Positions 1 through 64,000 are shown, counted from the first letter of the stretch. The stretch is 64,000 bases of DNA from an uncultured Actinomycetes bacterium (GCA_963821935.1 CAWGFM010000005.1:325222-389221), one strand, 5' to 3'. Made by a program: numbers and translations. The notes: generated by a model from the sequence alone, not told the origin.

Positions 1-1839
1 CATGGATCCGGCGATCTTGAACGCCATCTCCGACGAGTCGACCTCGTGGTAGGAGCCGTCGGTGAGCGTGGCGCGCACGTCGACCATGGGGTAGCCGGCC
101 ATGATGCCGTTGTCGAGGGCTTCTTGGATGCCCTGGTCCACCGCCGGGATGTACTCACGAGGGATCTTGCCCCCCACGATCTTGTTGATGAACTCGTAAC
201 CGCCGCCGGGGCCGGTGGGCTCCAGATCGAGGACGACGTGGGCGAACTGACCCTTGCCACCGGTCTGACGCACGAAGCGCGCCACCACCTTGTGCGCTTC
301 CTTTCGGATGGTCTCCCGATAGGCGACCTGCGGCTTGCCCACGTTGGCATCGACCGCGAACTCGCGCTTGAGGCGATCCACGATGATGTCCAGGTGGAGC
401 TCGCCCATGCCGGAGATCACCGTCTGGCCGGTCTCGTCGTCGAACTTGACGACGAAGGTGGGGTCTTCTTCCGCGAGCCTGGCGAGGCCGTTGCCCAGCT
501 TGTCCTGATCGGCCTTGGTCTTGGGCTCCACCGCGACCGAGATGACCGGCGTGGGGAAGCTGATCGATTCCAGCACGACCTGGTCCTGCGGATCGCAGAT
601 CGTGTCGCCGGTGGTGGAGTGCTTCAGCCCCACCACGGCCACGATGTCGCCCGTGTACGCGGCCTCCTTGTCCTCGCGGTGGTTGGCGTGCATCTGCAGG
701 ACACGACCGATGCGCTCCTTGCGGTCCTTGGTGGAGTTCATCACGTGCGAGCCGGAGTGCAGGACCCCCGAATAGATCCGCAGGTACGTGAGGCGGCCCA
801 CGTAGGGGTCGCTCATGATCTTGAACGCGAGCGCGGAGAACGGCTCGGCATCGTCGGGGCCTCGGACGATGTGGTCGTCCTCGTGGAAAGGGCGATGGCC
901 CTCGACCGGCGGCACGTCGACCGGGCTGGGCAGGTACTGCACGACCGCGTCCAGGACCAGCTGCACGCCCTTGTTCTTGAAGGCCGAACCGCACAGCACC
1001 GGGACACCTTCGCCCGTCAGCGTGGCGCGCCGGATCGCCCGGCGGAGCTCCTCGACCGTGGGCTCGTCCTCAGCGATGAACTTCTCCATGAGGGCTTCGT
1101 CGTGGTCGGCGAGCTTCTCGAACAGCTCGTGGTGCGCAGCCTCGGCCGCGGCCTTGTACTCCTGGGGGATCTCGGTGTCCTTCCAGTCCTCCCCCATCTC
1201 GCCTTCCCAGTAGTGGCCCTTCATCTCCACGAGGTCGATGACCCCGTGCAGATCGGACTCGGTACCCCATGGGAGCTGGAGGATGAGCGGGTTGGCACCC
1301 AGACGGTCGACGATCATGCCCACGGTGCGCTCGAAATCGGCGCCCGTGCGATCCATCTTGTTCACGAAGCAGATGCGCGGCACGCTGTAGTGGTCGGCCT
1401 GGCGCCACACCGTCTCGGACTGCGGTTCGACGCCGGCGACCGCGTCGAAGACGGCAACCGCACCGTCGAGCACGCGCAGGGACCGCTCCACCTCGACGGT
1501 GAAGTCGACGTGGCCGGGGGTGTCGATGATGTTGATCCAGTGGCCTTTCCACTGACAGGTGGTGGCGGCCGACGTGATCGTGATCCCGCGCTCGCGCTCC
1601 TGCGCCATCCAGTCCATGGTGGCCGTGCCTTCGTGGACCTCACCGATCTTGTAGGCCTTGCCGGTGTAGTACAGGATGCGTTCGGTCGTGGTGGTCTTGC
1701 CCGCGTCGATGTGGGCCATGATGCCGATGTTGCGCGTGCGAGCGAGGGGGTACTCACGGATGTCCAATCCCTTCGCCCCCTTGGCCTTCACGTCCTGGTC
1801 GGTCGCTGCCACCTGCATCGTCTCCGCGGGAACCGCCAT
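1..1839 (-). CDS. fusA: Elongation factor G (partial; C-terminus runs off the window start)
   Basis: Not in the ORF track (edge-truncated). Manual reverse translation from ATG at 1839 gives [53 protein letters not shown] (G1 motif AHIDAGKT). It stays in frame to nt 1 (...[15 protein letters not shown]...[10 protein letters not shown]...[15 protein letters not shown]). Follows rpsL-rpsG as in the str operon. Confidence 0.95.
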
Positions 1840-1924
1840 CAGCGGACCCCTGCTCTCGGGGCGGGGTCTATCCCCGCCCAACGAACGGCCGGGCACGAGG
1901 CCCGGCCGACGGAACTGTCCTCGC

Positions 1925-2395
1925 TCACCACCGGTAGTGAGCGAACGCCTTGTTCGCCTCGGCCATCTTGTGCATGTCCTCACGCCGCTTGACCGAGGTG
2001 CCGGCGCCGTTGGCGGCGTCCATGATCTCCTGCGTCAGGCGCTCCGCCATGGAGTTCTCGCGGCGAGCGCGGCTGTAGTTGACGAGCCACCGCAGCGCCA
2101 GCGTGGTGCCTCGCTGCGGCTTGACCTCGACCGGCACCTGGTAGGACGCACCACCGACGCGGCGAGACTTGACCTCGAGCATGGGACGCACGTTCTCCAC
2201 GGCCTTCTTCAACGTGATGACCGGGTCGTTGGCCGTCTTCTGACTGATCTGCTCGAGCGCTTCGTACACCGTGCGCTCGGCCACGGTCTTCTTGCCGTCC
2301 AGCAGGACCTTGTTGATGAGCTGGGTCACCAACGGGTTCTGGTAGACGGGGTCAGGCGCGATGTCGCGGCGTACGGCAGGTCCCTTGCGCGGCAT
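1925..2395 (-). CDS. rpsG: 30S ribosomal protein S7
   Basis: 156-aa [39 protein letters not shown]...FAHYRW, the canonical S7 sequence; 2 nt after rpsL. Confidence 0.97.
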
Positions 2396-2397
2396 GA

Positions 2398-2772
<375 letters not shown>

Positions 2773-3069
2773 AGATCTCTCGTCTGCACTCTGTCGTTGT
2801 CAAACACCGGAGCTCCGCGTGAGCCGAGCCCGCGGGCCGTTCTGAGCAACCCGTGAGAGCGCAGCGAACACGCCGATCGCTCTTCGGATCTCACCCCGGA
2901 GCCGGGGTGTGACGCGCCGGTGGCCCGCCGAGCCGGGGCGCGACCCGTAAACCTACAGGTCGCACACACGAGCGTCAACGCGAACGGGATGCCTGGGCGG
3001 ACCGTGTGAGGTGATCCGCCGCCCCGACGTCGCGAATGGCTCGAAGGCCGTTGATAGGGTACCGAACCG

Positions 3070-3885
3070 ATGGCCTCCCCGTCCGCTCCATCCTCTCGAT
3101 CCGCTGCCATCGCGGCCCTCGCGACCGAGCGCGGCGCCCAGATCGTCCGGGACGCGGGCCTGCAGGGAACGACCACCCTCGAATCCAAGGGCCTGCCCGG
3201 CGACTACGTGACAGACGTCGATCTGGCATCGGAAGCGGCGATCGTCGCGCTGCTGGCCGTGGAGACCCCCGACATCCCCGTACACGGCGAGGAGGGCGGC
3301 GGCCAGACGGGCGATCGCTACTGGGTGGTGGACCCGCTGGACGGCACGACCAACTTCGCTCACGGATTCCCCGCCGTGGGGGTGTCGGTCGCCCTGGTCG
3401 AACACGGACGGCCCACGGCAGGCAGCGTGTGTGCGCCGTTCCTGGGCACCACCTACTTCGGAGCCCACGGCCATGGGGCATGGGTCTCGCGCGGCGGAGA
3501 CGAGCCCGTCCCGCTGCACGTGTCGCACCGGGAACCGCCGCACGCCGTGGTCGCCACCGGCTTCCCGTTCCGGCGGAAAGCCCGGCTGCTGGAGGGCTAC
3601 CTCATGACGATGACCGCGGCGCTAGCTCGTTTCGAAGACCTCCGACGGCCGGGCGCCGCGTCACTGGACCTGGCGTGGGTGGCCGAAGGCGTGTTCGACG
3701 GATTCTTCGAGCTCGCGCTCGGCGCGTGGGACGTGGCGGCCGGAGGCGTGCTGATCGAGGCCGCCGGCGGCGTCGTCACCGACTGGGAAGGCGGTCCGGA
3801 TTGGCTCGCCGGCGACATCCTGGCCGGCCCTGCCGCCGTCCACGCCGAGCTGCTGGGTCTGGCCGCCATGACGCGGCCCCGCTAG
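3070..3885 (+). CDS. Inositol monophosphatase family protein (SuhB/ImpA-like)
   Basis: 271-aa ORF with IMPase motifs: DVDLASEAAIV, WVVDPLDGTTNFAHG, WDVAAGGVLIEAAGG. The overlapping ORFs in other frames are Arg/Pro-rich shadows. Confidence 0.85.
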   Translation: MASPSAPSSRSAAIAALATERGAQIVRDAGLQGTTTLESKGLPGDYVTDVDLASEAAIVALLAVETPDIPVHGEEGGGQTGDRYWVVDPLDGTTNFAHGFPAVGVSVALVEHGRPTAGSVCAPFLGTTYFGAHGHGAWVSRGGDEPVPLHVSHREPPHAVVATGFPFRRKARLLEGYLMTMTAALARFEDLRRPGAASLDLAWVAEGVFDGFFELALGAWDVAAGGVLIEAAGGVVTDWEGGPDWLAGDILAGPAAVHAELLGLAAMTRPR

Positions 3886-3986
3886 CGTCATCGCGCAAGG
3901 CACCGAAGACGCAACGCAGACCAGCACGAAGCCGGCATGAAGAAGGACCGGGATGACCCGGACCTTCTCGATGCCGTGGTGCCGAT

Positions 3987-4001
3987 CCCCTCGGCGAGGG
4001 G
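3987..4001 (-). terminator. Possible stem-loop immediately after the rpoC stop
   Basis: CCCCTC-ggc-GAGGGG inverted repeat abutting the rpoC stop codon, in the convergent gap with the IMPase gene. No U-tract. Confidence 0.3.
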
Positions 4002-4002
4002 C

Positions 4003-7000
4003 TTACTCCTCGGAGTCGGCCGAGACCGCCGACAACGAGCCACCGAGCATCTTCTCGGCCTGCTCACGAGTGAGGCCCACCAGGGCGGGCTCGCCGGAGT
4101 CGACCGCAGCCGCCTCCGCCAGTTCACGCTGACGCGCGAGCCAGTACTCGGGGATGGCGTCCGGCTTGATCTTGACCCCGACGTTGCGGTAGCGGGGCAG
4201 GCCCGAACCCGCCGGGATCAGCTTGCCGATGATGACGTTCTCCTTGAGACCCAACAGCGGGTCGGACTTGGCGCTGATGGCCGCGTCCGTGAGGACCCGG
4301 GTGGTTTCCTGGAAGGACGCCGCCGACAGCCACGAGTCGGTCGCGAGCGATGCCTTGGTGATGCCCAACAGGACCGGACGGGCGCTGGCGGGCACGCCGC
4401 CGTTCTCGACGACCTCGGCGTTCGCCTCTTCGAAGCGTCGCCGAGCCACCATGTCACCAGGCAGGTACTGGGAATCACCGGGCTCGATGATGTGAACCTT
4501 GCGCAGCATCTGTCGCGCGATCAGTTCGATGTGCTTGTCGTGGATCGTGACGCCCTGGCTGCGGTACACCTGCTGGACCTCGTCCACCAGGTGCTGCTGC
4601 AGGGCCAGCACACCTTCGACCCGCAGCTTCTCGTGCGGGTTGACCGAGCCTTCGGTGAGCTGCTGGCCGACCTCGACGGTGTCACCTCCGGACACGGTGA
4701 GACGGGCCCGGAAGGAGACCGGGTACTCCACCATGTCGCCCGAGTCGTCGGTGACCGTGATGCGCCGCACGTGCTTCTCGTCGTCGTCCTCGATGGCCAC
4801 CGTGCCGGAGAGCTCGGTGATCTGCGCCTCGCCCTTGGGCTTGCGCGCCTCGAACAGCTCGACGACGCGCGGGAGGCCGTGGGTGATGTCTTCTCCGGCG
4901 ACACCGCCGGTGTGGAAGGTTCGCATGGTGAGCTGCGTGCCGGGCTCGCCGATCGACTGCGCCGCGATGATGCCGACGGCTTCGCCGATGTCGACCATCC
5001 GCCCCGTCGCCAGCGAGCGGCCGTAGCACACGGCGCAAACGCCCACTTCGGCCTCGCACGCCGTGACCGACCGAACCTGGACGGTGTCGACGCCCGAGTC
5101 GACCACGATGGCCGTGACCTCGTCGTCGAGCTCGTCGCCCGCATGGGCGATCTTCTTGCTCCCGACCTTGACGTCCTCGGCCAGCACGCGGCCGAAGACC
5201 GACGTGTCGACATGGGCGCTCTTGGCCTGGGATCCGTCGGGGCGAGGCACGTTGATCTGGATCGGGATCGACCGATCGGTGCCGCAGTCCTCTTCACGGA
5301 CGATGAGCTCCTGGGCCACGTCGACCAGACGACGCGTGAGGTAGCCCGAGTCGGCCGTGCGCAGCGCGGTGTCGGCCAGACCCTTTCGGGCGCCGTGCGT
5401 GGAGATGAAGTACTCCAACACGGACAGGCCCTCGCGGAAGTTCGACTTGATCGGCCGCGGGATGATCTCACCCTTCGGGTTGGCCACCAGCCCACGCATG
5501 CCCGCCAGCTGGCGGATCTGCATGATGTTCCCTCGAGCACCGGAGTTGGCCATCATGTAGATCGGGTTGGTGGCGGTGAACCCTTCTTCCATGGCGACCT
5601 TGACGTCGTCGGTGGCCTTGGTCCAGATCTCGATGAGCTCCTGACGGCGCTCGTCGTCGGTGATGATGCCCTTGCGGTACTGGCCTTCCACCTTCTGAGC
5701 GGACTTCTCGTGCTCGTCCAGGATCTTCTGCTTGGTGGGCGGCACGGTGACGTCCTCGATGCCGATCGTGACGCCGGCGCGGGTGGCGTAGTGGAAGCCG
5801 AGATCCTTGAGGCCGTCCAGGATGGATTCCGTGGTGGCTCGGTCGTAGCGGTGCACGGCCTCGTCGACCAGACGAGCCACATCGGCCTTGAGCATGGAGT
5901 GGTTGCGGTACTCGAAGTCGGCCGGGAACACCTGGTTCAAGATGATGCGCCCGATGGTGGTGCGCACCACGGGTGCAACGCCCGAGTCCGGGTCCCACCC
6001 CTCAGGCACCATCTCTTCGGGCAACACCTTGTCGCGGAGCCGGATCCGAACCGGGGCGTGCAGGGAATAGCCACGGTCCAGCGCCAGCAGTGCCTCGCCT
6101 TCGCTGCCGAAGGTGGGGATCTGCTCGTCCTTGGCCTTCTCGTCGCTGGCCAGAGACAGGTAGTAGAGCCCCAGCACCATGTCCTGGGACGGCGTCGCGA
6201 TGGGACGCCCGTGCGCCGGCGACAGGATGTTGTTGGCCGACAGCATGAGGATGCGGGCCTCCGCCTGCGCTTCGGCGGACAGTGGCACGTGCACGGCCAT
6301 CTGGTCACCGTCGAAGTCGGCGTTGAACGCCGCGCACACGAGCGGATGGATCTTGATGGCCTTGCCCTCGACCAGTACCGGCTCGAACGCCTGGATGCCC
6401 AGGCGGTGCAAGGTAGGTGCGCGGTTCAGCAGCACCGGGTGCTCGCGGATGACCTCTTCGAGCACGTCCCAGACCTGTGGACGGGCACGCTCGACCATGC
6501 GCTTGGCGCTCTTGATGTTCTGCGCCAGGTTCTGGTCGACGAGCCGCTTCATGACGAACGGCTTGAACAGCTCGAGCGCCATCTGCTTGGGCAGCCCGCA
6601 CTGGTGCAGGCGGAGCTCCGGCCCGACCACGATGACCGAGCGACCCGAGTAGTCCACTCGCTTGCCGAGCAGGTTCTGGCGGAACCGGCCTTGCTTGCCC
6701 TTCAGCATGTCCGAGAGCGACTTCAGCGGACGGTTGCCCGGCCCCGTGACGGGGCGGCCACGACGGCCGTTGTCGAACAACGCGTCGACGGCCTCCTGCA
6801 GCATGCGCTTCTCGTTGTTGACGATGATCTCGGGGGCCTGCAGGTCCAGCAGTCGCTTCAGACGGTTGTTCCGGTTGATGACGCGCCGGTACAGGTCGTT
6901 GAGGTCGGACGTGGCGAACCGGCCACCGTCGAGCTGCACCATGGGGCGCAGGTCGGGCGGGATCACCGGCACGGCATCGAGCACCATGCCCACGGGGTTG

Positions 7001-7920
7001 GACTTGCCGTCGACGAAGTTGGACACGACCTTCAGGCGCTTGATGGCCTTGAGCCGCTTCGTTCCCTTGCCGTTGTCGATGACGTCGCGCAGCGCGGCCG
7101 CCTCGACCTCGACGTCGTAGTCCTGCAGCAGGCGCTTGATGGCCTCGGCACCCATGCCACCATCGAAGTAATCACCGAAGCGCTCACGCAGGCTGCGGTA
7201 GACGTTGTCGTCGGCCACCAGCTGCTTAACGGACAGGCCCTTGAACGAACCCAGCACGTCGTCCAGGTGCTGGGTTTCGCGTGCCATGGACTCGGTGATG
7301 CGCTCAACATCGCGCTGGGCCTCGCGCTTGGCGGCCGACAGCTGGGCACCCTTGGCGCCCTCGGACTCCAGCTCCTTGAGGCGGTCCTCCAGCTCGATGA
7401 GGCGCTTCTTGATCTGATCGTCGCGGTCGGCGTCGAGACCCTTCTTCTCCTGCTCCAGCTCGGCTTCGATCTCGGGCAGGTCGTTGTGACGACGGTCGTC
7501 GTCGATGCGGGTGATGACGTAGGCCGCGAAATAGATGATGCGCTCGAGGTCCTTGGGAGCGAGGTCGAGCAGGTACCCCAGGCGCGATGGAACGCCCTTG
7601 AAGTACCAGATGTGCGTGACGGGAGCCGCCAACTCGATGTGGCCCATGCGGTCACGGCGCACCTTGCTGCGCGTGATCTCCACGCCGCAGCGCTCGCAGA
7701 TGATGCCCTTGAACCGCACGCGCTTGTACTTGCCGCAATGGCATTCCCAGTCGCGGGTGGGCCCGAAGATGCGCTCGCAGAACAAGCCGTCCTTCTCGGG
7801 CTTCAGGGTGCGGTAGTTGATGGTCTCCGGCTTCTTGACCTCACCGTTGGACCAGGCACGGATCTGGTCCGCCTGGGCCAAGCCGATCCGGAGCTCATCG
7901 AAGTAGTTCACGTCCAGCAC
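4003..7920 (-). CDS. rpoC: DNA-directed RNA polymerase subunit beta'
   Basis: 1305-aa [18 protein letters not shown]...; Zn-finger [22 protein letters not shown]; catalytic [12 protein letters not shown]. Confidence 0.98.
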
Positions 7921-7984
7921 TGGGCTGTCGCCTCCTCAGCGTTTCGTTGCCGCAACAGGGTCAACGCGTTCGCATTCCACGTGG

Positions 7985-11437
<3,453 letters not shown>

Positions 11438-11658
11438 GAGATACCCCTCCCAGGGAGACTAGAGCGGCGCATAGCAGAGCGGGTGGACGGCACGGGAAGA
11501 GATAGTGTACGCACGGAAATGGGCACCGTCAATAGCGCCCCCCGCCTCGGGTGTCGGCCCCAACCAACGGAGCCCCCTCGACGCAGACGCCGGAAGGGTA
11601 CGTCCCAGAACCGGCGAGGTCAACCCATCGTTCGGCCTATCTGCGCTAGGGTGCGCGC

Positions 11659-13530
11659 GTGAACGACCCCCTCCCCGCCTCCGATCAGGGTCCGCCACCG
11701 CGGCGCCGGCGGGTGCATCGGACCACCGGACAGCGTGTGGTGCTCGCCGTGTTCGCCGGCCTGGCCGCAGCCGCGATCGTCCTGGTGCTCGACGGTCTGT
11801 GGGCGGGTCGGGCGATGTTCCGGGGAGTGGCCGAGGCCCGCAGCGCGTTGACGGAAGGCGCCGTGGCGGTGGTCACGGGCGATCCGGCCGCGGCGCGGCC
11901 ATTGTTCGAACTCGCCGCCGAGGCAGCCGACTCCACGGTGGGGGCCACCGCGCATCCATCGATCGAGCTCGCCGAACGGATCCCGTGGCTCGGCGACAAC
12001 ATCAAGGCCGTGGAGGCAGTGGCCAGGGCGTCGGAACGCAGTGCGAACGCGGGTCTGACCATGGTCGAGGCCGCCATGGTCATGGACTGGCAGGATGTGA
12101 GGCTGCCCGCGACGCAGGCTCTGGGATCGGTCGACCTTCCGAAGCTCCGGGCCGCGACGCCCCTGCTGGAAGCGGTGGCGAAAGGGCTCGGCGTCGCCGA
12201 GGCGCAACTGTCGGTGGCCGACACGGGGCGACTCGTGGGGCCCATCGCGACCGGCTACCAGGACGCGCTCGCGACCCTGCGCCGGAGGTATCGCATCGCA
12301 AGCCAGGCCCGTGACCTCGCCCGACTGCTGCCGGGGTTCTTGGGTGCGGGTGGCTCGCGCTCCTACCTGTTGGCGGTGCAATCGCTCGGGCTCCCCCAAG
12401 GGACGGGCGGCCGGATCGACCTGGTCGGCACGTTGGTGGCCGAGCGTGGGCAGCTCAGCCTGGATGGGCCGCTGGTCGCCGCCGGACCGGCCTTCGGCGA
12501 AGCGAACGTCGATCCGGACGGGCCGACGTCGGCGCGAGAGCTCCTGTCGATCGCCGCGGCCTCAGGCCTGGGTGAGCTGGACGGCGTGGTGTTGATCGAT
12601 TCGGTGTGGCTCCGCGACGCCCTTTGGGTCTCCGGGCAGCTCGAGATCCCGGGGCGCCGGCAGCCGCTGACCATGGACAACGTAGGCGATCTGCTCGAAC
12701 GTCAGGTCTTCGAGGTCACGGATCGGACCGAGGCAGCGCTCTCGCGCGCCCGCCTGGCGAACGCGATCGTCGAGGCCTACCTGGAGCGCCGGCCGGCCAC
12801 CGAAGCCTTCGCGATCGGCTCGGCCACCGACGCCGCACAGCGCCACCAGATCCTGTACTCGACCCGACCGAAAGAACAGGTGATCCTGGAGCGGCTGGAG
12901 ACGGCGGGCATCTACGAGCCTGGAGCCAACCCACTCGCGCTCACATGGCGAACCCTGGTGGACAACCACGCCGTGCTCCTCGCCCGGCGGTCGGTGACCC
13001 ATACCGTGACCCTCAGATCCGACGGCTCTGCGCTGGTTCGAACCATCGTCGAATTGGTGAATCGGTCTCCCCTGGAGCCGCCCTCGGTGTTCCTGGGCCT
13101 GCCGCTTCCCGCCACGGTGCCGGAACCGGGCGGGGTCGACCCCGTGGGCGGATGGGCAGGCGAGGTGCAGGTCGCCCTGCCGCGGGGAGCCACCCGGGTC
13201 GCGGCCGAGACGAGCATCCCCAGCGAGACGGCGGTGGTTCGAGACCAGGGTCGGGACTATGCCGTCGCCACGCTTGCGACCGATCCCGGCGACCAGATGG
13301 CGCTGACCGTGACGTACACGCTCCCCCGAGCGACGCCCAAGAACGGTCAGGAGTTCCGGATGCTGCTGCTCCCACAGCCCGCGCTGGATGCCGGGACCGT
13401 CCGCATCAAGATCGACGTACCCAGCGGGTCATCGATCGCCGAGGCATCGCCGGCGATGCGAGTGGCCGGAGGATCGGGTCAGTTCGTGGGCAACCCCAGC
13501 GAGCCCATCCCTCTCTGGGTTCGATGGTGA
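11659..13530 (+). CDS. Membrane-anchored hypothetical protein, DUF4012-like
   Basis: 623-aa ORF with an N-terminal TM helix (VVLAVFAGLAAAAIVLVLDGLWAG) followed by a large soluble region. Size and architecture recall actinobacterial DUF4012 proteins. That family call is from memory and was not searched. Confidence 0.55.
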   Translation: MNDPLPASDQGPPPRRRRVHRTTGQRVVLAVFAGLAAAAIVLVLDGLWAGRAMFRGVAEARSALTEGAVAVVTGDPAAARPLFELAAEAADSTVGATAHPSIELAERIPWLGDNIKAVEAVARASERSANAGLTMVEAAMVMDWQDVRLPATQALGSVDLPKLRAATPLLEAVAKGLGVAEAQLSVADTGRLVGPIATGYQDALATLRRRYRIASQARDLARLLPGFLGAGGSRSYLLAVQSLGLPQGTGGRIDLVGTLVAERGQLSLDGPLVAAGPAFGEANVDPDGPTSARELLSIAAASGLGELDGVVLIDSVWLRDALWVSGQLEIPGRRQPLTMDNVGDLLERQVFEVTDRTEAALSRARLANAIVEAYLERRPATEAFAIGSATDAAQRHQILYSTRPKEQVILERLETAGIYEPGANPLALTWRTLVDNHAVLLARRSVTHTVTLRSDGSALVRTIVELVNRSPLEPPSVFLGLPLPATVPEPGGVDPVGGWAGEVQVALPRGATRVAAETSIPSETAVVRDQGRDYAVATLATDPGDQMALTVTYTLPRATPKNGQEFRMLLLPQPALDAGTVRIKIDVPSGSSIAEASPAMRVAGGSGQFVGNPSEPIPLWVRW

Positions 13531-13576
13531 GGGCGAGGTCGCGAGCCTCGAAGCCCGGGAAGCCCCGGTCGCCGAG

Positions 13577-14008
13577 CTAGACCGTCGCCCAGGAGGGGTC
13601 CGACCCTGACGGCGCCGGCGCGCCTTCGGCGGGTCCGGCGACCGATTCGATGCCACCCAGTGCCTGGACCATGTCGGCGACGGCCTGCGCCAGCCTCGAG
13701 CCCTGCTCCTTGGAAGAGATCGTCACGCCGCGATCGTGCAAGACGTTGAAGAAGTCCTCCATGACCGCTCGCTGGTCGCCCAACAGGGAGGCTTCGGAAA
13801 CGTTGAGCGCACGTGCCAGACGAGCGAGCGTCTGGATCGAGGGCTCGACGTGGCCGTTCTCATAGCGCGACAGCCGGGCTTTGGGGATGCCCGACAACTC
13901 CTCGAGCTCAGACTGACTGAGCCCTGCCCCCAAACGCGCTTCTCGCAACCGATTCCCGAAATGCTTGCCATCGTCCTGGTAGTACACGGGCAAACCCCCC
14001 TCGTTCAT
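13577..14008 (-). CDS. XRE-family helix-turn-helix transcriptional regulator
   Basis: 143-aa ORF with an HTH_3 signature: FGNRLREARLGAGLSQSELEELSGIPKARLSRYENGHVEPSIQTLARLARALNVS. Confidence 0.8.
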   Translation of the reverse strand: MNEGGLPVYYQDDGKHFGNRLREARLGAGLSQSELEELSGIPKARLSRYENGHVEPSIQTLARLARALNVSEASLLGDQRAVMEDFFNVLHDRGVTISSKEQGSRLAQAVADMVQALGGIESVAGPAEGAPAPSGSDPSWATV

Positions 14009-14110
14009 TCGGTACCGAAGCTCCCTCTGCGCCGAACCGTAGCACAGGGGTTGCGCACGAGAGAGGGGGGTTCTGCCTACGAGAACCTGTGCGATTCGTC
14101 CACGGTCGCG

Positions 14111-14142
14111 AACCGGGCGGGACCAACAGGCCCCGCCCGGTT
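14111..14142 (-). terminator. Strong stem-loop downstream of rplL (terminator/attenuator candidate)
   Basis: An 11-bp perfect stem, AACCGGGCGGG (14111-14121) with CCCGCCCGGTT (14132-14142), and a 10-nt loop. It lies 29 nt after the rplL stop. Confidence 0.5.
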
Positions 14143-14170
14143 GCTCGGTGCAGACATCCTGGAGGGCGGC

Positions 14171-14557
14171 TTACTTGACCTCGACCGATGCTCCGGCGCC
14201 TTCCAGCTGCTCCTTGGCCTTGTCGGCAGCCTCCTTGGTGACCTTCTCCAACACGGGCTTGGGAGCGCCGTCCACGAGGTCCTTCGCCTCCTTGAGGCCG
14301 AGACTGGTGAGGGATCGCACCTCCTTGATGACCTGGATCTTCTTGTCGCCGGCGCCCGTCAAGACCACGTCGAACTCATCTTGCTCCTCGGCACCACCGG
14401 TGTCGCCGCCTCCACTCGGGGAAGCCATCACGACCGGCGCGGCGGCGGCGGCCGTCACGTCGAAGGTCTCCTCGAACTGCTTGATGAACTCGGACAGCTC
14501 CAGGAGGGTCATCTCCTTGAACTGGTCGAGCAGATCGTCGGTGCTCATCTTCGCCAT
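14171..14557 (-). CDS. rplL: 50S ribosomal protein L7/L12
   Basis: 128-aa [37 protein letters not shown]...[14 protein letters not shown]. Confidence 0.97.
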
Positions 14558-14560
14558 GAC

Positions 14561-15259
14561 TTACGCCTCTCCTTCGGCTGATCCCGGTTCTGGGGCTGCT
14601 TGTTCCGTGGCCCCTTCCGGTTCCGGTTCCGGTTCTGCTTCTGCTTCTGGTTCCGCTCCTGGTTCTGCGGCCTCCACCGGATCCTGTGGTTGCGTGGCGG
14701 CCGGCTCGGCGGTCTCCGCCGCGGGCAAGCTGGCCCGGTAGGCGTCCAGGACCGAGAGGAACTTGGATTGAGCGCCCACGAACAGCGCCGCCGCCTTCGA
14801 CATCTCCGACTTCGCCAGGCCGGCGATCTTGGACAGCATCGCCTCGCGCGATTCCAGAGAAGCCAGCGCCTTCGCCTCATCGGCAGACAGGATCTTGCCG
14901 TCCATGAACCCGCCCTTGAGGACCAGCGTGGGGAACTTCTTCGCGCTGTCGACCACGGACTTGGCCGCCGCGACGGGGTCACCGTCGACGAACGCCACCG
15001 CTGACGGGCCATCGAGCAGGCTCGTGATCTCCGCCAGACCGGCATCATTGGCTGCTCGGCGCATCAGCGTGTTCTTGACCACCGCGAAGCTGGTGCCACC
15101 CTCGGCGAGAGAGCGGCGGAGCTCGGTGATCTCCGACACGGTGAGGCCCCGGTACTCGGTCAGCAGCAGGGCGTCGGACGATTCGATCCGCCGCTTCAGC
15201 TCGGCGACCCGCTGGACCTTCTCCGGTTTGGGCTCGTGTGTGGATGGGACTTCGGCCAT
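14561..15259 (-). CDS. rplJ: 50S ribosomal protein L10 with an acidic Pro/Glu/Ala-rich C-terminal extension
   Basis: 232-aa ORF. The core is KPEKVQRVAELKRRIESSDALLLTEYRGLTVSEITELRRSL. It is followed by a low-complexity tail of about 55 aa: AAETAEPAATQPQDPVEAAEPGAEPEAEAEPEPEPEGATEQAAPEPGSAEGEA. Confidence 0.95.
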   Translation of the reverse strand: MAEVPSTHEPKPEKVQRVAELKRRIESSDALLLTEYRGLTVSEITELRRSLAEGGTSFAVVKNTLMRRAANDAGLAEITSLLDGPSAVAFVDGDPVAAAKSVVDSAKKFPTLVLKGGFMDGKILSADEAKALASLESREAMLSKIAGLAKSEMSKAAALFVGAQSKFLSVLDAYRASLPAAETAEPAATQPQDPVEAAEPGAEPEAEAEPEPEPEGATEQAAPEPGSAEGEA

Positions 15260-15421
15260 CGCGCCTCCTGACAGAAATGAACGCGTCCCCGCAGACAGCG
15301 GAGACGCGTCTCGTGGAGCGCGAAGCGTCTTCGTTTCTCAGCCTCGGCAGGTACCCCGGGTGGGGATTGTGCGCACTCGCCCCTGCTGTCTGCGGCCCGG
15401 GAAGGATAGCAGCCGGGTCGG
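15260..15421 (-). promoter_or_regulatory. Structured rplJ 5' leader (L10-leader-like candidate)
   Basis: 162-nt gap upstream of rplJ. Long-range 11-bp perfect complementarity between CCGCAGACAGC (15288-15298) and GCTGTCTGCGG (15384-15394) closes a domain of about 85 nt. There is an internal 12-nt palindrome, GAGACGCGTCTC. RBS GGAGG lies before the ATG. Confidence 0.4.
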
Positions 15422-18115
15422 CTACGGCGTCGCGCGGGGCGCAGCGTCATCGGGGGGATGGGCGGCGGCCACCCCCAGCCGGGGGTCAAGGCTCACCGCG
15501 GTCTCCAGATGGCTGACCGCGAGATCCATCTCGTTCGCATCGCGGTAGAGCAGGCCCAGGCGCAGGTGAGCCCGAGCATCGTCGGGCGCGGCCGTCACCA
15601 CGCGTTCGAGGAGGTCGATCGCCTCCTGCGTCGCCCCCAGACCGGCTCGGAGCATCGCCAGGTCGGACAAGGCCGGGACGGAGCCGGGGTCGGCATCGAG
15701 GGCCGCCCGCCAATAGCGTTCAGCCGAGGCGACCCGGCCTGCGTCATGCTCGATCGCACCCAGCCGGTAGTTGGCCTCCTCATCCCCTGGACGGGCGTCC
15801 AGCACGGCCCGGTACTGCTCCGATGCACCGCGTGCGTCGCCGGCCTGCTCCAAGGCGATCCCTTCCCGAAGCGCCAGATCGGGGTCGATGGCCTCTCCGC
15901 ACGACGACGCCCCACCCGCGAGCCCGACGATGACGAGCGCGGCGACGGCCGAGGTCGCCGTCCGGTGCGAGGCTCCGGTTCGAGCCCGTCGACGACCTCG
16001 AGACCCCATGAACCACAGCCCGACGATCGCCAGGATCCCCAGGGCGATGAGCGGGCCCGTGAAGGGGAACGGCTCGTAGGACAAGGCGACCTCATGACGG
16101 CCCTCCGGCACGCGGACACCCACGAATGCGGGAGCCAGCATCTCGGTCGGCACCTCGACGCCGTCGACCGTCGCCGAGAACCTGGGGTCGAACGAGACCT
16201 TGAACAGGACCGCCGCGTCGCGCGAGAGATCGACGGTGCCGGCGAACGTTCCGGCCTGGGGCTCGGCGGCTGCGCTGAGCACGTCACCGGCCCGCCCCGG
16301 CAGTTCGTCAGCACCCAGGGTCGGCTCGGCTGCCGCCGCGGAGCCGAACGCGATGGTGGGCAGGTAGCGCCGGGCGAACAGACCGGAGTCGAGGATCGAA
16401 GCGGTCTGCTGACCCAGGTTCCGGCGATCGGCAGCCACCGGCGCGATCGTGTCGACGACCTCCAGGTATCGCACGTCGGCCATCTCGTACAGCACGTGCC
16501 GGCCAGCCCGAGCCACCGGTTGGGCGTCGGGGAGCGGGTTGGTCTGCGGCCGTATCACGTACCGGACCCCGAAGAGCCGGCGGTGATCGAGCGACGTGCC
16601 ATCGAACCGGTACTCGGCGGGGGATGCCATCGACCACGTGGGTCGTGTGAACCCGATGGCGTCGACCTGCAGGTTGAGGAGCGCCGCGAACGACGGCACC
16701 TGTCCGATGCGGTATCTCGATGCGGCGGGTCCTCGCATCTCCGAGAAGATCCGTCCCGGTTCCCCGGATCGTGCGCGCTCGACGAGCGCCTCGAATCCGA
16801 CGCCGTCCGTGGCTTCGAACGCGGCCTGCTCATCGATCCAGCGCGCGCCCTGCCGTTCGTATCGGAACCGTTCGATCACGGCGGGCGCCAACAGGAACAC
16901 GGCCAGGACCGCGACCACCGCGACGACGATCGCGGGGGAACGCCGGCGTGATGGCGTCCAGCGCTGTACCAACCGAGACGCGAGGACGGCCAGGAGGGTC
17001 ATACCCGTGCCCGCGAGGTAGATCCCGGCCAGGTGGACACCGCTGATGAACCTGCGCAGGAACAGGTCCGGGCCGCCGGGGAGCAGATCGATGACCGGGC
17101 CCAGCGTGGGCCTGCCGAAGAACAACAGGAGCGAGACGAGCGCGAGGCCGATCAGCACCCGCGCCGGCTCACGTCGCCGCGCCTGCACGATCGCGAACGC
17201 CAACCCGACGCACACGAGCGCCGTGACGACCGGCAGGCGCCCCCGATCGAAGATGCCGCCGGTCCCCAGCCACGTCAGGATCTGCCTGGCTCCGAACGAG
17301 TCGTAGTAGATGGTGCCTCTGCTGAACTCGTCGTTCACGGTCCAGCCGGCATCGGCGATCAACGGCACGAGCATCCACGAGCTGGCCAGCAGTCCGCCGC
17401 CCACCACGATCGCTGCGCGCCCGAGTCTGGGCAACAGCTGGCGCGGCGCGACGAGTGCGAACACCGGGATGCAGCACAGCGCCAAGTACCCCGTGAGCAG
17501 GTGGAAGCAGATCGTGAGCGCGAGCGCCAGCGCCGCCAGCCACAGTGACTTCCCGGTGCTCACGGCGCGCCAGCCAAGACCCCAGGCGAACGGCAACGCC
17601 CACATGCCCCAGAGCTGCGCCCAGGTCCCGGACCCTCGCCAGACGTAGCTCCCCCACTCATACCCCAGCCCCGGCTCGCTCGACAGCAGGGGCGAGACCG
17701 CGGCGGCAGCCGCGGCGGGCCACCGTCCCAGTCCCAGGAGCCGTCCGCCCGCGTAGACCGAGACCGGCCAGCACGCCAGCAGGAGATAGAGCGACCACCG
17801 GAACGTCACGTCGCCGCCCGCGAGCGAGATCGTGCCCGTCACGATGTGGGGAAGCGACTGATAGTGGTGGAAGCGGCTCGCACCCAGGGACAGGTATGGG
17901 TACCAGCCATCGAATGGCATGTGGCCGTCGCGGATCCGATCCCCGGCCCACCGGACCATTGATCGATGGATCGACGCGTCGTTCAGGTACCAGACATCAC
18001 GTTGCTCAGGCCACAGCACCACCAACCCGAACACGACCGCGGCACCGACCAGGGCCAGCGGTGCGCGACGAGTCAGGCCGGTGGCGGTTCGTGAGTGAGC
18101 GGATCGCGCACTCAA
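15422..18115 (-). CDS. Polytopic membrane protein (GT-C-like glycosyltransferase candidate) with a C-terminal TPR domain
   Basis: 897-aa ORF. At least 10 hydrophobic helices lie in the N-terminal ~400 aa, with a conserved-looking first loop (YLNDASIHRSMVRWAGDRIRDGHMPFDGWYPY). A late TM follows, then TPR-like repeats (AEQYRAVLDARPGDEEANYRLGAIEHDAG...ARAHLRLGLLYRDANEMDLAVSHLETAVSLDP). Confidence 0.75.
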   Translation of the reverse strand: MSARSAHSRTATGLTRRAPLALVGAAVVFGLVVLWPEQRDVWYLNDASIHRSMVRWAGDRIRDGHMPFDGWYPYLSLGASRFHHYQSLPHIVTGTISLAGGDVTFRWSLYLLLACWPVSVYAGGRLLGLGRWPAAAAAAVSPLLSSEPGLGYEWGSYVWRGSGTWAQLWGMWALPFAWGLGWRAVSTGKSLWLAALALALTICFHLLTGYLALCCIPVFALVAPRQLLPRLGRAAIVVGGGLLASSWMLVPLIADAGWTVNDEFSRGTIYYDSFGARQILTWLGTGGIFDRGRLPVVTALVCVGLAFAIVQARRREPARVLIGLALVSLLLFFGRPTLGPVIDLLPGGPDLFLRRFISGVHLAGIYLAGTGMTLLAVLASRLVQRWTPSRRRSPAIVVAVVAVLAVFLLAPAVIERFRYERQGARWIDEQAAFEATDGVGFEALVERARSGEPGRIFSEMRGPAASRYRIGQVPSFAALLNLQVDAIGFTRPTWSMASPAEYRFDGTSLDHRRLFGVRYVIRPQTNPLPDAQPVARAGRHVLYEMADVRYLEVVDTIAPVAADRRNLGQQTASILDSGLFARRYLPTIAFGSAAAAEPTLGADELPGRAGDVLSAAAEPQAGTFAGTVDLSRDAAVLFKVSFDPRFSATVDGVEVPTEMLAPAFVGVRVPEGRHEVALSYEPFPFTGPLIALGILAIVGLWFMGSRGRRRARTGASHRTATSAVAALVIVGLAGGASSCGEAIDPDLALREGIALEQAGDARGASEQYRAVLDARPGDEEANYRLGAIEHDAGRVASAERYWRAALDADPGSVPALSDLAMLRAGLGATQEAIDLLERVVTAAPDDARAHLRLGLLYRDANEMDLAVSHLETAVSLDPRLGVAAAHPPDDAAPRATP

Positions 18116-18133
18116 CGAACGGCAGACATGGGA

Positions 18134-18856
18134 TCAGCCGGAGGCGGATGCCGCGATCTCGATGTCCCTGGGGTGGGTGGGGTCGATCCGCACCCCCGGG
18201 CCCATGGTGGACGAGACCACCAAGGTCTTGATGTAGCGGCCCTTGGCCGATGACGGCTTGGCCTTCAGGATCTCCTCGACGGCGGTGAGGTAGTTCTCGA
18301 GCAGCTCCTGTTCCGCGAACGACTTCTTGCCGATCACCATGTGGACGTTGCCGGTCCTGTCCGCCCGGTACTCGACCTTGCCGCCCTTGATGTCGGCGAC
18401 CGCCTTGCTGATGTCCATGGTCACCGTGCCGGTCTTGGGGTTGGGCATCAGGCCGCGTGGCCCCAGGACCCTGCCGGCCTTCCCGACCGCGGCCATCATG
18501 TCGGGTGTCGCGACGGCCGCATCGAAATCGATCTCGCCCTTCATGACGATCTCGACGAGTTCTTCGCCGCCCACGACGTCGGCTCCGGCTTCGGTCGCCT
18601 CTCGAGCCTTCTCGCCGGTGGCGAACACCCCGACGCGAACGGTCTGACCGGTGCCGTTGGGCAACGAGACCGTGCCACGCAACGTCTGATCGGCCTTGCG
18701 CGTATCGACGCCCAGCCGGAACGCGACCTCCACGGTCTCATCGAACTTGGCGTCGGGCAGGGACTTCAAGATCTTGAAGGCTTGCGCCGGTTGATACTCC
18801 TGCTCGGCGTCGAACGTGCCGGCCGCCTCCCGATAGCGCTTGCCGTGCTCGCTCAT
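18134..18856 (-). CDS. rplA: 50S ribosomal protein L1
   Basis: 240-aa [54 protein letters not shown]; 4-nt overlap with the rplK stop. Confidence 0.97.
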
Positions 18857-19296
18857 GCCCGGCCCCCGATCACGTCGACCCCCATGCTTCGGGCGGTGCC
18901 CGCGATGATCCTCATGGCGTTATCGATGTCGTTGGCGTTGAGGTCGGCCATCTTCGCCTCGGCGATCTCGCGAAGTTGCGCTTGCGAGAGGGTGGCCACC
19001 TTGTTGCGGTTGGGCACGTCCGAACCGGTCTCGATGCCCGCGGCCTGCTTGATGAGCTCAGCGGCCGGCGGCTGCTTCGTGATGAAGGAGAACGAGCGGT
19101 CCTCGTAGATGGTGAGCTCGACGGGGATGACCTGGCCGGCCTGCTGTTGGGTTGCCTCGTTGTACTGCTTGCAGAAATCCATGATGTTCACGCCGTGCTG
19201 CCCCAGAGCGGTCCCCACCGGTGGCGCGGGAGTGGCCTGGCCGGCCTGGATCTGCAGCTTGACGTTCGCCAGCACTTTCTTGTTCTTGGGTGGCAT
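18853..19296 (-). CDS. rplK: 50S ribosomal protein L11
   Basis: [52 protein letters not shown] at 19296 is preferred over the track's GTG at 19302 because AGGAGG sits 8 nt upstream. Confidence 0.96.
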
Positions 19297-19410
19297 GTGC
19301 ACTACCTCCTGCGGTTCGAACGGCTCTGGTGAGCCTCCCGCTGTCTCGCTCTCCTTCGGGGCTACGCTCGGCTGGCGCCTCGCTGCTTGAGCCCCACTGC
19401 TCCTTCGGGG

Positions 19411-20205
19411 CTACACCTTCGAGACCTGGTCGAAGCCCAGCTCCACCGGCGTCTCGCGGTCGAAGATGTTGACCAGGACCTTCAGCTTGGCTTGCTCGGC
19501 GTTGATCTCGCTGATCGTGCCGTTGAAGTCGGCGAATGGGCCGGAGATGATCCGCACCACGTCGTCCACCTCGAACCCCAGACGGATCTGCGGCTTGGCC
19601 TCTTCCTTCTTGACGACCAAGATCTTCTCGACCTCACGCCGGCTCAACGGCGTGGGCTTGGAGCCGGTTCCGGCCGACACGAACCCGGTCACTCCGGGGG
19701 TGTTCCGCACGACGTACCACGAGTCGTTGTCGTAGAGCATCTTCACCAGCAGGTAGCCGGGGAAGACCTTCTTCTGGACGACCTGCTTCTTGCCGCCCTT
19801 GATCTCCATGACGTCTTCCATGGGGATGTGGACGTTGAAGATCTTGCCCTCCATCTGCATGGTGTGGATGCGCGACTCGAGGTTGGTCTTGACCTTGTTC
19901 TCGTAGCCCGCATAGGTGTGCACCACGTACCAGTCGCCCGGACCCTCGAACGGGTCGTCGCTGGCGGGCTCATCCACGGAGACCTCCACCGGCTCAGGTT
20001 CGGGGGTCGGCTCAGGCTCGGGCTCGGGGGTCGGCTCAGGCTCAGGTTCGGGGGTCGGCTCAGGCTCGGGCTCGGGGGTCGGCTCAGGCTCGGCGGTTGC
20101 TTGCGCGCCCGTGTCGATCGGGAGCTCGCCGTCGCCCTGCATCGCTTCCATCTCGAGGTACTCGGACTCAGCGGTCGGCTGGTCCGGTTCAGTGGCGTTT
20201 TCCAT
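19411..20205 (-). CDS. nusG: Transcription termination/antitermination factor NusG with a repetitive acidic N-terminal extension
   Basis: The track ORF (401 aa) over-extends across secE and tRNA-Trp. Start trimmed to ATG 20205 (MENATEPDQ...). The NGN/KOW core is [19 protein letters not shown]...FPGYLLVKM...[19 protein letters not shown]. Confidence 0.9.
19991..20096. repeat. 24-nt tandem repeat (about 4 units) inside nusG, encoding (EPEPEPTP)n
   Basis: ggctcaggctcgggctcgggggtc-type units repeated head to tail. Translated: [34 protein letters not shown]. Confidence 0.85.
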
Positions 20206-20237
20206 GGGTTCCTTCGGGTCGCGGATCGGTGAGGGAT

Positions 20238-20546
20238 CTAGAACAGATTGAAGATCGCCCTCGCGAACAGGTAGTCGAGCACGAAGACGAAGGCGGTGGT
20301 CACGACCAGTGTCGCCAGCACCACGACGGTGTAGGAGATCAACTCGCGGCGGTTGGGCCAGTCGACCTTCTTGAGCTCCTGGCGGACCTCCTTCAGGAAC
20401 TGGCGGGCGCCGGTTCGCTTGCGCTTCTTCTCCTGCTGCACCTGGGCTCGGCGGCTGGCGGCGGCCGGCGCGGACGGACGGTCGCCGCCCGAGCGCTTCT
20501 GTTGGCGCTCGGCGCGCTCCTGCATCCGCTTCATCTGTCGGTTCAT
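20238..20546 (-). CDS. secE: Preprotein translocase subunit SecE
   Basis: Start trimmed to [10 protein letters not shown] (ATG 20546) so it does not overlap tRNA-Trp. C-terminal TM plus conserved [28 protein letters not shown]. Confidence 0.85.
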
Positions 20547-20558
20547 GGTGCTCCCTTG

Positions 20559-20632
20559 CAGGCGCGGAGGGACTTGAACCCCCAACCGCCGGTTTTGGAG
20601 ACCGGTGCTCTACCAAATTGAGCTACGCGCCT
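20559..20632 (-). tRNA. trpT: tRNA-Trp (CCA anticodon)
   Basis: Manual cloverleaf: AGGCGCG/CGCGCCT acceptor, GCTC..GAGC D-arm, CCGGT-CTCCAAA-ACCGG anticodon arm, GGGGG-TTCAAGT-CCCTC T-arm. Canonical position upstream of secE. Confidence 0.9.
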
Positions 20633-20848
20633 CCGCCGATCCGCTTCACCCCAGTATGAAGCACGGAGGGACTTGCGGAGGCACCAGTATAGGGTCCACG
20701 GCGAAAGCCCGGCAAAGACCGATCACCGGCTTCCAAGGCTCCTTCCACCGACGCATTTTTCGCGCTGGGAGATGCGTGAGTCTGCCCAGGTCGTGCCCTA
20801 TGCTCCTGGCGACGCACCCCGCGGCGGCCCCGGATCGCGAGCGACGTC

Positions 20849-22330
20849 ATGGAAGAGCACGGCCCCACCGAACTCCCGCCCCAGGGAGGGCCTCGCCGAC
20901 CGTGGCGGCGGGCTGATCCCATCGAGGGACTCCGCATGAACGCGGACGAGCAACGGATCGCCTCATCCGTCGAGCGTGTCGTGGACGAACGGCTCACCGA
21001 CGGGCTGACGGCGATCCAAGAACAGGCCACCGGCTTGATGCGCGAGGTCGCAGGCGAGGTCTGGCGCGCCTCGGGCACCGACGGTCGCCCCGAGCAAGAA
21101 CGCATCGTCTCGCTGCTGTCGCGTGACCAAGCCATCCGAGGCTTGCTGGCGTCCAGCGATGAGCGGTTCCAAGCACTCGCGCTGCGCACCGCAAGGCTGG
21201 AGGATTCGCTCACGGAGCTCGCCACCACCGGCCGTGCCTCTCGCGAAGCGATGCAGGAGTCGCTGAGCGCGATCCGCACGATCGCGGAATCGCCCACGCT
21301 GCACGGCGTGGACATCGTGCGCACGCAACTGGAGCAGGTGGAGCATCACATCGCGGCGGCCTTCGAACACTTCGATGAACGGGATCGAGCTCTCACCGGC
21401 GAGGTCATGGGGCAGGTCAAGGCACACGGTGAGCTCATCGCCAGGGAGACCGCGGCGCTCGTCGAGGCCATGCAGGAGTACGTGCAGACCGGAGCCGAGG
21501 CCATGGCCATCCTGGCCCGGCACGTGGAAGAGCAAACGGAAGCGTTCACGGTGCAGGACATCACCATCTCCGAGCATGTCGGCGACATGGTGACGTCCCA
21601 GATCAGGCCCGTCGCCGAACAGCTCGAGCTCCTCGCCGAGAAGGTCGGCCTGCACGGGCGCGACCAGGACCAGGTCCGTGCGGCCGTGGAGCGGCTGGTC
21701 GAAGCCAGGATCATGGGGCTCGCTCAGCTGATCAGGTCGGACTCCGAAGCGCTGCGTGGCGTGATCAACGAGCAGGCGGACAACCAGGTGGAAGCGCTCC
21801 GCGAAGCCGTCGACTGGCGCATGGCCGCGTTCGCCGAGCGCATCGACGAGAAGTTGGAGCTGGCTGCCGATCAGGTGGCGAACCGGGCAAGCGGAGCAGC
21901 CGACGGTGCGGTCGAAGATCGCATGCGCGCTCACATCGACGACCGCATCACCGCCGTCGCCCGTCTGATCCGCGCCGACAACCAGGCGTTGGCGCAAGCG
22001 TTCCAGGACCAGCACGCGACCCCCGCGGCCGAGGCGATGGACCCCGAGCTCCTGCGGCAGACCGTGCGAGCCATCAAGGAGTTGCAGGCCGGGCTCGCCC
22101 ACGACGTCCAGACCACCGTCGAAGGGCGGTTCCAGTCGGTGAGCGATCAGCTGCACCAGGAAACGCAGTCGACGACCGAGTCCATGATCAAGGTGGCCGA
22201 GATCCTGGGTGACAAGATCGACCGGCTGTCCGTACGGGTGGACGAGGGGTACGGCAACGAGTTGCAGGTCGTGATCGATCGCATGGGCGATGCGATCCAG
22301 GCGATGTCGTCCGTCCGTCGCCCCGCCTGA
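20849..22330 (+). CDS. Hypothetical all-alpha/coiled-coil-like protein
   Basis: 493-aa ORF (alternative ATG at 20937) with high third-position GC and balanced E/A/R/L/Q/I composition in long helical-looking segments. The antisense ORFs (20963..22417, 20623..21324) are Arg/Gly-rich shadows. No family recognised. Confidence 0.6.
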   Translation: MEEHGPTELPPQGGPRRPWRRADPIEGLRMNADEQRIASSVERVVDERLTDGLTAIQEQATGLMREVAGEVWRASGTDGRPEQERIVSLLSRDQAIRGLLASSDERFQALALRTARLEDSLTELATTGRASREAMQESLSAIRTIAESPTLHGVDIVRTQLEQVEHHIAAAFEHFDERDRALTGEVMGQVKAHGELIARETAALVEAMQEYVQTGAEAMAILARHVEEQTEAFTVQDITISEHVGDMVTSQIRPVAEQLELLAEKVGLHGRDQDQVRAAVERLVEARIMGLAQLIRSDSEALRGVINEQADNQVEALREAVDWRMAAFAERIDEKLELAADQVANRASGAADGAVEDRMRAHIDDRITAVARLIRADNQALAQAFQDQHATPAAEAMDPELLRQTVRAIKELQAGLAHDVQTTVEGRFQSVSDQLHQETQSTTESMIKVAEILGDKIDRLSVRVDEGYGNELQVVIDRMGDAIQAMSSVRRPA

Positions 22331-22337
22331 GGCAGCG

Positions 22338-22766
22338 TCAGACCAACTGCACCGCGGCTTCGCCCCGCTTGATTGGGTACTCGGTCGTGCCGAGTCGCGC
22401 CACGCTGACCCACGCATCCACCACAGCGGTTCGGGTGTGTGGGTCGAGCGACCGCACGCTGCCCCCGGCCACGATCTCTTCTCCCATCAGGACCGGAGCG
22501 CGGAACCCCGCGTTGATCCTGGTCACCGACGCCGGATCGCCGCCGGCCCACGCCACGATGCACTGCGCCATGTGGCCCATGGTGAACATGCCGTGAGCGA
22601 TGATGCCCTCGAACCCAACCGATCGGGCGAAGTCACCGTCCTGGTGCAAGGGATTCTGATCACCCGACGCATCCGCGTACGCTTTGACGTCGCCCAGTGT
22701 GACGACGCGGCGCAGCTCGGGCAGTGGATCGCCCACCGCCACCTCGTCGAACGAGCGTCGCGTCAC
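22338..22766 (-). CDS. MaoC-like (R)-specific dehydratase, HadB-like subunit
   Basis: 142-aa hot-dog fold ORF with the hydratase 2 motif region YADASGDQNPLHQDGDFARSVGFEGIIAHGM. 4-nt overlap with the upstream MaoC-like gene. Confidence 0.85.
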   Translation of the reverse strand: MTRRSFDEVAVGDPLPELRRVVTLGDVKAYADASGDQNPLHQDGDFARSVGFEGIIAHGMFTMGHMAQCIVAWAGGDPASVTRINAGFRAPVLMGEEIVAGGSVRSLDPHTRTAVVDAWVSVARLGTTEYPIKRGEAAVQLV

Positions 22767-23158
22767 GATGCTGATCGCTCGATCATGGTGGAGCGACAGG
22801 AGGACACGATCTCACCGCCGTCGTCGACGAGATCGAGCGCGATCGTCAGGAACCCATTGCCGGAGCGGATCTTCACCGAGTCCAGCCGGGCGCGCACCGT
22901 GAGCGTTTCGCCCACGCGCAGCGGCCTCGCGAACCGATACTCCTGACCTCCGTGCACCACACGGCTGAAATCGAGCTCCAACCCGGGGTCGGCCACGATG
23001 CGAGGGAAGACGGCGAACTCCACCGCCGTCGGGAACGTCGGAGGGATGCCTGGCCCCCCGCCGAACACGTCTGCGAACGCCGTGACGCGCTCGGCGGTCA
23101 CTTCGAAGGCCACCTCGGGATAGGTGGTTCCTTCGGCGGCCGGATTCACGACGCGCAC
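22763..23158 (-). CDS. MaoC-N-like dehydratase subunit, HadA-like
   Basis: Start trimmed to GTG 23158 (VRVVNPAAEGTTYPEVAFEVTAERVTAFADVFG...VVHGGQEYRFARPLRVGETL). The longer track ORF would overlap the divergent response-regulator gene. Confidence 0.75.
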   Translation of the reverse strand: MRVVNPAAEGTTYPEVAFEVTAERVTAFADVFGGGPGIPPTFPTAVEFAVFPRIVADPGLELDFSRVVHGGQEYRFARPLRVGETLTVRARLDSVKIRSGNGFLTIALDLVDDGGEIVSSCRSTMIERSAS

Positions 23159-23228
23159 CGTAGCTTCGGGCTGATGCGCGTGGCAACTTGTGGGAAGGTG
23201 CGTGAAACACCGCAGGTCAGGCCATACG

Positions 23229-24008
23229 ATGCCGCTCGATATGCCGACACAACGCCAGGGAGTGCACACGGAGGAGCCCATCACCGTCGTCATCGCCGAC
23301 GATCACCGATCGTTCGGAGAAGCGCTCGAGGTGGCATTGGACAAGGAAGGCGACCTCCGTGTCATCGAGGTCGTCACCGATGGCGAGTCGGCCGTCGAGA
23401 GTGCCTCCAAGTCCCAGCCCGACGTGGTCCTGATGGATCTGCAGATGCCCGGGATCGATGGCATCGAGGCCACCAGGCGGATCCACGACGAAGCGACCGG
23501 CACCGCCGTGATCATCCTGTCCGGCCAGAACGACGAGGTGTCGTTGGCGAGGGCGATCCAGGCGGGCGCGCGCGGCTACCTGCGCAAGACCGAAGCCATC
23601 GTGGGCCTCGCCGACGCGATCCGTCGCGCCTACCGCGGAGAGCCGCTGCACACCAGCGTCGAGGTGGAGGAGTCGCTGCGCAAGCTCCGCCGGCGACGGG
23701 CGATGGACGGCAACTTGGCGCATCGCATCGAACGCCTGACCCCTCGTGAGACCGAGATCCTGCAACGCATGGCCGACGGGGATCCCCCGGAGAAGATCGC
23801 TCGCGACCTCGGCATGAGCAAGCACACGCTGCGCACCCATACGCAGAACGTGCTGACCAAGCTGGGGGTGCACTCCAAGCTGGATGCCATCGTGGCGGCG
23901 ATCCGCTACGGCAAGGTGCGGACCGTCGAGGTGGCGCCCGAAACCGATCTGGTGGGCCTGATCGAGGTGGACGACGCCGATGAAGCCCCCGAGGACGAAC
24001 CCGGCTAG
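23229..24008 (+). CDS. NarL/LuxR-family response regulator (no adjacent kinase)
   Basis: REC domain [14 protein letters not shown]...[15 protein letters not shown] and Lux[49 protein letters not shown]. Start set at MPLDMPTQ (23229); the track start is 23190. Confidence 0.85.
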
Positions 24009-24169
24009 CGGGTTTCGCGGTGCAGGGTGTGGGCCCGGCACCACCGGCAGTACTTCTTGAGCTCGATGCGATCACGATCGTTGACCTTGTTCTTGACCGT
24101 GTTGTAGTTGCGCCGCTTGCAGTCGGTGCACGCGAGCGTGATCTTCGGTCGATTGTCTGCCTTCGCCAT
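24005..24169 (-). CDS. rpmG: 50S ribosomal protein L33
   Basis: Not in the ORF track (54 aa). Manual translation: [54 protein letters not shown], with the CxxC...CxxC zinc-ribbon form of L33. Confidence 0.9.
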
Positions 24170-24227
24170 GGTGTCGTGTCCTTACTCGTACCCTCAGCTG
24201 GGTTCCCGGCTGGATCGAATGGTCAAG

Positions 24228-25412
<1,185 letters not shown>

Positions 25413-25470
25413 CGCGCGTGCATCCCTTCCGGTCGTGCGATCTTCGACGGTGTGTGCCAACGGTGCGGGG

Positions 25471-25545
25471 TGGTAGCGGCGGGTGGACTCGAACCACCGA
25501 CACAGCGATTATGAGCCGCTTGCTCTACCTCTGAGCTACGCCGCC
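25471..25545 (-). tRNA. metT: tRNA-Met, elongator type (CAT anticodon; tRNA-Ile2 not excluded)
   Basis: Manual cloverleaf: GGCGGCG/CGCCGCT acceptor (G1-U72), GCTC..GAGC, AGCGG-CTCATAA-TCGCT, GGTGG-TTCGAGT-CCACC; CCA encoded. It lacks the initiator features (C1:A72 mismatch, 3 G-C pairs in the anticodon stem). Confidence 0.85.
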
Positions 25546-25624
25546 GTGTTCAGCCGACGAGTTTACCCTGGGCGACCCGGCGTCGGCACGCGCCGACCGG
25601 CTCGTCCGATGCCGGCTCCCCGGT

Positions 25625-27013
25625 TCACAGACCCGCGGATTCGAGCAGACGGAGCCACACCTCGCTGACCGTGGGGAAGGCGGGCACCGCATGCCAGAGC
25701 TGGTCGAGCGTGACCTCGCCCACCACGGCGATCGTGGCCGCGTGCAGCATCTCCTGGACGTCGGGGCCCGTGAACGTGGCGCCGACGACCAGCTGCGATC
25801 TCCGGTCGAGGACCAGCTGACTGTTCCCGGCGATGTCGTTGCCGCGGGTGTAGGCGCCCGCGACCTCACCGGTCCCGACCCGGAGGACCTGCACATCGAT
25901 GCCTGCGGCCCGCGCGGTCTCCTCGGTGTGTCCCACGGCAGCCACCTGCGGATCGGTGAACGTGACCCGCGAGACGGCGCGATGATCGGCGAGGTCGTGG
26001 ACGTCCTTGCCTGCGATCACATCACCCACGAGCCGCCCTTGGTACTTGCCCATGTGGGTGAGCAACGCCAGACCGTTGACGTCGCCCACCGCGAAGAGCC
26101 ACTGACCATCCACTCCACGAACACGCAGCCGATCGTCGACCTCGATCCTGGCGCCCGGGTCGAGCCCGATCGTGTCAAGCCCGGCATCGCCGGTGTTCGC
26201 GCGCCGTCCCACCGCGACCAAGAGCTCATCCCCGACGACCTCGCGATCGTCGTCGAGCGTGAGGGTGATGGGCCCGTCGTCGTTCCGGGCCGCCTTCGTG
26301 GCCGTCGCCCCGGTGATGACGGTGATGCCTTCGGACTCGAACGACCGGCGCACGTCCTCGCCCGCGAAGGGCTCTTCCCGGGCCAGCAGCCGCGGCCCGC
26401 CCTCGACGATCGTTACCTCGTCCGAGCCGAGCCGTCGGAAGGCCTGAGCGAGCTCGGCGCCGATCGGACCCCCGCCCAGCACGACGAACCGGGTGGGGAT
26501 CTCCTTGACCTCCGTGGCGGCGCGGTTGTCCCACGCGCCGACATCGGCCAGCCCCTCGATCGGCGGCATGAAGGGCGACGTTCCGTTCGCCAACACGACC
26601 GCCGTGGTCGCCGCCAGGGTCCGCATGCCCTCGGCGGTCTCGACCTCGACGGACCGTTCTCCGGCCAGGCGTCCGTGACCACGGATCAGCTCGATGCCCT
26701 TGTCGTCGAGCCACGGGGTCTGCGTGCTGTCGCTCCATGAGTTGGTCATGTAGTCGCGCTGGGCGAGCGCCGCGGCGACGTCGATATCCCCGGTCACCGC
26801 CTCGGCGGCGCCGGGCACCCGTCGCGCGGCGGCCAGCACGTCACCCGGACGGATCAAGGTCTTGCTGGGGATGCACCCCCAGAACGAGCATTCGCCGCCC
26901 ACGAGCCGCTCTTCCACGATCGCAACGCTGAGCCCGGCGTCCACGCATCGCCCGGCGGCGTTCTCGCCGGGAGGGCCGGCCCCGATGACCACCACATCGA
27001 ACTCATCGCTCAT
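25625..27013 (-). CDS. Class I pyridine nucleotide-disulfide oxidoreductase (dihydrolipoamide dehydrogenase / mycothione reductase-like)
   Basis: Start trimmed to MSDEFDVVVIGAGPPGENAAG (ATG 27013). Redox-active GGECSFWGCIPSK, a second Rossmann motif VVLGGGPIGAELA, and the C-terminal interface motif HAVPAFPTVSE. Confidence 0.85.
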   Translation of the reverse strand: MSDEFDVVVIGAGPPGENAAGRCVDAGLSVAIVEERLVGGECSFWGCIPSKTLIRPGDVLAAARRVPGAAEAVTGDIDVAAALAQRDYMTNSWSDSTQTPWLDDKGIELIRGHGRLAGERSVEVETAEGMRTLAATTAVVLANGTSPFMPPIEGLADVGAWDNRAATEVKEIPTRFVVLGGGPIGAELAQAFRRLGSDEVTIVEGGPRLLAREEPFAGEDVRRSFESEGITVITGATATKAARNDDGPITLTLDDDREVVGDELLVAVGRRANTGDAGLDTIGLDPGARIEVDDRLRVRGVDGQWLFAVGDVNGLALLTHMGKYQGRLVGDVIAGKDVHDLADHRAVSRVTFTDPQVAAVGHTEETARAAGIDVQVLRVGTGEVAGAYTRGNDIAGNSQLVLDRRSQLVVGATFTGPDVQEMLHAATIAVVGEVTLDQLWHAVPAFPTVSEVWLRLLESAGL

Positions 27014-27077
27014 CGACGGCCTCCTAGACCCGCTCATCGTCGGACCCGGCGGGCCCAACACCTTGGGGCCCTGCTTA

Positions 27078-29021
27078 TCACACGTCGTCTGACGCGTTCT
27101 CGTGACGGTCTCGCCCGAGCACGACACCTGCCAGCAGCCACCCGGCCACAGCCAACACCGCGATGAGCGCACGTCCCCCACCGCCGGTGAGCGGCCAGCC
27201 CACGGCCGCGAACACCACCCCGCCCAGGGTCAGGACGGCGATGCCGAATGCGGCGGAGAGACCGACACGGGCCAGCCATGACACGTCCACCAGTGCGGTG
27301 GCCCACCCCAGGCCCACGATCATCAGCAGGCCGAGCGTCAGGCAGCTCCCCCAGATCAACTCCCCGGCGGTGGGGACGTCCAGCGGTGCCAAGGTCGCGA
27401 GTGCCGGCGGCGGCGCGCCTCGCACCACCCAAACTCCCGGCGCACCGGACAGAGAACCCTCGGGTGGGGACGAACGCGGATTGAGGGACTCGAGCCAGAT
27501 GGCCGTGAAGTCCTGGTCGACGAGCGGCGCGATCCTCTGCCACGACAGCTCGGCGTCCTCGTTCGGGAACCCGTTGATGGGTTCGCCGGCCAGCAGGTCC
27601 GCGCTGTCACCGAGGAACGTCTGCACCGATGCGATGAGGTCGCCGGGAAGCGATGCGCGCACGGCACGATCCGAGGCCGTGAACCCCCGCTTGCTCGCCA
27701 CGAAGATGATGGGACCCGAGGGTCGCGCCGCGTGCAGGTAGTCGGCGGCCGCGATCACTTCGCGTCGGGCCTGAGGTTCCAACAGGGAACGTGACGCCGC
27801 CCACGACCGCTCCCCCGCCTGCCACGAGATCGTCAGGATCGAGACGATCACGACAGCGCCGGCGATGCTGACAGCCACCCCCTGCCGGAAGCTCCAGGCC
27901 CCCAGCGCGACGACGGCGGACGCGCCCAACAGCGGGATCGCGAGCGCGAACTCCCCGACGCGGTACGCCGGCAGCCATGTGGCCCCGAGCACCGAATGAG
28001 CGACGATCGCCAGCGCGAGGGTCAACGACCAACCAACCAGCAGGAACGTGGCCCAGCGTCTCGTCGGGATCCGTGGGAACCACAGGGCCCATGCGCCCAG
28101 CAGCGCAGCGGGGCCCGTGATCCACAAACGCAGGGCAGGAACCCGCCGTGCCACCTTGCCCGTGACCTTCTCCACGGTCACGCGTGGCGCGTCGAGGTCG
28201 AAGGTCGGCGTGGCCGCGAGGAGGGCGGCCAGGCCGGTCACGACCGACGCGACGACCACCGAGCCGATCCGCGCGGAAGGGGTCGTGCCGAGAGAAGACC
28301 CGTCACGGATGGAGCGGCGCGACGTCGGGATCAACGCGATGGCCAAGCATCCGAGCAGGACCAGGAACAGCGCGGCCAGAACCCAATGGATCACCAACGC
28401 CGCCGCGAGGAGCACGATCGCCCCTGCCATGGCCCGCCGGTTCGTGGCGGCGACGATCGCCGCCGCCGCCCCGGCGAGCACGACCGATTCCACGAGGAGC
28501 GCGTCCAGGCTTCCCACGGCGGTGCGAACCACGGCGAGCGAGCCGCCCACCACGATCGCGAACACGGCGAACGCCCACGGCGGCTCGTCGAGGACGTCCA
28601 CAGCGAACGCCCCCGCTGCCAGGCCCACGGCCGTCGCGAACACCGCGGGCGTCACGAAGGCCAGAAGGTACGGGGACGGCCCACCCGCGGCATCGATCAG
28701 TGACGCCAGGACGGGGAAGGCCGGCCGCTCAGCGTTGGCGTTGAGCTCGGGCGCGAACGTGCGCAAGGCGTCCAGCCCGTCGGCGATCGTCACGTTGGCC
28801 CGCCAGATGTAGTGGGCGGTGTCGAAGCCGAACGGGACGACGCTGTCGCCCCGCAGGTAGGGGAGGAGGAACAGGGCGGCGATGACGACGATGGCGAGAA
28901 CGATCAGCCCGGCGATCGCGATGACCTGGCGGGTCCACGAGCGCGAACGCCTCGGATGAGAGGACTCCGGAGCCGCGTGGTGCCTCGTCGATCGCCGCTC
29001 CAGGCTCATGTCCTTGGCCAC
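27078..29021 (-). CDS. Polytopic integral membrane protein of unknown function
   Basis: 647-aa ORF with at least 12 hydrophobic segments around a central soluble region of about 200 aa. The first loop, FGFDTAHYIWRA, loosely resembles that of the 897-aa protein at 15422..18115. Confidence 0.7.
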   Translation of the reverse strand: MAKDMSLERRSTRHHAAPESSHPRRSRSWTRQVIAIAGLIVLAIVVIAALFLLPYLRGDSVVPFGFDTAHYIWRANVTIADGLDALRTFAPELNANAERPAFPVLASLIDAAGGPSPYLLAFVTPAVFATAVGLAAGAFAVDVLDEPPWAFAVFAIVVGGSLAVVRTAVGSLDALLVESVVLAGAAAAIVAATNRRAMAGAIVLLAAALVIHWVLAALFLVLLGCLAIALIPTSRRSIRDGSSLGTTPSARIGSVVVASVVTGLAALLAATPTFDLDAPRVTVEKVTGKVARRVPALRLWITGPAALLGAWALWFPRIPTRRWATFLLVGWSLTLALAIVAHSVLGATWLPAYRVGEFALAIPLLGASAVVALGAWSFRQGVAVSIAGAVVIVSILTISWQAGERSWAASRSLLEPQARREVIAAADYLHAARPSGPIIFVASKRGFTASDRAVRASLPGDLIASVQTFLGDSADLLAGEPINGFPNEDAELSWQRIAPLVDQDFTAIWLESLNPRSSPPEGSLSGAPGVWVVRGAPPPALATLAPLDVPTAGELIWGSCLTLGLLMIVGLGWATALVDVSWLARVGLSAAFGIAVLTLGGVVFAAVGWPLTGGGGRALIAVLAVAGWLLAGVVLGRDRHENASDDV

Positions 29022-29037
29022 GGTCCGGTCCTTCCTG

Positions 29038-29113
29038 TGGAGCCGGAGCGGGGAATCGAACCCCGGACCTCCTCCTTACCATGGAGGCGCTCTGCCGACT
29101 GAGCTACTCCGGC
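29038..29113 (-). tRNA. thrT: tRNA-Thr (GGT anticodon)
   Basis: Manual cloverleaf: GCCGGAG/CTCCGGC acceptor, GCTC-AGTCGGCA-GAGC, CCTCC-ATGGTAA-GGAGG, CGGGG-TTCGATT-CCCCG; CCA encoded. Confidence 0.9.
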
Positions 29114-29169
29114 GGCCCGGCGATGATAACAACGCCCGGTTGGAACCCCGCGCCGTGCGACCATGGGTG

Positions 29170-29646
29170 ATGATGAAGCGCCTCCTGCGCGTTGCCGCCT
29201 GCCTGACCCTCGTGATGGCGGCGTGCTCGGGCTCGCCCGCGGCCGAACCCAAGGGCAACCTGGTGGGCTACGCGACCTTCCCCGGCGCCGAAGGGCAGGA
29301 GCGCACGAACGGCTTGGGGGTCGCGGATTCCGACGAGGAACGCCAGCAGGGATTGATGGGGGTGCGGTCCCTTGGCGAAGACCGAGGCATGGTGTTCGTG
29401 TTCGACGGCGAGCAGGAGGGCGGGTTCTGGATGAAGGACACGCTGATCCCGCTGTCCATCGCGTTCTGGGGGGAGGACGGTCGGGTCCTGGATATCCTGG
29501 AGATGCAGCCGTGCACCGCCGAGCCCTGTCCCGTCTACGTGCCGGATGCCACCTACACGCACGCACTGGAGATGGACGCCGGATGGTTCAGCGCTCGCGG
29601 CATCGAGATCGGAGATCGGGTTGAGCTCCAACTCGTCAACGGATGA
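29170..29646 (+). CDS. DUF192-family lipoprotein
   Basis: Start trimmed to MMKRLLRVAACLTLVMAACSG (lipobox-like LVMAAC). DUF192-like core: GLMGVRSLGEDRGMVFVF...FWMKDTLIPLSIAFW...YVPDATYTHALEM. Confidence 0.75.
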   Translation: MMKRLLRVAACLTLVMAACSGSPAAEPKGNLVGYATFPGAEGQERTNGLGVADSDEERQQGLMGVRSLGEDRGMVFVFDGEQEGGFWMKDTLIPLSIAFWGEDGRVLDILEMQPCTAEPCPVYVPDATYTHALEMDAGWFSARGIEIGDRVELQLVNG

Positions 29647-30001
29647 CTGCCTGCTCTGCGACGCGGAGCAGGTCACCGAGTGGTTCCACGACGACGAGGA
29701 ATGCTGGGTGGCAGAGTGCATGGTGTGCCGGACCCCGATGATCGTGTGGCGAACCCACGGCCTGCCCGAGGCCGAGGTCGAGGCCACACTGCTCTCGCAC
29801 CTGGAGCGGATCGCGACCGAACGCTACGGGAACGGCGGCTATTGGATCGATCCGGAGCGTCGGCGGATCCCGGACCACTGGCACGCGCACGCGCGACCGG
29901 CCGGTGAGTTCTTCGACCCCGCGAGCGCGCTCTACGTGCGCGACGATCCGCTCACTCGTGGAACGCGCGACGCAGGAACCGGTCGAACTGTGGAACCGTG
30001 A
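29621..30001 (+). CDS. Small Cys-rich (CxxC...CxxxxCxxC) hypothetical protein; start uncertain
   Basis: The frame of track ORF 29546..30001 reads DDCLLCDAEQVTEWFHDDEECWVAECMVCRTPMIVWRTHG...IPDHWHAHARP. There is no ATG after the upstream gene; an in-frame TTG lies at 29621. The 3' end overlaps the convergent ATPase gene by 50 nt. Confidence 0.4.
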   Translation: MSSNSSTDDCLLCDAEQVTEWFHDDEECWVAECMVCRTPMIVWRTHGLPEAEVEATLLSHLERIATERYGNGGYWIDPERRRIPDHWHAHARPAGEFFDPASALYVRDDPLTRGTRDAGTGRTVEP

Positions 30002-31124
30002 ACGCGGCGAGCCCATGCCCGGGCTGGAAGAGCAGCCCCTTGTCGATGAGGCGGGCCCTGATGGGGGCCACCTGGCCCGAACTTCGCCCCAGCGCCGCGG
30101 CGACATCCATCGCTCGTTGCGGCTCATCGCCGAGCGAGGCCATGGCGCGGAGATACCGAAGCTCCGTCGGGCTCGCTCGCTCGACCCGCACCCGGAAGAA
30201 GCTCTCGTCGAGGCGAGCCTCGACCAACGCCTGCGCCTCGATCGTCTCGACGGCACCGACCGGTGATCCTTCGGCGCTATCCCACACGACGGCTCCGTAC
30301 TCCTGCACGAAGTAGGGGTAGCCCTGGGTGTACGTGATGACCGCCTCCACCGCTCGGGGGTCGAATCGCACACCGAGCTCCTCCGCAGGCTTCGTGAGCG
30401 CGTCGGCGGCCTCCTGCGGAGCGAGCGCCCCGATCCGCTGGAACTGGAAGAGTCGTTCGGCATAGGACTTCGCCTCACCGACCAATCGCGCCACGTTGGG
30501 CAGTCCGGCCGCGACCACCGTCAGTGGAAGCTCTCGCTGCACGGTCTTGTGCAGCGCCCGGATGAGGCCTTCCAGCTCGTGGCGCTCGAGCGCCTGCACC
30601 TCGTCGAAGAGGAAGACCACGCCGGTCTCATGTTCGCGGGCCGCCTCCCCCAGCGCCAGGAAGACGTCGGTGAGGTCGTCCCCGAAGTCCCCGGAGTCGG
30701 CGAATCCCTCGAATGGCTCGACATCGACGCTGGCCGTGATGGAGCCTTCCGTGGACATCGTGAGCGAGAACGAGGAGAGGATCCTCGCTGCCCGTCGCGC
30801 CAGCTCCCGCCATCGATCCCGCGGTGCGATCTCGAGGAGTGCCCTGCGAGCGAGCGACGCGATCTGGGGCCCGAAGTTGACCCCGACGCTGATCTCGGTG
30901 TCGGCGGTCACCCATCGGCTGGCACGCGCCGATCGCTCGAAGGCACCCAGGAGCACCGTCTTGCCGACGCCTCGCAATCCCGTGATCATCAGGGACTGCT
31001 GCGGCCGCCCCCGGATCAGCCGGGCGAGCAGGATGTCGAACTGCAGGAGCTGCTCATCGCGGCCGACCAGGAACGGCGGACTCGCTCCTGCGTTCGGGGT
31101 GTACGGATTGATCAGAGGATCCAT
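29952..31124 (-). CDS. AAA+/STAND-like ATPase with a C-terminal winged-helix domain (Arch_ATPase/ORC-Cdc6-like)
   Basis: 390 aa. FLVGRDEQL..., then Walker A ITGLRGVGKTVLL, Walker B VVFLFDEVQAL, and a C-terminal wHTH-like PTELRYLRAMASLGDEPQRAMDVAAALGRSSGQVAPIRARLIDKGLL. Confidence 0.8.
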   Translation of the reverse strand: MDPLINPYTPNAGASPPFLVGRDEQLLQFDILLARLIRGRPQQSLMITGLRGVGKTVLLGAFERSARASRWVTADTEISVGVNFGPQIASLARRALLEIAPRDRWRELARRAARILSSFSLTMSTEGSITASVDVEPFEGFADSGDFGDDLTDVFLALGEAAREHETGVVFLFDEVQALERHELEGLIRALHKTVQRELPLTVVAAGLPNVARLVGEAKSYAERLFQFQRIGALAPQEAADALTKPAEELGVRFDPRAVEAVITYTQGYPYFVQEYGAVVWDSAEGSPVGAVETIEAQALVEARLDESFFRVRVERASPTELRYLRAMASLGDEPQRAMDVAAALGRSSGQVAPIRARLIDKGLLFQPGHGLAAFTVPQFDRFLRRAFHE

Positions 31125-31133
31125 CGGCTCACA

Positions 31134-31189
31134 TTGACAGGGTTGACAGAGGTTAGCGAGTCTTGTTAATCGATGTCAACATCGTCAAC
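31134..31189. promoter_or_regulatory. Operator-like inverted pair of phased TTGAC(A) repeats in a divergent promoter region
   Basis: TTGACA at 31134 and 31143 (9-nt phase), mirrored by GTCAAC at 31175 and 31184 (9-nt phase). This is a locally AT-richer 179-nt gap between the ATPase gene and the DUF1353 operon. Confidence 0.35.
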
Positions 31190-31303
31190 GTGGGCTCCCA
31201 TCAGACTCTGTAGCTCGAACGACCGTCGGTCGAAGACACCTGCCTGACCGCTCCCGGGGGTGCAACCCTTCCACCAACGACGGCCCTGAAGGAGGCGATC
31301 CCA

Positions 31304-31903
31304 TTGCCGTTCGTCGGCGACGCCAATCCCTTGGTCAAACAGGTCGGGGACCGAGACTGGGAGGTGGTGGAACCGCTGACCTACCGAGGGACCACGGATG
31401 AGTTCGTCGTGCCCGCGGGCATGCCGACCGACTTCGCCTCCGTGCCAAGAGCCTTCGTGTGGTTCCTCCCACGGTACGGGCGCTACACCAGGGCGGCGAT
31501 CCTGCACGACTACCTGTGGCGCTTCCGGGTGAACGATCCGACGGAGCCCATCAGCCGCGCCGACGCCGATGGCCTGTTCCGACGGGTCATGCGAGAGCTG
31601 GGCGTTCCGTTCCTCCGCCGATGGATCATGTGGACCGCCGTGCGCTTGGCAGCGTTGACCAAGCCCGACGGGAGGAAGGGGTGGATCCGAGACGCTCCGC
31701 AGGTGCTGCTCGTTTCGATCGTGGCCCTGCCATTCGTCCTTCCTCCCGCGCTCCTGGTCTTGGTCGGTCTGGGCGCCTTCTACCTGCTCGAGCTCCTTCT
31801 CGTGCTCCCGTTGAAAGCCGGCCGGGCTCTGAGGAGCGCCATGACCAAGCAGGAACCCCGCAAGGACGTCTCGGTGCCCACGTTCGACTGGAACACCTCA
31901 TAG
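31304..31903 (+). CDS. DUF1353 domain protein with C-terminal TM helices
   Basis: 199 aa with a TTG start preceded by GAAGGAGG. DUF1353 signature: VVPAGMPTDFASVPRAFVWFLPRYGRYTRAAILHDYLWR. Two or three hydrophobic helices follow. Confidence 0.7.
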   Translation: MPFVGDANPLVKQVGDRDWEVVEPLTYRGTTDEFVVPAGMPTDFASVPRAFVWFLPRYGRYTRAAILHDYLWRFRVNDPTEPISRADADGLFRRVMRELGVPFLRRWIMWTAVRLAALTKPDGRKGWIRDAPQVLLVSIVALPFVLPPALLVLVGLGAFYLLELLLVLPLKAGRALRSAMTKQEPRKDVSVPTFDWNTS

Positions 31904-31913
31904 GAGGGCAGGC

Positions 31914-33467
31914 GTGATGCACGCACATGGTTCCGAGAGCTATTTCGTCCTGGGTGAGGGATTGCTCGCGGAGAGCGACGGCGGACGGGAGCCCACGTTG
32001 GCGGCCGCCGACGAGGCCCTCGTTGCACCGTTCCGATTCTCCAGGATGGGACCGAAGGGAACCGGCAGACAGCTCAGCGAAGCCGTCCGGAAGAAGCTCG
32101 GCAACGCCTTGGTCGGCGGTGGTGGAGGCGCCTCGCAGATCCCAGCGGGGTTCACCTACCTGGGTCAGTTCACCGATCACGACCTCACCTTCGACAAGAC
32201 CAGCGTGATGCTGGGCGAGAACATCTCGCCGACCCAGCTCTTGCAGGGGCGATCGCCGAGCCTCGACCTGGACTCGCTCTACGGAGCCGGCCCCGACGAC
32301 CCCGGATCCGAGAAGTTCTACGAGAACGACGGCCTCCATCTGAAGATGGGCGCGACGGTCAAGGCGGGCGCCATCGCCGCGATGGACGGCTTCGACCTCC
32401 CTCGCGGAGGCGGGAGCACCGCGTCCGCGAAGCGGAAGGCCGTGATCCCCGACCCCCGGAACGACGAGAACCTGGCGGTCGCCCAGACGCATCTCGCCTT
32501 CATCCGCTTCCACAACCGGGTCGTCGACTCGATCCCCTCGTCCGTGCCCCTCACCGAGCACTTCAGCCGGGCTCGCAAGATCGTCACGCGTCACTATCAG
32601 TGGATGCTCCGCACCGACTACCTGCCACGGATCTGTGCGCCGGGGGTCGTCAACGACGTCTTCAGCAACGGCCGCAAGGCCTTCGAGGTCGGCGTGAGCC
32701 CCACGGACGTCCCCACGATGCCGATCGAGTTCTCGGTGGCAGCGTTCCGGCTCGGCCACTCCATGATCAGGGAGGCATACAACTGGAACAAGATCTTCGA
32801 CGACGGCGGAGGCAACCTGTTCCTGTTGTTCGCGTTCTCGGCGGGCAGCGGGACGCTCGGAGACAACCCTCGTCTCCCGAGCAACTGGATCGCGGACTTC
32901 CGGAGGCTCTACGACTTCGGCGAAGCGGGCAAGCCCGGTCTCGTCGTGCCGGCGGACAAGTTCAACAGGGCCATGCGGATCGACAGCCGGCTCGCGGGAA
33001 CGCTCGGCGGGCTCCCCGGTTTCGCCGCGGACCAGGACAACCTCGCGTTCCGGAACCTGACCAGGGCGAAGATGATGTCCTTGGGCACCGGTCAGCAGAT
33101 GGCCGCCTTCCTCAAGAGCAAGGGGGTGACGCTCACCAGCCTCACGAAGCCCCAGATCCGGGAGGGCAACGACGGAGCCACGCTGGACGCGCTCACGGCG
33201 CAGCAGCGAGAGTCCGTGCTCACGAACACCCCCCTGTGGCTCTACATCCTGCGCGAGGCCGAGCTCAACCAGGGCAAGCTGAAGGGCGTCGGCGCCCGCA
33301 TCGTCGCCGAGACGTTCCACCGGGCGATGGAGGGCTCGCAAACCTCGATCGTGCGCGACCCCACATGGCACCCGACCCTCGGCCCCGACGGGGCTACCTT
33401 CCGCATGGTCGACCTGTTGCTCTTCGCGTTCGAAGGCAAGAAGTCCCTGCTCGCGCCGCTGGGGTAG
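31914..33467 (+). CDS. Heme peroxidase of the peroxidase-cyclooxygenase (animal heme peroxidase) superfamily
   Basis: 517 aa. Distal-site motif GFTYLGQFTDHDLTFD, then DPRNDENLAVAQTHLAFIRFHNRVV, and proximal His motif AAFRLGHSMIRE. No signal peptide. The antisense 623-aa ORF is a shadow. Confidence 0.85.
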   Translation: MMHAHGSESYFVLGEGLLAESDGGREPTLAAADEALVAPFRFSRMGPKGTGRQLSEAVRKKLGNALVGGGGGASQIPAGFTYLGQFTDHDLTFDKTSVMLGENISPTQLLQGRSPSLDLDSLYGAGPDDPGSEKFYENDGLHLKMGATVKAGAIAAMDGFDLPRGGGSTASAKRKAVIPDPRNDENLAVAQTHLAFIRFHNRVVDSIPSSVPLTEHFSRARKIVTRHYQWMLRTDYLPRICAPGVVNDVFSNGRKAFEVGVSPTDVPTMPIEFSVAAFRLGHSMIREAYNWNKIFDDGGGNLFLLFAFSAGSGTLGDNPRLPSNWIADFRRLYDFGEAGKPGLVVPADKFNRAMRIDSRLAGTLGGLPGFAADQDNLAFRNLTRAKMMSLGTGQQMAAFLKSKGVTLTSLTKPQIREGNDGATLDALTAQQRESVLTNTPLWLYILREAELNQGKLKGVGARIVAETFHRAMEGSQTSIVRDPTWHPTLGPDGATFRMVDLLLFAFEGKKSLLAPLG

Positions 33468-33532
33468 CGCGCCTACGCTTTGCCACCGGTCCTGCACGAC
33501 CGACGGGGGTCGGTCGATCTCGGCCCTGACCG

Positions 33533-34975
33533 ATGGAGGTGAGCGACCTGGAACGCGCGACGCACACGTTGCACCGGCTCACTTCGTATGAGCCTGGACG
33601 CGAGTGGGACGACCCGATCGAAGACCCACGCGTGCTGCAGGATCTCGAGGTCAACGACCTCGATCGCTTCCCGTGGTTCTACAAGCGGTATGCGAAGTCC
33701 CTGCCCCGGGTGCGGCTCCCCCGTACCCTGCCGGCCACGACCGCCTCGGCCGTGGCGGTGCTCGCGGGCACCGCCGACCTGGACCCGACCGAACCCGACC
33801 TACCCCACCTTTCGCGCGTGCTGCACCTGTCTGCGGGCGTGGTGCGCACCATGGAACGTCCGTATGCGACGTGGCTGTTCCGCGCCGCAGGATCCGCAGG
33901 CGGCCGTTTCCCGCTCGAGCTGTACGTCGCCGTGCCCGATGGCACGGCGCTGCCCGCGGGGGTGCATTGGTACGACCCGCAGGACCATGCGCTCGTGCAG
34001 GTTGGGCCCACGCCGGCCGGGGAGACACCAGCAGTGGTCGTCACCGGCGTTCCGTGGCGCACCGGATGGCGCTACCGCGAGCGGGGGTACCGGCACGTGT
34101 ACTGGGACGCCGGCACCATGCTCGCCCACATGCTCGCGGTAGCCGATTCCGCGAGGATCGCCGCGCGGCTGTTCAGTCGTTTCCCGGACGAGGCCGTCGC
34201 AGCGCTCGTCGGCGCGGACGGTTCACACGAGTGGCCCGTCGCCGTCGTCGCGCTCGGCGAGGGCGCTCCTGCGATCGAGGCGACCGATGCAGCCGTTCCG
34301 GGCGACGTCGACGCGGCCCCGTTGGCCTTCCCGCTCGTCACGGCGGCGCAGCGAGCGGGGATGCTCGAGTCGCTGGGACCGCCGTGGGGTCGCGGCCTCC
34401 CGGTCGATGTATCCGTCCCGGCAACGGGTCCGGTCGAGACGGTCGTGCTCGCTCGCGGTTCGCAACGGCGGATGGACCCCACCCGCGGTGTGCCGGAGCG
34501 CCTGCTGCGCACCTGCATGGATGTCGCCCTGCGGGGTGTCGCTCTTGCGCACTTCGTCGTCGTGCACGACGTCGAAGGCGTGACGCCCGGTGTGTACCGC
34601 TGGCCCGAACTCGCGGCCCCGGTGCGAGCCGGCGGCTTGCGAGACGAGCTGTACCGGGTGTGCCTCGAGCAGGGACTGGCGCGCGACGCCGCATTCGTCG
34701 TGATCGCCGCGACCGATGTCAACGAACTGGACGATCGGGAGTACCGGGAGGCGCAGCTCGCGGCCGGACTCGTCGAGGGCAGGCTCCACCTGCTCGCCTA
34801 CAGCCTCGGTGCCAGTGCCTCCGGCATGACGTTCCTCGACAGCGAGGTGCCCGCGCTGCTGGGCGAGCCGCTCGATGCCCTGCTGTTCACCTGCATCGGG
34901 GTGCCTGAGTACGAATCGGCGGCCGGCGGACCACCCGGCGCGCCGACCACCGTCGGCAAGGTGACCGAGCGGTGA
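33533..34975 (+). CDS. SagB/ThcOx-type dehydrogenase (double nitroreductase-fold)
   Basis: 480 aa. N-terminal LHRLTSYEPGREWDDP...FPWFYKRYAKSLPRVRLP, then RAAGSAGGRFPLELYV, and a second half with GVYRW...AFVVIAATD...REAQLAAGLVEGRLHLLAYSLGASASGMTF. Confidence 0.8.
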   Translation: MEVSDLERATHTLHRLTSYEPGREWDDPIEDPRVLQDLEVNDLDRFPWFYKRYAKSLPRVRLPRTLPATTASAVAVLAGTADLDPTEPDLPHLSRVLHLSAGVVRTMERPYATWLFRAAGSAGGRFPLELYVAVPDGTALPAGVHWYDPQDHALVQVGPTPAGETPAVVVTGVPWRTGWRYRERGYRHVYWDAGTMLAHMLAVADSARIAARLFSRFPDEAVAALVGADGSHEWPVAVVALGEGAPAIEATDAAVPGDVDAAPLAFPLVTAAQRAGMLESLGPPWGRGLPVDVSVPATGPVETVVLARGSQRRMDPTRGVPERLLRTCMDVALRGVALAHFVVVHDVEGVTPGVYRWPELAAPVRAGGLRDELYRVCLEQGLARDAAFVVIAATDVNELDDREYREAQLAAGLVEGRLHLLAYSLGASASGMTFLDSEVPALLGEPLDALLFTCIGVPEYESAAGGPPGAPTTVGKVTER

Positions 34976-34980
34976 CGGCG

Positions 34981-37155
34981 TCAGTCCAGCAGCGCTGACT
35001 GCGCCCGCTGCGCGTCGATCAATCTCGCTGCGAGGGTGGTCGCCAGCCACCGGTGCAGGGCTGCAGCCGTCTCCGGCTCATCGGTCTCCAGTCGATCGAG
35101 CGATGCCCGGCTGAGCCCGAGCACCACGCTCTGCGTCTCGGCGATCACGTCGGCCGTCCGAGGCATGCCCGTGTACATCGCGATCTCGCCCACCACCACT
35201 CCCGGTCGGATCGTGCTCAGGCGGATCCGTGCTCCCTCCGGCGTGACGAGCTCGATCCGCAGTCGACCGGACTCCAGGATGAACATCGCATCGGGAGGGT
35301 CCCCGTGGTGGATCAGCACGGTGCCCTCCGCGATCGATGTGCGGTCGAGGTAGGTCCTCAGATGCGGTGGGAGCTCGGCCACGCCATCGCCCGCCGGTCC
35401 CCCGGCCTGGAACGCTTCCTCGAGGAGCCGGTCCTCGCACCACTGGAGACCGCGATCGAGGTCGGGCTCGAACCGCACGGCCCCGTCGGAGGCGATCACC
35501 TCTCCCCGGCGCAGCTGCTCCTGCACCTGATCGGACGCATCCACGAACACGAGCTCGAAACCGCTCGTCTCAGCGAGTTGGGCGACCTTGCGCAGGGCCA
35601 GCACCCCGGAAGCGTCCACGCCGGTGGCCCGCCGAAGATCCAGGATGAGGAACCGGATCGGTCCGGTTTCCACGCGCTTGCGGATCCGTTCGAGCAGTCC
35701 GCTCGCGGTGCCGAAGAACACGAACCCGTTCAGGCGCAGGATCTGGACACGATCGACCTGGCGCAGCAGCGCTTCACGCTCTGCGGGAGGTCGGTCGACG
35801 TTGCTTCGATATGTCGTGCCGAACGCGACCTCATGGATGAGATCGATCCGGCCGTAGTTCACGGCGAACACGACGACCGCCAGGACCAACCCAAGGACGA
35901 GGCCGACCAGCAGCCCTTTCGTGGCGATCGTCACCACGATGGCGAGGACGATGAGGTACTCGCCCACGGGCAGCGACTTCCGAACGTCGATGATCCACGC
36001 GACCAGGAACGACAGACCGACGAACACCAGCACGCCGGCGACGATCATCTTCGGGATCAACCCCACGAGCGTGGCGCCGAACACGATCACTCCGAGCGGA
36101 ACGAGCGCAGCGAGCAGGCCGGCCACTCGTCCATCGGCGGCCATCTGCTGTGCGAGCGCCGACAAGCTGAGGGCCTGGTAGCCGGGGAGTCCCCCGAAGA
36201 CACCTGAAGCGACGTTGACCAGACCCGCGGCTCGGAGCTGCTTGTTCGAGTCGAGATCGGTGCGGAGGAGCAGCTCGACGCCGCCCACGTTGAACAGACA
36301 TGCCATCACGGCGACGAGCACAGCGGTCGCGATCCCGGCCCCCTGATCGAGCACTGCCGACCAGTCCGCGAAGGTGATCGCGCGCATCGTCCATTGCTCC
36401 CAGAGCGGCTCCGTTGAGCCAGCGAACGGACCCAGCAGCCACAGACCGTCTCGTGCCTCTTGGATCGACGACCCAGTGACCAGCATCCCGCCCGCGAACA
36501 GCGCGAGTCCCAGAGCCATCATGGCCGGGATCACCAGCGGACGTCGCACGACCCGCGTCGCGACCACCAGCACGAGACCGAAGGCCAGGGCCGGAACCCA
36601 CCGGACCAGCTGGAAGGATTCCATGTACTCGTCGATCTTCGCCAACTCCAGATCGACGCCCGACGCCACCCGGAGCCCACCCTTCATGAGCAACCACCCG
36701 GTCCCGGCGAGGAAGCCCCCCACCACCGGGTAGGGGATGAATCTCGCGAGATTGCCCAACCGGAACGTCCCGAGCAGGAGGAAGGTCAGCGCGGTCAGGA
36801 GCGTGATGACCATGGTGGCCGCGACGACCGTATAGAAGGCCACGTAGATGCTGCCCTGTGTATCGAGGGCCGCATTCGCCGCGACGATCGTCAGGACCGC
36901 GGCAGCCGCGTCCTGGACGCTTCCCACGACACCTCGCCTGCCCGACCTCCAGGCGATGATCGCGAGCGAGACCGTGGCCGCGAACAGGTAGATGCCGATC
37001 CCGGCAGGCAGGAACTGCTCCAGATACCCGCCGAAGACCAGGGCCGCGAACGAGATCGCGAGGACGACCTCGACGATGCCGATGATGACCCCTGCGGAGA
37101 TGGTCGCCAGCAGTGCGCCGGTTCGCGATCGAACAGACACTGGCCCCCCCTCCAT
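34981..37155 (-). CDS. SulP-family anion transporter fused to STAS and cyclic-nucleotide-binding domains
   Basis: Multi-TM SulP core, a STAS domain (VQILRLNGFVFFGTASGL...FLILDLRRATGVDASGVLAL) and a CNB domain (EGTVLIHHGDPPDAMFILESGRLRIEL...GVVVGEIAMYTGMPRTADVIAE). ATG 37155 (preceded by GGAGGGG) is preferred; the track start 37263 overlaps the upstream gene. Confidence 0.85.
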   Translation of the reverse strand: MEGGPVSVRSRTGALLATISAGVIIGIVEVVLAISFAALVFGGYLEQFLPAGIGIYLFAATVSLAIIAWRSGRRGVVGSVQDAAAAVLTIVAANAALDTQGSIYVAFYTVVAATMVITLLTALTFLLLGTFRLGNLARFIPYPVVGGFLAGTGWLLMKGGLRVASGVDLELAKIDEYMESFQLVRWVPALAFGLVLVVATRVVRRPLVIPAMMALGLALFAGGMLVTGSSIQEARDGLWLLGPFAGSTEPLWEQWTMRAITFADWSAVLDQGAGIATAVLVAVMACLFNVGGVELLLRTDLDSNKQLRAAGLVNVASGVFGGLPGYQALSLSALAQQMAADGRVAGLLAALVPLGVIVFGATLVGLIPKMIVAGVLVFVGLSFLVAWIIDVRKSLPVGEYLIVLAIVVTIATKGLLVGLVLGLVLAVVVFAVNYGRIDLIHEVAFGTTYRSNVDRPPAEREALLRQVDRVQILRLNGFVFFGTASGLLERIRKRVETGPIRFLILDLRRATGVDASGVLALRKVAQLAETSGFELVFVDASDQVQEQLRRGEVIASDGAVRFEPDLDRGLQWCEDRLLEEAFQAGGPAGDGVAELPPHLRTYLDRTSIAEGTVLIHHGDPPDAMFILESGRLRIELVTPEGARIRLSTIRPGVVVGEIAMYTGMPRTADVIAETQSVVLGLSRASLDRLETDEPETAAALHRWLATTLAARLIDAQRAQSALLD

Positions 37156-37231
37156 GGCCCCCCTCCACGGCAACGACTGCTCGCCTGCGAACAGCACCCT
37201 ATGCGCCGACGCCGCTCGGCGCCAGAGCTCG

Positions 37232-38257
37232 TCAGCCGTCCCAGCGGACGGCGATCCGCTCATTGAGACCGGGCAGCGGCAAGGACTCGGCTTCCGCCTC
37301 GACGGCGGCGCGTGCCCCGCGTGACAATCGGCGCCAGGTCTGGACCGTCACCGTCCGTTGCGCACGTCGCCACGTCCCGACGAGCTCGCCATCGAGGAGG
37401 AGGCCGCCCGGCCACACGCGCGAGGTCCAGAGCTCACCGCGACGATCCGCGTCGGGGACCAGGAGCTCGCGATCGTGTCCTTGGAGGAGGAAGTACGCGT
37501 CGCCGCTCGGGAGGAATCGCGCCGGCGCCACCGCCCCCGGAGGGACCCGGAACGAAGGTTCGTCGCGCGCAAGGATCCATGCGTCGCCGATCGGTGTTCG
37601 CACCGCGGTGAGGGACCTGCGGAGCGCGTCGAACGCCTCGCTGCTTCGCCGACGTGGGACCCCCGACCACTGAGCGAACGCCTCGGGCGTGGTGGGCCCG
37701 AACACGTGCAGGTACCGTCGCGCGAGTTCCAGGCGAGCGTCGCGAGGCTCGACCTCGGGTGGGGGCGTGACCCAGACGGTGGGCAGTCGCGCACCGTCCC
37801 ATCGGAGCAGGACGGTGCCGGTCGGAGCCGCGTATCGGAGCATGTTGGGGTTCTCGCCGAGCGCCCTGCCCGCCTCGCCGTAGCTCATCCTCGCGTCGCC
37901 GAGGACGGCTGCCAGTCGGGAGGCGAGGCTCTCCGCCTTGTGGCGGGCACCGGCCTCGTCCGGCAGCCTCCCGAGCGAGAAGACGGCGAGGTCACGCTTC
38001 GCGACGACGTAGGCGTGGTGGCGCGGCCCCCAGAGCTGCACGAGCGAGGGGTCTTCCCAGGTCGTCGGTTCGGTTCCCTCGACGCGCGCATGGATCGACA
38101 GGAGCGCGGCTCGGGGCATGCTGTCCTGTAGGCCAGCCCATGCCGCACGCCGGAGCGAACGGCGTCCGCGCGGCAGCCGCTGATCCAGCGATCCGACGTG
38201 CCGCCGGAACGCGAGGATCTGCTCCCGCGTAAGGCTGAGTCGACCCCTCGTCACCAT
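37232..38257 (-). CDS. Winged-helix HTH_42 family protein (YcaQ/AlkZ-like DNA glycosylase paralog 1)
   Basis: Start trimmed to MVTRGRLSLTREQILAFRRHVGSLDQRL (ATG 38257). Contains GLQDSMPRAALLSIHARV...LVQLWGPRHHAYVV...RRYLHVFGPTTPEAFAQWSG, typical of the family. Confidence 0.7.
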   Translation of the reverse strand: MVTRGRLSLTREQILAFRRHVGSLDQRLPRGRRSLRRAAWAGLQDSMPRAALLSIHARVEGTEPTTWEDPSLVQLWGPRHHAYVVAKRDLAVFSLGRLPDEAGARHKAESLASRLAAVLGDARMSYGEAGRALGENPNMLRYAAPTGTVLLRWDGARLPTVWVTPPPEVEPRDARLELARRYLHVFGPTTPEAFAQWSGVPRRRSSEAFDALRRSLTAVRTPIGDAWILARDEPSFRVPPGAVAPARFLPSGDAYFLLQGHDRELLVPDADRRGELWTSRVWPGGLLLDGELVGTWRRAQRTVTVQTWRRLSRGARAAVEAEAESLPLPGLNERIAVRWDG

Positions 38258-38268
38258 GGATCCGCAAC

Positions 38269-38538
38269 CTAGCCGTTCAGGGTTCGGCGTGCTCCGCTCG
38301 GGTTCGGATCGAACGTGAGCACGTCTCCCGGCTGACATCCCAGGGCCTCGCAGATCGCCGACAGCGTCGAGAACCTGACCGCGCGAGCCCTTCGGTTCTT
38401 GAGCACCGACAGATTCACGACCGTGACGCCGACCCGTTCCGCGAGCTCCGTGAGGGTCATTCCTCGGTCGTCGAGGAGACGATCCAGATGCACGGCGATC
38501 CGGTGGTCGAGCTCCGCGTCTGGCTCAGATCGTGGCAT
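38269..38538 (-). CDS. Small HTH transcriptional regulator (YozG/Cro-C1-like)
   Basis: 89 aa: IAVHLDRLLDDRGMTLTELAERVGVTVVNLSVLKNRRARAVRFSTLSAICEALGCQPGDVLTF. Overlaps the upstream membrane-protein gene by 14 nt. Confidence 0.8.
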   Translation of the reverse strand: MPRSEPDAELDHRIAVHLDRLLDDRGMTLTELAERVGVTVVNLSVLKNRRARAVRFSTLSAICEALGCQPGDVLTFDPNPSGARRTLNG

Positions 38539-39139
38539 CGACGTCCTCGCGCAGCTTGGCTCCGAACGCGAACACCTCCGCGAGCGCGAACAGGCTGACG
38601 GCGGCCATGATCGAGGCGCCGGACACCACGGGGGAATCGGTCACGATCCCGCCCTGTGGGAGCGATCCGCCCGTCCACACACCGTCGGAGAAGAACCGGT
38701 TCGTGCAGGCGCGTTCGACGATCGACGCCAACGGGAAGCCCAGCAGGAAGAGGGCGCCGAGCCCGCGCAGCCGGGCGACGTTCGATGCCCGGAACGGCTC
38801 TCCCTTCGCCGCGGATCGTGCCACTCCGCGCACGAGCCACAGGACAGCCAGCGTCAGCGCCCACCACGCGAGCGCCGGAACGGTCGCGATGACACGCTGC
38901 TCCATGCTGGGGGTGACGACATCGACCGTGACCGGCAGCGGTCCCGCGATCTCGAGCGTCGGTGGCAACTCGACATCGGAGACGGCCACAGCGGCCGGCA
39001 CGGAGAGACGGGAGGAATCCTGCCCGAACCCGACGAGGCGGTGTGCCACGACGACCAGACCGACCACCACGGCGAGCAGGAACAGGATGGTGAGCACGAC
39101 GTACGCGGTACGAGCGGTGCGAGTGGGCATCGGATCCAT
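38525..39139 (-). CDS. DUF2975-like small membrane protein
   Basis: 204 aa with 4 predicted TM helices, directly upstream of and overlapping a YozG-like HTH gene. That pairing is the usual DUF2975/HTH arrangement. RBS GGGAGG is present. Confidence 0.55.
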   Translation of the reverse strand: MDPMPTRTARTAYVVLTILFLLAVVVGLVVVAHRLVGFGQDSSRLSVPAAVAVSDVELPPTLEIAGPLPVTVDVVTPSMEQRVIATVPALAWWALTLAVLWLVRGVARSAAKGEPFRASNVARLRGLGALFLLGFPLASIVERACTNRFFSDGVWTGGSLPQGGIVTDSPVVSGASIMAAVSLFALAEVFAFGAKLREDVDATI

Positions 39140-39152
39140 CGGGGAACCTCCC

Positions 39153-39183
39153 TATCGTTCATCGATACTATCGATGAACGATA
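39153..39183. promoter_or_regulatory. Perfect 31-nt palindrome (operator candidate) plus a third half-site
   Basis: TATCGTTCATCGATA-C-TATCGATGAACGATA (39153-39183), then ATCGATAAACGATA (39186-39199). This is an AT-rich island 14 nt upstream of the DUF2975-HTH operon start, in the divergent gap to the second YcaQ-like gene. Confidence 0.6.
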
Positions 39184-39264
39184 GCATCGATAAACGATAT
39201 GTCAAGATCGAGATCAGCCGCACTCGACCCTGCCGCGATCGGTGATGAGCCCTAGGCTCGTGAC

Positions 39265-40371
39265 GTGACGGTCCCCTTCGAGCTGTCCAGGAAGGACGCG
39301 CGGCGGATCGCCGTCCGTGCCCAGCTGCTCGACGCCGAGCGACCGGCCGGGCTGCTGGCGATGGTTCGACATCTCAACCTGCTCCAGCTCGACCCGATCG
39401 CGGCGGTGGCCCCCAGCGCCGACCTGGTCGCGTGGAGCCGCCTCGGATCGTCCTACTCCTCCGAACAACTGCGTGGCGCCCTGCAAGCACGCACGCTGGT
39501 CGAGCTCCAGGCGATGGTTCGCCCCGCGGAGGACATCGCGCTCTACCGAGCCGACATGGCGGAATGGCCCGGGGGCGGCGAGTTGCGCGACTGGCAGGCG
39601 TATCGACGCGATTGGGTCCAGGCCAACGACGCCGGCCGGCGAGAGATCCTCGCGACGCTCGAGGGCTCGGGCCCGCTGACCATGCGCGAGCTGCCTGCCT
39701 CGCTCGCCAAGCCCTGGCAGTCGACGGGATGGACCAACAACCGAAACGTCGAGAAGCTGCTCGACTTCATGGTGCAGCGAGGCGAGGTCGCGGTCGCCGG
39801 CAGACGAGGACGCGAACGGCTGTGGGATCTGGCGTCTCGGGTCTACCCGAACGATCGCGTCCTCCCGGCCGAGGACGCACGGCGAACACGAGACGAGCGC
39901 CGGCTTCGAGCGCTCGGCATCGCTCGTGCCCGCGGTCCTGAGTGCCCCGTCGAGCCCGTCGACGTAAGCGAGGCAGGCGAGCCGGCCGTCGTGGAAGGGG
40001 TCAAGGGCCAGTGGCGCGTCGACCCGTCGGCGTTGGGGCGATCGTTCACCGGACGCACCGCACTGCTGTCGCCGTTCGACCGACTGGTGCACGACCGGAA
40101 GCGCACCGTTGAGCTGTTCGACTTCGACTACCAGCTCGAGATGTACAAGCCGGCGGCGAAGCGCCGATGGGGCTACTACGCGCTGCCGGTGCTGCACCGC
40201 GACCGGCTGATCGGCAAGATCGACGCCACCGCGGATCGCTCAGCGAGGGTGCTCCGGGTCGACGCGATCCACGAGGACGAACCGTTCACCAAGTCGGCAG
40301 CTGCGGGTGTGCGCCGTGAGTTGAAGGATCTGGCTCGCTGGCTGGAGCTCGACCTGACCCTGCCCGACTGA
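39265..40371 (+). CDS. YcaQ-family DNA glycosylase-like protein (paralog 2)
   Basis: 368 aa: RRIAVRAQLLD...MVRHLNLLQLDPIAAVAPSADLVAWSRL (Q-L-D motif) ... FDFDYQLEMYKPAAKRRWGYYALPVLHRDRLIGKIDA. Confidence 0.8.
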   Translation: MTVPFELSRKDARRIAVRAQLLDAERPAGLLAMVRHLNLLQLDPIAAVAPSADLVAWSRLGSSYSSEQLRGALQARTLVELQAMVRPAEDIALYRADMAEWPGGGELRDWQAYRRDWVQANDAGRREILATLEGSGPLTMRELPASLAKPWQSTGWTNNRNVEKLLDFMVQRGEVAVAGRRGRERLWDLASRVYPNDRVLPAEDARRTRDERRLRALGIARARGPECPVEPVDVSEAGEPAVVEGVKGQWRVDPSALGRSFTGRTALLSPFDRLVHDRKRTVELFDFDYQLEMYKPAAKRRWGYYALPVLHRDRLIGKIDATADRSARVLRVDAIHEDEPFTKSAAAGVRRELKDLARWLELDLTLPD

Positions 40372-40407
40372 CCCCGAGCACCGCGGACCACGCGCTACGC
40401 TGCGTCG

Positions 40408-41139
40408 ATGCCCGGGTTCCACGCCGTCGTCGAGAGCGCGCACACCATCCAGAACCCGAGCAGCAAGGAGAAGCTGCTGCTGCTCGGCGAGCGGATGGAG
40501 CTTGGGCCCGGATCGCATGTCCTCGACGTCGCGTCGGGACAGGCGGGCCCGGCCATCCTGCTTGCGGGCGCGTACGGCTGTCAGGTGACGTGCGTCGAGC
40601 GAGCAGACGAGTTCCACAGTGCAGCCGACCATCGAGTGCACGACGCGGGCCTCGGCTCGCTGATCGAACTGGTCCACGCCGACGCCCGTGAGTTCCCGGC
40701 CGGGGTGGAACGCTTCGACGTGGCGATGTGTCTGGGGGCCAGCTTCGTGTGGGCCGGGCTCGCTGGCACCCTCGCTGCGCTGACGGCGGCCGTTCGGCCG
40801 GGTGGCTTCGTCGCGGTCGGCGAGCCGTACTGGCGAACGTGGCCGATCCCGTCCTTCGTCGACGACGACTACCGGGAGCCATTCACCTCGCTCGCCCTCA
40901 CCGTGGGACGATTCACGACTGCCGGCCTCACGCCCATCACGATGATCGATGCGTCGCTGGACGACTGGGACACCTACGAGACCCTGAAGTGGCGAACCGG
41001 GGAAGCCTGGCTCGCCGAGCACCCGGACGATCCCGGAGCCGAGGAGATCCGAGCCGGGCTCGACGAGTCGCGCGATCGCTACGTCCGCTGGCAGCGAGAT
41101 CTCTTCGGATGGGCCATCTTCGTGGGCCGGAAGCGGTAG
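40408..41139 (+). CDS. Class I SAM-dependent methyltransferase
   Basis: 243 aa with motif I VLDVASGQAGPAILLAG and a downstream FDVAMCLGASF. Confidence 0.8.
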   Translation: MPGFHAVVESAHTIQNPSSKEKLLLLGERMELGPGSHVLDVASGQAGPAILLAGAYGCQVTCVERADEFHSAADHRVHDAGLGSLIELVHADAREFPAGVERFDVAMCLGASFVWAGLAGTLAALTAAVRPGGFVAVGEPYWRTWPIPSFVDDDYREPFTSLALTVGRFTTAGLTPITMIDASLDDWDTYETLKWRTGEAWLAEHPDDPGAEEIRAGLDESRDRYVRWQRDLFGWAIFVGRKR

Positions 41140-41218
41140 GGCCGACCGACCCTGGTCATCACCGACCTCGGGCGGCGCCTCCGGCGGAGCCAGCGCTGGA
41201 TCGAGAGCAGGAGGAAGG

Positions 41219-41857
41219 ATGAACGCGAGGATCGCGCCCGCACGGTTGCACGAGCTCGGCTGGCGGATCGTGAGGGACGACGCAGCCGTCCATCTCCGAA
41301 CGGGATCGTTCGGCGACGGCGTGGCTCTGGCGGGCGACATCGGGACTATCGCCGAGGGGGCGCAGCGTGGCCCGCGGGTCGATCTCCGCCCGGACGGCGT
41401 CACCGTGCGCCTGCCGTCGGACCGCGAAGGACGATTCGGCGAGGATCAGATCGAGTTGGCGCGACGGATCTCCGCGGCGGCCGCAGCGCGTGGCGCGTCC
41501 GCGGATCCCGGCCACCTGCAGTCCGTGCAGATCGCGATCGACGCGCTCGTGATCCCGGACGTGCTGCCGTTCTGGCAGGCGGTGCTGGCCTACGACCAGG
41601 TAGGAGATGAAGACCTGGAGGACCCCCGCCACATGGGACCGCCGGTGTGGTTCCAGCAGATGGACGAGCGACGGCCGCAACGCAATCGGTTCCACGTCGA
41701 TGTGTACGTGCCTGCTGATCAGGCGGAGGCGCGCGTGGCGGCGGCGCTGGCCGCCGGCGGCCACATCGTCAACGACGAGCACGCCCCGGGCTGGTGGACC
41801 CTGGCCGACGCCGAAGGGAACGAGGTCGACGTCGCTGCCTGGCCCGACCTCGACTGA
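41219..41857 (+). CDS. Pterin-4a-carbinolamine dehydratase-like N-domain fused to a glyoxalase/VOC-like C-domain
   Basis: 212 aa. The N-terminal half is PCD-like (LHELGWRIV...FGDGVALAGDIGTIAE...), with no canonical HHP seen. The C-terminal half reads FWQAVLAY...PPVWFQQMDE...RFHVDVYVP...GWWTLADAEGNEVDV. Confidence 0.55.
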   Translation: MNARIAPARLHELGWRIVRDDAAVHLRTGSFGDGVALAGDIGTIAEGAQRGPRVDLRPDGVTVRLPSDREGRFGEDQIELARRISAAAAARGASADPGHLQSVQIAIDALVIPDVLPFWQAVLAYDQVGDEDLEDPRHMGPPVWFQQMDERRPQRNRFHVDVYVPADQAEARVAAALAAGGHIVNDEHAPGWWTLADAEGNEVDVAAWPDLD

Positions 41858-42134
41858 CGGAGCGGGTGCTCGGGAGGCCTCTCGACCGGCGGCTGCCAGT
41901 CTGCTCGAGCTCCGACTGGCCGAGCTATTGTCGCGCCATGGCGACCCGCATGCGGTCCTCCGGCGAGATCAGGTGGTCCTCGTCACGCGACGCTTCGTCC
42001 AGGTCGATCTGGACCCACGTGACCCGACCGGAGAAGGTGCTTCTCTTCCGGGGCCCGCATCCGCCGACGCCTCGACTAGCGCGCCCGGCGAGAGAGGCGT
42101 AGCATCGCGCGCAACCAACCTCCGGAGGTATCGG

Positions 42135-43508
42135 ATGCGCAGGCTACGAGCGGCCGCTTCGACAGCCCTGGCCCTCGCGACAGTGATCGCCGCCGTGGCC
42201 TTCGCAACGGGATCCCCGGCGACGGTAACCCTCCGTGAGAACCGTGCCCTCGAGCACGCCCCTCGCGGCAACGCCCCGATGCCGAAGGGGGCGATGAAGC
42301 CCATCTCGGCGACGGCGGTCGCCGCTGCGGCAGCCCCCGGCTGGGCGGGCGAGATCAAGCTCGGCGCCGAGGATACGTGGGAGCCGTCCACCGCTGCGGA
42401 CCCGAGCGGCCCATACGTCTACGCGATGTACAACGGGTTCAACCGGCCGAAGGCATGCAAGAACTGCCCACCCATCCCGATGCTCCTGCGGGTGTCGAGC
42501 GACAACGGCGCGACGTGGGGGCCGGAGACCTACCCCTGTCCGTGTCCGGGCGTGAAGCAGTTCCAGTACGACCCGGTGGTCAAGGTGGCGAACAACGGTG
42601 TCGTCTACGCGACGTGGATGAACAAGTACGAGATCGTCTTCTCGAAGTCGGCGAACCACGGAGCTTCCTGGACGGCGCCGATCAAGGTCTCGGGGAACCA
42701 GTGGGGCGACAAGCCGTGGATCGGGGTCAGCCCCGACGGCGTTCACGTCTACGTCGCGTACGCGACGGCACAGGACGTCTGGGTCGCGGCTTCGCACAAT
42801 TCGGGCGCGTCGTTCAGTGCCGCCGTCAAGCTCAACACCGACAGCGGCAACTACCGCTACCCGAACGGGCTGGAGGTGCTGTCGAGCGGCGCCGCGATCC
42901 TCTCGGCATCGATGTATCCCGGCAGCCAGCAGGGAAGCGGTGCGATCGCGATCGAGACGTGGAGGTCGACTAACGGCGGCGCTGCGTGGTCACGGTCCGT
43001 GCTCGCGAACGTGTTCACGGGGATCAACTTCGAGACGTCCTCGACGACGGCCCTCGCGAGCGACGCCGCCGGGACGATCGTGGCGCTGTACACGGGCGCG
43101 ACCACGGTCGGTGGGAACGGTCACGTCTGGACGCGTCGCTCAGCCGATGGGGGACTGACCTGGGCGCCCGCGATCGAGATCGGGAACGGTGTGGCCAACG
43201 CGTCGTTCCCCGCGATCGCGGGTGGTGCACCGGGCGATTTCCGACTGCACTACAGCGACAACCGGACCGGTTCGTGGAACGCGTGGTATCGCTCGTCGAC
43301 GACCGGAGGCCAGAGTTGGAGCGCGGAGACCGACATCTCCGACGCCGACACCGGCGCCTCGTACAAGACGGCGGCGGGGTTCGCGTCGGAGTACGGCGAC
43401 TACGGCGCGATCGACATCACGAACACCGGCAAGACCGTCGGGATCTGGGGCGAGGGCGCGAGCTTCTCGGCCGGGCCTGGAGGGATCTGGTTCAACCGGC
43501 AGACGTAG
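42135..43508 (+). CDS. Secreted BNR/Asp-box repeat (sialidase-fold beta-propeller) protein
   Basis: Start trimmed to ATG 42135 (RBS GGAGGT), with signal peptide MRRLRAAASTALALATVIAAVAFA. Six Asp-box motifs: SSDNGATW, SANHGASW, SHNSGASF, STNGGAAW, SADGGLTW, STTGGQSW. Confidence 0.8.
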   Translation: MRRLRAAASTALALATVIAAVAFATGSPATVTLRENRALEHAPRGNAPMPKGAMKPISATAVAAAAAPGWAGEIKLGAEDTWEPSTAADPSGPYVYAMYNGFNRPKACKNCPPIPMLLRVSSDNGATWGPETYPCPCPGVKQFQYDPVVKVANNGVVYATWMNKYEIVFSKSANHGASWTAPIKVSGNQWGDKPWIGVSPDGVHVYVAYATAQDVWVAASHNSGASFSAAVKLNTDSGNYRYPNGLEVLSSGAAILSASMYPGSQQGSGAIAIETWRSTNGGAAWSRSVLANVFTGINFETSSTTALASDAAGTIVALYTGATTVGGNGHVWTRRSADGGLTWAPAIEIGNGVANASFPAIAGGAPGDFRLHYSDNRTGSWNAWYRSSTTGGQSWSAETDISDADTGASYKTAAGFASEYGDYGAIDITNTGKTVGIWGEGASFSAGPGGIWFNRQT

Positions 43509-43624
43509 GCATCGCGACTACGTGCGCGACACGCGAGGCCGTTGGTCCGCGGCTTCTCGCTCACACCCCCAGGCACCCACAGGGGCAAGACCGCCACGAA
43601 TATGGATCAAGGCAGCGTCAAGCA

Positions 43625-43770
43625 AGACGTCGGCAACACCGCCAACCGCCCCACGATCGCGAACGCGGCGTCCGCGGCCTTCTCGAGCAGAGTTCTGAGA
43701 TGTCGGAGCCTCAGTTCTGAGGAACACCCCCTCGGAATGTGGGAGGAGGAGGGTAGGTCGGCCCGTGCTG
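43625..43770. repeat. Distal copy (A) of the tRNA-Tyr flank repeat, including a decayed tRNA-Tyr 3'-end remnant
   Basis: 43674-43752 aligns with 51443-51516 (gcggccttctcgagcagagttctgagatgtcggagcctcagttctgaggaacacccc...gtgggaggaggagg versus ggcgccttcttcagcggagttctgagatgtcaggggcctcagttttgagaacacccc..gtgggaggaggagg). Weaker similarity extends about 50 nt further left. GGGAGGAGGAGG is the reverse complement of the tRNA-Tyr acceptor/T-stem 3' strand. Confidence 0.6.
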
Positions 43771-43903
43771 TGCCACGCCCATCAAGAGCTGCTGCAGACG
43801 TTCGATGTCGGCTCGTAGCCGATCCACGAAGGTTTCTTCCGCCACGACAACAGAATGCGCGAGGCGTGCTCACGGATCGCGCCGATGCCGATCGCAGCAT
43901 TCT

Positions 43904-44368
43904 CTATCGCTCGAGTATCCCCGTGGGGTCGCCGATCTGCTCAGCCAGCCCGATCATGATGCCTTCAGGGCCGCGGATGTAGCAGAGCCGGTATATGTCC
44001 TCGTACCGCACGACCTCACCGACGAGTTCGGCGCCGTGGGCCTGCAGGCGGGCAAGGACGTCCTCGATGTCGTCGACGGCGAACATCACGCGAAGGTAAC
44101 CGAGCGAATTCACCGGGGCGGGTTCCGGAGTCCTGCGGATCACCGGCGGCGCGTGGAACTTGCTCAGCTCCAGCCGGCTGTGGCCATCCGGGGTCCGTAG
44201 CATCGCGATATCGCTCTTGGCGCCGTCGAGCCCGATGGTGCGATCCACCCACCGTCCCTCGACGGTCGTCTCGCCCTCCAGCTCCAAACCAAGTTCGAGG
44301 AAGAACTCGATAGCAGCCTTGAGGTCGTCGACCACGATGCCGACGTTGTCCATCCGCTGGACCGTCAT
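43904..44368 (-). CDS. VOC/glyoxalase-family protein
   Basis: Start trimmed to MTVQRMDNVGIVVDDLKAAIEFFLELGLELEG (ATG 44368); 154 aa; typical VOC beta-alpha-beta-beta-beta repeats. Confidence 0.85.
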   Translation of the reverse strand: MTVQRMDNVGIVVDDLKAAIEFFLELGLELEGETTVEGRWVDRTIGLDGAKSDIAMLRTPDGHSRLELSKFHAPPVIRRTPEPAPVNSLGYLRVMFAVDDIEDVLARLQAHGAELVGEVVRYEDIYRLCYIRGPEGIMIGLAEQIGDPTGILER

Positions 44369-44610
44369 GTCCTCAAGATACGGCCTGAAGGGAAGCGCGT
44401 GTCGCCACGCGAGGTCACCTGCGAGAAGGTGCAGGGAGTCGCGCAAGATAGGCCCCGCATCGCTCTCCATGCAACAATGCGCGGCGAGGGGTTCACTTGA
44501 GTTCACCTGAACACCCCATCCAGGCTCTGGCGGTCGCCGGGCCAACATGCTCTTGGCGGCCGAAGAGGCCGGAACGGATCACCGGAACATCCAACCTTCT
44601 GGAGGAACGG

Positions 44611-45159
44611 GTGAGCGATACGAGCACTGGAAGGGTGGTCGTGAACAGGTCGATGTCGCTGGACGGTTTCATCGCCGGTCCCGGCGACGCGATGGACTGG
44701 ATCTTCGACTTCGTGGCACCGGACGATGTCCAGGAGATCGCGGCGGCTACCGGCGCCATGCTCATCGGCCGGCGGACCCACGAGGTGGGTAAGAGGATGC
44801 AGGCCGACGAGCCAGGCAGCGGCGACTACCCCTTCTCCGGACCCTTCTTCGTCCTGACCCACGAGCCGCCGGACCCGCCGGATCCAGAGGTCACGTTCCT
44901 CAGCGGCGATATCGGGGAGGCGGTCGCCACGGCGCTGGACGCTGCGGGCGGGAAGAACCTGGAAATCCTCGGCGCCGACGTGGCGGGCCAGTGCCTGCGG
45001 CGGGGGCTCGTCGACGAGATCTTGGTGTATGTGATGCCGGTGCTGCTCGGCGACGGCATCCGCTTCTCCCCCCCGGGCCTCCCCAGGATCGACCTGGAAC
45101 CGGTCAGTAGCACGCGGTCGCGAGACGTCACCATCCTCCGATTCCACGTTCGCAAGTAG
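44611..45159 (+). CDS. Dihydrofolate reductase-family protein (RibD C-terminal domain)
   Basis: GTG 44611 preceded by GGAGGA. Contains VVVNRSMSLDGFIAGPGDAMDWIF...LIGRRTHE...LVDEILVYVMPVLLGDGIRFS. Confidence 0.85.
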   Translation: MSDTSTGRVVVNRSMSLDGFIAGPGDAMDWIFDFVAPDDVQEIAAATGAMLIGRRTHEVGKRMQADEPGSGDYPFSGPFFVLTHEPPDPPDPEVTFLSGDIGEAVATALDAAGGKNLEILGADVAGQCLRRGLVDEILVYVMPVLLGDGIRFSPPGLPRIDLEPVSSTRSRDVTILRFHVRK

Positions 45160-45203
45160 TACCGGAGCTGCATCGCCCTCTAGCTGATCCGCGCCGCGCG
45201 TTC

Positions 45204-45250
45204 GGTTCTTGGTTGGTGGGTGTGGTGGTTGGCAGTGGGGTGTTCTCAGA
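45204..45250. repeat. GT-rich element ending in an inverted copy of the TGAGAACACCCC core (copy D)
   Basis: ggttcttggttggtgggtgtggtggttggcagtGGGGTGTTCTCAga. It is homologous to 46143-46193, and its core is the reverse complement of the motif in copies A, B and C. Confidence 0.55.
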
Positions 45251-45410
45251 CGTCCCACGGCGACCGCCGACGCCTCCCCCGATCGAGACATTACGAAGGC
45301 GTCCTGGACCAGGTCGGATTCGCTATGGTCTGCAATCTGTCTGTCCCCATGCAACCAATGTCCCGACTCTCGAAGGACAGCGTCATGACTGCTCAGTGCA
45401 GGAGGCGAGC

Positions 45411-46082
45411 GTGAGGCTTCTACTTACGTCCGCGGGCGTTAAGAACCCGAGCATCCGCGATGCGCTGGTCGACCTGCTGGGCAAGCCGATCGCCGACTCG
45501 AGCGCCCTGTGCATCCCCACCGCGGCGTACGGGCACCCACAGGTTGGTCCAGGAACGGGGCCCTGGCAGTTCATCAGTGGAAATTCCGACCTTCCTATGG
45601 TCAACCTGGGCTGGAAGTCCGTCGGTGTGCTAGAGCTCACCGCGCTGCCCAGTATCCATGAAGAGCGCTGGATGCCCATAGTCCAGGAGACGGATGTCCT
45701 GCTGGTGGCGGGCGGCGATGCCCTGTATCTGTGCCACTGGATGCGGGAGTCCGGGTTGGCGAACCTACTTCCGTCTCTGATCGAGACGGTCTGGGTCGGA
45801 CTGAGCGCCGGGAGCATGGTGATGACCCCCAAGATCGGGGAGGACTTCATCCAGTGGAGGCCGCCCACCGGTGACGACAGCACGTTGGGCATCGTTGACT
45901 TCTCGATCTGTCCACACCTGGCTCAGGAAGGCATGCCGGGCAACTCGATGGCCGAGGCGGAACAGTGGGCGGCTGGCATCTCGGGTCCGGCGTACGCGAT
46001 CGACGACGAGACCGCCATCAAGGTGGTCAACGGCACCGTCGAGGTCGTGTCAGAAGGGCACTGGAAGCACTTCCCCGCCTAG
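45411..46082 (+). CDS. Peptidase E-like / type 1 glutamine amidotransferase-like (S51) protein
   Basis: GTG 45411 preceded by GGAGG. Contains VRLLLTSAGVKNP...VLLVAGGDALYL...VWVGLSAGSMVM (the GxSAG nucleophile elbow). Confidence 0.8.
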   Translation: MRLLLTSAGVKNPSIRDALVDLLGKPIADSSALCIPTAAYGHPQVGPGTGPWQFISGNSDLPMVNLGWKSVGVLELTALPSIHEERWMPIVQETDVLLVAGGDALYLCHWMRESGLANLLPSLIETVWVGLSAGSMVMTPKIGEDFIQWRPPTGDDSTLGIVDFSICPHLAQEGMPGNSMAEAEQWAAGISGPAYAIDDETAIKVVNGTVEVVSEGHWKHFPA

Positions 46083-46103
46083 CTGGCGAGCCCAGGAAGA
46101 GCG

Positions 46104-46200
46104 AGTCTTGAGATGACAGTCTCATTTTGAGAACACCCTCGCTCGGTTGGTTGGTCGGGGTGAGTGGGTGTCGGGAGTGGGGTGATCTCAAAACCCCCTG
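46104..46200. repeat. Internal copy (C) of the flank repeat, forming an imperfect inverted repeat with a GT-rich partner (E)
   Basis: agtcttgagatgacagtctcaTTTTGAGAACACCC (46104-46138), then a 40-nt GT-rich spacer, then GGGGTGATCTCAAAA (46179-46193). The arms match 13 of 14 positions as reverse complements. Confidence 0.55.
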
Positions 46201-46429
46201 ACCACGGGAAACGACACCCTCTCGCGTGAGGACCCACAGGTTAAGGAGGGTAGTACCCACAGCAGGTCAGAGGCATCGCGGCTGAGAGCCGACATGTTGT
46301 CCCGGCCTCACCGTCGTCACGTTGACCGAGCTACCAGTCCGACAGCCACGACGATCCCGACCCACCCCATCCAGGCAGGTAGTAACTCCCTGCCGACCAT
46401 GGCGACCCAGGTCCGAGGTGTGACCCGAG

Positions 46430-49400
46430 CTAGCGAGGAGGGCAGCGGTCGAGATGGAGGAACCGATCGCACTCCTCGTCGGTCAGCGAGCGTGTGACCC
46501 GCGCCCGTGCGACCGTCAGCAGCTCGTCTAGATCGAGGATCCACGTTCGGACCGTTCCGTCGAACGAAGAGGAGGCGAGGATCCTGCCATCCGGGCTGAA
46601 CTCGACGTATGCCACCTCGCCCGTGTGACCGCTGAGTGTGAGCAGGTTGTCGCCGGTGCGCCGATCCCACACTTTCACCAGCCCGTCCTCTCCACCGGTC
46701 GCGAGCAGTGATCCTTTGGCGTCGAATGCGACGGAGTTCACCGAGCCTCGGTGGGCAAACACCGAGAAGTCCCTTCTTCCCGAGAACATCCAGACGCGGA
46801 GCGTTCCGTCTCCCAGGCCGGCAGCGACCGATCGCCCGTCCGGGCTGATCTCCACGGAAGTCCCGAACGCGTCCGTGCTGCTCAGCTCCTCGACGATCTC
46901 GCCGGTCGACGTATCGTGAAGTCGGATACGCCCCGGCTCCTGCTCTGCCGTGGCGACGAAGAGGCCGTCCGGGGAGAGACTCGCGCCCGGGAACCACGTC
47001 GCCTCAGAACGAGCCAGGATCTGCAGTTCTTCACCCGACGTCGCATCCCAGAGCCGAACCGTTCCGTCGTCCAGGCCTGTCGTCACGACGCTCGTTCCAT
47101 CCGAGCTGATGTCCACGGTGCCAACCCAACCCCTATGCCCATCGAACCGAACCCGCTCTCGGCCGGTCGCCACGTCCCACATCGCGACGCCGAACCCGCC
47201 CGAAGCGGCGATTGTCGCGCCGTCCGGGCCGAAGTCGATACCGGTCACGAACGAGTCAGCCGGGAAGGTTCGGAGCCGATCACCAGTCGCCGTATCCCAC
47301 ACCGTGAACCCTTCGTAGTTGTTGGTCGCGACCATGGAACTATCCGGCGAGAAGGCCAGGGCGCCTCCTCCGCCCGGGAACGTCAGATGCTCCCCGCCTC
47401 TTTCTTTCGACACGTCCCATATCCTCCCGACTACGTTCGCATCTCCCGCCGCGAACCCGCCGTTGCCGGCAGCCAGGCGGTGGCCGTCGGGACTGAACGA
47501 CACGCAGCAGATCGTGGCTGCGTCGCTGGGGAGCACGAGGACCTCGCGTCCCCCGTCACGAGTTATCTCCCAAACGCGGGTCGCACCGTCGGCGCCGCCT
47601 CCCGCCACGAGCTGTCCCGTCGGGCTGAACTCGAGGTCGACGATCTCGGAGGGAGGAAACAATGAGAAGAGATGATCGCCGGTTCGAGCGTTCCATACGT
47701 CGACAGTGTCGCCGCTCGTGAGGACGACCCGGTCGTCTGGGCTCCACGCGACGTCCCAGCCGAAGCCCCCGTGACCTGCCCACACGAGGCGCTCCGACCG
47801 AACGTCGAAGACCTTTACCGGTGTATTCACATCACGTGTGACCACGGCGAGCTCATCGCCATCTGGGCCCCAGGCCAGACCACCGGGCTCATAGCCACTG
47901 TTGACCTCCAACGAGGCGAGGAGACGTCCCGATACGACGTCCCATACGCGGGCTACCCCATCGAGACCGGTCGCGGCGACCCGGTCGCCGTCCGGGCTGA
48001 ACTCGAGCCAGCCGGCAGCCTTTGCGGACCGGATCGTTCGTACCGTGCCGCCATCCTCCGGGTCCCAGATCGTCAGCACGCCATCGAAGGCGACGGTCCC
48101 AACGGCATCGCCCTTCGGACTCCAGTCGACGTCCCACAAGGCGACGTCCCCCAACGGTCCTTCGCGTCCGTGCAGAATCGCGAGTGTCTCGCCCGTCTCG
48201 GCGTCGAGGATCACCGCGTCCCCAGACTCGCCGCTCTCCGAGTATGGGTGCGCGACGAGCCGCTGGCCATCCGGGCTGTAGTCGAAGCTGTTCATCCGCG
48301 GGATCGACGCCACCACCCGTTGGGCCACGACCGCCTCGTGTAAGGCCTCTTCCGCGTCACGAACGACGATGCCCTCGGACGAGCGGGTCGCTTCGACGGC
48401 CTCGATCGCGAGGAGCAGGCTTCGCTCCGGATCCACACCGAGGTTGGCACGGGCTGCGCTCGCGAGCTCGCGAGCGATCGCGACCTGCTCTCCCTGTTCG
48501 GCTCGCCCACGCTGATCGGTGGCGAACACGGTGAGTGCACCCGCCACCAGAGCGGCGACCGCCAGCACGGCCACGAAGGCACGGAGGCGTCGAACGGACC
48601 TACGCTCCAGGGCCGATTCACGCGCTCTTCGAAACTCCTCGTCCTTCCGCTGCCGGTCCCGCTCCACGACCGAGGCGCCGAGGAATTCGAGCTCCTCGGG
48701 CGTGAGTGCGAGACCGGACCCCGCCCGCCACGCCTCGGCCTGCTCAAGTCGCGAGCCCGCCAGCAAGAAGGACGCATCTCGGTCGGCCCCGATCCAATCG
48801 TGTGCTGCGGCGGCCACGCGGCGCTCGGTCCGGACCTCGTCGCGGGCGGTATCGATCCATCGGCGAAGACGAGGCCAGGCCGTGAGCAACGCCTCGTGCG
48901 CCAGTTCGATCGTGGGGGCGCCGTTCCGGGCGTCCCGGTCGAAGGAAAGCTGGCGAGAGGCGCCGAACGTGTCGATGACGGTCGCCATGGCCTGCGGGTC
49001 CACTTCGAGCGAGGCGACCTCCGTTCGCGGCACGCGGCGTCTGGTGTCCTCGGCTCCCTCTCCGAGCGTCACGAGTCGCAGGAAGAGCTGACGGGCGGCC
49101 TCCTTGCCGCCCTGATCGAGCTCGTCGAACAGCTCCTCGGCTCGTCGTCCGAGCGCCCCCGAGACCCCGCCGATATCACGGTATGCCTCGCGCGTGAGCA
49201 CCTTTCCCTCTCGCCGGTCGAACAGCTCGGTGAGCGCGTACTGGAGCAGTGGCAGCGCACCCGGCTCGTCGGCCAGGTCCCGCACCATCTCGGCGAGCAG
49301 GCCTTGCTCGAGCCCGACGTCGACCGCTTTCGCCGGACCGACGATCGCCCGTTCCAGCTCCTCAGGTGACAGCGGCACCAACGCCTCCACATACGACCTG

Positions 49401-50602
49401 AGCAGATCGGCGAACCCCCGGTACATGAGAGGGCGGTCGTAGAAGTCCGCGCGGAGCGTGGTCACGACGTGAACCTGGCTCCGCGGGTCGGTCACGGCGT
49501 GATGGACCGCCGACAGGAACTGCACACGTCGTTCCTCGTCTCGTTCGAGCGTGAACACCTCTTCCAATTGATCGATCACCAACAGGAGCTCCGAGTCGTC
49601 CGCCGGCAACACACGCTTCACGACGCGGAGCAGACCTCGTTCGTCTTGTTCCAACTGCTCGATCAGGCTGGCGGGTGGATTCACCGCGATCCGGAGCAGC
49701 GACGCCTCGAGCTCTTCCAACGGATGGGCGCCGGGGATCATCTCGGCGATCAACCAACGTTCCGAGCCCGGGAGTGCGCCGCTGCGGATCGCCGGGACGA
49801 GCCCGGCTCGCACGACCGATGACTTGCCGGAACCACTGGGGCCGACGACGGCGAGGAACCGCGCCTCACCCGCTCGCGACACGAGCTCCTGCGTGAGCGC
49901 CTCACGCCCGAAGAAGAAGGCGGCATCCGCCTCCTCGAACGCGCGCAGACCCTTGTAAGGGTTGCGCATCTCCAGAGCTCCGGCGTGCGGGGTCGCGACG
50001 GCTCCCAGGGCTCGAAGGTAGGCGAGATCCTGCGAAGGATCGGAGCCTTCGGGAGCGAGCCGGATCACGGGGACGGGGTCAGCGAACCCCTTGAGACGTG
50101 CGGTGCCGCGTTCGATGTACGAGACACCGTCCACCCGCCGCGCGAGGTGAACCACCTCCCGGGTCGCAAGGGTCTCCGCCGCCCCGGCCATCGAGCAGAG
50201 CCTTGCTGCGAGGTTGATCGCACCGCCCCGGTACCCGTCCTCGAGGGGAACGACCTCGCCGGCATCGAGACCGATCCCCACACCCAGCGGAAGGGCGGGG
50301 TCGGCAATGGTCTGCTCGGCGAAGCGCGCCTGGAGCTCGAGCGCCGCTCGGATGGCCTCTCGCGGAGAGGTGAACACGGCGAGGGCCTCGTCGCCCCGAA
50401 GCTGGATCCCTGTACCACCACGCGCCTCGAGTGCCGGGATCGCGATCCGCGCGAACCTGTCGGCGAGCCGGGCACCCGCCTCGTCACCGTGGTCTTGCAT
50501 GAAGGCGGTGTATCCGCGGATGTCGGCGATTAGGAACGTGCGGACGTGGGCGTTATCGGTGCCCGCGTCGGTAAGACCCGCATGCGGACCCTCGCCGACC
50601 AT
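46430..50602 (-). CDS. Class III adenylate/guanylate cyclase domain - STAND P-loop NTPase - TM helix - 14x WD40 repeat protein
   Basis: 1390 aa. Cyclase motifs FLIADIRGYT (D27), RGDEALAVF (D71) and GGAINLAARL (N130/R134). Walker A GPSGSGKS (aa 254-261) and Walker B-like LLLVIDQLEEVF. Hydrophobic helix LRAFVAVLAVAALVAGALTVFA (aa ~674-694). Then 14 SPDG...WD-type blades. Confidence 0.9.
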   Translation of the reverse strand: MVGEGPHAGLTDAGTDNAHVRTFLIADIRGYTAFMQDHGDEAGARLADRFARIAIPALEARGGTGIQLRGDEALAVFTSPREAIRAALELQARFAEQTIADPALPLGVGIGLDAGEVVPLEDGYRGGAINLAARLCSMAGAAETLATREVVHLARRVDGVSYIERGTARLKGFADPVPVIRLAPEGSDPSQDLAYLRALGAVATPHAGALEMRNPYKGLRAFEEADAAFFFGREALTQELVSRAGEARFLAVVGPSGSGKSSVVRAGLVPAIRSGALPGSERWLIAEMIPGAHPLEELEASLLRIAVNPPASLIEQLEQDERGLLRVVKRVLPADDSELLLVIDQLEEVFTLERDEERRVQFLSAVHHAVTDPRSQVHVVTTLRADFYDRPLMYRGFADLLRSYVEALVPLSPEELERAIVGPAKAVDVGLEQGLLAEMVRDLADEPGALPLLQYALTELFDRREGKVLTREAYRDIGGVSGALGRRAEELFDELDQGGKEAARQLFLRLVTLGEGAEDTRRRVPRTEVASLEVDPQAMATVIDTFGASRQLSFDRDARNGAPTIELAHEALLTAWPRLRRWIDTARDEVRTERRVAAAAHDWIGADRDASFLLAGSRLEQAEAWRAGSGLALTPEELEFLGASVVERDRQRKDEEFRRARESALERRSVRRLRAFVAVLAVAALVAGALTVFATDQRGRAEQGEQVAIARELASAARANLGVDPERSLLLAIEAVEATRSSEGIVVRDAEEALHEAVVAQRVVASIPRMNSFDYSPDGQRLVAHPYSESGESGDAVILDAETGETLAILHGREGPLGDVALWDVDWSPKGDAVGTVAFDGVLTIWDPEDGGTVRTIRSAKAAGWLEFSPDGDRVAATGLDGVARVWDVVSGRLLASLEVNSGYEPGGLAWGPDGDELAVVTRDVNTPVKVFDVRSERLVWAGHGGFGWDVAWSPDDRVVLTSGDTVDVWNARTGDHLFSLFPPSEIVDLEFSPTGQLVAGGGADGATRVWEITRDGGREVLVLPSDAATICCVSFSPDGHRLAAGNGGFAAGDANVVGRIWDVSKERGGEHLTFPGGGGALAFSPDSSMVATNNYEGFTVWDTATGDRLRTFPADSFVTGIDFGPDGATIAASGGFGVAMWDVATGRERVRFDGHRGWVGTVDISSDGTSVVTTGLDDGTVRLWDATSGEELQILARSEATWFPGASLSPDGLFVATAEQEPGRIRLHDTSTGEIVEELSSTDAFGTSVEISPDGRSVAAGLGDGTLRVWMFSGRRDFSVFAHRGSVNSVAFDAKGSLLATGGEDGLVKVWDRRTGDNLLTLSGHTGEVAYVEFSPDGRILASSSFDGTVRTWILDLDELLTVARARVTRSLTDEECDRFLHLDRCPPR

Positions 50603-50849
50603 ATGCTGATTATGCTCCCGGCCGTAGCTCAGTTCCTAGGGACCCCCGTCTTGACCCTGCCGCTGAGGTTGCGGATGCTCGGTCATCAGGGTGTGTGTCG
50701 GTCGGTCGGACGTCCACAAACGAATGGGAGTGGCTATCTGTGAGCGCCTCATCTTCGGTGATCATGATCTGCGTCACTGGGGGGTTTGGGGTGGTACCCG
50801 CGCTCGCTTAGCGGCGTGATTGCGTGGGAGTACCTGGTCAGTTGGCAAC

Positions 50850-51248
50850 CTATCGCTGCTGCGCTCCTGATTGGTGATCCATCAGGTAGTCCGCCCAGGG
50901 ACTCCCCGAGTCGGGATCAGGGCTGGCCTGGAACCGGCGGTTCTTGCCCGTCTTGCTCTCGCTGAACTCCACGCTCGGAACGAACCACGCGGTCTGGATC
51001 CGGGCATCGTACTGGTCGACCACCAAGAACAGCAGATACAGATCGGGGCGCGGACGGAACGTGCCCGGATTGAGGAGGGCCTTCGCGCCCCTGCGTTCGA
51101 TCTTCTCCGGGGCGTCGAAGAAGTGGGACTTCACTTGGACGGAAAGCGTGGGTCGTCCGGCCGACCGGTAGAAGACGAGGTCGACCCCTTCGTCATCGAC
51201 CAGGGAGGTGGCGACGTTCAACTCGCCATCGCTGCCCAGGACGCACAT
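50850..51248 (-). CDS. PD-(D/E)xK nuclease-fold hypothetical protein (DUF4365-like), possibly N-terminally disrupted
   Basis: 132-aa ORF with DDEGVDLVFY...TLSVQVKS (a D...(E/Q)xK-type arrangement). The in-frame upstream sequence (EKWRGIAAESLVAS) looks like part of the same domain but has no ATG/GTG/TTG start. An ATG at 51342 is in another frame. Confidence 0.5.
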   Translation of the reverse strand: MCVLGSDGELNVATSLVDDEGVDLVFYRSAGRPTLSVQVKSHFFDAPEKIERRGAKALLNPGTFRPRPDLYLLFLVVDQYDARIQTAWFVPSVEFSESKTGKNRRFQASPDPDSGSPWADYLMDHQSGAQQR

Positions 51249-51387
51249 CGAAGCGACCAGGGACTCCGCGGCGATACCCCTCCACTTCTCCCTCTGTTTG
51301 TCGGTCGGTCCGTTTCCCGTAGATGAGGGCCGTCACCGGCATGGTCGGGTGACGCCCCTTCGTGCCTTTTCGAGCGCCGATCGCCTG

Positions 51388-51503
51388 CCACATCGACAGC
51401 CGAACCACCGCACCCGGCCCTCGATCGCGGGAAGCGAGCACCGGCGCCTTCTTCAGCGGAGTTCTGAGATGTCAGGGGCCTCAGTTTTGAGAACACCCCG
51501 GAG
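51388..51503. repeat. Proximal copy (B) of the flank repeat, immediately 3' of tRNA-Tyr
   Basis: See copy A. The similarity continues into the tRNA 3' end (51504-51516). Confidence 0.6.
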
Positions 51504-51585
51504 TGGGAGGAGGAGGATTCGAACCTCCGTAGGCTGAGCCGGCGACTTTACAGGCCGCTCCCTTTGGCCACTCGGGCATCCTCCC
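51504..51585 (-). tRNA. tyrT: tRNA-Tyr (GTA anticodon), class II with a long variable arm
   Basis: Manual cloverleaf: GGGAGGA/TCCTCCC acceptor, GCGGC-CTGTAAA-GTCGC anticodon arm, GGCT..AGCC variable arm, GGAGG-TTCGAAT-CCTCC T-arm, discriminator A. CCA is not encoded. Confidence 0.9.
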
Positions 51586-51651
51586 GCAAGTGCCGGACGA
51601 GGATAGCGAACCGACGCGCCACGGCGCACGCGACCCCGCTATCCTGACGAC

Positions 51652-52149
51652 ATGGCCAAGGATCAGTTCTCCTTCGACATCGTCAGCGAGGTCGACCTGC
51701 AGGAGGTTCGCAACGCGGTGGACCAGGCGGGGCGAGAGCTGTCCCAGCGGTTCGACTTCAAGGACACCGGCACCAGCGTGGAGCTCAAGGACGAGAAGGT
51801 CGAGCTGCACTCGTCCACCGAAGACCGCTTGAAGGCGGCGTGGCAGGTGCTGCAGGAGCGTGCGATCAAGCGGAGCATCCCGCTCAAGTCGTTGCAGGCC
51901 GGCGCCATCGAGGACGCCGCCAAGGGCAGCGTGCGGCAGTCGGTCACGATCGTCACCGGCATCAGCGACGAGAAGACCAAGGAGATCTCCAAGTTCGTGC
52001 GCCAGGCCGTCCCCAAGATCCAGACCCAGATCCAGGGCGCGCAGGTTCGGGTGCTGGGCAAGAGCAAGGACGACCTGCAGAAGGCGATCGCCGCGGTCAA
52101 GGGACACGACTTCGGGCTGGCGTTGCAGTTCACGAACTACCGTCCCTGA
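51652..52149 (+). CDS. yajQ: YajQ-family nucleotide-binding protein (UPF0234)
   Basis: 165 aa: MAKDQFSFDIVSEVDLQEVRNAVDQAGRELSQRFDFKDTGTSVEL...LQFTNYRP, full-length family match. Confidence 0.9.
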   Translation: MAKDQFSFDIVSEVDLQEVRNAVDQAGRELSQRFDFKDTGTSVELKDEKVELHSSTEDRLKAAWQVLQERAIKRSIPLKSLQAGAIEDAAKGSVRQSVTIVTGISDEKTKEISKFVRQAVPKIQTQIQGAQVRVLGKSKDDLQKAIAAVKGHDFGLALQFTNYRP

Positions 52150-52241
52150 CCAGCAACGAGAGCGCTGCGCGGCCGCACGCCGTCGCATTGCGGCCCGGTT
52201 GGCCCACGGGTACCCTTGCCGGACCTCAGGAGGTGATACGC

Positions 52242-53624
52242 GTGGACCTCGATCGGTTGAAGACGCGCGCGGCGGAACTCGCCGAGAAGGAAGGCGCCCA
52301 GTGGCGGGCGAAGACCCAAGGCTCCGAGAAGCTGTACCAACGAGCGACGAAGTCGCTGCCCAACGGCGTGGTCTCGAACTTCCAAGCGGGTGATCCGTAT
52401 CCGGTGTACCTAGCCCATGGCAAGGGCTCCAAGGTCTGGGACGTGGACGGGTCCGAGTACACCGACTTCCACGGTGGCTTCGGTGTCAACGTGGTGGGAC
52501 ACGCACACCCCCTCATCGTCGAGGCCATCAAGAAGGCGGCCGAGGACGCGATCCACTTCGCCGTCACCACCGAGAACACGGTGGCGTTGGCCGAAGCCAT
52601 CTGCGAGCGGTTCCAGAGCGAGCAGATGCGTTTCGTCAACTCGGGAACCGAGGCCACCATGGACGCGATCCGCGTCGCGCGAGCCGCGACCGGGCGCGAC
52701 ACGATCATCAAGATGGAAGGCAGCTACCACGGTCACCATGACTCGGTGCTGTTCTCCGTGGTTCCCGAAGCGGACACGCTGGGCATGCGGTTCGACGTGG
52801 ACCAGGACGGCAAGAGCTGGTACACCACGCGGCCCACATCCAAAGGGGTCCCAGAGGCGCTCTGGAACACCACGATCGTCGCGCCGTTCAACGACGCGGC
52901 TGCGGTCGAGGCAGCCTTCACCGACAACCCGGGCACGATCGCCGCGGTGATCCTGGAGCCGGTGATGATGAACATCGGCATCGTGGTGCCCGAGGACGGA
53001 TACCTGCAGGCGCTGAAGGATTCCTGTGAGCGACACGGCGCCGTGTTGATCTTCGACGAGGTGAAGTGCGGCGGCACGATCGCTTACGGCGGAGCGGCGG
53101 AGCGGTACGGCGTCGTGCCGCACCTGGCGGCATGGGCCAAAGCCATCGGCGGCGGTTCCACGATCGGCGCCTTCGGTGGCGACGCGAACATCATGGATCA
53201 CGTCACCAAAGGAGCGGCCCAGCAGGGAACGTTCAACGGCAACCCCCTGTCCTCGGCGATCGGGCTGACGGCCCTGACCAAGGTGCTCACGCGCGACGCC
53301 TACGATCACCTGGGCAAGCTGGGCACCATGTTGGCCGAAGGATGCGACCGAGCCATCGCCGAGGCCGGCATCCCGGCCCACACCGTGGACCTGGGCGCCA
53401 AGGGTTGCGTCTCTTACCGAGCCACGCCTCTCACCAACTATCGGGACTTCTTGGAGACCATCACCGACATCTACTGGGCCTCCTATCCGTTCATGGTGAA
53501 CCGAGGCATCTTCATGACGCCCGGCGATGAAGAGCAATGGACGGTCTCGGTGCAACACACCGAGACCGACGTCCAGACCTACATCGACGCGTTCGGGGAG
53601 TTCTGCCAAGAGCTCGTCTCATAG
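52242..53624 (+). CDS. Class III PLP aminotransferase, glutamate-1-semialdehyde aminomutase-like subfamily
   Basis: GTG 52242 after AGGAGG (the track ORF over-extends into yajQ). Contains VWDVDGSEYTDFHGGFG...FVNSGTEATMDAIRVARAATGRDTIIKMEGSYHGHHD...LIFDEVKCG. Confidence 0.85.
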   Translation: MDLDRLKTRAAELAEKEGAQWRAKTQGSEKLYQRATKSLPNGVVSNFQAGDPYPVYLAHGKGSKVWDVDGSEYTDFHGGFGVNVVGHAHPLIVEAIKKAAEDAIHFAVTTENTVALAEAICERFQSEQMRFVNSGTEATMDAIRVARAATGRDTIIKMEGSYHGHHDSVLFSVVPEADTLGMRFDVDQDGKSWYTTRPTSKGVPEALWNTTIVAPFNDAAAVEAAFTDNPGTIAAVILEPVMMNIGIVVPEDGYLQALKDSCERHGAVLIFDEVKCGGTIAYGGAAERYGVVPHLAAWAKAIGGGSTIGAFGGDANIMDHVTKGAAQQGTFNGNPLSSAIGLTALTKVLTRDAYDHLGKLGTMLAEGCDRAIAEAGIPAHTVDLGAKGCVSYRATPLTNYRDFLETITDIYWASYPFMVNRGIFMTPGDEEQWTVSVQHTETDVQTYIDAFGEFCQELVS

Positions 53625-53671
53625 CGCATCATTGCCCTCACGCAGCCGACGGCGAGAGGGCACACGAACAG

Positions 53672-55042
53672 ATGCATCGGTACACGGACGAGACCGAAGC
53701 GTTGTCGCGTGCCATCGAGGCCTACGCCCGTGATCGGATCGCCAACGCGCAGCCCTTGGACCACTCGGCCGAGGGTGCGGACCTGACGAAGCGAGCCGGC
53801 CGGACGATCGTCGAGGAGGGCCTGGGCGGTCTCGAGGCGCTGCGGATCTGGACGGAGGTCCTGGCCCCGGCCACGATCTCCACGGACCATCCGTCATCGA
53901 TGGCCTTCGTTCCGGCCGCCCCCACCAAGGCCTCGGTGCTCTTCGACCTGGTCGTCGGTGCATCGTCGACGATCGCGGCCGGCTGGATCGACGGAGCCGG
54001 GGCCATCTGGGCCGAGAACCAGGCGCTGCGCTGGGTGGCCGATCTCGCGGGCTACCCACCGGACGCGGGCGGCGCGTTCGTGTCGGGAGGCTCGGCGGGC
54101 AACCTCTCGGCGCTGGTGACGGCGCGCGCCGCCGCCTCCGAGCGCCTGGGTCACCGACCGGAACGAGGATGGAAGATCGCCCTGGCCGAGAGCGCGCATT
54201 CCTCGATCGTGACGGCGGCGCGCGTCATGGATGTCGGCATCGTGCGCATCGACGGTGACGATCGGGGCCGGCTCACCGGGGAGGCGCTGGAGGGCGCGCT
54301 CGACGGCCTCGCGCCGGCCGAGCTGGAAGGTGTGTTCGCGGTGGTGGCCAGCGCGGGCGCCACGAACGCCGGCACGGTCGACGATCTGGCAGGCATCGCG
54401 GACACCTGTGCCGCCCGAAACGTGTGGCTTCACGTCGATGGCGCATACGGTGGGGCCGGCCTGGTGGCTCCCAGCGTCCGCCCGCTGTACGACGGCATCG
54501 AACGCGCCGATTCGTTCATCGTGGATCCGCACAAATGGCTGTTCGCACCCTACGACTGCTGCGCCCTGCTCTACCGCGATCCCGCCCGCGCTCGCAGCGT
54601 GTTCCGCCAGGAGGCGAGCTACCTGGACACCGTGAACCAAGAGGGAGCGGCGTGGAGCGAATGGAACCCGTCGGAGTTCGCCTATCACCTGACCAGGCGG
54701 GCGCGCGGCCTGCCCTTCTGGTTCTCGCTGGCCACCTACGGCACCGCCGCCTACCGGGACGCCGTCGAAACCGTGCTCCGGCTCACCCGCGACACCGCCA
54801 GCGAGATCCATGCACGTGATGGCGTGGAACTGCTGATGGATCCGGACTTGTCCGTGGTGCTGTTCCGCCGAACGGGCTGGAACGCCGACGAGTACGAAAC
54901 CTGGTGGCGCCGCCTCCTGGACGAACAGATCGCGTTCGTGCAGCCCACGTCGTTCCGAGGGGAGAAGGTGGCGCGGCTGTGCTTCGTGAACCCGCGCACC
55001 ACGATGGACGACGTTCGGGCCGTCCTGGACACCATGGCCTGA
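53672..55042 (+). CDS. Group II pyridoxal-dependent decarboxylase
   Basis: ATG 53672 (MHRYTDETEAL...). Contains SGGSAGNLSALVTAR, HVDGAYGG and the PLP-lysine region DSFIVDPHKWLFAPYDC. Confidence 0.85.
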   Translation: MHRYTDETEALSRAIEAYARDRIANAQPLDHSAEGADLTKRAGRTIVEEGLGGLEALRIWTEVLAPATISTDHPSSMAFVPAAPTKASVLFDLVVGASSTIAAGWIDGAGAIWAENQALRWVADLAGYPPDAGGAFVSGGSAGNLSALVTARAAASERLGHRPERGWKIALAESAHSSIVTAARVMDVGIVRIDGDDRGRLTGEALEGALDGLAPAELEGVFAVVASAGATNAGTVDDLAGIADTCAARNVWLHVDGAYGGAGLVAPSVRPLYDGIERADSFIVDPHKWLFAPYDCCALLYRDPARARSVFRQEASYLDTVNQEGAAWSEWNPSEFAYHLTRRARGLPFWFSLATYGTAAYRDAVETVLRLTRDTASEIHARDGVELLMDPDLSVVLFRRTGWNADEYETWWRRLLDEQIAFVQPTSFRGEKVARLCFVNPRTTMDDVRAVLDTMA

Positions 55043-55051
55043 GCGAGGCGG

Positions 55052-55936
55052 CTAGGACGTGGGACCGATCGGTCCGGGTTGCGAGCGCACCTTGAGTGCC
55101 TGGAGCCGGGCCACGCGTTCCTGCGTGGGCGGATGCGTCGCGAACAGCGACAGGACGCCTCGTCCCTTCAGCGCCGCCAGCGGGTTCACGATGAACATGT
55201 GGGCCTCGCCCGGTTGCAGGGAATGCGGCGGCGGCACCTGCCTGCTCGTCTGATCCAGCTTCACCAGTGCGCTCGCCAGGGCATCGGGATCGTCCGAGAG
55301 CAGGGCCCCCGACTCATCGGCCTGGAACTCCCTGGACCTCGATACCGCCATCTGGATGAGACCCGCAGCGAGCGGCGCGAAGATCCACGCCACCAGCAGC
55401 ACGATGGGGCTGCCACCGTCGTCGTCGTCGCCGCCGAACCAGAACGCCATCATCGCGAGGTAGCTGATCGAGGTCCCGATCGCCGCTGCCACGGAGGCCA
55501 CCAGGATGTCGCGATTGGCCACGTGCGAGAGCTCATGGGCCAGGACGCCGCGGAGCTCGCGCTCGTCCAGGATCTCCACGATGCCCTTGGTGACCGCGAC
55601 CTTGGCGTTGGCGGGATTCCGGCCCGTGGCGAAGGCGTTGGGCTGGGCCATGTCGGACACGTAGATGCCGGGCATGGGCATGCCGTGGGCCTGCGTGAGC
55701 TCACGGACGATCGCGTACAGCCGGGGCTGCTCTGCCTCGGTGACCTCACGCGATCGGGTGGAACGCACCGCGATCGAGCCGGACCACCAGTACATCGCGA
55801 GGTTGAACCCCAGGCCCAGCACCAGGGCGATGAACATGCCCGTCTGGCCCCCGATGAGCGCACCCACGACCAGGAACAGCCCCATGAGGGCGGCGATCAG
55901 GATCCACGTCTTGAGTCGATTGATGCCAGGTGTCAC
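55052..55936 (-). CDS. htpX: Zinc metalloprotease HtpX (M48)
   Basis: 294 aa with N-terminal TM helices, the HELSHVANRD zinc motif and the C-terminal ATHPPTQERV. Confidence 0.9.
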   Translation of the reverse strand: MTPGINRLKTWILIAALMGLFLVVGALIGGQTGMFIALVLGLGFNLAMYWWSGSIAVRSTRSREVTEAEQPRLYAIVRELTQAHGMPMPGIYVSDMAQPNAFATGRNPANAKVAVTKGIVEILDERELRGVLAHELSHVANRDILVASVAAAIGTSISYLAMMAFWFGGDDDDGGSPIVLLVAWIFAPLAAGLIQMAVSRSREFQADESGALLSDDPDALASALVKLDQTSRQVPPPHSLQPGEAHMFIVNPLAALKGRGVLSLFATHPPTQERVARLQALKVRSQPGPIGPTS

Positions 55937-56013
55937 GTCACATCACTCCTCGTGGGACCAGCGTCTCACGGGGGTTTCGATACGACGGCGGGCAGGGTTC
56001 GCCGATGGACACG

Positions 56014-57486
56014 CTACGGGTTCAGCCCGACCAAGGTCGCCAGATCCGCGAGGTCGGCGAAGGGGCTCGGCAGGATGAAGATGACCACCAAGGCCACCAT
56101 CGCCACCGCGACGACTGCGGTGACCAGCACGGGCACCCGCAGCGGCGAGCCGTCCTCGGGGTCCTTGAAGATCATCTGCCTGGGCACCGCGAAGTAGTAC
56201 GCGATGCTGATGACCGAGTTGACCAGCATGATGACGGCCAGGATCGGCCCCAGCGAACCCCCCCGGTCGATCGCGGCTCGGAAGATCAGCAGCTTGGCCC
56301 AGAAGCCACCGGTGGGCGGCACGCCGGCCAGCGAGATCATGAACACCGTCATGCCCACCGCCAACAAGGGAGCCGTCTTCGCGAGCCCTGCGAAATCGTT
56401 GAGCTGGAGCGTGGGATGGCGCCGGCTCACCGCCACGGCCACGGCGAACGCACCCAAGTTCATGATGCCGTAGATCAGGATGTAGGCCACGGCCGAGGAG
56501 AACGCGGACTGGTTCGTGACGGGGTTGTCGGTCACCAGCGCGAACGTCAGGAGGATGTATCCCGCCTGTGCGATCCCCGAGTAGGCGAGCAGCCGCACGA
56601 CCTGGGTCTGTTGCAACGCCACCAGGTTGCCGACGAACATCGTGGCTACCGACAGGAAGACGAACAGCGGTACCCAGAACTCGTTCTGGCCGATGAAGGC
56701 CACGAACATGAGCTGGAGCAGCCCCGCGAACCCGGCCGCCGCCGAGGCGACCGCCAGGAACGCCGCCACGGGCACCGGCGCGCCCTCGTACGTGTCCGGC
56801 GCCCAGAACTGGAAGGGCACCGCGCTGACCTTGAACGCGAACCCCACCACCACGAACAGGATGGCCGCCAACGCCAGCTGCTCCTGGTCCCCCGGCACCC
56901 GAGCGAGCTGCGCCGCGATCTCGTTCAGCTGCGTCTCGCCGCCCGTGACCCCGTAGATCAGGCTCATGCCGAACAGCATCACCGCGGTCGACAGCACGCC
57001 GATGATGAAGAACTTCACGCCGGCCTCGTTGGACTTGATGTCACCCTTGCGGAACGCCGCCATCAAGAACCCGGGTGCCGAAACCAGCTCGAGCGCGATG
57101 AACAACAACAGCATGTCGCGCGAGCTGGGCATCATGACGCAACCCAGGAACGAGGTGAGCAACAGGAAGTAGTACTCGCCCTGGTAGAAGCCTCCCTCGC
57201 GGAAGTACCGCAGCGACAGCGCGAGCACCACCACGGCCACCGCCATGAAGAACACCTTGAACAGCAGCGCGAAGTTGTCGACGACGTAGGTGCCATCGAA
57301 CATCACGCGGGTGTCGCCGCCGATGAGGGTGAGCGTGGCTGCCAGCGTGGCGAGCACCCCCATCAGGCCCAACGGCATGGCGAGCCACTTCCTGCGCTCG
57401 GGCAGGAACACGTCCACGATCAGCACCAACAGGATGGTGCCGGACAGGATCAGCTCAGGGAGCAGCGCGTGGTAGTCGATGTCCAT
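56014..57486 (-). CDS. nuoN: NADH-quinone oxidoreductase subunit N
   Basis: 490-aa antiporter-like polytopic protein, last in the nuo gene string. Confidence 0.88.
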   Translation of the reverse strand: MDIDYHALLPELILSGTILLVLIVDVFLPERRKWLAMPLGLMGVLATLAATLTLIGGDTRVMFDGTYVVDNFALLFKVFFMAVAVVVLALSLRYFREGGFYQGEYYFLLLTSFLGCVMMPSSRDMLLLFIALELVSAPGFLMAAFRKGDIKSNEAGVKFFIIGVLSTAVMLFGMSLIYGVTGGETQLNEIAAQLARVPGDQEQLALAAILFVVVGFAFKVSAVPFQFWAPDTYEGAPVPVAAFLAVASAAAGFAGLLQLMFVAFIGQNEFWVPLFVFLSVATMFVGNLVALQQTQVVRLLAYSGIAQAGYILLTFALVTDNPVTNQSAFSSAVAYILIYGIMNLGAFAVAVAVSRRHPTLQLNDFAGLAKTAPLLAVGMTVFMISLAGVPPTGGFWAKLLIFRAAIDRGGSLGPILAVIMLVNSVISIAYYFAVPRQMIFKDPEDGSPLRVPVLVTAVVAVAMVALVVIFILPSPFADLADLATLVGLNP

Positions 57487-57496
57487 GCCTGGTCCA

Positions 57497-59032
57497 TCAA
57501 CCCCCGACCAGCGACAGCAGGCTGCGCACGCCGTTGTCCGTGACGTCGAACACCAGGCTGGGGAACAGGCCCAGCACCAGGATCAGCGCGAGCAAGGGAA
57601 GCCATGCCACCCACTCAACCGCGAGGATGTCGCGAAGCCCGGATTCGTTCCACTTCTCGGGCAGGGTCCCCATGTTCACGCGTTGCAACATCCACAGGAA
57701 GTAGCCGGCCGTGAGCACGGTTCCGATCCCGCCCATGACCATGAACAACCGGAACCACCCCACGTAGTCGGCCAGGAAGATCTCGCTGGGATTGAACGAG
57801 GACAGCAGCGCCATGATCTCGCCCCAGAACCCCGCCAGACCCGGCAGGCCCAGCGACGCGATCGCGACGAACGCGAACACGCCACCCAACTTGGGCATCT
57901 TCGTCATCATGCCGCCGCCGATCTCAGCGATCTGCCGGGTGTGGTAGCGGTCGTAGATCGACCCGACGCAGAAGAACAGCATGCCGGTGATGACACCGTG
58001 CGCGACCATGCCGAAGATCGCCGCCTGGATGCCGATCTCGGTGAGCGTGGCGATGCCCAGCATCACGAACCCCATGTGGCCCACCGACGAGAACGCGATC
58101 AGCCGTTTCAGATCCTTCTGCGCCAGGCAGGCCAGTGATGCGTACACGATGCCGATCGCTGCGAGCGCGCCGATCCAGGGCGCGTACCGCTGGGCCCCGT
58201 ACGGCAGGAACGGCAGCGCGATCCTGATGAACCCGTAGGTGCCCATCTTCAGCATGACGCCGGCCAGCAACACGCTGCCGATCGTTGGTGCCTCGGTATG
58301 TGCGTCGGGAAGCCACGTGTGGAAGGGCCACATGGGGACCTTCACGGCGAACCCCAGCGCCACGGCCCCGAACACGATCAACTGGAACGTGTCCGTGTAG
58401 CCGCCCAGGCCGCCGAACCGTTGCAGCTCGACCATGTCGAAGGTGTGCGGGTCCGGTCCCTGGAAGTACATGGCCAGGAAGCCCAGCAGCATGAATACCG
58501 ATCCGAGCAGCGTGTACAGGAAGAACTTGATGGCGGCGTACTCGCGGTTGGACGAACCCCAGATCCCGATCAGGAAGTACATCGGGACCAGCACCATCTC
58601 CCAGAAGACGAAGAACAGGATCAGGTCGAACGCGATGAAGGTGCCGGCCATGCCGGTCTCGAGCAGCAGCATCAGGGCCAGGAATGCCCGGGTCCGTCCG
58701 GGGTCGGGCACGTAGCGCCAGCTGTAGATCGCGCACAGGAACGACAGCAGGAACGTGAGCACGAACAGCGGCAGCGAGATGCCGTCGATGCCCACGTGGT
58801 ACTGCACGCCGATCACGCCGATCCACTCGACGTCCAGCACGTACTGCAGACCGTCGGCGGCGTAGTCGAACCCGATCGCGATGGCCACGGCCAGCACCAG
58901 GGCGGCCCCGGTGACGACGATGCCCAGCATCCGGACCGCTCGGTCCTTGGCTTTGGGCATCACCGCGATCACCAACGCGCCCAGCAAGGGCAACAGCGTG
59001 GTGATCGTGATGGCCGAGTTCTCCCACGTCAT
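57497..59032 (-). CDS. nuoM: NADH-quinone oxidoreductase subunit M
   Basis: 511 aa, containing WLPDAHTEAPTIGSVLLAGVMLKMGTYG, typical of NuoM. Confidence 0.9.
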   Translation of the reverse strand: MTWENSAITITTLLPLLGALVIAVMPKAKDRAVRMLGIVVTGAALVLAVAIAIGFDYAADGLQYVLDVEWIGVIGVQYHVGIDGISLPLFVLTFLLSFLCAIYSWRYVPDPGRTRAFLALMLLLETGMAGTFIAFDLILFFVFWEMVLVPMYFLIGIWGSSNREYAAIKFFLYTLLGSVFMLLGFLAMYFQGPDPHTFDMVELQRFGGLGGYTDTFQLIVFGAVALGFAVKVPMWPFHTWLPDAHTEAPTIGSVLLAGVMLKMGTYGFIRIALPFLPYGAQRYAPWIGALAAIGIVYASLACLAQKDLKRLIAFSSVGHMGFVMLGIATLTEIGIQAAIFGMVAHGVITGMLFFCVGSIYDRYHTRQIAEIGGGMMTKMPKLGGVFAFVAIASLGLPGLAGFWGEIMALLSSFNPSEIFLADYVGWFRLFMVMGGIGTVLTAGYFLWMLQRVNMGTLPEKWNESGLRDILAVEWVAWLPLLALILVLGLFPSLVFDVTDNGVRSLLSLVGG

Positions 59033-59051
59033 CTCGACTTCACGCTCCCTC

Positions 59052-61051
<2,000 letters not shown>

Positions 61052-61058
<7 letters not shown>

Positions 61059-61354
61059 TTCAGCAGGTTCACCTCATCGACGTTGATCGATTCACGGGTT
61101 CGGAAGAGCAGGATCACGATGGCCAGCCCGATGCCGACCTCGGCGGCCGCGACGGCGATCACGAACAACGCGAACACCTGGCCACCGAGCCGACCCAACG
61201 ACTGACTGAAGGCCACCAGGTTCACGTTGACCGCGTTCAACATGAGCTCGATCGCCATCAAGACCATGATCGCGTTGCGGCGAGCCAGCACGCCGTAGAC
61301 CCCGGCTGAGAACAGCAGGGCGGAGAAGAACAACACCAGCGGCAATCGCACCAT
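61052..61354 (-). CDS. nuoK: NADH-quinone oxidoreductase subunit K
   Basis: Start trimmed to [43 protein letters not shown] (ATG 61354). 100 aa. Start/stop overlap with nuoJ. Confidence 0.9.
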
Positions 61355-61854
61355 CAGACATCGTCCTTGCGCGCAAGGACGATGGCACCGATCAGCGCCG
61401 CCAGCAGCAGGAACGAGATGGCCTCGAACGGCAACACGTAGTCCGTGAAGATCGCGGTGCCGATGTCGCCCGTGTCCCCCTGCAGCGATCCTTCGGCAAC
61501 CGCGTCGGCCACGGGGAACGCATCCTGGATCAAGAACACCAGCCCGGCGAACACGCCGACGCCGACGACGGCGCCCAGCCAACGCTGTTGGTTGTCCAGC
61601 GTGTCGCGCCCGATGGGGGCCTTCGTGAGCATCAGGCCGAACAGGAACAGGATGACGATGGCGCCCACGTAGATCAGGATCTGCACCCAGCCCACGAACT
61701 CCGCTCCCAGCAGGAGATAGACGCCGCCAACCGACAACAGGGTGACGACCAGATAGAGGGCCGCGTGGACCACGTTGCGCGCAGCGACGACGCCGATCGC
61801 GGCGAGCCCACCGATCACCGCCATCACGCAGAACGCGTACTCCTGCGCCGTCAC
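61354..61854 (-). CDS. nuoJ: NADH-quinone oxidoreductase subunit J
   Basis: Start trimmed to GTG 61854 ([23 protein letters not shown]...), just after the nuoI stop. Contains [25 protein letters not shown]. Confidence 0.85.
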
Positions 61855-61855
61855 G

Positions 61856-62416
61856 TCAGGCCGCTCCCTCGTCGGCGACGGCTGCCAGGGTCTCCTCGTC
61901 GGGTGCCGGGGTGGCACCGACCTCGAGCTCGGGCGGGGGCAGGACGGTGTAGGTCCATTCCTCGAGGCGATCCTTCTCGTGGATCAGCTCGTCGAGCTCG
62001 TAGGTGGCGTACTCGAACTCGGGGCTCCAGAACAGCGCGTCGAACGGACACACCTCCACGCAGATGCCGCAGTACATGCAGAGGGCGTAGTCGATGGCGA
62101 ACCGGTCCAGGATCTTTGCGGACCGTGCGCGGCCACCGCCCGCCGGGTCGTGCGACTCCTTGTGAGCTTCGATGTAGATGCACCAATCGGGGCACTCGCG
62201 CGAGCACTTGTAGCAGACCGTGCAGTTGCCTTCTTTCAGCGCGATCACCCCGCGTGTTCGGGCCGGGAGATCGGGCTTGACGTGCGGGTACTGTTGGGTC
62301 ACGGCCGGCTTGAGCATGGTGCGCATCGTCACGGTGAGACCCTTCAGCAGGCCCTGGCCGACGCCGGATTCCGGTTGATCCTTCGTTCCGCCGTCTCGCC
62401 CCGCCCCTCTTGCCAC
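61856..62416 (-). CDS. nuoI: NADH-quinone oxidoreductase subunit I (2x[4Fe-4S])
   Basis: 186 aa with two ferredoxin motifs: [12 protein letters not shown] and [12 protein letters not shown]. Confidence 0.92.
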
Positions 62417-62437
62417 GTCCGTCCTCCTCTCCGTGCG

Positions 62438-63466
62438 CTACGTGATCGCGACCTTGACGACCGCAACGCCCAAGATCCACACCAACGAGAACGGGATCAG
62501 CACGAGCCATGCGAACCGTTGCAGTTGATCCTCGCGAAGGCGTGGATACGTGGCGCGCAGCCAGATGACCACGAACGACAGCACGCCGATCTTGGCGAAC
62601 ATCCACATCGGCTCGGGGATCGGGATGCCCGGCAGCCCCTGATACCCGCCGAGGAACAGGACCGCCGCCACACCCGAGAGCGCCACGATGCCCCCGTACT
62701 CGGCCAGCAGGAAGAACGCGAACTTCAGTCCCGTGTACTCGGTGTAGGCGCCGAAGATGATCTCGGAATCGGCGATGGGCATGTCGAACGGCGGCCGCGT
62801 GAGCTCGGCGAGCACCGCGATCATGAAGATGATGAACAAGGGGAACAGCGGGATCACGTTCCACATGTCCTGCTGGCCCTCCACGATGCCGATCATCGAC
62901 GTGGCGCCAGTGACCATGACCACCGCGGCCGCCGACAGCACCAGCGGCAGCTCGTAAGCGATCAGTTGCGCCGCGGCTCGGAGCGCGCCGATCAACGAGA
63001 ACTTGTTGGCGCTGGACCACCCCGCCATGAGTACCCCGATCACCGACACGCTCGACATCGCCATGATGAAGAACACGCCCACGTCCAGGCTGATCGCGAA
63101 CGCGCTCGCGCTGAACGGCAGCACCACCAAGATCGCGATGTACGGGATCATCGCCACCGCCGGCGCCAGCGAGAACACCGTGTTGTCGGCGGCGGCTGGC
63201 ACGATGTCTTCCTTCTGGATGAACTTCACGCCGTCGGCCACCAGCTGGGCCCAGCCGTGGAAGGCCCCGGCCTCCATGGGACCGACGCGCGCCTGCATGT
63301 GGGCGAGCACCTTGTGCTCCATGTAGCCCACCGCCAGCGGCACCACCAAGAAGAAGACCAGGACGGCGGCCGCCTTGAGGATCAGCACGACCCAGAAGTT
63401 GTTGGAGATGTCGTTGAAGATCGACGTGGGCACCGCCTGCGCAGCCTGAGCGAGAGCGGCGATCAC
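62438..63466 (-). CDS. nuoH: NADH-quinone oxidoreductase subunit H
   Basis: 342 aa, containing MEHKVLAHMQARVGPMEAG and PFDMPIADSEIIFGAYTEYTGLKFAFF. GTG start overlaps the nuoC stop (GTGA). Confidence 0.92.
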   Translation of the reverse strand: MIAALAQAAQAVPTSIFNDISNNFWVVLILKAAAVLVFFLVVPLAVGYMEHKVLAHMQARVGPMEAGAFHGWAQLVADGVKFIQKEDIVPAAADNTVFSLAPAVAMIPYIAILVVLPFSASAFAISLDVGVFFIMAMSSVSVIGVLMAGWSSANKFSLIGALRAAAQLIAYELPLVLSAAAVVMVTGATSMIGIVEGQQDMWNVIPLFPLFIIFMIAVLAELTRPPFDMPIADSEIIFGAYTEYTGLKFAFFLLAEYGGIVALSGVAAVLFLGGYQGLPGIPIPEPMWMFAKIGVLSFVVIWLRATYPRLREDQLQRFAWLVLIPFSLVWILGVAVVKVAIT

Positions 63467-63978
63467 TCGGCGTCTTCCTCGCCTTCGGAATCGCCCGGCC
63501 AGGGTTTGGCCTCGCGGGTCATGAGCGGGAAGTCCTTGCGCAGCGGATGGCCCTCGAACGGCTCGGAGAGCAGCAGCTTGACGGGTTGCGGATGGTCCTG
63601 GAACCGGATGCCAAACATCTCGATCGCCTCGCGCTCATGCCAGTCGCACGTGGGCCACAGGTCCGAGATGGTGGGCAGCACCGCGTCGTCGTGGGGCACC
63701 CGGACCTTCACCCGGACGTTGTGGTGGAACTCGGTGGAGAACAGGTGGGTGATGACCTCGAACCCGTCCTGTTCACCGAAGTCGACCCCGGCGACGAAGT
63801 CGCAGTAATCGCAGGCGAACTCGGGTTCGTCGCGCAGGAACCGACACACGTCGTGGTAGCGCTCACGCGTCACCGTGGCCACGGCGTGTCCGTCCTGTTC
63901 GGTGAGCTCGGTCACGTCGTCGCCGAACCGAGCTCGCAGCCGCGACCCGGCATCATCAGGAGACAACGGGCTCGGCAC
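63463..63978 (-). CDS. nuoC: NADH-quinone oxidoreductase subunit C (30-kDa subunit)
   Basis: 171 aa, containing HLFSTEFHHNVRVKVRVP...ISDLWPTCDWHEREAIEMFGIRFQDHP. GTG start with AGGAGG 6 nt upstream. Confidence 0.88.
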   Translation of the reverse strand: MPSPLSPDDAGSRLRARFGDDVTELTEQDGHAVATVTRERYHDVCRFLRDEPEFACDYCDFVAGVDFGEQDGFEVITHLFSTEFHHNVRVKVRVPHDDAVLPTISDLWPTCDWHEREAIEMFGIRFQDHPQPVKLLLSEPFEGHPLRKDFPLMTREAKPWPGDSEGEEDAE

Positions 63979-64000
63979 CCACGGCCTCCTGGTTGAACTT

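What the first reader, a model, noticed from the sequence alone, without database searches (positions are those of the whole stretch)
46430..50602. Cyclase - STAND NTPase - TM - double WD40 propeller protein: candidate second-messenger-producing sensor (conflict or signalling system)
Seen: the N-terminal domain has the class III nucleotidyl cyclase residues in the correct order (D27 in FLIADIRGYT, D71 in RGDEALAVF, N130/R134 in GGAINLAARL). A P-loop NTPase follows (GPSGSGKS; hhhhDQLEE Walker B) with a long helical arm. A single hydrophobic helix (aa ~674-694) has the basic cluster RRSVRRLR on its N-terminal side. Then come 14 WD40-type blades, which fit two 7-bladed propellers, and a Cys-containing tail (DEECDRFLHLDRC). 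Established: cyclase-ATPase fusions exist in Actinobacteria (the M. tuberculosis Rv0386 type). STAND NTPases with WD40 or TPR sensors and N-terminal effector domains are recurrent in prokaryotic immunity and programmed-death systems. cNMP and oligonucleotide signals drive several antiphage systems. Inference: sensing by the propellers, which may be extracytoplasmic given the TM helix and the positive-inside rule, would switch the NTPase and activate the cyclase. This gene is the main cargo of a tRNA-linked island next to a nuclease-fold gene. That location fits a defence or conflict role better than housekeeping signalling. The specific combination cyclase + STAND + TM + WD40 is not one I can assign to a described system.
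Basis: partly seen in the sequence, partly recalled or inferred. Interest (0 to 1): 0.7.

Follow-up and report, generated by a model that had tools for sequence, protein, structure and literature searches.

The report
Membrane-spanning STAND receptor with cyclase output
This gene most likely encodes a single-pass membrane receptor: two WD40 propellers outside the cell, and an NLR-type (STAND) ATPase switch plus a cyclic-nucleotide cyclase inside; it belongs to a large, uncharacterised family of soil bacterial receptors and is not an obvious anti-phage system.

Summary
Window 46430-50602 (-) is one intact 1390-aa ORF with these parts:
- a class III cyclase domain, aa 20-187;
- an nSTAND1 NTPase, aa 215-610, Pfam E=7e-120;
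- one hydrophobic helix, aa 675-695;
- 14 WD40 blades;
- a conserved two-Cys tail.

More than 100 full-length homologs exist in Actinomycetota metagenomes. The nSTAND1-helix-WD40-Cys chassis also occurs in Chloroflexota, where the N-terminal module is a Ser/Thr kinase, SARP or LuxR domain instead of the cyclase. No nuclease, protease or TIR was seen in that position.

The same cyclase subfamily also heads simpler proteins of the form cyclase-TM-propeller-SBP_bac_5 (an extracellular solute-binding domain). This supports a topology with the N-terminus inside and the C-terminus outside.

The family's substrate-specifying pair is Glu/Gly, the guanylate-cyclase type found in Cya2. The focal protein has Gln/Gly.

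The sensor half evolves as a swappable cassette. One homolog is 91-93% identical in the cyclase and NTPase but only 31% identical in the propellers.

The gene is the main cargo of a 7.75-kb island. The island is bounded by tRNA-Tyr and a 118-nt partial repeat of the tRNA's 3' end and flank, and it carries no integrase.

No conserved partner gene or defence context was found. Best reading: a transmembrane STAND-switched receptor cyclase. Topology, catalysis and ligand are all untested.

The parts
46430..50602 (-). Whole CDS, 1390 aa (stop codon 46430-46432)
   Evidence: GC3 0.79
50042..50545 (-). Class III nucleotidyl cyclase homology domain, aa 20-187 (D27, Q67, D71, G109, G123, N130, R134)
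48773..49960 (-). nSTAND1 STAND NTPase module, aa 215-610
   Evidence: Pfam PF20703, E=7.4e-120
49820..49843 (-). Walker A GPSGSGKS, aa 254-261
   Evidence: invariant in alignments A1 and A4
49559..49585 (-). Walker B LLVIDQLEE, aa 340-348
   Evidence: D344, Q345, E347 and E348 invariant
48581..48700 (-). Charged juxtamembrane helix, aa 635-674, ending in the basic cluster RRSVRRLR
   Evidence: AF2 predicts one continuous helix over aa 635-699
48518..48580 (-). Predicted transmembrane helix AFVAVLAVAALVAGALTVFAT, aa 675-695
48317..48517 (-). Post-membrane three-helix stalk, aa 696-762
   Evidence: AF2 helices; identity to P0002 breaks down at about aa 740-760
46535..48316 (-). 14 WD40 blades, aa 763-1356, consistent with two 7-bladed propellers
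46433..46534 (-). C-terminal helical tail with the conserved Cys pair C1378/C1387 (LTDEECDRFLHLDRC)
51503..51585 (-). tRNA-Tyr (GTA); its 3' end is one boundary of the island
43637..43752 (-). Partial direct repeat of the last ~14 nt of tRNA-Tyr plus ~100 nt of its 3' flank (att-like distal boundary of the island)
   Evidence: blastn 78.8% identity over 118 nt, E=4e-17; alignment A5
50850..51248 (-). DUF4365-like small ORF (132 aa; homologs are about 170 aa), island cargo
45213..46082 (+). Peptidase_S51 gene, island cargo
44497..45159 (+). RibD_C-family reductase gene, island cargo
43904..44548 (-). Glyoxalase/VOC-family gene, island cargo

Best explanation
The protein is a single-pass transmembrane receptor.

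Topology: the N-terminal half (class III cyclase plus nSTAND1 NTPase) is cytoplasmic. One helix (aa 675-695) crosses the membrane. A helical stalk, two WD40 propellers and a probably disulfide-bonded tail lie outside the cell.

Inferred mechanism:
1. An extracellular ligand, unknown and different between homologs, binds or clusters the propellers.
2. The signal passes along the long continuous juxtamembrane/TM helix.
3. The STAND NTPase exchanges nucleotide and oligomerises.
4. Oligomerisation brings the N-terminal cyclase domains into the dimer that class III cyclases need, and a cyclic nucleotide is made. From the specificity residues this could be cGMP and/or cAMP.
5. cNMP-binding proteins elsewhere in the genome read the signal.

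The biological role is accessory sensing of the environment or of cell-surface contacts, carried here on a small tRNA-Tyr island.

Shown: domain identities, conservation, the recurrent chassis, the exchange of N-terminal modules and sensor cassettes, and the island boundaries. Inferred: membrane insertion and topology, catalytic activity and product, activation by oligomerisation, and the ligand.
For: Domains: nSTAND1 at 401 bits. The cyclase profile hits Ma1120 at E=1.6e-20 and Cya2 at 1e-10. The modelled domain superposes on Ma1120 with TM 0.90. D27, D71, N130 and R134 are kept in 117-119 of 120 homologs.

TM helix:
- 191 chassis proteins have an uncharged run of 19-26 residues. K/R count in the flanking 15 residues is 5.8 on the N side and 3.5 on the C side.
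- A summed insertion free energy (Hessa-type scale, values from memory) is -1.18 kcal/mol. It is negative in 94% of 198 homologs.
- AF2 predicts one continuous helix over aa 635-699, which continues as a helix to about aa 719 in the second model.

C-terminus outside:
- The same cyclase subfamily heads ~1050-aa proteins of the form cyclase-TM-propeller-SBP_bac_5, and SBP_bac_5 is an extracellular solute-binding domain.
- The C-terminal part has an even number of Cys in 174 of 191 proteins. The NTPase part is almost Cys-free.
- The Cys pair is conserved across two phyla.

Signalling role:
- N-terminal modules on the same chassis are cyclase, SARP+cyclase, SARP+BTAD+kinase, kinase, and kinase+LuxR.
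- Neighbourhoods of homologs hold other cyclases, a cNMP_binding-DUF294 gene, histidine kinases and GAF-SpoIIE/STAS genes.

Sensor behaviour: median identity to the focal protein is 72% in nSTAND1 and 34% in WD40. There is a sharp cassette boundary against P0002 at about aa 740-760.

Precedents:
- A surface WD40-class propeller sensor in Actinomycetota, EsrA (PMC13622651).
- Non-immune STAND regulators such as AfsR (abstract).
Against: - No experiment exists on any member of the family.
- No dedicated topology predictor was available. Classical STANDs are autoinhibited by direct contact between sensor and NTPase, which cannot happen across a membrane.
- The post-helix stalk plus propellers resemble the Apaf-1 HD2-WD40 unit (TM-score 0.61), and Apaf-1 is cytosolic.
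- PF00400-type WD40 repeats are mostly known from cytosolic proteins.
- The focal sequence scores below the Pfam cyclase threshold.
- The phosphate-binding Arg is Gly109 and the K/D pair is Q/G, so activity and product are uncertain.
- No cNMP receiver is linked. The nearest one, a SulP-STAS-cNMP_binding gene at 34981-37263, lies outside the island.
Confidence: 0.55

Rival explanations
1. It is a surface threat sensor. The wiring is the same as in the best explanation, but the ligand comes from a biological antagonist (phage particle, epibiont, predator or competitor), and the cNMP/kinase/SARP outputs switch on a defensive programme.
For: - The propellers diverge fast and are swapped as cassettes, as expected in an arms race.
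- The gene rides on an island in a hotspot whose content differs between close relatives.
- nSTAND1 was defined in predicted counter-invader systems (PMC8195603).
- cNMP cyclases are recurrent in predicted conflict systems (PMC7159879).
- An extracellular WD40-class propeller senses epibionts in Actinomycetota (PMC13622651).
- Several paralogs occur per genome.
Against: - No defence genes or effectors are conserved nearby.
- Variable sensors are also normal in ordinary chemoreceptor and kinase families.
- No ligand is known.
Confidence: 0.2
2. It is a cytoplasmic or membrane-tethered NLR-like anti-phage sensor (Avs- or Pycsar-like). The propellers would recognise a phage protein inside the cell, and the cyclase would make a signal that triggers abortive infection.
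For: - Tripartite STAND layout: effector, NTPase, repeats.
- Domain-level PADLOC PycC hits, best E=1.5e-8.
- Apaf-1-like propeller unit.
- Island location next to a DUF4365-like ORF.
Against: - The conserved TM helix with a basic N-flank places the propellers on the other side of the membrane.
- Even Cys counts and the SBP_bac_5 relatives point the same way.
- No cNMP-binding effector lies next to the gene here or in eight homolog loci.
- Alternative N-terminal modules are kinases and DNA-binding domains, not nucleases, proteases or TIR.
Confidence: 0.1
3. The cyclase-like domain is catalytically dead. It would serve only as a nucleotide-binding or dimerisation module, with the real output going through protein-protein contacts.
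For: - Sub-threshold Pfam score.
- The Arg of the RIGIH motif is Gly109 in 119 of 120 homologs.
- The Lys/Asp specificity pair is absent.
- Inactive cyclase domains have been noted in predicted conflict systems (PMC7159879).
Against: - Both metal-binding Asp residues and the Asn/Arg transition-state pair are almost invariant across 120 homologs at only ~66% domain identity.
- The E/G pair is the one found in the active guanylate cyclase Cya2, and it is the Ma1120 mutant pair with the best guanylate-cyclase activity (PMC4215837).
Confidence: 0.15

Closest known systems
M. tuberculosis Rv0386-type cyclases (class III cyclase - AAA_16/MalT-type STAND - TPR - LuxR)
   Same: Both have an N-terminal class III cyclase fused to a STAND NTPase and a repeat sensor in an actinobacterium. 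Genes of this type sit at or near the same tRNA-Tyr hotspot in relatives L086, L113 and L169. From memory, unverified here: Rv0386 also has Gln at the Lys position.
   Different: The NTPase belongs to a different clade (nSTAND1, 401 bits). The repeats are WD40 rather than TPR. There is no HTH domain. A transmembrane helix lies between the NTPase and the sensor, so the sensor is predicted to be outside the cell.
nSTAND1 STAND NTPases of predicted counter-invader systems (Kaur et al. 2021, PMC8195603)
   Same: The NTPase module matches the family model end to end (profile positions 1-378 of 379).
   Different: The described examples carry death-like adaptor domains or EADs and effectors such as TIR, caspase or trypsin. 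This protein has a cyclase, a TM helix and extracytoplasmic WD40 propellers, with no adaptor domain and no partner gene.
Cya2 guanylate cyclase of Synechocystis and the Ma1120 KDA->EGY mutant (PDB 2w01, 5d0g/5d0h)
   Same: These are the closest solved cyclase domains. The family's Glu67/Gly123 pair equals the E-G pair of Cya2 (PMC4215837).
   Different: The focal protein has Gln67. The third position is Ala133, not Tyr. The phosphate-binding Arg is Gly109. The domain context is entirely different.
Apaf-1 (PDB 3sfz)
   Same: Both are STAND NTPases followed by a helical unit and a double WD40 propeller. Apaf-1 gives the best query TM-score, 0.61. In both, output is thought to work by induced proximity.
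   Different: Apaf-1 is cytosolic, carries a CARD effector, senses cytochrome c by direct clamping, and has no membrane helix.
Single-pass receptor kinases and cyclases (eukaryotic receptor guanylate cyclases; mycobacterial PknD with its extracellular beta-propeller)
   Same: The logic is the same: an extracellular sensor, one TM helix, and a cytoplasmic catalytic output activated by dimerisation. This comparison rests on established knowledge and was not tested here.
   Different: Orientation is reversed, with the catalytic domain at the N-terminus. A STAND NTPase is inserted between the membrane and the output.
Pycsar (PycC cyclase plus cNMP-activated effector)
   Same: Both use a class III-like cyclase domain; PADLOC gives weak PycC hits.
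   Different: No adjacent effector with a cNMP-binding domain is present. The specificity residues are of the purine-cyclase type. The protein is a large receptor, not a stand-alone cyclase.

Membership tests
Class III nucleotidyl cyclase (PF00211) | Sequence and fold homology to the cyclase homology domain | tested here: met
   phmmer against the PDB gives E=6e-12. The family profile gives E=1.6e-20. Foldseek gives TM-score 0.90 and rmsd 1.5 A to Ma1120.
Class III nucleotidyl cyclase (PF00211) | Score at or above the Pfam gathering score (21.9 bits) | tested here: not met
   The focal protein scores 14.9-16.0 bits. Some homologs pass: L002 at 24.0 bits and P0327 at 25.7 bits.
Class III nucleotidyl cyclase (PF00211) | Two metal-binding Asp residues and the Asn/Arg transition-state pair | tested here: met
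   D27 is kept in 117, D71 in 118, N130 in 118 and R134 in 119 of 120 homologs.
Class III nucleotidyl cyclase (PF00211) | Substrate-specifying pair: Lys/Asp for adenylate cyclases, or Glu plus Cys/Ser/Thr/His/Ala/Gly for guanylate cyclases | tested here: inconclusive
   The focal protein has Gln67/Gly123. The family has Glu67 in 116 of 120 and Gly123 in 118 of 120, which is the guanylate-cyclase type found in Cya2. The product was not measured.
Class III nucleotidyl cyclase (PF00211) | Active as a dimer, with catalytic sites at the interface | not testable with these tools
   Needs biochemistry or multimer modelling.
nSTAND1 STAND NTPase (PF20703) | Full-length match above the gathering score, with intact Walker A and Walker B | tested here: met
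   401.5 bits against a threshold of 27.1, covering profile positions 1-378 of 379. GPSGSGKS and DQLEE are invariant.
STAND tripartite architecture (effector - NTPase - repeat sensor) | N-terminal output domain and C-terminal superstructure-forming repeats | tested here: met
Rv0386-type cyclase-ATPase-TPR-LuxR | AAA_16/MalT-type NTPase, a TPR sensor and a C-terminal LuxR HTH | tested here: not met
   The best NTPase model is nSTAND1. The repeats are WD40. No TPR or GerE hit was found.
Pycsar | Adjacent effector gene with a cNMP-binding domain (TM or TIR type) | tested here: not met
   The island cargo consists of VOC, RibD_C, S51 and DUF4365-like genes. None of the 8 homolog loci has a TM- or TIR-type effector next to the gene; L083 has a cNMP_binding-DUF294 gene about 450 nt downstream.
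EACC1 two-gene membrane-associated conflict system (Kaur et al. 2020) | A 5' gene encoding the EACC1 single-TM protein upstream of the caspase- or cyclase-headed gene | tested here: not met
   The upstream ORF (50850-51248) has no hydrophobic helix and no Pfam hit. Upstream genes in L081, L083 and L084 are unrelated. System description read.
Antiviral STAND (Avs / bacterial NLR-like defence) | Defence-type effector (nuclease, protease, TIR, etc.) and/or defence-island context, with a cytosolic sensor | tested here: not met
   Outputs are cyclase, kinase, SARP or LuxR. No PADLOC system-level hits among neighbours. The sensor is predicted to be extracytoplasmic. A phage phenotype was not tested.
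tRNA-integrated genomic island | Direct repeat of the tRNA 3' end at the distal boundary | tested here: met
   43637-43752 matches the tRNA-Tyr 3' end plus flank, E=4e-17.
tRNA-integrated genomic island | Integrase or other mobility gene inside the island | tested here: not met
   All five island ORFs were scanned and none is an integrase.

The most novel reading that the evidence does not exclude
The nSTAND1-TM-WD40 chassis would be a large, undescribed class of transmembrane NLR/STAND receptors. An Apaf-1-like double propeller would be displayed on the cell surface and a cytoplasmic STAND switch would drive interchangeable outputs. Its cyclase-headed branch (Glu/Gly specificity pair; about 1,100 clusters at 50% identity for the cyclase subfamily, which also heads architectures without a STAND) would be a sizeable family of bacterial receptor guanylate cyclases. 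Its propeller cassettes would be shuffled between paralogs to retarget the receptors.
Probability: 0.4. Interest if true: 0.8.

Novelty: new variant of a known kind. Interest (0 to 1): 0.62.

Why it matters
STAND/NLR proteins are regarded as intracellular surveillance switches. A family whose repeat sensor lies across the membrane from the NTPase would extend that paradigm to cell-surface sensing. It would also raise a concrete mechanistic question: how is a STAND activated without direct autoinhibitory contact between sensor and NTPase?

Bacterial guanylate cyclases are rare. A receptor family with the Cya2-type Glu/Gly pair would make cGMP signalling in soil Actinomycetota directly testable.

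The modular exchange of outputs (cyclase, kinase, SARP, LuxR) and of propeller cassettes gives natural chimeras for dissecting signal transmission and for engineering sensors.

If the ligands prove to be biotic, this would be a new kind of surface-based threat sensing.

Tried and rejected
- att repeat. A 23-nt tRNA-Tyr 3'-end pattern with up to 3 mismatches found no second copy, and I first concluded there was no att repeat. That was wrong. A general repeat scan and blastn later found the 118-nt partial copy, which keeps only the last ~14 nt of the tRNA.
- The PDB sequence search with the nSTAND1 region gave only P-loop-level ABC-transporter hits. The top 50 Foldseek hits for the N-terminal model were all cyclases, so the structural neighbours of the NTPase remain undetermined.
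- Rfam, promoter/terminator and tandem-repeat scans around the gene found nothing. In particular, there is no DNA-level blade homogenisation.
- EACC1 system, Pycsar and Avs membership were considered and rejected on their defining features.
- YajQ (a c-di-GMP-binding family), which lies next to tRNA-Tyr, was considered as a partner. It was rejected because it is syntenic in relatives that lack the gene.
- The DUF2652 cyclase-like family paper (PMC4886424) is unrelated.
- tRNA or tmRNA proximity of homologs is not general. In L084 the homolog lies just outside a tRNA-Arg island. Most loci have no tRNA within 10 kb.

Full report
1. What is there.

Window 46430..50602 on the minus strand is one uninterrupted 1390-codon ORF with an ATG start. 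Its GC3 is 0.79. Most flanking genes fall between 0.83 and 0.95, although the aminotransferase ORF is 0.78.

Pfam places a full-length nSTAND1 STAND NTPase at aa 215-610 (E=7.4e-120). It also gives many WD40/beta-propeller models over roughly aa 800-1360.

The N-terminal 190 residues score only 14.9-16 bits on PF00211, below the gathering score of 21.9. They are still clearly a class III cyclase domain:
- phmmer against the PDB hits 3mr7, Ma1120 and Rv1900c at E=1e-10 to 1e-12.
- A 16-sequence family profile hits Ma1120 at 1.6e-20 and the guanylate cyclase Cya2 at 1e-10.
- The AF2 model of this domain superposes on Ma1120 with TM-score 0.90 and rmsd 1.5 A.

- Walker A GPSGSGKS, aa 254-261.
- Walker B LLVIDQLEE, aa 340-348.
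- The basic cluster RRSVRRLR followed by the apolar helix AFVAVLAVAALVAGALTVFAT, aa 675-695.
- The tail DEECDRFLHLDRC.

The AF2 model of aa 696-1390 (14-sequence alignment, pLDDT 85, pTM 0.80) shows three helices, then 56 beta-strands (14 four-stranded blades), then two short helices. The best Foldseek E-value is the 14-repeat Nostoc WD40 protein 2ymu (1e-40). The best query TM-score is Apaf-1 (0.61).

2. It is a family, and the chassis is wider than the cyclase.

A search of 5.8 billion proteins returned more than 100 homologs of 1377-1431 aa covering 97-100% of the query at 46-61% identity. Almost all come from metagenomic Actinomycetota. Pipelines name them only by domain, for example 'WD40 repeat protein/class 3 adenylate cyclase' or 'adenylate/guanylate cyclase domain-containing protein'.

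A scan of one genome per species found at least 587 loci encoding relatives of the NTPase-to-C-terminus part. The 80 best are from MAGs of Actinomycetota and Chloroflexota (Anaerolineae and others), often with several paralogs per genome.

In the 79 ORFs from that scan that are not truncated by a contig end:
- A hydrophobic helix sits about 401-443 residues after Walker A, with a Kyte-Doolittle mean of 2.1-3.2 over 19 residues. It is usually preceded by an Arg/Lys cluster.
- Most of the ORFs that reach their C-terminus end in a two-Cys tail. It reads LTDEECRQYLHxxxCP in Actinomycetota and LTCxEREQYRIEPLCE in Chloroflexota.

What changes is the N-terminal module. Observed variants are cyclase; SARP (Trans_reg_C+BTAD)+cyclase; SARP+BTAD+Ser/Thr kinase; kinase alone; kinase+LuxR; and one protein with cyclase+SARP+BTAD+kinase. 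No nuclease, protease, TIR or other 'death' effector was seen among these relatives.

3. The cyclase domain.

Across 120 homologs the two metal-binding Asp residues (D27, D71) and the transition-state pair (N130, R134) are kept in 117-119 sequences.

The position of the adenine-specifying Lys is Glu in 116 of 120 homologs. It is Gln in the focal protein and in its closest relative P0002. The position of the specifying Asp is Gly in 118 of 120.

Adenylate cyclases use K/D. Guanylate cyclases use Glu plus a variable second residue. The bacterial guanylate cyclase Cya2 has exactly E-G, and the K101E/D157G mutant of Ma1120 had the best guanylate-cyclase activity (PMC4215837). The best PDB matches are in fact the Ma1120 'KDA to EGY' mutant and Cya2. 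The third position (Tyr in Cya2) is Ala133 here.

One departure argues for caution. The Arg of the RIGIH strand aligns with Gly109, which is Gly in 119 of 120 homologs. An invariant Arg125 in the family-specific YRGG motif might compensate; that is inference only.

So the domain is very probably a working nucleotide cyclase under strong purifying selection. Its product (cGMP, cAMP or both) is open, particularly for the Gln67 variant.

4. Topology.

No dedicated predictor was available, so the case is comparative.

(a) In 191 chassis proteins the helix is an uncharged run of 19-26 residues (median 21). The flanking 15 residues hold 5.8 K/R on the N side and 3.5 on the C side.

(b) A position-independent sum on a Hessa-type insertion scale, with values taken from memory, gives -1.18 kcal/mol. 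This is the only negative 21-residue window in the protein. The best window in that region is below zero in 94% of 198 homologs.

(c) AF2 draws a single continuous helix from aa 635 to 699, and in the second model the chain continues as a helix to about aa 719. This looks like a juxtamembrane-TM-stalk rod rather than a packed helical bundle.

(d) The NTPase part is almost free of Cys (0.06%). The C-terminal part has an even number of Cys in 174 of 191 proteins, and exactly the conserved pair in 136. That pattern is expected for disulfide-bonded exported domains of Actinomycetota; this last point rests on established knowledge and was not tested here.

(e) This is the strongest point. A profile of this cyclase subfamily finds 1,098 clusters (50% identity) at E<=1e-30. 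Glu occupies the Lys position in 140 of the 148 best hits read. A prevalent ~1036-1069-aa class has the same cyclase, then a TM helix at about aa 190-240, then a beta-propeller and an SBP_bac_5 domain. SBP_bac_5 is a family of extracellular solute-binding proteins.

The cyclase and the NTPase need cytoplasmic nucleotides. N-in/C-out with extracytoplasmic propellers is therefore the coherent reading.

The main reservation is conceptual. Known STANDs are held off by direct sensor-NTPase contact, and the stalk-plus-propeller unit resembles the cytosolic Apaf-1.

5. Mosaic evolution of the sensor.

Median identity of 119 homologs to the focal protein, by region:
- cyclase, 66%;
- nSTAND1, 72%;
- post-membrane stalk, 56%;
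- WD40 region, 34%.

P0002 is 93% identical in the cyclase and 91% in nSTAND1, but 31% in WD40. A 40-residue sliding window drops from 65% at aa 701-760, through 47% (aa 741-780), to 25-30% beyond about aa 760, and recovers to 55% in the last blades and tail.

Conversely, the best matches to the focal propellers (55-62%) belong to proteins P0005 and P0025, whose precomputed Pfam domains include a Ser/Thr kinase and BTAD. Their nSTAND1 is only 58-60% identical.

The ectodomain is therefore exchanged as a cassette between receptors with different outputs. No DNA-level repeat homogenisation is visible inside the gene.

6. Genomic setting.

The gene lies in an island. Window 43637-43752 is a partial direct repeat (118 nt aligned, 78.8% identity, E=4e-17) of the last ~14 nt of tRNA-Tyr (51503-51585, minus strand) plus ~100 nt of its 3' flank.

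The 7.75 kb between the two copies carries five genes:
- a DUF4365-like small ORF, 132 aa here, with an in-frame stop where its 170-aa homologs continue;
- the focal gene, which takes up 54% of the island;
- a Peptidase_S51 gene;
- a RibD_C-family gene;
- a glyoxalase/VOC gene.

There is no integrase.

On the other side of the tRNA, the genes for YajQ, an aminotransferase, a decarboxylase, an M48 peptidase and a NADH-dehydrogenase subunit are syntenic with metagenomic relatives at 76-88% amino-acid identity. The 9.85 kb beyond tRNA-Tyr in the closest relative, L086, shares no detectable protein similarity with the window.

L086 and L115 also carry a second copy of the same flank, 2.2 kb and 1.25 kb from the tRNA. 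This is therefore a recurrent integration hotspot.

In L086, L113 and L169 the hotspot or the DUF4365-like ORF is accompanied by a different cyclase-STAND-TPR gene of the Rv0386 kind.

Island residence is not universal. In L084 the homolog lies just outside a tRNA-Arg island, and most homolog loci have no tRNA nearby.

7. Partners and context of homologs.

Eight long-contig loci show no conserved neighbour. Six of them contain further class III cyclase genes within 8-10 kb: lipase-cyclase arrays, Ad_Cy_reg-cyclase and cyclase-AAA_16-TPR. Also present are a cNMP_binding-DUF294 gene, histidine kinases, GAF-SpoIIE and STAS proteins, and a MerR/B12-binding regulator. The other two, L081 and L082, are near-identical lipid-catabolism loci.

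PADLOC finds nothing beyond domain-level similarity, either for the protein (PycC 1.5e-8) or among ten window neighbours. The exceptions are a generic methyltransferase hit and the cNMP-binding domain of a SulP-STAS-cNMP_binding transporter at 34981-37263. That transporter is a possible receiver, but it lies outside the island.

The EACC1 two-gene system has cyclase- or caspase-headed proteins with STAND and TM variants. It requires an upstream EACC1 gene that is absent here.

8. Interpretation.

The best-supported model is a self-contained, single-pass receptor. Extracytoplasmic propellers capture or are clustered by a ligand. The rod-like helix transmits this across the membrane. nSTAND1 exchanges nucleotide and oligomerises. 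The N-terminal cyclase domains are then brought into the obligate dimer.

All outputs found on this chassis are modules generally held to act as dimers or through proximity: cyclase, Ser/Thr kinase, and SARP or LuxR DNA-binding domains. That fits an oligomerisation switch. This step is inference.

The output repertoire and the neighbourhoods argue for signal transduction rather than abortive-infection defence. Fast-evolving, shuffled sensors and island carriage keep open a role in sensing biological antagonists at the cell surface. EsrA, an extracellular WD40-class propeller in Actinomycetota, is a recent precedent (PMC13622651).

9. Novelty.

Full-text searches for nSTAND1, for STAND+WD40+cyclase+transmembrane, for SARP+WD40+NB-ARC, and for STAND NTPase+transmembrane+extracellular+WD40 found no description of this architecture. 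The papers that define nSTAND1 and survey bacterial STANDs do not mention a membrane helix between NTPase and sensor in the passages read.

The components are known and databases annotate the family by domain. It is therefore a new variant of known kinds (STAND-coupled cyclase; receptor cyclase), not a new category. Everything about its function rests on inference.

Noticed in passing
window 34981-37263 (-): A 760-aa SulP-family transporter with STAS and a C-terminal cNMP-binding domain (Pfam E=2e-20). It is a possible reader of cyclic nucleotides, lying about 9 kb from the focal gene but outside the att-bounded island.
   Followed up: partly
window 50850-51248 (-): Small ORF of a conserved actinobacterial family whose members are about 170 aa; one homolog is named DUF4365 by UniRef, and the ORF has a D...QVK motif. 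The window copy has an in-frame stop upstream, so it is about 38 aa shorter at the N-terminus or is a pseudogene. Close homologs (80-93% identity) sit in other variable regions, next to RHS/YD-shell fragments and a transposase in L171.
   Followed up: partly
L086 4310-6787 (-); L113 4782-7958 (-); L169 11439-14522 (+): In three relatives, the tRNA-Tyr hotspot or the DUF4365-like ORF is accompanied by a different cyclase-STAND-TPR gene (825-1058 aa, Rv0386-like). Different cyclase-STAND fusions thus recur at the same locus.
   Followed up: partly
P0259, P0261, P0295, P0327; L084 20821-23955 (-): A prevalent ~1050-aa receptor class with the same Glu-type cyclase subfamily: cyclase, then a TM helix at about aa 190-240, then a beta-propeller (Vgb_lyase/YNCE-like), then an SBP_bac_5 extracellular solute-binding domain.
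   Followed up: partly
P0291 (1907 aa), P0311 (1648 aa): Multi-output chassis variants. P0291 is cyclase+SARP+BTAD+Ser/Thr kinase+nSTAND1+TM+WD40. P0311 is cyclase+an AAA_16 fragment+nSTAND1+TM+WD40.
   Followed up: no
L084 14991-15051 and 19388-19463: A 61-nt repeat (90% identity) of the tRNA-Arg 3' end bounds a 4.3-kb island. The focal homolog and a Pterin_4a/Glyoxalase_6 gene lie just outside it. A similar Pterin_4a/Glyoxalase_6 gene (42% identity) is at window 41219-41857.
   Followed up: partly
window 29952-34975: Between tRNA-Thr and the AlkZ-like gene lies a run of accessory-looking genes: a 390-aa AAA_16 ATPase, DUF1353, an animal-haem-peroxidase-like protein and a nitroreductase-like protein. 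None of them was matched by tblastn in the relative L170, which carries a DUF192-family ORF next to its tRNA-Thr, as the window does.
   Followed up: no
window 41607-43508 (+): A BNR/sialidase-like protein. The listed ORF overlaps the preceding gene, so the real start is probably at the signal-peptide-like MRRLRAAASTALALATVIAAVAFATG, about 175 codons in.
   Followed up: no
L165 and L166 (about 6996-14027): In two related MAG contigs the homolog is flanked on the same strand by a MerR/B12-binding (light-regulator-like) gene upstream and a CBM96-Metallophos gene downstream, with gaps of about 65-100 nt. This may be a lineage-specific operon.
   Followed up: no
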